Of a stretch of 20,461 nt of DNA, positions 1 through 20,461 are shown piece by piece; within the stretch, counting starts at the first letter, position 1, and every line of letters begins with the position of its first letter. A program made the translations under genes and the position numbers. A model generated the notes under the pieces. The model made no database searches, was not told the origin of the DNA, and saw only the letters and a program-made list of their open reading frames with translations. Source of the stretch: an uncultured archaeon (GTDB lineage: Archaea > Asgardarchaeota > Lokiarchaeia > Sigyniarchaeales > Promethearchaeaceae); assembly GCA_964426185.1 (NCBI GenBank), contig CAYRPF010000052.1:3302-23762 (forward strand), read 5' to 3'.

Positions 1-35
1 TATTTCATAGTTTCGTGGATTTTTCCAGTATCCCT

Positions 36-1118
36 TCATAAATTAATCAAAGCTGAATCATCGCCGATAGACAATCGTGTTTTAATGAGATTTTCTAAGG
101 AAACATAATCGCCCAAAATAGAAGAGTCCGTGGTGAAATTTTGAAGAAAACAGTTATTCCCAATAACGGTATTGGTCAAAATGCAACGACGCAATTCACT
201 TGCATCCCCTATAGAAGCATACGGTCCGATAATAGATGATGAAATTTTGACATTTTCGCCTAAAAATACCGGTGGAATAATTAAAGAATGAGTAATATGA
301 CCTGATTCTTGTAATTTTTTAATCTGCTCGTCAGAGGTAGGATTTAATTGCAGTAATTTTTGATTACCTTCTAAAAATTTTTCTAATGAACCGAAGTCCA
401 ACATATCTTGTTTCATCGCATGAATCCCAATTATTGCTCCTTCATTAATTAACCGTTGAATAATTGGAACATAACTGTGAGTTTCCCCAGGAAGTAGCGG
501 TTTTTGAGCTTGTTCATTCAGATATTCCATAAATTTTTTTGAAATAGATTTTTTAATTAAAAAGGCACCTTGGATTGTTAGTTTAGAAATGAAATTACTC
601 GGTTTTTCATGAAGTCTATTCACGATTTGATTTTCATCTATCTCACAAACCCCATAATTCTCTGGATCTGGAACTTCTTGAACATTTAATATTCCGTCAT
701 ATTTGTTACTTTCACACTCTTGAAGAAGTGTATTATAATTACGTAAAGGCAGCCTATCGCTAAAGAAAATGAAACAATCTTTATTCTCTGCAAAGGGTTG
801 AGCCAAAGCAATAGCATCGCCAACACCAGAAAAAATTGGTTTCTCATTGACCATCCCACAAGATTGTTGCTCTACAAATTCAATGTGGAAATATTCTCCC
901 ATCATTCTGTTCAAATTTGTGATGTAATCAGTTAGCAAACGTTTTTTGTATCCAACGATAAAGACAATAGTTGTACCTTGAGGAACCACTTGTTTGATTC
1001 TCTCTAAAGTATGAGCAATAATGGGTTTTCCTGCAACTCTAATCAATGCTTTGGGTTTAGAAATTACGAAAGGCTGTAGATACGACCCTACTCCAGCAAT
1101 GGGACAAATAACAATCAT
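36..1118 (-). CDS. Sugar-1-phosphate nucleotidyltransferase-like protein (RmlA long form/GMPP-like NTP_transferase domain plus C-terminal left-handed beta-helix)
   Basis: N-terminal 'PIAGVGSYLQPF..SKPKALIRVAGKPII' matches the GxGT(R)L..PK signature with Arg replaced by Tyr. Also 'GVGDAI', 'FSD', 'PENYGV', 'HEKP', 'DFGS', and hexapeptide repeats 'PPVFLGENVKISSSIIGPYASIGD'. Confidence 0.85.
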   Translation of the reverse strand: MIVICPIAGVGSYLQPFVISKPKALIRVAGKPIIAHTLERIKQVVPQGTTIVFIVGYKKRLLTDYITNLNRMMGEYFHIEFVEQQSCGMVNEKPIFSGVGDAIALAQPFAENKDCFIFFSDRLPLRNYNTLLQECESNKYDGILNVQEVPDPENYGVCEIDENQIVNRLHEKPSNFISKLTIQGAFLIKKSISKKFMEYLNEQAQKPLLPGETHSYVPIIQRLINEGAIIGIHAMKQDMLDFGSLEKFLEGNQKLLQLNPTSDEQIKKLQESGHITHSLIIPPVFLGENVKISSSIIGPYASIGDASELRRCILTNTVIGNNCFLQNFTTDSSILGDYVSLENLIKTRLSIGDDSALINL

Positions 1119-1125
1119 TTTAACA

Positions 1126-1521
1126 TCATTTCTTTAACTTGGTATATTGCTTCTTTCTGAGTTTTTCTTTTAGAATTGCTTTATTTGATTTGTTTTTCTT
1201 CTTTCTTTTGGCTAATTGTGCTGCATTTTTCCGTTTTTGCTTTACTTTATTAATTTCTGGAGCCAATTTCCGTAGTACAAAGGTTTTTTTCTGTCCCATG
1301 GTGTCAATTAACACTCGACCAGGAGAATCAAACGGGGTTCGAGGATAAATGGCTTGTTTTTCATGTTCTGCATAGTACTTAAGATTTTGAGCAGCTTCAA
1401 AGACATCTAAAGAAGTGGGTTTCGAGCATGCTAATTCTTTCGGAATACGGCGCCCAAGTCTAACTGAACGATTAAGATCGAAGTATTGAGGCCAAAAAAT
1501 AGTCAACCCTTTCCGTCGCAT
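1126..1521 (-). CDS. srp19: Signal recognition particle 19 kDa protein with Lys-rich C-terminal tail
   Basis: 'IFWPQYFDLNRSVRLGRRIPKELA..KPT', 'YPR' and 'GRVLI' are SRP19 motifs. The ORF track starts at TTG 1539; ATG 1521 is preferred because a GGAGA SD-like site precedes it. Confidence 0.93.
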   Translation of the reverse strand: MRRKGLTIFWPQYFDLNRSVRLGRRIPKELACSKPTSLDVFEAAQNLKYYAEHEKQAIYPRTPFDSPGRVLIDTMGQKKTFVLRKLAPEINKVKQKRKNAAQLAKRKKKNKSNKAILKEKLRKKQYTKLKK

Positions 1522-1556
1522 AAGTTCTTCTCCAATCAAAATAATTATGAAACGTG

Positions 1557-1569
1557 TTTTAACCTTTCG
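1557..1569 (-). promoter_or_regulatory. Putative BRE + TATA box for srp19 and the downstream nucleotidyltransferase
   Basis: Minus strand reads CGAAAGG-TTAAAA, about 35 nt upstream of ATG 1521. Confidence 0.55.
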
Positions 1570-1616
1570 CTAATGTGAATTTTTTTGGAAAAAATAATCG
1601 ATAAAAGTCCATCCAT

Positions 1617-1631
1617 AAAAAAAAAGAAAAA
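1617..1631 (-). terminator. Putative oligo-U archaeal terminator after idh
   Basis: Minus strand reads TTTTTCTTTTTTTTT about 11 nt after the idh stop codon. Confidence 0.5.
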
Positions 1632-1642
1632 TATGATGATAA

Positions 1643-3877
1643 TTATATCATTTCAATAGCGCTGTTGAAAGTTTCGCTTGGACGGCAAATCTTTTCAGCA
1701 ATTTCATCATCCGGTTTGTAGTATCCCTTCAAATCTACTGGTGAACCTTGAACTTCCAATAGCTCTTTGAAGATCTTTGACTCATTATCGGTTAGAAATT
1801 TCGCAACCTTAGTGAACTTCTCTTTCAATTCTTTATCCTTCGATTGAGCTGCAAGAGCTTGAGCCCAATACATGGTAAGATAGAAATGACTTCCACGATT
1901 ATCGATTTCATTCACTTTCCGAGAGGGAGATTTGTTGTTATTAAGATATTTTTCGATGGCTTCTTCCAAAGTTTCTGCTAGGATTAATGCCTTTGAATTG
2001 TTATTACGCTCTCCAAAATGAGTCAAGGAAGGTGAAAGTGCAAGAAATTCACCTAATGAATCCCAACGCAAGTGGTTTTCCTTCAAGAATTGTTTCACAT
2101 GTTTTGGAGCAGAACCACCGGCACCCGTTTCAAATAGTCCTCCACCATTCATTAATGGAACTATTGAAAGCATTTTAGCGCTTGTTCCTACTTCCAAGAT
2201 AGGGAAAAGATCAGTCAAATAGTCGCGAAGCACGTTTCCAGTTACTGCGATAGTATTTTTCCCAGCCTTTATTTGCTCACATGCAAATTGGGTAGCGCTT
2301 TTCAAGTCCATAATTCTGATATCTAATCCAGTTGTATCATATCCAGCCAAATATTTCTGGACTTTTTTGATCAGTTCGGCATCATGAGCCCGATTTTCAT
2401 CCAACCAGAAAACGGTGGTGAATCCAGTAGCTTTAGCGCGTTTGACGGCTAATTTAACCCAATCTTGGATGGGTAAATCTTTAGCTTGACACATTCGGAA
2501 GAAATCTCCATCTTTAACGGGACGCTCTAATAACACCTCTTTGGATTCTGAAATAACTCGAACTACACCTTCGCCATGAATTTCAAAGGTTTTATCGTGA
2601 GAACCATATTCTTCCGCCTTTTCCGCCATCAAGCCAATATTTTGAACGGTTCCCATGGTAGCTGGGTTGAATTTTCCATGTTCTTTGCAAAAGTCGATGG
2701 TAGTCTGAAAAACTTGTGAATAACTGCTATCAGGGATAGTGAATTTTGTATCGTGAAGTTTTCCATCTGGACCCCACATCTTTCCACCGTTCCGAATGGC
2801 CGCGGGCATGGAAGCATCAATAATCACATCACTGGGAACATGTAAATTGGTAATCCCTCTATCAGAATCCACCATAGCAAGTTTCGGTTGTTTTTCATAG
2901 CATGCTTGTATATCGTCCTTAATTTCCTTTTGTTTTTCTTCTGGTAATGCTTGGATTTTTATATATAATTCTCCAAGTCCATTTCTGGGGCTTATTCCAA
3001 GTTGTTTGAAGGTATCAGCATGTTTTTCAAAAACATCCTTGAAGTAAACAGATACTACATGACCAAAAATGATAGGATCTGAAACTTTCATCATCGTGGC
3101 TTTCAAATGGACCGAAAACAAGATGTTTTGTTCCTTCGCGTCTTTAATTTCTTTTTCAAGAAAAGCACGCAATGCTTGTTTTTCCATCACGGAAGCATCA
3201 ATGACTTCACCCGGAATTAACTTTAAATTTTTCTTCAAAACGGTTTTATTTCCATTTTTATCAATAAATTCAATGGTTGAATTACCAGCAGTTTGATCGG
3301 TGATGGTCGTTGAAATTTCATTTAAATGAAGATCTCCATGATCCATAGTAGCCACATGGGCCTTAGAATCCTTTTTCCATTCTCCCATGGTGTGGGGATG
3401 GGCTTTCGCATAATTCTTTACAGGTGTAGGAACTCGCCGATCAGCATTTCCCATCCGAATTACGGGATTAACTGCACTTCCCTTAACTATATTAAATTTA
3501 GCCATAATGGCTTTTTCTTCATCATTTTTTGGTTCATCTGGATAATCTGGAATATTATATCCTTTTTCTTGTAATTCTTTGACTGCAGCTTTGATTTGAG
3601 GCACTGAAGCACTGATGTTAGGCAATTTAATAATGTTGGCTTCAGGTTTTTTCACCAAAACACCCAATTCTTCCAAAGCATTTGGTTGTCGTTGATCTTC
3701 AGTTAAATATTCTGGAAAATTAGCGATAATCCTCCCGGCCAGAGAAATATTCTTGGTTTCCAAGGGGATATTGGCAGATCCCAAGAATTTCTTTACAATA
3801 GGTAAAAAGCTATAGGTTGCAAGACGTGGGGCTTCATCCGTTATTGTATAGGTTATTTTTTCATTATTTTGACTCAT
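1643..3877 (-). CDS. icd: Monomeric (bacterial-type) NADP-dependent isocitrate dehydrogenase
   Basis: 744 aa with '[14 protein letters not shown]', '[10 protein letters not shown]', '[14 protein letters not shown]', '[12 protein letters not shown]', '[14 protein letters not shown]', '[25 protein letters not shown]' and '[11 protein letters not shown]'. NADP-type residues are present in PKH, LRWDS and PSRK. Confidence 0.97.
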
Positions 3878-3946
3878 AATTTAACCACATTTAATGGTAT
3901 ATAGGCAAGTTTTAAGAAAAAATGGAATTTTTTCATATTTTTTATT

Positions 3947-3981
3947 TGTATCAGTGCTGGAATTGAATTGACTCTGATACA
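3947..3981. promoter_or_regulatory. Perfect 8-bp inverted repeat upstream of idh (candidate operator or leader hairpin)
   Basis: TGTATCAG (3947-3954), 19-nt spacer, CTGATACA (3974-3981). Confidence 0.45.
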
Positions 3982-4304
3982 TTGGGATAAAATACCTTTG
4001 AAAATTAATAAATTTTTACATATTCTTAAAAAATAGGGGCCTTAAACTCAAATTATGGAAAATTTCATCTGGATTTTTGCCCTTTTTTTTAGATTTCGAT
4101 TGATGAAAATCATATATAGGATTTCTAATTATTTATATGATTATTATCATTTATATCCTTCTTATCGCTTAGTTTCATAGCATTTATATTTTTTACGCTT
4201 TCCGCTTTATTTCGGATTTAATGTCTCACTATGACATAGTCAAACAATTATTATGATTGTGTGAGATCATTTGTTCCGTTATTATGATTTCAATTTTGAT
4301 TTTT

Positions 4305-6392
4305 TCAATTTCTTGATTGCTTCATCCATACTTGCATAATCGATGGGCCACGATTTGACCATGAATAGTAGGGAATTAAGCGTATTTTACGATTTTTTTT
4401 ATCAAATGTTAAAAGAGAAGGAATACCACCCATTAATTCGAGGTTATGTTCATAATTTATTTTCGGATTTGCTGGTAGATAAATTGATTCAAATTCCATA
4501 AAAGGATTATCGAGAGATTCACTACAGAAAATAAAAGGTCCACGTTGGAATGCAATACGGCCAATATTTGCTTTCACTTTAGGATGTGACTTTAAAATTT
4601 TCACAGGAAGGGAAAGTTGAAGTGAAATTTCACAATTCTTATCCCATAATCGGGTTATAGGAAACCAGTGACTACGATGCAATTTAATCCCTGATGCAAT
4701 ATATTCCCCTAAAAATGAATTTTTTTCAGGTTGAAAAGGAAAATTATTGATTTTATCCGCTTCTATCTTCTTTCCATTCATCGAAACAGAAAATTCATGG
4801 CTCCAATGGGGGATTCTTAACATTAATGTGAATTTAGTAGGATGAGGAAGTTGAAGTTGTATTCGGATCTTTCCTTTATCTAATAAATCTGCTTCAACTT
4901 TGATTTTAATTAGCAAAGTCTCAGATATTTGAATATTATCACGAGATTTTTCCGCAGAATTCATGGGAAGAAAGATTTCGGCAGAATTTCCGATATACTG
5001 GGTTAAAAAAAGTTTATTGGGTGCAATTGTATAACAAAATTTACCTAATTGCGCCAATATTCGAGATATGTTAGAAGGACAGCAAGGTGTTTTATACCAA
5101 GATCTCCGGCTATAATTTCCTTTACTTTCCAAGATATTTCGATATAAATAACTTTTTCCATTAATTCCCATACCTACCAACATCGCATTGTAGAGTTGTA
5201 ACTCCAAAACATCAAGCATTTCTACCCGTTGGGTAATCTTGAATAATTCCCAAGTCCAGAGAATATTTGCCACAGCAGCACAAGTTTCACAATAAGCGGA
5301 ATCATTGGGAAGTTCAAATGGGCGACCAAATCCCTCAATCAGAGGAAGAGCCCCCAATCCTCCGGTGACGTACATGAATTGAGATATCATTTTATCCCAA
5401 CACTGCTCAATCGTCGATAAAGAAGGAAGATCTTGCTTCAAATTTAGATAATTGGTTACAGCGGTTTGAAAATATCCAAAACGCACAGCATGACCCTCGG
5501 GACGGATCCGTTTACCAAAAGGTTTATTTTCTTGAAAGTATTTCCCAGAAAAGAATTGATAAAGTGCCCGGAAGAAATATTTTCGGCGCTCATTTTTCTC
5601 CATCGTTTCTAGAAAACCAAATTCTTCTTGAGATTCGCAATCTTCTACATTATGGTTTAAAGAAAGGTCTTTCTGGTATTTCATTCTATTTTCAGTTACA
5701 ATTTTTTCTCTTTTGCTTTGATCGAAATTTTGCTGCAATAATTTGATTCCATAGAGCTTTGTGGTTCCTCTTCGCAAAATAAATCGTTCAGCCATTTGCA
5801 AATATTTTGAATTTTGGGTAAATTTATATAATTTTAGCAGAGCCCATTCAATTTCTGGATGTCCCGGTGTTCCAGGAAAATTTTGACCTAAAAACTCATT
5901 AACAATCAAATCAGCAGCTTTTCGTGCACATGAAAAAAGTTTTGAGTCTTTATCGATAATATAATGGGCAATACCTGCTTCAATCAAATGCCCCATGCAG
6001 TATAATTCATGTTCAATGGAAAGATTCGCCCACATTCTACCAGGAAAATGAAATTGATTATAAGTAAAGATATATCCATTTTCTTGTTGGGATTTTACAA
6101 TGATGTCAATCAATTCATTCAATTTTTCTTCTAATCCCTGATTTGATGGATTCTTTGATAAAATCCATGCTGCTGCTTCAGCCCATTTGTAAACATCTGA
6201 ATCAGTATAAAAATAACCTTTTCTGAATCCTTCTTTTAACTTTGCCACTAATCGAAAGTTATCGATGCTTCCAACTTTTTCCAACATCTCCCATTGATGG
6301 AAAATTGCCACATTTTGGTTGGTATCTATCCATTTGCTCCAAAAAGGGTCTGATATCTTAATGTTTTGGAGTTTGCATTCAATGAGGACCAT
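4305..6392 (-). CDS. Glycoside hydrolase family 127 (DUF1680; beta-L-arabinofuranosidase-like Zn/Cys glycosidase)
   Basis: 'DSDVYKWAEA', 'HELYCMGHLIEA', 'GHPEIE', 'GHAVR', 'MYVTGGLG...EGF', 'YCETCA', 'PCCPSN' (Glu/Cys3 Zn site) and C-terminal 'IPYYSWSNRG'. Confidence 0.95.
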   Translation of the reverse strand: MVLIECKLQNIKISDPFWSKWIDTNQNVAIFHQWEMLEKVGSIDNFRLVAKLKEGFRKGYFYTDSDVYKWAEAAAWILSKNPSNQGLEEKLNELIDIIVKSQQENGYIFTYNQFHFPGRMWANLSIEHELYCMGHLIEAGIAHYIIDKDSKLFSCARKAADLIVNEFLGQNFPGTPGHPEIEWALLKLYKFTQNSKYLQMAERFILRRGTTKLYGIKLLQQNFDQSKREKIVTENRMKYQKDLSLNHNVEDCESQEEFGFLETMEKNERRKYFFRALYQFFSGKYFQENKPFGKRIRPEGHAVRFGYFQTAVTNYLNLKQDLPSLSTIEQCWDKMISQFMYVTGGLGALPLIEGFGRPFELPNDSAYCETCAAVANILWTWELFKITQRVEMLDVLELQLYNAMLVGMGINGKSYLYRNILESKGNYSRRSWYKTPCCPSNISRILAQLGKFCYTIAPNKLFLTQYIGNSAEIFLPMNSAEKSRDNIQISETLLIKIKVEADLLDKGKIRIQLQLPHPTKFTLMLRIPHWSHEFSVSMNGKKIEADKINNFPFQPEKNSFLGEYIASGIKLHRSHWFPITRLWDKNCEISLQLSLPVKILKSHPKVKANIGRIAFQRGPFIFCSESLDNPFMEFESIYLPANPKINYEHNLELMGGIPSLLTFDKKNRKIRLIPYYSWSNRGPSIMQVWMKQSRN

Positions 6393-6909
6393 TTATAAAA
6401 CCCGATAAAATTGTTGCTGGTATTAAAATAATCAAACTAGTAAGCAATTCACTCAGAGTTGTAAAAATATTCCCTCCAGCTAAATTAACACCCGCAAACA
6501 TTGCCACTAAAAAATATAGAATTATAAGCCCTACATACACTAATAAAGCCGTAATCAAGCTGTGTTTGATTCCTTTGACAAAAATTCCAATAATTAATCC
6601 CACACTAAACCATGTTAATATAGTAGGCCATAAAGTTTGCCCAAAAAGAATTCCGAAAAATCCCACACTCTGTAAATTACTTATTGAAAAAAGAGAAAAT
6701 AAATTAGAAGAAAATCCCGATCCTACTAAAAGATATAAACCAGTTACAAAATCGATAAAAGTTCCTGCAGTGAAATGTGGAAATATATCTCGATCTAAGC
6801 GAACACCTCTATATACAAAATTACTAAAAATAAAGACACCAAAAATACTTAATCCCAAACTCCATATTATTGCAATGATATAACGAACTTTGAGGTTGTA
6901 AATTGGCAT
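6379..6909 (-). CDS. Hypothetical polytopic membrane protein (about 4-5 TM helices); stop overlaps the GH127 start
   Basis: Long hydrophobic segments, GGGAGA SD-like site upstream, and a 14-nt overlap with the GH127 ORF. Confidence 0.8.
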   Translation of the reverse strand: MPIYNLKVRYIIAIIWSLGLSIFGVFIFSNFVYRGVRLDRDIFPHFTAGTFIDFVTGLYLLVGSGFSSNLFSLFSISNLQSVGFFGILFGQTLWPTILTWFSVGLIIGIFVKGIKHSLITALLVYVGLIILYFLVAMFAGVNLAGGNIFTTLSELLTSLIILIPATILSGFINGPH

Positions 6910-6948
6910 TAGAATATTCTCCCGTATGTAGAAATATAAATTTATGCA

Positions 6949-6966
6949 GTTATATAACCTTTGATT
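6949..6966. promoter_or_regulatory. Palindromic TATA box (GTTATATAAC) with a minus-strand BRE-like element; possibly a bidirectional promoter
   Basis: 6949-6958 is a perfect palindrome. The minus strand reads AATCAAAGG-TTATATAA, resembling the srp19 promoter. It lies between the divergent membrane-protein gene and rps2. Confidence 0.55.
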
Positions 6967-7012
6967 TTATTGCGGGAAGAAAAAAATTCATAATAAATGA
7001 AATATTATTTTC

Positions 7013-7098
7013 CTCAAATCGTTCAGCGAGATGGTGATTATTTTCATCATTGGAAAAAAAGTTTCTGAACGTTCGCGAGTTCCATGCATATATCATGG
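7013..7098 (+). promoter_or_regulatory. Candidate structured 5' leader of rps2
   Basis: Nested stems CGTTCAG(7020-7026)/CTGAACG(7065-7071) and ATGGTGA(7031-7037)/TCATCAT(7044-7050), followed by hairpin CCATG(7082-7086)/CATGG(7094-7098). Confidence 0.4.
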
Positions 7099-7125
7099 TA
7101 CAATGACACGAAATAGGTGTATCTT

Positions 7126-7848
7126 ATGGTCGATAAAAAGAAAAAAGACTCCGCTAATGAAGGCGAAGATGATATTGAAGAAGTTGTTCTTGATGATGAC
7201 ACGGTAATCTTTCAAGAAGAAAAAGAAGAAGATCTTTTAATTCCTCGAAATGATTATTTAAGCTCAGGAGTACATATTGGAACTAAATTGAAAACGGTTC
7301 ATAGTGAAAAATGGATTTACCGAACGACTTCTTATGGATTGTATGTAATTGATTTGCATGCGACAGATGAAAGAGTGCGCATTGCTGCAAAATTCTTGGC
7401 ATCCTTTGATCCAGAAAAAATTATGGTTTGTTCCGTCCGTCGATATGGTAGGGCCCCCGTTCGCGCCTTTTGTAAAGTAACTGGGGCACGTGCTTTAGCC
7501 GACCGATTTATTCCAGGGACCTTAACAAATCCTTTAATTGATCAATTTAAAGAAGCAGATGTTTTATTAATGATTGATCCTCATGCAGATAAACAAGCTT
7601 TAGCCGAAGCTCGCTTAGCTAGAATACCTGTAATTTCATTCATCGATACGGATGATTATCTTTACGATATTGATTTAGCGATACCAAGTAACAACCGTGG
7701 TCGAAAAAGTTTATCAAAAATGTTATGGTTATTAGCCCGGCAGATTATGCGTGAACGAGGTAAGATTGCTAAAGACGAAGATATTGAGATCACTCCTGAA
7801 GAATTCGAATCTAAAATAACTCGTATTCCTTCAACTTCTGAAGATTAA
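7126..7848 (+). CDS. rps2: 30S ribosomal protein S2 (uS2, archaeal type) with acidic N-terminal extension
   Basis: 'LLIP..DYLSSGVHIGT', 'GLYVID', 'DERVRIAAKFL', 'RFIPGTLTNP', 'DPHADKQA' and 'DLAIPSNNRGRKSL..LWLLARQI'. ATG 7126 follows an AGGTG SD site; the ORF track starts at GTG 7117. Confidence 0.97.
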   Translation: MVDKKKKDSANEGEDDIEEVVLDDDTVIFQEEKEEDLLIPRNDYLSSGVHIGTKLKTVHSEKWIYRTTSYGLYVIDLHATDERVRIAAKFLASFDPEKIMVCSVRRYGRAPVRAFCKVTGARALADRFIPGTLTNPLIDQFKEADVLLMIDPHADKQALAEARLARIPVISFIDTDDYLYDIDLAIPSNNRGRKSLSKMLWLLARQIMRERGKIAKDEDIEITPEEFESKITRIPSTSED

Positions 7849-7897
7849 ATTTTGTTTATAAAAAAATCTTTCTTTTTTATCCTTTTACTCCCATTAT

Positions 7898-9301
7898 TTA
7901 TGCAGATCTTTTAAGTACTTCAAGAATATGGTTTTTTTTCTGCTGCGCATCTGAAAATGCCTTTTCTAATTGTTGAATGTGCTTTGTGGGTACTTGTTCT
8001 ATTTGATCAATCACTTTTTTAATTCCTGTATATGCTGCTTCACGAAAATGGGGTGAAATTATTTCTTCATTATCTCCATCTATAAAATGAACACTGTTTT
8101 TTGGAATTACCTGTCCTATTTCAAGAGCCTTAATCCCATTTTGATGGAGTAAATCCAAGATTTTTTCTTTAACCTCTGGTTGACAAAATATCACAAGACT
8201 ATCAAGTGAAACACCCAAATAATCAACAGAAGTTTCTTTCAATAAAGCTAACACGCGTGGATTAACCATTTGGCGAACTTTTTCAATATTCACCATAAAT
8301 CCGTGAGAAATTACCGATTGAATTTCCAGAAGGTCATTTCTTAGCCCTCCATTTGTAACATCAATCATTGTATGAATTTGTGAACATATTTTAGGCTGGG
8401 ATAAAATAGTATTTACTGCTTTAAAGAAGTTGATGTTAAGTGTTTCCGCCACCACATCAGACCGCCCATGATAGAGTGCGGTAGTGCTGATGGTACCTCC
8501 TCCCGATCCGTAGGTCATGATCATGCTGTCTCCTGGTTGAATATTTTCTCGAAAAAACGAATATCGGAGAATACCTACCCCTGCAATACCTCCAGTTAAT
8601 CGATCACCAATGACCATATCACCACCAATTCGTAGTGTTGAGCCCGCAGTTATGGGAACTTGAGCCAGTTCGGCAACTGTAGCAATTCCTGCTTCAAAAT
8701 CAAACAATTTTCCAATATCTCCATCATCCGCTAAATGAATATCAACCATGATCGAAATAGGACGAGCACCTTTAATGAGAATATCGCGCAACATCGCACG
8801 TGTGACATGGAAACCAGCCAAAAAAGGGAATTCACTCAAACGACTATGCATCCCTTCCATTTTTGAGACAATAACCAGAGAATTGGAATTTTTCTCCTCT
8901 GAATTGAGAGTTATTTCAACTGCTCCTGCATCATCTAATGTTAAAGGAGATAAGAGTGCTTTTGTAGAAGTTTGAGAAATTTTAGATATCATTTCATGAA
9001 CAATATTATCTCCAATTCCACGACATCCCACTCCTCCTTCACCCATCTTAAGATTTGCTTTAATTGGAGTTATGACGGTATTGACTAAATCGTGTTTTTT
9101 TTTCTCAATTTTTGATGAAGAACCCCTTAGAATTTTCTCTGATACTTCAACTTCTTTTAAAATGGCTTCAGCATATTGCTGCAGTATATTTCGGGGCGCA
9201 TTTTTAAAAATCTGATATTCATCAATTAATTTCTGAATAATTTCTTCACGAGTTTTTTTTTGGCGTAGTAATTGGCGGGCAATACCTTCTAAATTGGTCA
9301 T
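7898..9301 (-). CDS. AIR synthase-related protein (PurM/ThiL/SelD/HypE superfamily; archaeal MJ0640-like family)
   Basis: 'NLEGIAR', 'MGEGGVGCRGIGD', 'DDAG', 'EGMHSRLSEFPFLAGFHVTRA.LRD', 'DIHLADDGD', 'GSTLRIGGDMVIGDR', 'GSGGGTISTTALYHG', 'DVTNGGLR.D' and 'DYLGVSLDSL'. ATG 9301 fits the family N-terminus better than the ORF-track start at 9379. Confidence 0.88.
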   Translation of the reverse strand: MTNLEGIARQLLRQKKTREEIIQKLIDEYQIFKNAPRNILQQYAEAILKEVEVSEKILRGSSSKIEKKKHDLVNTVITPIKANLKMGEGGVGCRGIGDNIVHEMISKISQTSTKALLSPLTLDDAGAVEITLNSEEKNSNSLVIVSKMEGMHSRLSEFPFLAGFHVTRAMLRDILIKGARPISIMVDIHLADDGDIGKLFDFEAGIATVAELAQVPITAGSTLRIGGDMVIGDRLTGGIAGVGILRYSFFRENIQPGDSMIMTYGSGGGTISTTALYHGRSDVVAETLNINFFKAVNTILSQPKICSQIHTMIDVTNGGLRNDLLEIQSVISHGFMVNIEKVRQMVNPRVLALLKETSVDYLGVSLDSLVIFCQPEVKEKILDLLHQNGIKALEIGQVIPKNSVHFIDGDNEEIISPHFREAAYTGIKKVIDQIEQVPTKHIQQLEKAFSDAQQKKNHILEVLKRSA

Positions 9302-9392
9302 TTCTGAATTCTCGGCATTTATTTTATATGTATGATTATTCAAAAAAAGAAAAAGAAATTTATCAAGCTTTTCATTCATAATTTTAACTATA

Positions 9393-10469
9393 ATGCATTT
9401 TTTAATTCGTGCCCCAGCTCGTATTCACATGACTCTGATTGATCTCAACGGAAGTGTAGAAAGAATTGATGGAGGGTTGGGTTTTGGAATTCAAGAGCCA
9501 TTTTTCAAAGTGGAGTTTTGGGATGATATTCCAAACAATAATCATCTTTCTAAAGATCTCAAATCGCCCTTAAATAAAAAATATGCGATAAAAATTGGTG
9601 AAAAAAGGGTAAATTTTTACGGAAATCAAAATGAAAAAGAAATTTTTGAAGATATTATCCATCGGATGAGATCAAAATACAATTTATTACCTAAAGAATT
9701 TTCAGTCCATATTCATAAAAGAATTCCCCCTCATCAAGGTTTCGGTTCAAAAACTCAGTTATTGTTGACATTTGCCAAAGGAATTGCAGAATTATATGGA
9801 ATAACACCTTCTGTTTATGAACTTACCAGAATTGTTGGACGAGGTGGAACTTCTGGAATTGGATATCAAGTTTTTGAACAAGGAGGATTTCATTTTGATT
9901 TGGGGCATAGTTTTGGAAAAATGAAGGAAAAACAATCATTTTTACCTTCTTCAGCAAGTTCCGCAAGACCAGGATTACCCTTCTTTCATTGTGATTTACC
10001 TTCAAATTGGAAAATTTTCATTATGCATCCTCAGATTTCCCAAAAAATTGCAGATCAAAAGGAGATTTCTATTTTTTCTGATTTTACACCCATTGCTCAA
10101 CGGGATATAGAGATTATATCACACAGAATTCTGTTTCAAATAATTCCCGGTTTATTACAGCAAGATCTGAAGGTCTTGGCAGATGGTATGCATACAATAA
10201 ATAATCATGGCTTCAAGAAAATTGAAATCTCGTTACAACCTTCATTCGTGCCCGATTTATTAAATAAAATCTATGAAGAATTCCATATTCCTGCCGGACT
10301 CTCTTCTTTTGGTCCAATTTTATATGTAATTGTGGATAATTCGATGAGAATTCAAGATTTCACAAATTTTATCCATAAATTTAATCAAAACGATTCTTCA
10401 ATACCTAAAATAAACTTATTTGAGACATTTCCAAACAATCAAGGAGCTTTAATATCTCACATTCCATAG
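9393..10469 (+). CDS. mptG: Beta-ribofuranosylaminobenzene 5'-phosphate (beta-RFA-P) synthase, GHMP-kinase fold
   Basis: 'PARIHMTLIDLNGSVERIDGGLG', 'PPHQGFGSKTQL', 'GRGGTSGIG..VFEQGGF..DLGH', 'FLPSSAS', 'GFKKIE' and 'GLSSFGP'. Confidence 0.93.
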   Translation: MHFLIRAPARIHMTLIDLNGSVERIDGGLGFGIQEPFFKVEFWDDIPNNNHLSKDLKSPLNKKYAIKIGEKRVNFYGNQNEKEIFEDIIHRMRSKYNLLPKEFSVHIHKRIPPHQGFGSKTQLLLTFAKGIAELYGITPSVYELTRIVGRGGTSGIGYQVFEQGGFHFDLGHSFGKMKEKQSFLPSSASSARPGLPFFHCDLPSNWKIFIMHPQISQKIADQKEISIFSDFTPIAQRDIEIISHRILFQIIPGLLQQDLKVLADGMHTINNHGFKKIEISLQPSFVPDLLNKIYEEFHIPAGLSSFGPILYVIVDNSMRIQDFTNFIHKFNQNDSSIPKINLFETFPNNQGALISHIP

Positions 10470-10477
10470 TAGTACCT

Positions 10478-10882
10478 ATGGAAAAGTTAGCACGTGATTA
10501 TCATTCACCGGATGTTTCCGATCGTGAAATTGCAATTTTTGAACTCGGAATAAAATTAGCCGCCTTATTCCACATTATTTTCGGAGCACCTGTAGCCAAT
10601 GTTGGAGATGTAAAAAAAAGAATTGCAGAAGGAATTGAAGCTTCGATTAAATGTCAGCCCTTTGTAAAGGATGTAAAGGTAGAAATCGCCGAACTGCATG
10701 ATGGAATGAGCCATAATTACACAAAATCAAATGAATATGATTATTCTTATGTCTCAGGAAAGAATCTAAGAGCTCAAGTGGAAATAAACTATAACGGTTG
10801 GCAAGCAATCGGATGTGTGGAATGGAAATCGGATTTGAATTACCCAATGATGTATATTAAAAGTGTTAATCCACTTGAGTGA
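10478..10882 (+). CDS. mptD: Archaeal dihydroneopterin aldolase (MptD, MJ0408/DUF372 family)
   Basis: 'SDREIAIFELGIKLAALFH..GAPV', 'IEASIKCQPFV', 'YSYVSG' and 'LNYPMMYI'. Starts 8 nt after mptG. Confidence 0.9.
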   Translation: MEKLARDYHSPDVSDREIAIFELGIKLAALFHIIFGAPVANVGDVKKRIAEGIEASIKCQPFVKDVKVEIAELHDGMSHNYTKSNEYDYSYVSGKNLRAQVEINYNGWQAIGCVEWKSDLNYPMMYIKSVNPLE

Positions 10883-10930
10883 TTGCAATAATTCTTCAAA
10901 TTCAAATAAGTGAGAACCCTTTTCTTCATT

Positions 10931-11998
10931 ATGAATTCATCAATTCCGGATCAAAGTAACTTCGATCATTTTCGATTTCTGCGAGTTAAGGGCTCAAATT
11001 ACCAAATCGGTTTTCAAACAGGGAAGAAATTCCGAAATCAAATTAAGAATGTCGTTGAAAACAGCCTTAGAATTCAAAATCTGCTGAAATTTGACAGAAA
11101 ACATCCTGAAAAAGCATTAACTTCTGAACAACTCATTCAAGCCAATTTTCCACAATATTTAGAGGAAATTCGTGGTATTGCTGAGGGCTCTACGATCGAT
11201 TATCATACGATCCTTCTCATCAATCTTTTTCATCTTTATGAGCATGAAGATTGTTCAACGGTTATTTTCAAATCCGATTCAGAAATTCTTATCGCCCATA
11301 ATGAAGATCACAATCAGATAATGTGTGAAAATTCCTATTATTTAGAGATACATCTTCCAAATGATGTAGTTATCTTCACACATACTTACCCTGGCTCTAT
11401 TCCTGGTTATTCTCATGGAATGAACTCGCATGGCATTGTTATTACCTGTAATTATGTGCCAGATCCGATTGAAGATATTGGAATTCCAAGGACTATTTTA
11501 GGGCGGTGGATGTTAGAATCTAATTCTATTGAACAAGCAATTGAAAGATCTCATGGTTTTACCCCGCGTTCAGGTGGTGTAAGTTATAATATTGGAAGTG
11601 TAAATGAGCAACGTGTGGTAAATGTGGAGATTACTGGTCGAGATTGGGCGTTAACTGAGATTGAAGACAAATTTTTTCATCCAAATCATTATATTTCACC
11701 GAAATTTTCCCAAATTCCAGTACCAGATTCAAAATATTCGACAACAAAGAAAAGATTGAAGCGTAGTAAAGAGCTTCTTCCTATCATTGAAAAATCCAGC
11801 CAAGGAGCATTGAAAATTCTTTGGGATCCTGATATTTTTATTCTTCCACATGCAATTCCCAAAAAAGGAATACATTTCACCTTTAATACTTCAGTTTTCC
11901 ATCTCAAAAATCATCAAATATTCACTGAAATTTATTCCAATCAGCGAAATTCCGAAATTTGTGATAAATATAAAATGGTGGAATTAAAAAAAGGATAA
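10931..11998 (+). CDS. Peptidase C45 / acyl-CoA:6-APA acyltransferase-like Ntn-hydrolase
   Basis: 'GSNYQIGFQTG', 'YLEEIRGIAEG', autoprocessing site 'ED/CST', 'AHNED', 'GMNSHGIVIT.N' and 'HPNHY'. ATG 10931 is preferred; the ORF track starts at GTG 10910. Confidence 0.88.
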   Translation: MNSSIPDQSNFDHFRFLRVKGSNYQIGFQTGKKFRNQIKNVVENSLRIQNLLKFDRKHPEKALTSEQLIQANFPQYLEEIRGIAEGSTIDYHTILLINLFHLYEHEDCSTVIFKSDSEILIAHNEDHNQIMCENSYYLEIHLPNDVVIFTHTYPGSIPGYSHGMNSHGIVITCNYVPDPIEDIGIPRTILGRWMLESNSIEQAIERSHGFTPRSGGVSYNIGSVNEQRVVNVEITGRDWALTEIEDKFFHPNHYISPKFSQIPVPDSKYSTTKKRLKRSKELLPIIEKSSQGALKILWDPDIFILPHAIPKKGIHFTFNTSVFHLKNHQIFTEIYSNQRNSEICDKYKMVELKKG

Positions 11999-12697
11999 TT
12001 CTTGAGGTTCTACCCCGTTTTCAATCAAATAATTATCTATTACTTCATAAGCAGCATGAAATCGATCCATATCCCGCCAACTGATGATCTTCTTTTTTAT
12101 TATATTATATGTTCGTATTGCATCATTGTAAAAATCAGAATATCTCTCATAGAGTGGTATTCGGGTGGCTAAAATCAAAGCTTCTAATGAGAGGTTAAAA
12201 GAACGATTGTTGAATACTTGAGGTAAACGATAGATATTCTTGGAGAGAACTTTTGCTCTGATATTGGGGACTTCACGCCGTTTACATACTGGTCGATCAA
12301 TAAGCGAAGAAGGCAAATCTAATACTTCACATTCCAAGATCACCCAAGCGCTTTTTAATATAGGAATAGATTCCGTAATAATAAAAGCCGAACGTGGTAA
12401 TTCATCAATAAAATTCATATGATCCTTACGCCGTAATGCCGCCATAACATATTCAAAAAAATCCTCAGAAAAATTGATGGAAAATCGAACACCTTTACTA
12501 AGTAAATCTCGAGTATGAGTATTTGCATATGCATGGATATAAACTTCATCAGTTGGAGTAAAATGAACGCCCATACACGCAGCATTTATTTTTAGATTAG
12601 AATCGGGAAAATATGTACATAATATAGATTCATAATTTATGAAAGGTTGAAATTTCAGCAGATCTCCCGAAATTATTGGTTTAGTCGATGCATTCAT
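11984..12697 (-). CDS. DUF447 family protein (FMN-binding split barrel; Orf22-like, linked to H4MPT biosynthesis)
   Basis: 'YESILCT', 'NAACMGV' (family NAAPMG), 'THTRDLL', 'PILKSAW..LEC' and 'NRSFNLSLEALILATR', plus pterin-cluster context. Confidence 0.8.
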   Translation of the reverse strand: MNASTKPIISGDLLKFQPFINYESILCTYFPDSNLKINAACMGVHFTPTDEVYIHAYANTHTRDLLSKGVRFSINFSEDFFEYVMAALRRKDHMNFIDELPRSAFIITESIPILKSAWVILECEVLDLPSSLIDRPVCKRREVPNIRAKVLSKNIYRLPQVFNNRSFNLSLEALILATRIPLYERYSDFYNDAIRTYNIIKKKIISWRDMDRFHAAYEVIDNYLIENGVEPQELSFF

Positions 12698-12720
12698 ATA
12701 TAATTTATTTAACTAAATCG

Positions 12721-12734
12721 TTAAAAGCTTTTCA
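12721..12734 (-). promoter_or_regulatory. Putative BRE + TATA for a leaderless DUF447 transcript (contains palindrome AAAAGCTTTT)
   Basis: Minus strand reads TGAAAAGC-TTTTAA, about 24 nt upstream of ATG 12697. Confidence 0.5.
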
Positions 12735-12766
12735 GAAAATTAAATAAGTGTTGAGGGTTATGGAAA

Positions 12767-13900
12767 ATGAAAGCAATGCGAGTGGTTGGAATTGATCCTG
12801 GTTCTGTTTCATGGGATTTTTACGGTTATGAAAAAAAAAGAAATGCACGAATTTCATTTTTGGATGGTTCAATTCCATCGGAAAAAGTAAAGAAAAATCC
12901 AATTGAGATTATCAAAATTCTTAAACAGAATCTGCCAATTGATGCAATTGCTGCCCCCAGCGGTTTTGGCCTACCCTTACGGGAATTTTCTCGAAATAAT
13001 CCATTAACCCCTAAAGAACTAGAATTAATAACTCTAAGAAAAACGGATGAAACTGAAATCATGGGTCTTCGAAAAGTAGTTAATTTGATTTCTGATTTAC
13101 CGGCTCGTCTGTTTATTCTCCCTAGTGTAAAGCATTTTCAAACTATACCTCGACATCGAAAGATCAATATAATTGATATGGGCACTGCAGATAAAGTTTG
13201 TAATGTGTTTTTAGGCATTCAGCAGCAATTGGCAAAAGAAAAAATCAGTTCGCTTTCTTCGGTTAATTTTATCTTGTGTGAAGTAGGACGGGGATTTTCT
13301 GCAGTGATTGCAGTTGAAAAAGGGCAAATTATAGATGGAATTGGAGGCACAAATATTCTGGGATATAATTCTATAGGAAAAATGGATGGTGAATTAGTTT
13401 ATTTAAGTAAAAGCCATCTGACGAGTAAAAGCTCTATCTATCAAGGAGGTATTAAAGACATTTTACCAAATATTCAACATAACATATCACAGAGCCCAAA
13501 TACTTCTGAAAATTGGTCAGATATTATCTCTGGACATTTGGATGATTCATTGCTCGGAAAATTACTAATTGAACAAATTTTAAAAGCATTTCTACAATTA
13601 ATGGGATCTTTTACCTCTATTTCCTTTCCAATTCCCGTTTTATTAACAGGTTCTGGGATTTCTTTACAAAAATTGAAAAAACAACTCGAAAAACATGGAG
13701 ATAAATTTCCCTCACCTCTATTTCAAGTTGAAATCCTACATCCTAGTGCTTCAGTAGCAAAAACTGCTGCACAAGGCGCGGCGTTTATAGCGGAAGGAAT
13801 ATTAGGAGGAGAATTTAATAAGACTTTAGAACATATGGGGCTTTTTTCCACGAATGGAACCGTCTTAGATGATCTCTTTTTCCCACACACTCAAATTTAA
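12767..13900 (+). CDS. DUF1464 family protein (ASKHA/acetate-butyrate-kinase-like fold)
   Basis: 'VVGIDPGS.SWD', 'APSGFGLP', 'LPSVKHFQTIP.HRKIN.IDMGTADK', 'EVGRGF..VIAVEKGQIIDGIGGT', 'MDGELVY' and 'AKTAAQGAAFIAEGILGG'. GAGGG SD site upstream. Confidence 0.87.
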   Translation: MKAMRVVGIDPGSVSWDFYGYEKKRNARISFLDGSIPSEKVKKNPIEIIKILKQNLPIDAIAAPSGFGLPLREFSRNNPLTPKELELITLRKTDETEIMGLRKVVNLISDLPARLFILPSVKHFQTIPRHRKINIIDMGTADKVCNVFLGIQQQLAKEKISSLSSVNFILCEVGRGFSAVIAVEKGQIIDGIGGTNILGYNSIGKMDGELVYLSKSHLTSKSSIYQGGIKDILPNIQHNISQSPNTSENWSDIISGHLDDSLLGKLLIEQILKAFLQLMGSFTSISFPIPVLLTGSGISLQKLKKQLEKHGDKFPSPLFQVEILHPSASVAKTAAQGAAFIAEGILGGEFNKTLEHMGLFSTNGTVLDDLFFPHTQI

Positions 13901-13933
13901 TTTGTAAAGATTAAAATTTGTAAAGATTAAAAT
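13899..13933. repeat. Perfect 16-bp tandem duplication (AATTTGTAAAGATTAA x2 plus AAT)
   Basis: 13899-13914 is identical to 13915-13930, followed by AAT. Confidence 0.9.
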
Positions 13934-13939
13934 ACCAAT

Positions 13940-14518
13940 ATGAGTCGCATAAAATTTGCATGGGGAATTACGGGTTCTGGCCATCTTTTAAAAGAAAGTC
14001 TTGAGTGTTTTGAAAAAATGGTTGAAAATGGACGAAGAGTAGATCTTTTTATTTCTTCGCCAGCTGAAACCGTGTTAAAAATGTATAATTTATATAATCG
14101 ATTAAAAGAATTTATAAAAAATAATCAAGATCAAATCAAGCATATTTATCGAGAAGACGAACAACCACCTGCTTTTCCAATCTGTGCAAAATTTAACCTA
14201 CACACTTATGATTTATTAATTTTAAGTCCTCTTACAGCTAATTCGGTGGCAAAAATGAATGTAGGCATAGCAGATTCGTTAATTACCAATATTTTTTCAC
14301 AAATGATCAAAGGAAATGGACAGATATACGTGGTTCCTTGTGATCTTATTCCTGGAATCATCAAAACTACAGCCCCAAATGGTGAAATCGTGGAGATTAG
14401 AATAGATAATTTTAACAGTCAAAACGCCCGCTGTCTCCGTAAATTTCCTACAGTATCTGTCTTTGATCACCCGTCTAAACTCTGCGAAGCCGCCAAAAAT
14501 CTTTATCCTCTTGATTAG
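13940..14518 (+). CDS. Dihydromethanopterin reductase-like flavoprotein (DmrX/DmrB/AfpA family) lacking the ferredoxin insert
   Basis: 'FAWGITGSGHLLKES', 'ETVLKMY.L' and 'YDLLILSPLTANSVAK..GIADSLITN.FSQ..KG...VVPCD'. 192 aa with no CxxCxxCxxxC motif. Confidence 0.85.
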   Translation: MSRIKFAWGITGSGHLLKESLECFEKMVENGRRVDLFISSPAETVLKMYNLYNRLKEFIKNNQDQIKHIYREDEQPPAFPICAKFNLHTYDLLILSPLTANSVAKMNVGIADSLITNIFSQMIKGNGQIYVVPCDLIPGIIKTTAPNGEIVEIRIDNFNSQNARCLRKFPTVSVFDHPSKLCEAAKNLYPLD

Positions 14519-14553
14519 ATATTTCTTATAGATATTTCTTGATGATATTATTT

Positions 14554-16284
14554 ATGACAAATTCAAAAAACTTTGTTAGAATTCTTTTAGTTACGGGACA
14601 AGAGGCTGCCCTCCAGTTAAATCCTTTACACAACAAAATTATTGCAAATAAATACCACCTTTTTGTTCATCAATGCCCCGTTCCCATTATTTCACTTAGT
14701 TCTCCCACTGAAATCCTTCAATCTCTGCAAGAAACTTATTCAACTTCACAACTCACACAATTTTCATTTATTATGCTATCAGGGTTAATTCCATGGAATG
14801 TTACAAATCTTCAATCACATTTTGAAGCAAAGGTAGTGAAAGGTCCGCCTTTTAGCTCTCAAATTGTGCCTACGCTTGAAAATCTTTCCAAGGGCGATCT
14901 ATACTCATTGAAGTTTGACTTTACAAATCCAGAATCTGTTGGAAAGGAGAAATTAAATAAGATGACGCAAAGCACACTTATAAATCTTAGAAAGGAGCAA
15001 AATGAGCCTTATTTCACCTTATCAAATGCTTTTTCTGAAATAGTTTTCAGCCCTCAACTTCCTGCCGTGTTAGTTGGAGAAGTAGTTGATTTTCCTAATA
15101 TCTCAGAAAATGCACTTTTTGCAAAGATTGATTCACTCTTAGCCCACGGCGCGCAAATAATAGATTTAGGTTGCATTCCTCATGAAAATCACAGTGAATA
15201 TATCCAGAAGATTTTACCAAGATTAAGAAAAAGATATTCAATTCCATTTTCTATTGATAGCCACAATCCATCAGAAATTATTACTGCGGTAGAAAATGGT
15301 ATTTCTTTAATTTTGAGTATTACGCCGTTAATAATCGACCGATTGAATGATTTTGAATTAATCAAAGATATCCCAATTGTATGTATTTCATACACTGAAG
15401 AAGAAATTCGGAAAGCAATTTCTTTTGAAATCCCATCAAAATATGCTGAAATTTCATCAAAAATACTACAAAATTCGAGGTTATCTCAGGTACGCGCTTT
15501 AATCCATTTCTTTTTCTATCTAAAAGGGTTAGGTTTTAAAAAAATCTTGCTGGATCCTTTAATGCAAGCACCAATCACCCCAGGTTTTGTTCGTTCTCTT
15601 CAAAGATATATCGAATTAAAACAACAACTTGATACACTCCGAAAATTGGAAATAAAAAAAAATTTATGGGATCCAGAGCAATTTCCGCAACTTTTTGCTG
15701 GGATAAGTAATGTAACAGAATTAATCGATGCTGATAGCCCCGGTATTTCTGCATTATTGGCGGGAATTATAACCGAAATAGGTATTTCCGGAGTTTTACT
15801 TACAGAACATTCTGGAAAATGTTTTAAAGTTATTCATGAATTTAAACGTGGCCGCGATTTAATGTTTTTGGCAAAAACTCGGCAAATACCTCCTCTCAAC
15901 CTTGGATTGGATGCTTTTGAATTCAAGTCTAAGCGAAATTATCACCCAATCCCAAAGAACTTGCTTAAAGATAAAGTTCCCATACAAGTGGATTCAGAAA
16001 TTTCAGAAACGCATTTAGATCCCTTGGGTTTTTTCCGAATTTATATCGATACTCAACAAAATCAAATTATTGTGGTCCATTCTCCCTATTCAGTGCTCAA
16101 TACAGAATCTATGGAAGGAAAGGAATTTGAAACGGTCTTTATAGGAACTTCGGCAGAAAATCTCGCCAAGCGTATAATTGAAGAAAAATTTATCAGTCGA
16201 TTGGATCATGCGGCATATCTGGGAAGGGAATTGTTTCGGGCAGAGCGTGCACTTTTTACAGGTTCTGATTATCACCAAGAATGA
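14554..16284 (+). CDS. Dihydropteroate synthase-like protein (MJ0107/Orf20 family) with C-terminal DUF4346 domain
   Basis: 'RILLVTG', 'GEVVD', 'GAQIIDLG', 'PFSIDS', 'ILLDP', 'AGISNVTELIDADSPG', 'TEHSGK', 'DPLGFFRI' and 'ISRLDHAAYLGRELFRAE'. Start is uncertain (14539, 14542 or 14554). Confidence 0.9.
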   Translation: MTNSKNFVRILLVTGQEAALQLNPLHNKIIANKYHLFVHQCPVPIISLSSPTEILQSLQETYSTSQLTQFSFIMLSGLIPWNVTNLQSHFEAKVVKGPPFSSQIVPTLENLSKGDLYSLKFDFTNPESVGKEKLNKMTQSTLINLRKEQNEPYFTLSNAFSEIVFSPQLPAVLVGEVVDFPNISENALFAKIDSLLAHGAQIIDLGCIPHENHSEYIQKILPRLRKRYSIPFSIDSHNPSEIITAVENGISLILSITPLIIDRLNDFELIKDIPIVCISYTEEEIRKAISFEIPSKYAEISSKILQNSRLSQVRALIHFFFYLKGLGFKKILLDPLMQAPITPGFVRSLQRYIELKQQLDTLRKLEIKKNLWDPEQFPQLFAGISNVTELIDADSPGISALLAGIITEIGISGVLLTEHSGKCFKVIHEFKRGRDLMFLAKTRQIPPLNLGLDAFEFKSKRNYHPIPKNLLKDKVPIQVDSEISETHLDPLGFFRIYIDTQQNQIIVVHSPYSVLNTESMEGKEFETVFIGTSAENLAKRIIEEKFISRLDHAAYLGRELFRAERALFTGSDYHQE

Positions 16285-16364
16285 TTCTCTCAACATAACA
16301 GATTGTATACTAGATACTACCTAAAAATTAAAATTTTGATACGGAATATTTATACCGATCACAA

Positions 16365-17123
16365 ATGAAAACTCAAACCCTCAAAATTTCATCCACCAAT
16401 CAAAATTCACTTAATGCCACTCTTTATCTTGCTTCAGACACTGAATTTTCTTCCAATCTTATAATACTATGCCATGGATTCACAGGAGATCAATATGAAT
16501 GGAAGCGCTTCCCTAAAGCAGCAGAAAAATTTGTGGAAGAAGGATTTACCGCCCTAACTTTTGATTTTTCAGGTTCGGGAAAAAACCGCCGTATCCCAAT
16601 AACCATTAAACAACAGGTGGAAGATTTAGAATCTGTTTTCAAATGGGCGCAAAATCAAGGATATCAGAAAATTTCCGTGATAGGATTGAGCTTTGGAGGT
16701 TTAACAGCCTTACTCGCCAAAATACCGGAACGAAAAACCACGGTCTTTTGGGCTCCCGCCTTTTTCATGCGAAGAATAATTGGTCCAAAAATAATTCTCA
16801 TGCGAATTATTGCTCTATTTCGGAAAAAACCAATCCAATTGCGTAAAAAACTGTTGCTTGATAAAACTTTTCTTGATACGATATATGGAATCGACATAAA
16901 TAAAACCCTTCAGAATTTTACGGAATCTTGCTTAATCATTCAAGGTGATAGAGATAGAGATGCTAAGCTGAAATATACGCAGAAAGCTTATGAATTAATG
17001 CCAAATAAGGAGATTAAAAAATTAGTTATAGTTCCTGGTGCAGATCATAATTTCAAAGGAGAGCATTTAGAGCAATTTATAGAACATTCAATCAAATGGA
17101 TAAAGGATCTTCATAATACATGA
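16365..17123 (+). CDS. Alpha/beta-fold serine hydrolase
   Basis: 'LCHGFTG', 'FDFSGSG', nucleophile elbow 'GLSFGG', 'IIQGDRD' and 'GADHNF' give a Ser-Asp-His triad. Confidence 0.92.
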   Translation: MKTQTLKISSTNQNSLNATLYLASDTEFSSNLIILCHGFTGDQYEWKRFPKAAEKFVEEGFTALTFDFSGSGKNRRIPITIKQQVEDLESVFKWAQNQGYQKISVIGLSFGGLTALLAKIPERKTTVFWAPAFFMRRIIGPKIILMRIIALFRKKPIQLRKKLLLDKTFLDTIYGIDINKTLQNFTESCLIIQGDRDRDAKLKYTQKAYELMPNKEIKKLVIVPGADHNFKGEHLEQFIEHSIKWIKDLHNT

Positions 17124-17132
17124 TTAATTCTT

Positions 17133-17681
17133 TTAACTCTTGATTAAACTTAAAAATTCTGTGCGGGTTTTTGGATCCTTCCGAAATACGCCATTCATGG
17201 ATGATGTGGTCATGATCGAATTTTGTTTTTCAACACCACGCATCATCATGCACAGATGTTGTGCTTCAATTACCACGGCAACACCCATTGCACCCGTATA
17301 TTCTAATATAGCATCAGCAATTTGCTTGGTCAATCGCTCTTGAATTTGCAGGCGGCGAGCAAAAACATCTACGATTCGAGCCATTTTGGATAAGCCAATG
17401 ATTTTGCCATTTGGAATATAGCCTAAATGACATTTACCGATAAAAGGTAACATGTGGTGTTCGCACATTGAATAAACTTCAATATTTTTGACGATAATCA
17501 TCTCGTCTGACTCGCTTTCAAATAGAGCCCCATTAATTACTTCTTTAATATTTTGGGTATAACCACGTGTGAGAAATTTCATAGCAGTGGCAGTTCTTTT
17601 TGGGGTTTTCAAGAGACCTTCTCTATCGGGATCTTCTCCCAGTTCAATGAGCATTTGACGAATAAGATTTTCCATGGGCAT
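17133..17681 (-). CDS. folE: GTP cyclohydrolase I, type IA (bacterial/eukaryotic FolE)
   Basis: '[16 protein letters not shown]', '[11 protein letters not shown]', '[22 protein letters not shown]' and 'HLCMMMRGV'. Start is probably ATG 17681 or 17675; the ORF track starts at 17714. Confidence 0.96.
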
Positions 17682-17761
17682 TATGTTCTTTAATGGGTGC
17701 TTCCAAATAAACATAGGGAAAAAGATTCCCTCTTTTTTCCCCCATGAGAGGAGCAGTGAGA

Positions 17762-19003
17762 ATGAGAATCTTTCTGGAAGGTGATTTCATTGAGCTTTAT
17801 GATGGTAGTTTCTTTGAAGTAAAAGGATTTCAGCATCCAAACGGACAAGTGGTGGCACTTCCCAGATATCTGTCGCTTGATCGAATTCGAGAATTAACCA
17901 TCCAACAGCAGAAAGAGTGGTTATTCTCAAGTCCACGAAGAAAAAAAAAGCACACAGATGGTCAAGAAACGGTTTACTATAAAATCAAGGGATTAAAAGA
18001 GAAATTTGAGATTTTACCCATTTTATTTCCTGAAATTCAACTTAAACATCCCGAACGTGATTTCTTTCTACCTACAGTCCCTTATGGAATGATTAAAGAA
18101 CATTACAGACCCGAAAACAAGATAAAGAGTCTATTTTCTTATTACATGTCGGAATCGAACGACCAACTAACACCCGATTCGACAAACGGAAATAATTCCA
18201 GCTTGCTTCAAGATGGCCGAGACTTTATTCAAGTTCTCTGTGATTTAACCGGATTATCTTTGGACAGTTTCGGAATTACCGGATCATGCTTAGTGGGTTT
18301 AGAAAATCAGAATTCAGATTTGGATCTTATTATTTATGGGTTTTCAGCAGGTCAAAAAGTTCGGAAAGCATTATTCGATATAATCTCACAATCGATCAAA
18401 AAATTTGCCGGTCACCATAATTCCAAGATTTCAGAAAAAATCAAAAAGGATTCTCTAGAAATTCGTCCTTTTACCACTAATGAACTACGTTCTCTATATA
18501 ATTACCGAGTTCCTACAAAACACTATCAATTTAATCGATTTCTTCAAATGGAACAACGTAAACTCCATCAAGGTTTTTTCCGAGAGCGTGAATTTTTCTT
18601 TCGCTTTTTAGAACATAGCGATAGAAAACATTATCTGAGAAGCAACAATTACTATACATTTTCCATCCGAACACTCGGTCGAATTGTTATTTACGCTCAA
18701 GTGATTGGAGATGAATTTTGGTGGATAACACCTTCTCGAGTAAAATTAGGTCATGTACAAGTTGTTTCACCACCAACACTTACCACTAAAAGTCAAGAAT
18801 TGCTTGCTCATTATGGATTAAATATTTCTGAAATTCAGCAGACCTTCACATTGCGCGGAAGATTCACAGAAAATGTTCGCTTGCTCGAATGGGTAGAAAT
18901 CCATGGTATGTTAGAATTAGTTGAAGTATTTTCAGAAAAACCTCACACTTATTTGCAGATTTCACTGGGAAATAATCCGAAAGATCTATTACTCCCTCGA
19001 TAA
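17762..19003 (+). CDS. Archaeal predicted nucleotidyltransferase (Pol-beta/MNT superfamily, COG1665-like)
   Basis: 'EGDFIE...FEVKGFQHP', 'PRY', catalytic motif '[11 protein letters not shown]....SDLDLIIYG' and 'RGRFTE'. ATG 17762 follows a GAGGAG SD site; the ORF track starts at 17744. Confidence 0.82.
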
Positions 19004-19007
19004 TTCA

Positions 19008-20369
19008 TTAAAGTTCTAATTCTCCGAACTTTCCGCCACCACCGGGTGTAATTGCAATATTATTATCCCGAAAAGCTTGAATCACTTCAGCTACCTTTCT
19101 ATATTTTTCTGCCATCTGGGTAAGATCTTTATCAACCAAAATAAAGCATTCTTTTCCGTTATCTTTCAGTAAGTTCTGATAAGCAATTTGCACTCTTTTA
19201 GATCTCAAAGATTTAATCCCCAATATTTTAGCCAATAGTTCAATTAATGGAATGATATGTAAATATGGGGGGCGATGAACTGGATGATGTGCTCTTTCCC
19301 AAGTGCCTAATTCATTAATCCGCTCACTAACACCCAATTGAAGTGTGGGAACTTTTGCATTCTGTTTTTTCGGATCACGGTTCAATTGGATATTTTTTCT
19401 GCAAGCAGGGCACTCCACCCGCTTTTTTGCCACCAATTGCAAAAATTTCTGTTCTTTTTGGGTTGTAGGGAATTCGTAATAGAGAAAATCATCATCCCAT
19501 TTCTTGACAGGAAATCCAAAAAGATTTTTTACCGAATTTTGCATGTGAGAACTATCTTTTACAATAGAGCGAATTGTTCGCCGACGACATTTCGTACAAA
19601 ACATCTTATAATATTTCCCCAACCTTGGATCTAATCCCACATTTAAAATTATTTTTCTACCTTCCTTTCGTAAAAGTGCTTTTTTAATTTCCTCAAAATT
19701 CAGCGCTTCAATTTGAAACCGGTTAAATTCTCTTCCCACTGAATCCACTCCTTCAGAATGTGCATCACTATTGCTGATAAATGTGATATTTTGAAGTTCT
19801 TCCATGCGATCGGCTAAATATGTATCAGCAGACAACCCTAATTCTAAAAACGCGAGTTTTTTCACTGATGTCCCGTAAGCAGATCGCAAAGAGCCAAATT
19901 TGCCCTGTCGAAAAATAGATTTAAAAGGAGTAAAAGCATGGGCAGGCCCGATTAAACCATTGACTTCCTCGACAATTTCAACCAATTCTCCAGGACTCCG
20001 ATGGACGTGCGGACGACCTGCCCATCTTCCTGTAATATTTTTTACATAGGGAGAAATTCTTTCCACAAGAGCATCAACCGCTGAAAAATCGGGTAGAAGA
20101 ACTAATTGATGGATAGATTCCGCATCTTCTAGTTCAGTTTGGAGAATAAAGGCAGTATCTTTGAAATATAGAGAATTTTCTCTTTTTTCTAAATTTTTTC
20201 GCATGTAACTAAGCCAATTAGGTTGGGTGATATCTCCTGTGCCTAATACATCAATTCCTTTCATGGATGCAGTGTTATTTAATGTATCTAAAGAAATTTT
20301 TTGCGACACGGCTATTGAATAAGGTGAATGAAGATGAAGATCAGCGTTGTAGGTGGGCAAATTATTCAT
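19008..20369 (-). CDS. endoQ: Endonuclease Q family protein (TIGR00375-type PHP domain plus Zn ribbon)
   Basis: 'ADLHLHSPYS', 'GTGD', 'PAHAFTP', 'ELGLSAD', 'SNSDAHS', 'GREFN', 'GLDPRLGKY', CxxC...CPxC, 'GVSERI.EL', 'RPPYLHIIPL' and 'PGGGGKFG'. Confidence 0.9.
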   Translation of the reverse strand: MNNLPTYNADLHLHSPYSIAVSQKISLDTLNNTASMKGIDVLGTGDITQPNWLSYMRKNLEKRENSLYFKDTAFILQTELEDAESIHQLVLLPDFSAVDALVERISPYVKNITGRWAGRPHVHRSPGELVEIVEEVNGLIGPAHAFTPFKSIFRQGKFGSLRSAYGTSVKKLAFLELGLSADTYLADRMEELQNITFISNSDAHSEGVDSVGREFNRFQIEALNFEEIKKALLRKEGRKIILNVGLDPRLGKYYKMFCTKCRRRTIRSIVKDSSHMQNSVKNLFGFPVKKWDDDFLYYEFPTTQKEQKFLQLVAKKRVECPACRKNIQLNRDPKKQNAKVPTLQLGVSERINELGTWERAHHPVHRPPYLHIIPLIELLAKILGIKSLRSKRVQIAYQNLLKDNGKECFILVDKDLTQMAEKYRKVAEVIQAFRDNNIAITPGGGGKFGELEL

Positions 20370-20461
20370 AAAATATAAGAATTACAGAGAAGTTAAAATT
20401 TAGCTTCTGACCAAGAAGAAATAAGAAGAATAAATAAAGAAAAAAAGACTGTTTCTACATA

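Follow-up and report, generated by a model that had tools for sequence, protein, structure and literature searches.

Methanogens make H4MPT by joining a pterin pyrophosphate to an RFAP arylamine, and Methanocaldococcus jannaschii, with MptA, MptB, MptD, MptE, MptG, the MJ0301 DHPS, DmrX and the unassigned MJ0107, is the system to which we compare our locus. Methylotrophic bacteria such as Methylorubrum extorquens carry 'archaeal-like' H4MPT islands (mptG, orf19, orf20, dmrA), in which, we take it, MptG, DUF447 and DHPS-like genes cluster beside a dihydromethanopterin reductase. Non-methanogenic archaea use RFAP-derived modified folates for biosynthetic C1 transfer without methanogenesis, among them the Sulfolobus sulfopterin and the Thermococcus and Pyrococcus derivatives of R. 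H. White's work. We analysed a 20,461-nucleotide stretch of Lokiarchaeal DNA (the window) that quite probably holds the main Lokiarchaeia cluster for an RFAP-containing, methanopterin-family pterin C1 carrier, in the form found in the Promethearchaeum/Lokiarchaeum/Harpocratesius subclade. The Lokiarchaeal cofactor may resemble these modified folates. Published work describes the group as unable to make cofactors of the methanopterin type.

The Lokiarchaeal genome shares with methanogens the MptG, MptD and MptE-like families, an MJ0107/TIGR00284-type DHPS-like protein, DUF447 and a Dmr-type flavoprotein reductase, as well as the logic of the condensation. It differs in using FolE for MptA, in a DmrB-like reductase without a ferredoxin domain, in lacking Mch and Ftr, and in clustering genes that are scattered in methanogens (MptG stands alone in the one methanogen locus examined, L101). 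DUF1464 was not found in the methanogen controls, and the AIR-synthase-like (AIRS-like) subfamily was not seen there at orthologue-level scores. With the methylotroph islands the locus shares clustered MptG, DUF447, DHPS-like and dihydromethanopterin reductase genes, but it lacks fae, mtd, mch and fhc, its reductase is DmrB-like rather than the DHFR-like DmrA, and AIRS-like, DUF1464 and nucleotidyltransferase genes stand in place of ATP-grasp, CitG-like and kinase ORFs.

A sequence-only reading had reported mptG, mptD, DUF447, DUF1464, a Dmr-like flavoprotein, an MJ0107-type DHPS-like gene and folE in alternating divergent and convergent units; family matches and coordinates bear out these genes, the strand pattern and the 8.3 kb span from mptG to folE. 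Orf22, which it listed among the H4MPT genes, has no counterpart of its type that we could see within the window. MptG (9393-10469, plus strand) scores 241 bits against TIGR00144 (cut-off 113.5) and shares 62 invariant residues with its kin across nine Lokiarchaeal orthologues. Two observations count against an RFAP-type product: MptG reaches 264 bits against the equivalog NF040726, below its cut-off of 328, and a homologue also occurs in the control genome of Haloferax, a folate user (PMC8305020). MptD, the archaeal dihydroneopterin aldolase (10478-10882, plus; PF04038, 90 bits), has downstream of it, on the minus strand, DUF447 (11984-12697; PF04289, 36 bits, and PF20766). This relative of FMN-binding split-barrel proteins, whose family has members in each of the four archaeal control genomes, is a candidate reductase acting on an RFAP-pterin intermediate.

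The 192-residue flavoprotein (13940-14518, plus) is of the DmrB/AfpA type, matching TIGR02700 with 138 bits over its first 142 positions and AfpA with 117 bits. Its top solved-structure match is Burkholderia DmrB (3wis/4mwg, 'putative dihydromethanopterin reductase (AfpA)', 61 bits). A motif check of the protein found no CxxCxxC; it has no ferredoxin domain, and it shares with the Burkholderia xenovorans enzyme a single-domain architecture free of iron-sulfur motifs, although it is archaeal and only distantly similar. By these family resemblances, it is a probable dihydropterin-to-tetrahydropterin reductase.

Gene order recurs across 78 Asgard loci, each anchored on MptG, that share the core of a divergent AIRS-like gene, mptG-mptD, DUF447 and DUF1464-DHPS-like, and the arrangement is thus more than chance. 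Among these loci, MptD directly follows MptG in 71 of 73, DUF447 lies downstream of mptD in 69 of 71, the AIRS-like gene sits upstream of MptG on the opposite strand in 55 of 60, and the positions of DUF1464 (51/63) and the DHPS-like gene (44/55) are largely kept; one order supplies most loci, so these counts are not independent. Synteny holds across four families of the order, and the same cluster is present in Promethearchaeum syntrophicum MK-D1 and Ca. Lokiarchaeum ossiferum; the window belongs to the genus of Ca. Harpocratesius repetitus. Additionally, on the JGI contigs L129 and L130, whose proteins are only 24-44% identical to those of the window, a tight operon with overlapping genes reads DUF447-MptG-DUF1464-DmrX-DHPS-like-MptA and two nucleotidyltransferase genes, with an AIRS-like gene on the opposite strand and CdhD alongside.

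The AIRS-like gene (ORF 7898-9379, minus) probably spans 7898-9301, because its conserved start is M27, and diverges from mptG across 91 bp. It matches the AIRS and AIRS_C Pfam families and is a distinct subfamily of the PurM superfamily, scoring far under the cut-offs of the NCBIfam equivalogs ThiL, HypE, SelD, PurL and PurM; against solved structures, the family profile reaches 55 bits with HypE and 36 bits with ThiL. A search of 1.84 billion proteins returned 43 representative clusters at E<1e-30, beyond which scores fall to generic AIRS proteins. The gene occurs in 57 of 201 Asgard genomes, all in MptG-bearing families, and distant members adjoin MptE-like, NUDIX or MptG genes. PurM-superfamily enzymes (PurL, PurM, HypE) carry out ATP-dependent activation of carbonyl or amide oxygens, and the protein is a candidate ATP-utilising enzyme for an unassigned ATP-dependent step. 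In a passage of PMC3261824 that cites White 2011, the enzymes for 'phosphorylated beta-RFH-P to beta-RFSA-P' carry no assignment. The phenol-to-aniline reaction has been described in a methanogen. Against such a role for the AIRS-like protein, no orthologue-level score was seen outside a narrow archaeal set among those 1.84 billion proteins.

DUF1464 (12767-13900, plus; PF07318, 258 bits), taken as a putative ASKHA kinase-fold protein, is tightly linked to MptG and the DHPS-like gene. It is present in 78 of the 201 Asgard genomes, compared with 83 for MptG in this one sample, with all hits in MptG-bearing families, and it adjoins MptG in several non-Loki families. The idea that it is an H4MPT gene of methanogens did not survive: among 14 control genomes PF07318 matched only Sulfolobus acidocaldarius, which also has MptG, DUF447, TIGR00284 and MptE-like matches. 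Its partner, the MJ0107/TIGR00284-type DHPS-like gene (14539-16284, plus), combines Pterin_bind and DUF4346 domains (PF00809, PF14251; TIGR00284, 181 bits, cut-off 257) and accompanies DUF1464 in each of the order's four families. By its domains, the protein is predicted to bind pterin, but it is probably not the dihydropteroate-type condensing enzyme, because a canonical DHPS and a CofE-like glutamate ligase, conserved across the order, are encoded elsewhere in the genome.

That canonical DHPS scores above the TIGR01496 cut-off, is found in 38 of 41 relatives and adjoins the CofE-like ligase in all nine Lokiarchaeal loci examined, and an MptE-like HPPK (pyrophosphokinase), present in 37 of the 41, is likewise encoded outside the cluster. 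Thus, the compact pathway proposed earlier stands as a conserved set on the MptG (RFAP) branch, and the cluster covers only part of the pathway. The ligase reaches 134 bits against TIGR04132 (cut-off 350) and falls just under the CofE equivalogs. As the pair is conserved and neither CofD nor FolC was found in the window's own genome, it points to a putative glutamylated pteroate-like product. Chlamydia FolC2/CT611, a CofE-family folate glutamate ligase, offers a parallel to the Lokiarchaeal CofE-like ligase, which sits beside DHPS where neither FolC nor CofD was found, although the Lokiarchaeal protein falls far short of the TIGR04132 cut-off.

These observations invite a reading that we consider unlikely: the working cofactor of this Mch- and Ftr-less lineage would be a true folate-like pteroyl-glutamate, with FolE, MptD and MptE supplying the pterin pyrophosphate, canonical DHPS coupling 4-aminobenzoate and the CofE-like protein, as an FolC2-type stand-in for FolC, adding glutamate. 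The MptG-linked genes (AIRS-like, DUF447, DUF1464 and DHPS-like) would then be relics or makers of a second, minor pterin. Neither Mch nor Ftr, the enzymes that use H4MPT, was found in the window's own genome or in closed genomes of the subclade, whereas FolD is present in both, and P. syntrophicum ThyX functions with bacterial folates (PMC9931769); thus, no known consumer specific to an RFAP-type cofactor is present. However, the MptG-linked genes are intact, show 44-70% identity among members of the Mch-less subclade and retain their order in three closed genomes, which is unexpected for relics. Additionally, the DHPS and CofE-like pair is no marker of folate alone, because it is equally conserved in Mch-bearing relatives, which need an H4MPT-type cofactor.

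The hybrid character suggested for the locus is upheld by FolE, GTP cyclohydrolase IA (ORF 17133-17714, gene 17133-17681, minus; PF01227, 256 bits; TIGR00063, 260 bits). It shares 67-73% identity with gammaproteobacterial proteins, for example from Cycloclasticus, a level similar to that seen with other Lokiarchaeal FolE. Its sequence indicates a bacterial origin, and it sits where related genomes have MptA, for which it stands in. PF02649 was not matched in the window's own genome, and across 41 relatives FolE and MptA are nearly complementary, both lying beside the cluster. FolE replaces MptA in Mch- and Ftr-less lineages (the window genome, Promethearchaeum and Lokiarchaeum), whereas MptA is mostly kept near the cluster in Mch-bearing relatives. 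GTP cyclohydrolase I also supplies other pathways, and QueC-like and radical-SAM genes are found near one distant AIRS-like gene, so that a non-C1 product could be imagined, for example a pterin with a redox or signalling function or a precursor that also serves 7-deazaguanine synthesis. We regard this as highly improbable, since MptG, MptD and a Dmr-type reductase together are diagnostic of the H4MPT/modified-folate family, and the same core co-occurs with Mch in relatives and adjoins CdhD on L129.

Past folE lies a gene for a 413-residue protein (ORF 17744-19003, gene 17762-19003, plus) without a match in Pfam or NCBIfam. It is COG1665-like and comprises an N-terminal beta domain, a nucleotidyltransferase core and a C-terminal OB fold, with an invariant G-x-T-G-S ... 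S-D-x-D motif. AF2 models (pLDDT 83.5 and 81.9) gave Z scores of up to 8.1 for the OB fold and 5-6.6 for the core, for which the best matches listed were all Pol-beta-type nucleotidyltransferases, and a protein atlas groups it with archaeal PF01909 clusters. On these models, we identify it as a putative Pol-beta-superfamily nucleotidyltransferase with an OB fold. It adjoins GTP cyclohydrolase (MptA or FolE) in at least six families and many genomes.

Its distribution is wider than those of MptG and MptA, extending to Asgard families that lack MptG or in which it is unlinked to MptA, and in two families it lies beside Endonuclease Q, here encoded just past the cluster (19008-20369, minus). Together with an OB fold resembling ssDNA- and RNA-binding proteins, this would fit a role on nucleic acids with Endonuclease Q, and more broadly a view in which only mptG, mptD, dmr and folE belong together and the remaining genes are neighbours in an inherited order with unrelated jobs; that one order supplies most loci and that two further genes are lineage-limited also suit it. 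We think this view very unlikely, since the AIRS-like, DUF447, DUF1464, DHPS-like and nucleotidyltransferase genes recur as one tight operon on the divergent L129/L130 contigs, distant AIRS-like genes lie beside MptE-like, NUDIX and MptG genes, and the phyletic profiles of AIRS-like and DUF1464 follow MptG.

The two lineage-limited genes are a C45-family autoproteolytic Ntn acyltransferase/hydrolase (10910/10931-11998, plus; NF040521, 166 bits; PF03417) and an alpha/beta hydrolase with a GLSFG nucleophile elbow (16365-17123, plus), which matches several alpha/beta-hydrolase Pfam families and, weakly, MenH and lactonases. At this locus, C45 occurs only in the window and Ca. Harpocratesius repetitus, being missing from a third genome of the genus and all other loci; it is a genus-limited insert and probably no enzyme of the pathway. 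The alpha/beta hydrolase follows the DHPS-like gene only in five cases (G001, G002, G007, G010 and G011), all within the Mch-less, FolE-bearing subclade. Thus, of the four orphans put forward earlier as missing-step candidates, comparison of neighbourhoods and profiles across Asgard genomes, as that reading had advised, retains the AIRS-like gene, which tracks MptG, and the nucleotidyltransferase, and sets the two hydrolases apart. Support is strong for AIRS-like and DUF1464, moderate for the nucleotidyltransferase and weak for the alpha/beta hydrolase.

We propose, for the methanopterin-family carrier that we favour, that FolE would convert GTP to dihydroneopterin triphosphate, and that MptD would cleave dihydroneopterin to 6-hydroxymethyl-dihydropterin. 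MptG would join PRPP and 4-amino- or 4-hydroxybenzoate into a ribofuranosyl-benzene phosphate, and the DmrB-like flavoprotein would reduce the dihydro to the tetrahydro form, each role being assigned at family level. The MptE-like pyrophosphokinase and the canonical DHPS beside its CofE-like ligase would be contributed from elsewhere in the genome, while the flavin-type DUF447 and the DUF1464 and DHPS-like pair may modify the RFAP-pterin side chain. The AIRS-like protein may act on the MptG branch by activating an oxygen at the expense of ATP; our preferred guess is the unassigned phosphorylation and amination that converts beta-RFH-P, a phenol, to the aniline beta-RFA-P. Alternatively, it would phosphorylate, in the manner of ThiL, at the MptE step. 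The nucleotidyltransferase-OB protein may act on, or with, the cyclohydrolase product. Bacterial FolE would have taken over the position of MptA, the same subclade also acquiring the alpha/beta hydrolase, with C45 as a late insert. Of the uncharacterised enzyme families here, two or three can be tested as candidates for pathway steps that lack an assigned enzyme.

We find that the cluster is a real, conserved form of a known kind of system. Every gene listed by the sequence-only reading was recovered in place when the window's 18 ORFs of at least 130 aa were scanned with Pfam and NCBIfam, with gene starts corrected from conserved alignments and deposited gene calls. An AIR-synthase-like (AIRS-like) gene on the minus strand (7898-9301) is followed on the plus strand by mptG (9393-10469; TIGR00144 241 bits, cut-off 113.5; equivalog NF040726 264 bits, below its cut-off of 328), mptD for an archaeal dihydroneopterin aldolase (10478-10882; PF04038 90 bits) and a C45 Ntn hydrolase/acyltransferase gene (10931-11998). 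DUF447 (11984-12697) lies on the minus strand, and DUF1464 (12767-13900), an AfpA/DmrB-like flavoprotein (13940-14518), a TIGR00284-type DHPS-like protein with DUF4346 (14539-16284) and an alpha/beta hydrolase (16365-17123) are encoded on the plus strand. FolE (17133-17681, minus strand; TIGR00063 260 bits) and a 413-aa protein without a family match in Pfam or NCBIfam (17762-19003, plus strand) complete the set. Neighbours on the same strand are spaced by 8-80 bp; of the convergent pairs, two lie end to end, 9 and 4 bp apart, and one shares 15 bp. The next gene, just outside the cluster (19008-20369, minus strand), is identified as Endonuclease Q by its matches to the solved structures 5zb8 and 7k30 (E about 1e-81 to 1e-82, and about 1e-82 for PfuEndoQ; TIGR00375 277 bits, below the cut-off of 327). 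We therefore reject this PHP-type 453-aa product as a neopterin-triphosphate phosphatase; judged by sequence, it is not a pterin enzyme.

In the AIRS-like and MptG searches the nearest genome was that of Candidatus Harpocratesius repetitus FW102 (4,361,485-bp contig), of the same genus, followed by Promethearchaeum syntrophicum MK-D1 (4,324,194 bp) and Ca. Lokiarchaeum ossiferum (6,035,313 bp); the assembly studied here comprises 3.26 Mb, is 92% complete and carries the window on contig C52. Comparing 20 regions around DUF1464 from relatives of the same order, we found one gene order kept throughout the subclade of these three genera: uS2, AIRS-like (minus), MptG-MptD (plus), DUF447 (minus), DUF1464-flavoprotein-DHPS-like-alpha/beta hydrolase (plus), then FolE and the 413-aa gene. 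The flanking genes at 1126-7848 (SRP19, a GH127 beta-L-arabinofuranosidase-like gene, a 176-aa orphan and uS2) show the same synteny with the cluster in all three genera. Monomeric NADP-isocitrate dehydrogenase, encoded at 1643-3877 on the minus strand (PF03971 1258 bits; TIGR00178 above cut-off), is of a type known mostly from bacteria, and this gene may therefore have been acquired.

A second set of 80 loci, collected with an MptG profile and counted only where the flank sufficed, included 78 from Asgard archaea, mostly of one order and so not independent. MptD follows MptG in 71 of 73 Asgard loci and DUF447 does so in 69 of 71, while DUF1464 lies within 10 kb of MptG in 51 of 63 loci and the DHPS-like gene in 44 of 55. 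One methanogen locus and one 'Nitrososphaerales' locus were also retrieved, and in both MptG stood alone. Two distant JGI contigs (L129 and L130), whose proteins are only 24-44% identical to those of the window, hold the same families in a tight operon with overlapping genes: AIRS-like (minus), then DUF447-MptG-DUF1464-DmrX-DHPS-like-MptA-NTase-NTase (plus), adjoining CdhD. The expectation of a conserved neighbourhood is thus upheld, with the core recurring across the 78 Asgard MptG loci and on both distant contigs.

The entry step is hybrid, as had been proposed. MptA, the type IB GTP cyclohydrolase (PF02649), was found neither in this genome (92% complete) nor in three closed Lokiarchaeal genomes (G001, G010 and G011), all of which encode FolE in its stead. 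FolE and MptA have nearly complementary distributions over 41 genomes of the order, and the two are encoded at the cluster or close to it. FolE proteins of Cycloclasticus, Immundisolibacteraceae and further Gammaproteobacteria share 67-73% identity with this FolE, a similarity roughly equal to that seen with other Lokiarchaeal FolE. Together, the gammaproteobacterial identity and the complementarity at the cluster support a bacterial origin for this gene and its probable displacement of MptA in place.

The same division extends to C1 enzymes. Neither Mch nor Ftr (PF02289, PF01913) has a match in this genome, and Mch was not found in genera g1, g4, g5, g6 and g7 of the order, three of them with closed genomes; it is present in every genome searched of families f2, f3 and f4. 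Genomes that carry FolE also lack Mch. FolD is present in this genome. We also observed that MptG of the Mch-less subclade matches TIGR00144 at about 240 bits and over model positions 2-294 only, against 300-367 bits in Mch-bearing relatives; a shift in substrate or accelerated evolution could account for this.

The cluster is not the whole pathway, contrary to the sequence-only reading, because an MptE-like gene on contig C2 and a canonical DHPS with a CofE-like ligase on contig C54 are encoded elsewhere in the genome. The MptE-like gene (PF01973, 52-54 bits) has an orthologue in 37 of 41 relatives; by family, the MptE pyrophosphokinase of the methanogen-type pathway is predicted to be present. 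The DHPS (TIGR01496 172 bits, cut-off 162.6) recurs in 38 of the 41 relatives and adjoins the CofE-like gene in all nine Lokiarchaeal loci examined, including those of Mch-bearing genomes. It is 447 aa long (L105:196-2346, minus strand, with the CofE-like neighbour), and its residues 300-447 form a C-terminal extension with no Pfam match that occurs in family f1 only. Since CofD and FolC (TIGR01499) gave no match in this genome, the CofE-like enzyme probably glutamylates a pterin cofactor and not F420, and its pairing with DHPS suggests a FolC2-like role.

Conservation of the canonical DHPS bears directly on the MJ0107-type, DHPS-like gene of the cluster. Its product scores 181 bits against TIGR00284 (cut-off 257), yet aligns end to end and has the Pterin_bind + DUF4346 architecture of that family. 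With a canonical, conserved DHPS encoded elsewhere, we consider it unlikely that the MJ0107-type protein is the dihydropteroate-type condensing enzyme. Together with DUF1464, it may instead act in side-chain assembly. DUF1464, proposed as a candidate pathway family, gains from its distribution, which tracks MptG in an evenly drawn single sample of 201 Asgard genomes: 78 carry DUF1464 and 83 carry MptG, the family-level distributions nearly match, and DUF1464 abuts MptG in several non-Loki families. Among 14 control genomes, the only match was in Sulfolobus acidocaldarius; DUF1464 was not found in the two methanogens or Haloferax, giving no support to its equivalence with methanogen/methylotroph 'Orf21/22'. 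Because of this limited control distribution, DUF1464 is best taken as a putative marker of non-methanogen producers of pterins containing the MptG-derived ribofuranosyl arylamine (RFAP), not of the classical pathway. Sequence searches of solved structures returned no match for DUF1464 or the DHPS-like protein and only a marginal one, MTH_863, for DUF447.

The 192-aa flavoprotein aligns to positions 1-142 only of TIGR02700, with 3wis as its best solved relative. Its sequence has no CxxCxxC or iron-sulfur motif; unlike methanogen DmrX it lacks the ferredoxin domain, and the DmrX form is present on L129. An alpha/beta hydrolase gene downstream of the DHPS-like gene is confined to the Mch-less subclade. 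The C45 gene occupies the locus in only two Harpocratesius genomes, a third member of the genus lacking it there; we treat it as an insert. The proposal that the orphan genes fill missing steps holds in part: the AIRS-like gene, confined to families with MptG, is a good candidate, the 413-aa protein a moderate one and the subclade-limited alpha/beta hydrolase a weak one, while the genus-limited C45 gene is probably no part of the pathway.

The AIRS-like protein carries both PurM-superfamily domains above cut-off (PF00586 29 bits, PF02769 38 bits). It reached none of the ThiL, HypE, SelD, PurM and PurL equivalogs (21-49 bits against cut-offs of 125-650), and its family profile matched solved structures weakly (HypE 55 bits, ThiL 36 bits). 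An exhaustive HMMER search of 1.84 billion representatives returned only 43 AIRS-like clusters at E<1e-30, followed by generic AIRS proteins near 40 bits, and full-length members of the 43 are at least 38% identical. By these measures it is a small, distinct subfamily. It occurs in 57 of the 201 Asgard genomes, all in families with MptG (83 genomes), although a few families have MptG without it. The gene lies upstream of mptG on the opposite strand in 55 of 60 loci, within 400 bp in 33, and its candidacy as a pathway member is strengthened accordingly. Distant members (37-41% identity) adjoin MptE-like genes on two contigs, NUDIX genes on two, and elsewhere an MptG-like gene. We do not regard a 703-aa AIRS + HhH-GPD protein (P0127) as an informative fusion, as it looks like a truncated AIRS_C run into the neighbouring gene. 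In genera g11 and g17 the gene is split at the same point into two adjacent ORFs (about 167-188 aa + 310 aa; G017:C234:1847-3216, G033, G156 and G171), a pattern that suggests a conserved break separating the N-terminal region from the PurM-like core and does not look like a sequencing error.

PurM-superfamily enzymes use ATP to activate the oxygen of a carbonyl or amide group for replacement by nitrogen. As this ATP chemistry is combined with a gene that consistently faces mptG, the AIRS-like enzyme is a natural candidate for an ATP-dependent phenol-to-aniline activation of the MptG product. According to PMC3261824, White (2011) showed that the MptG product of a methanogen can be a phenol, beta-RFH-P, from which phosphorylation, amination with aspartate and PurB cleavage yield the aniline beta-RFA-P; the ATP-dependent steps are given there without a named enzyme. 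We hold this specific role to be possible but somewhat improbable, and some ATP-dependent role in the pathway to be likely. The MptE and NUDIX links in distant genomes keep a pterin-branch role possible, for example a ThiL-like phosphorylation. A two-step replacement of MptE by DUF1464 and the AIRS-like enzyme is weakened by the wide retention of MptE-like orthologues (37 of 41 relatives) and by two distant AIRS-like genes co-operonic with MptE.

The 413-aa protein has a G-x-T-G-S ... S-D-x-D motif invariant in 8-10 orthologues. In AlphaFold models (pLDDT 83.5 and 81.9) its C-terminal domain is an OB fold (Z up to 8.1), and the structural neighbours of the central domain are all Pol-beta-type nucleotidyltransferases at modest Z of 5-6.6 in a VIA search. 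Foldseek of the 419-aa model against PDB gave no match at E<=0.001, only OB-fold rows, and residues 1-310 gave nothing usable. In a protein atlas it falls among archaeal clusters, part of which carry PF01909. Motif and modelled core fold thus place it in the Pol-beta nucleotidyltransferase (NTase) superfamily, and no family match backs a TiaS-like identity.

This NTase-OB gene adjoins a GTP cyclohydrolase gene of either type, MptA (genomes G003, G004 with a 4-bp overlap, G005, G009, G014, G019, G033 and G038, and numerous genomes in other Asgard families) or FolE (G000, G001, G006-G008, G010-G012 and G017). As a COG1665-like nucleotidyltransferase, it may process the GTP-cyclohydrolase product. 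Its membership in the pathway is only moderately supported, because the family is more widely distributed (128 of 201 Asgard genomes, including families without MptG), lies on a contig other than MptA's in some Asgard families, and has Endonuclease Q as a conserved neighbour in two Lokiarchaeal families (L111-L114), a possible sign of a function on nucleic acids. Contig C41 of this genome (L110:1191-2441, minus strand) encodes a second, distant paralogue (416 aa, about 59 bits) beside a DHH/DHHA1-like protein, and other f1 genomes hold a comparable second copy. The family has a further vitamin/cofactor-type setting on JGI contig L118, where two tandem NTase-OB genes come immediately after an ECF-transporter S component and have a CofE-like ligase and a PfkB kinase in their vicinity.

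At family level, FolE, MptD, MptG and a DmrB-like reductase would supply defined steps; those beyond them we infer. MptG, MptD and the MptE-like gene are shared with the methanogen H4MPT pathway, which differs in having MptA, the ferredoxin-domain DmrX, and Mch and Ftr. The DHPS-like protein resembles the Orf20/TIGR00284 protein of methylotroph H4MPT islands in architecture and end-to-end alignment, at a score below the family cut-off (181 against 257 bits). Pfam and NCBIfam scans found no linkage to fae, mtd, mch or fhc in the window. FolE and a FolP-type DHPS recall bacterial tetrahydrofolate synthesis, whereas FolC is absent and a CofE-like ligase stands beside DHPS. We tentatively suggest, as a reading unlikely to hold in all its parts, that Lokiarchaeia without H4MPT-dependent Wood-Ljungdahl enzymes make a chemically distinct RFAP-derived, possibly glutamylated pterin for bacterial-type folate enzymes, with the AIRS-like, DUF1464 plus MJ0107-type and NTase proteins filling the missing steps.

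Folate and H4MPT synthesis pathways have been described as ones that 'appear incomplete' in P. syntrophicum, and folate cross-feeding from partners was proposed (Filée et al. 2023, PMC9931769). P. syntrophicum does carry the cluster (L027), and MptE and DHPS as well; cluster, MptE and DHPS elsewhere look like a nearly complete predicted route to a pterin cofactor. Our literature search found no paper describing the DUF1464, MJ0107 or AIRS-like family in a pterin-pathway role, and methanopterin and modified-folate synthesis include several steps that lack an enzyme assignment in the literature consulted. Such steps have concrete, clonable candidates in the AIRS-like, DUF1464 and nucleotidyltransferase families. 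In the exchange of MptA for FolE we see a clear example of an archaeal cofactor pathway in which a gene of bacterial origin has displaced the archaeal one. Eukaryotes have no closer known prokaryotic relatives than the Asgard archaea, whose C1 carrier is unsettled; the value of the finding lies in these candidate enzymes and in the question it raises of what the Lokiarchaeial C1 carrier may be.
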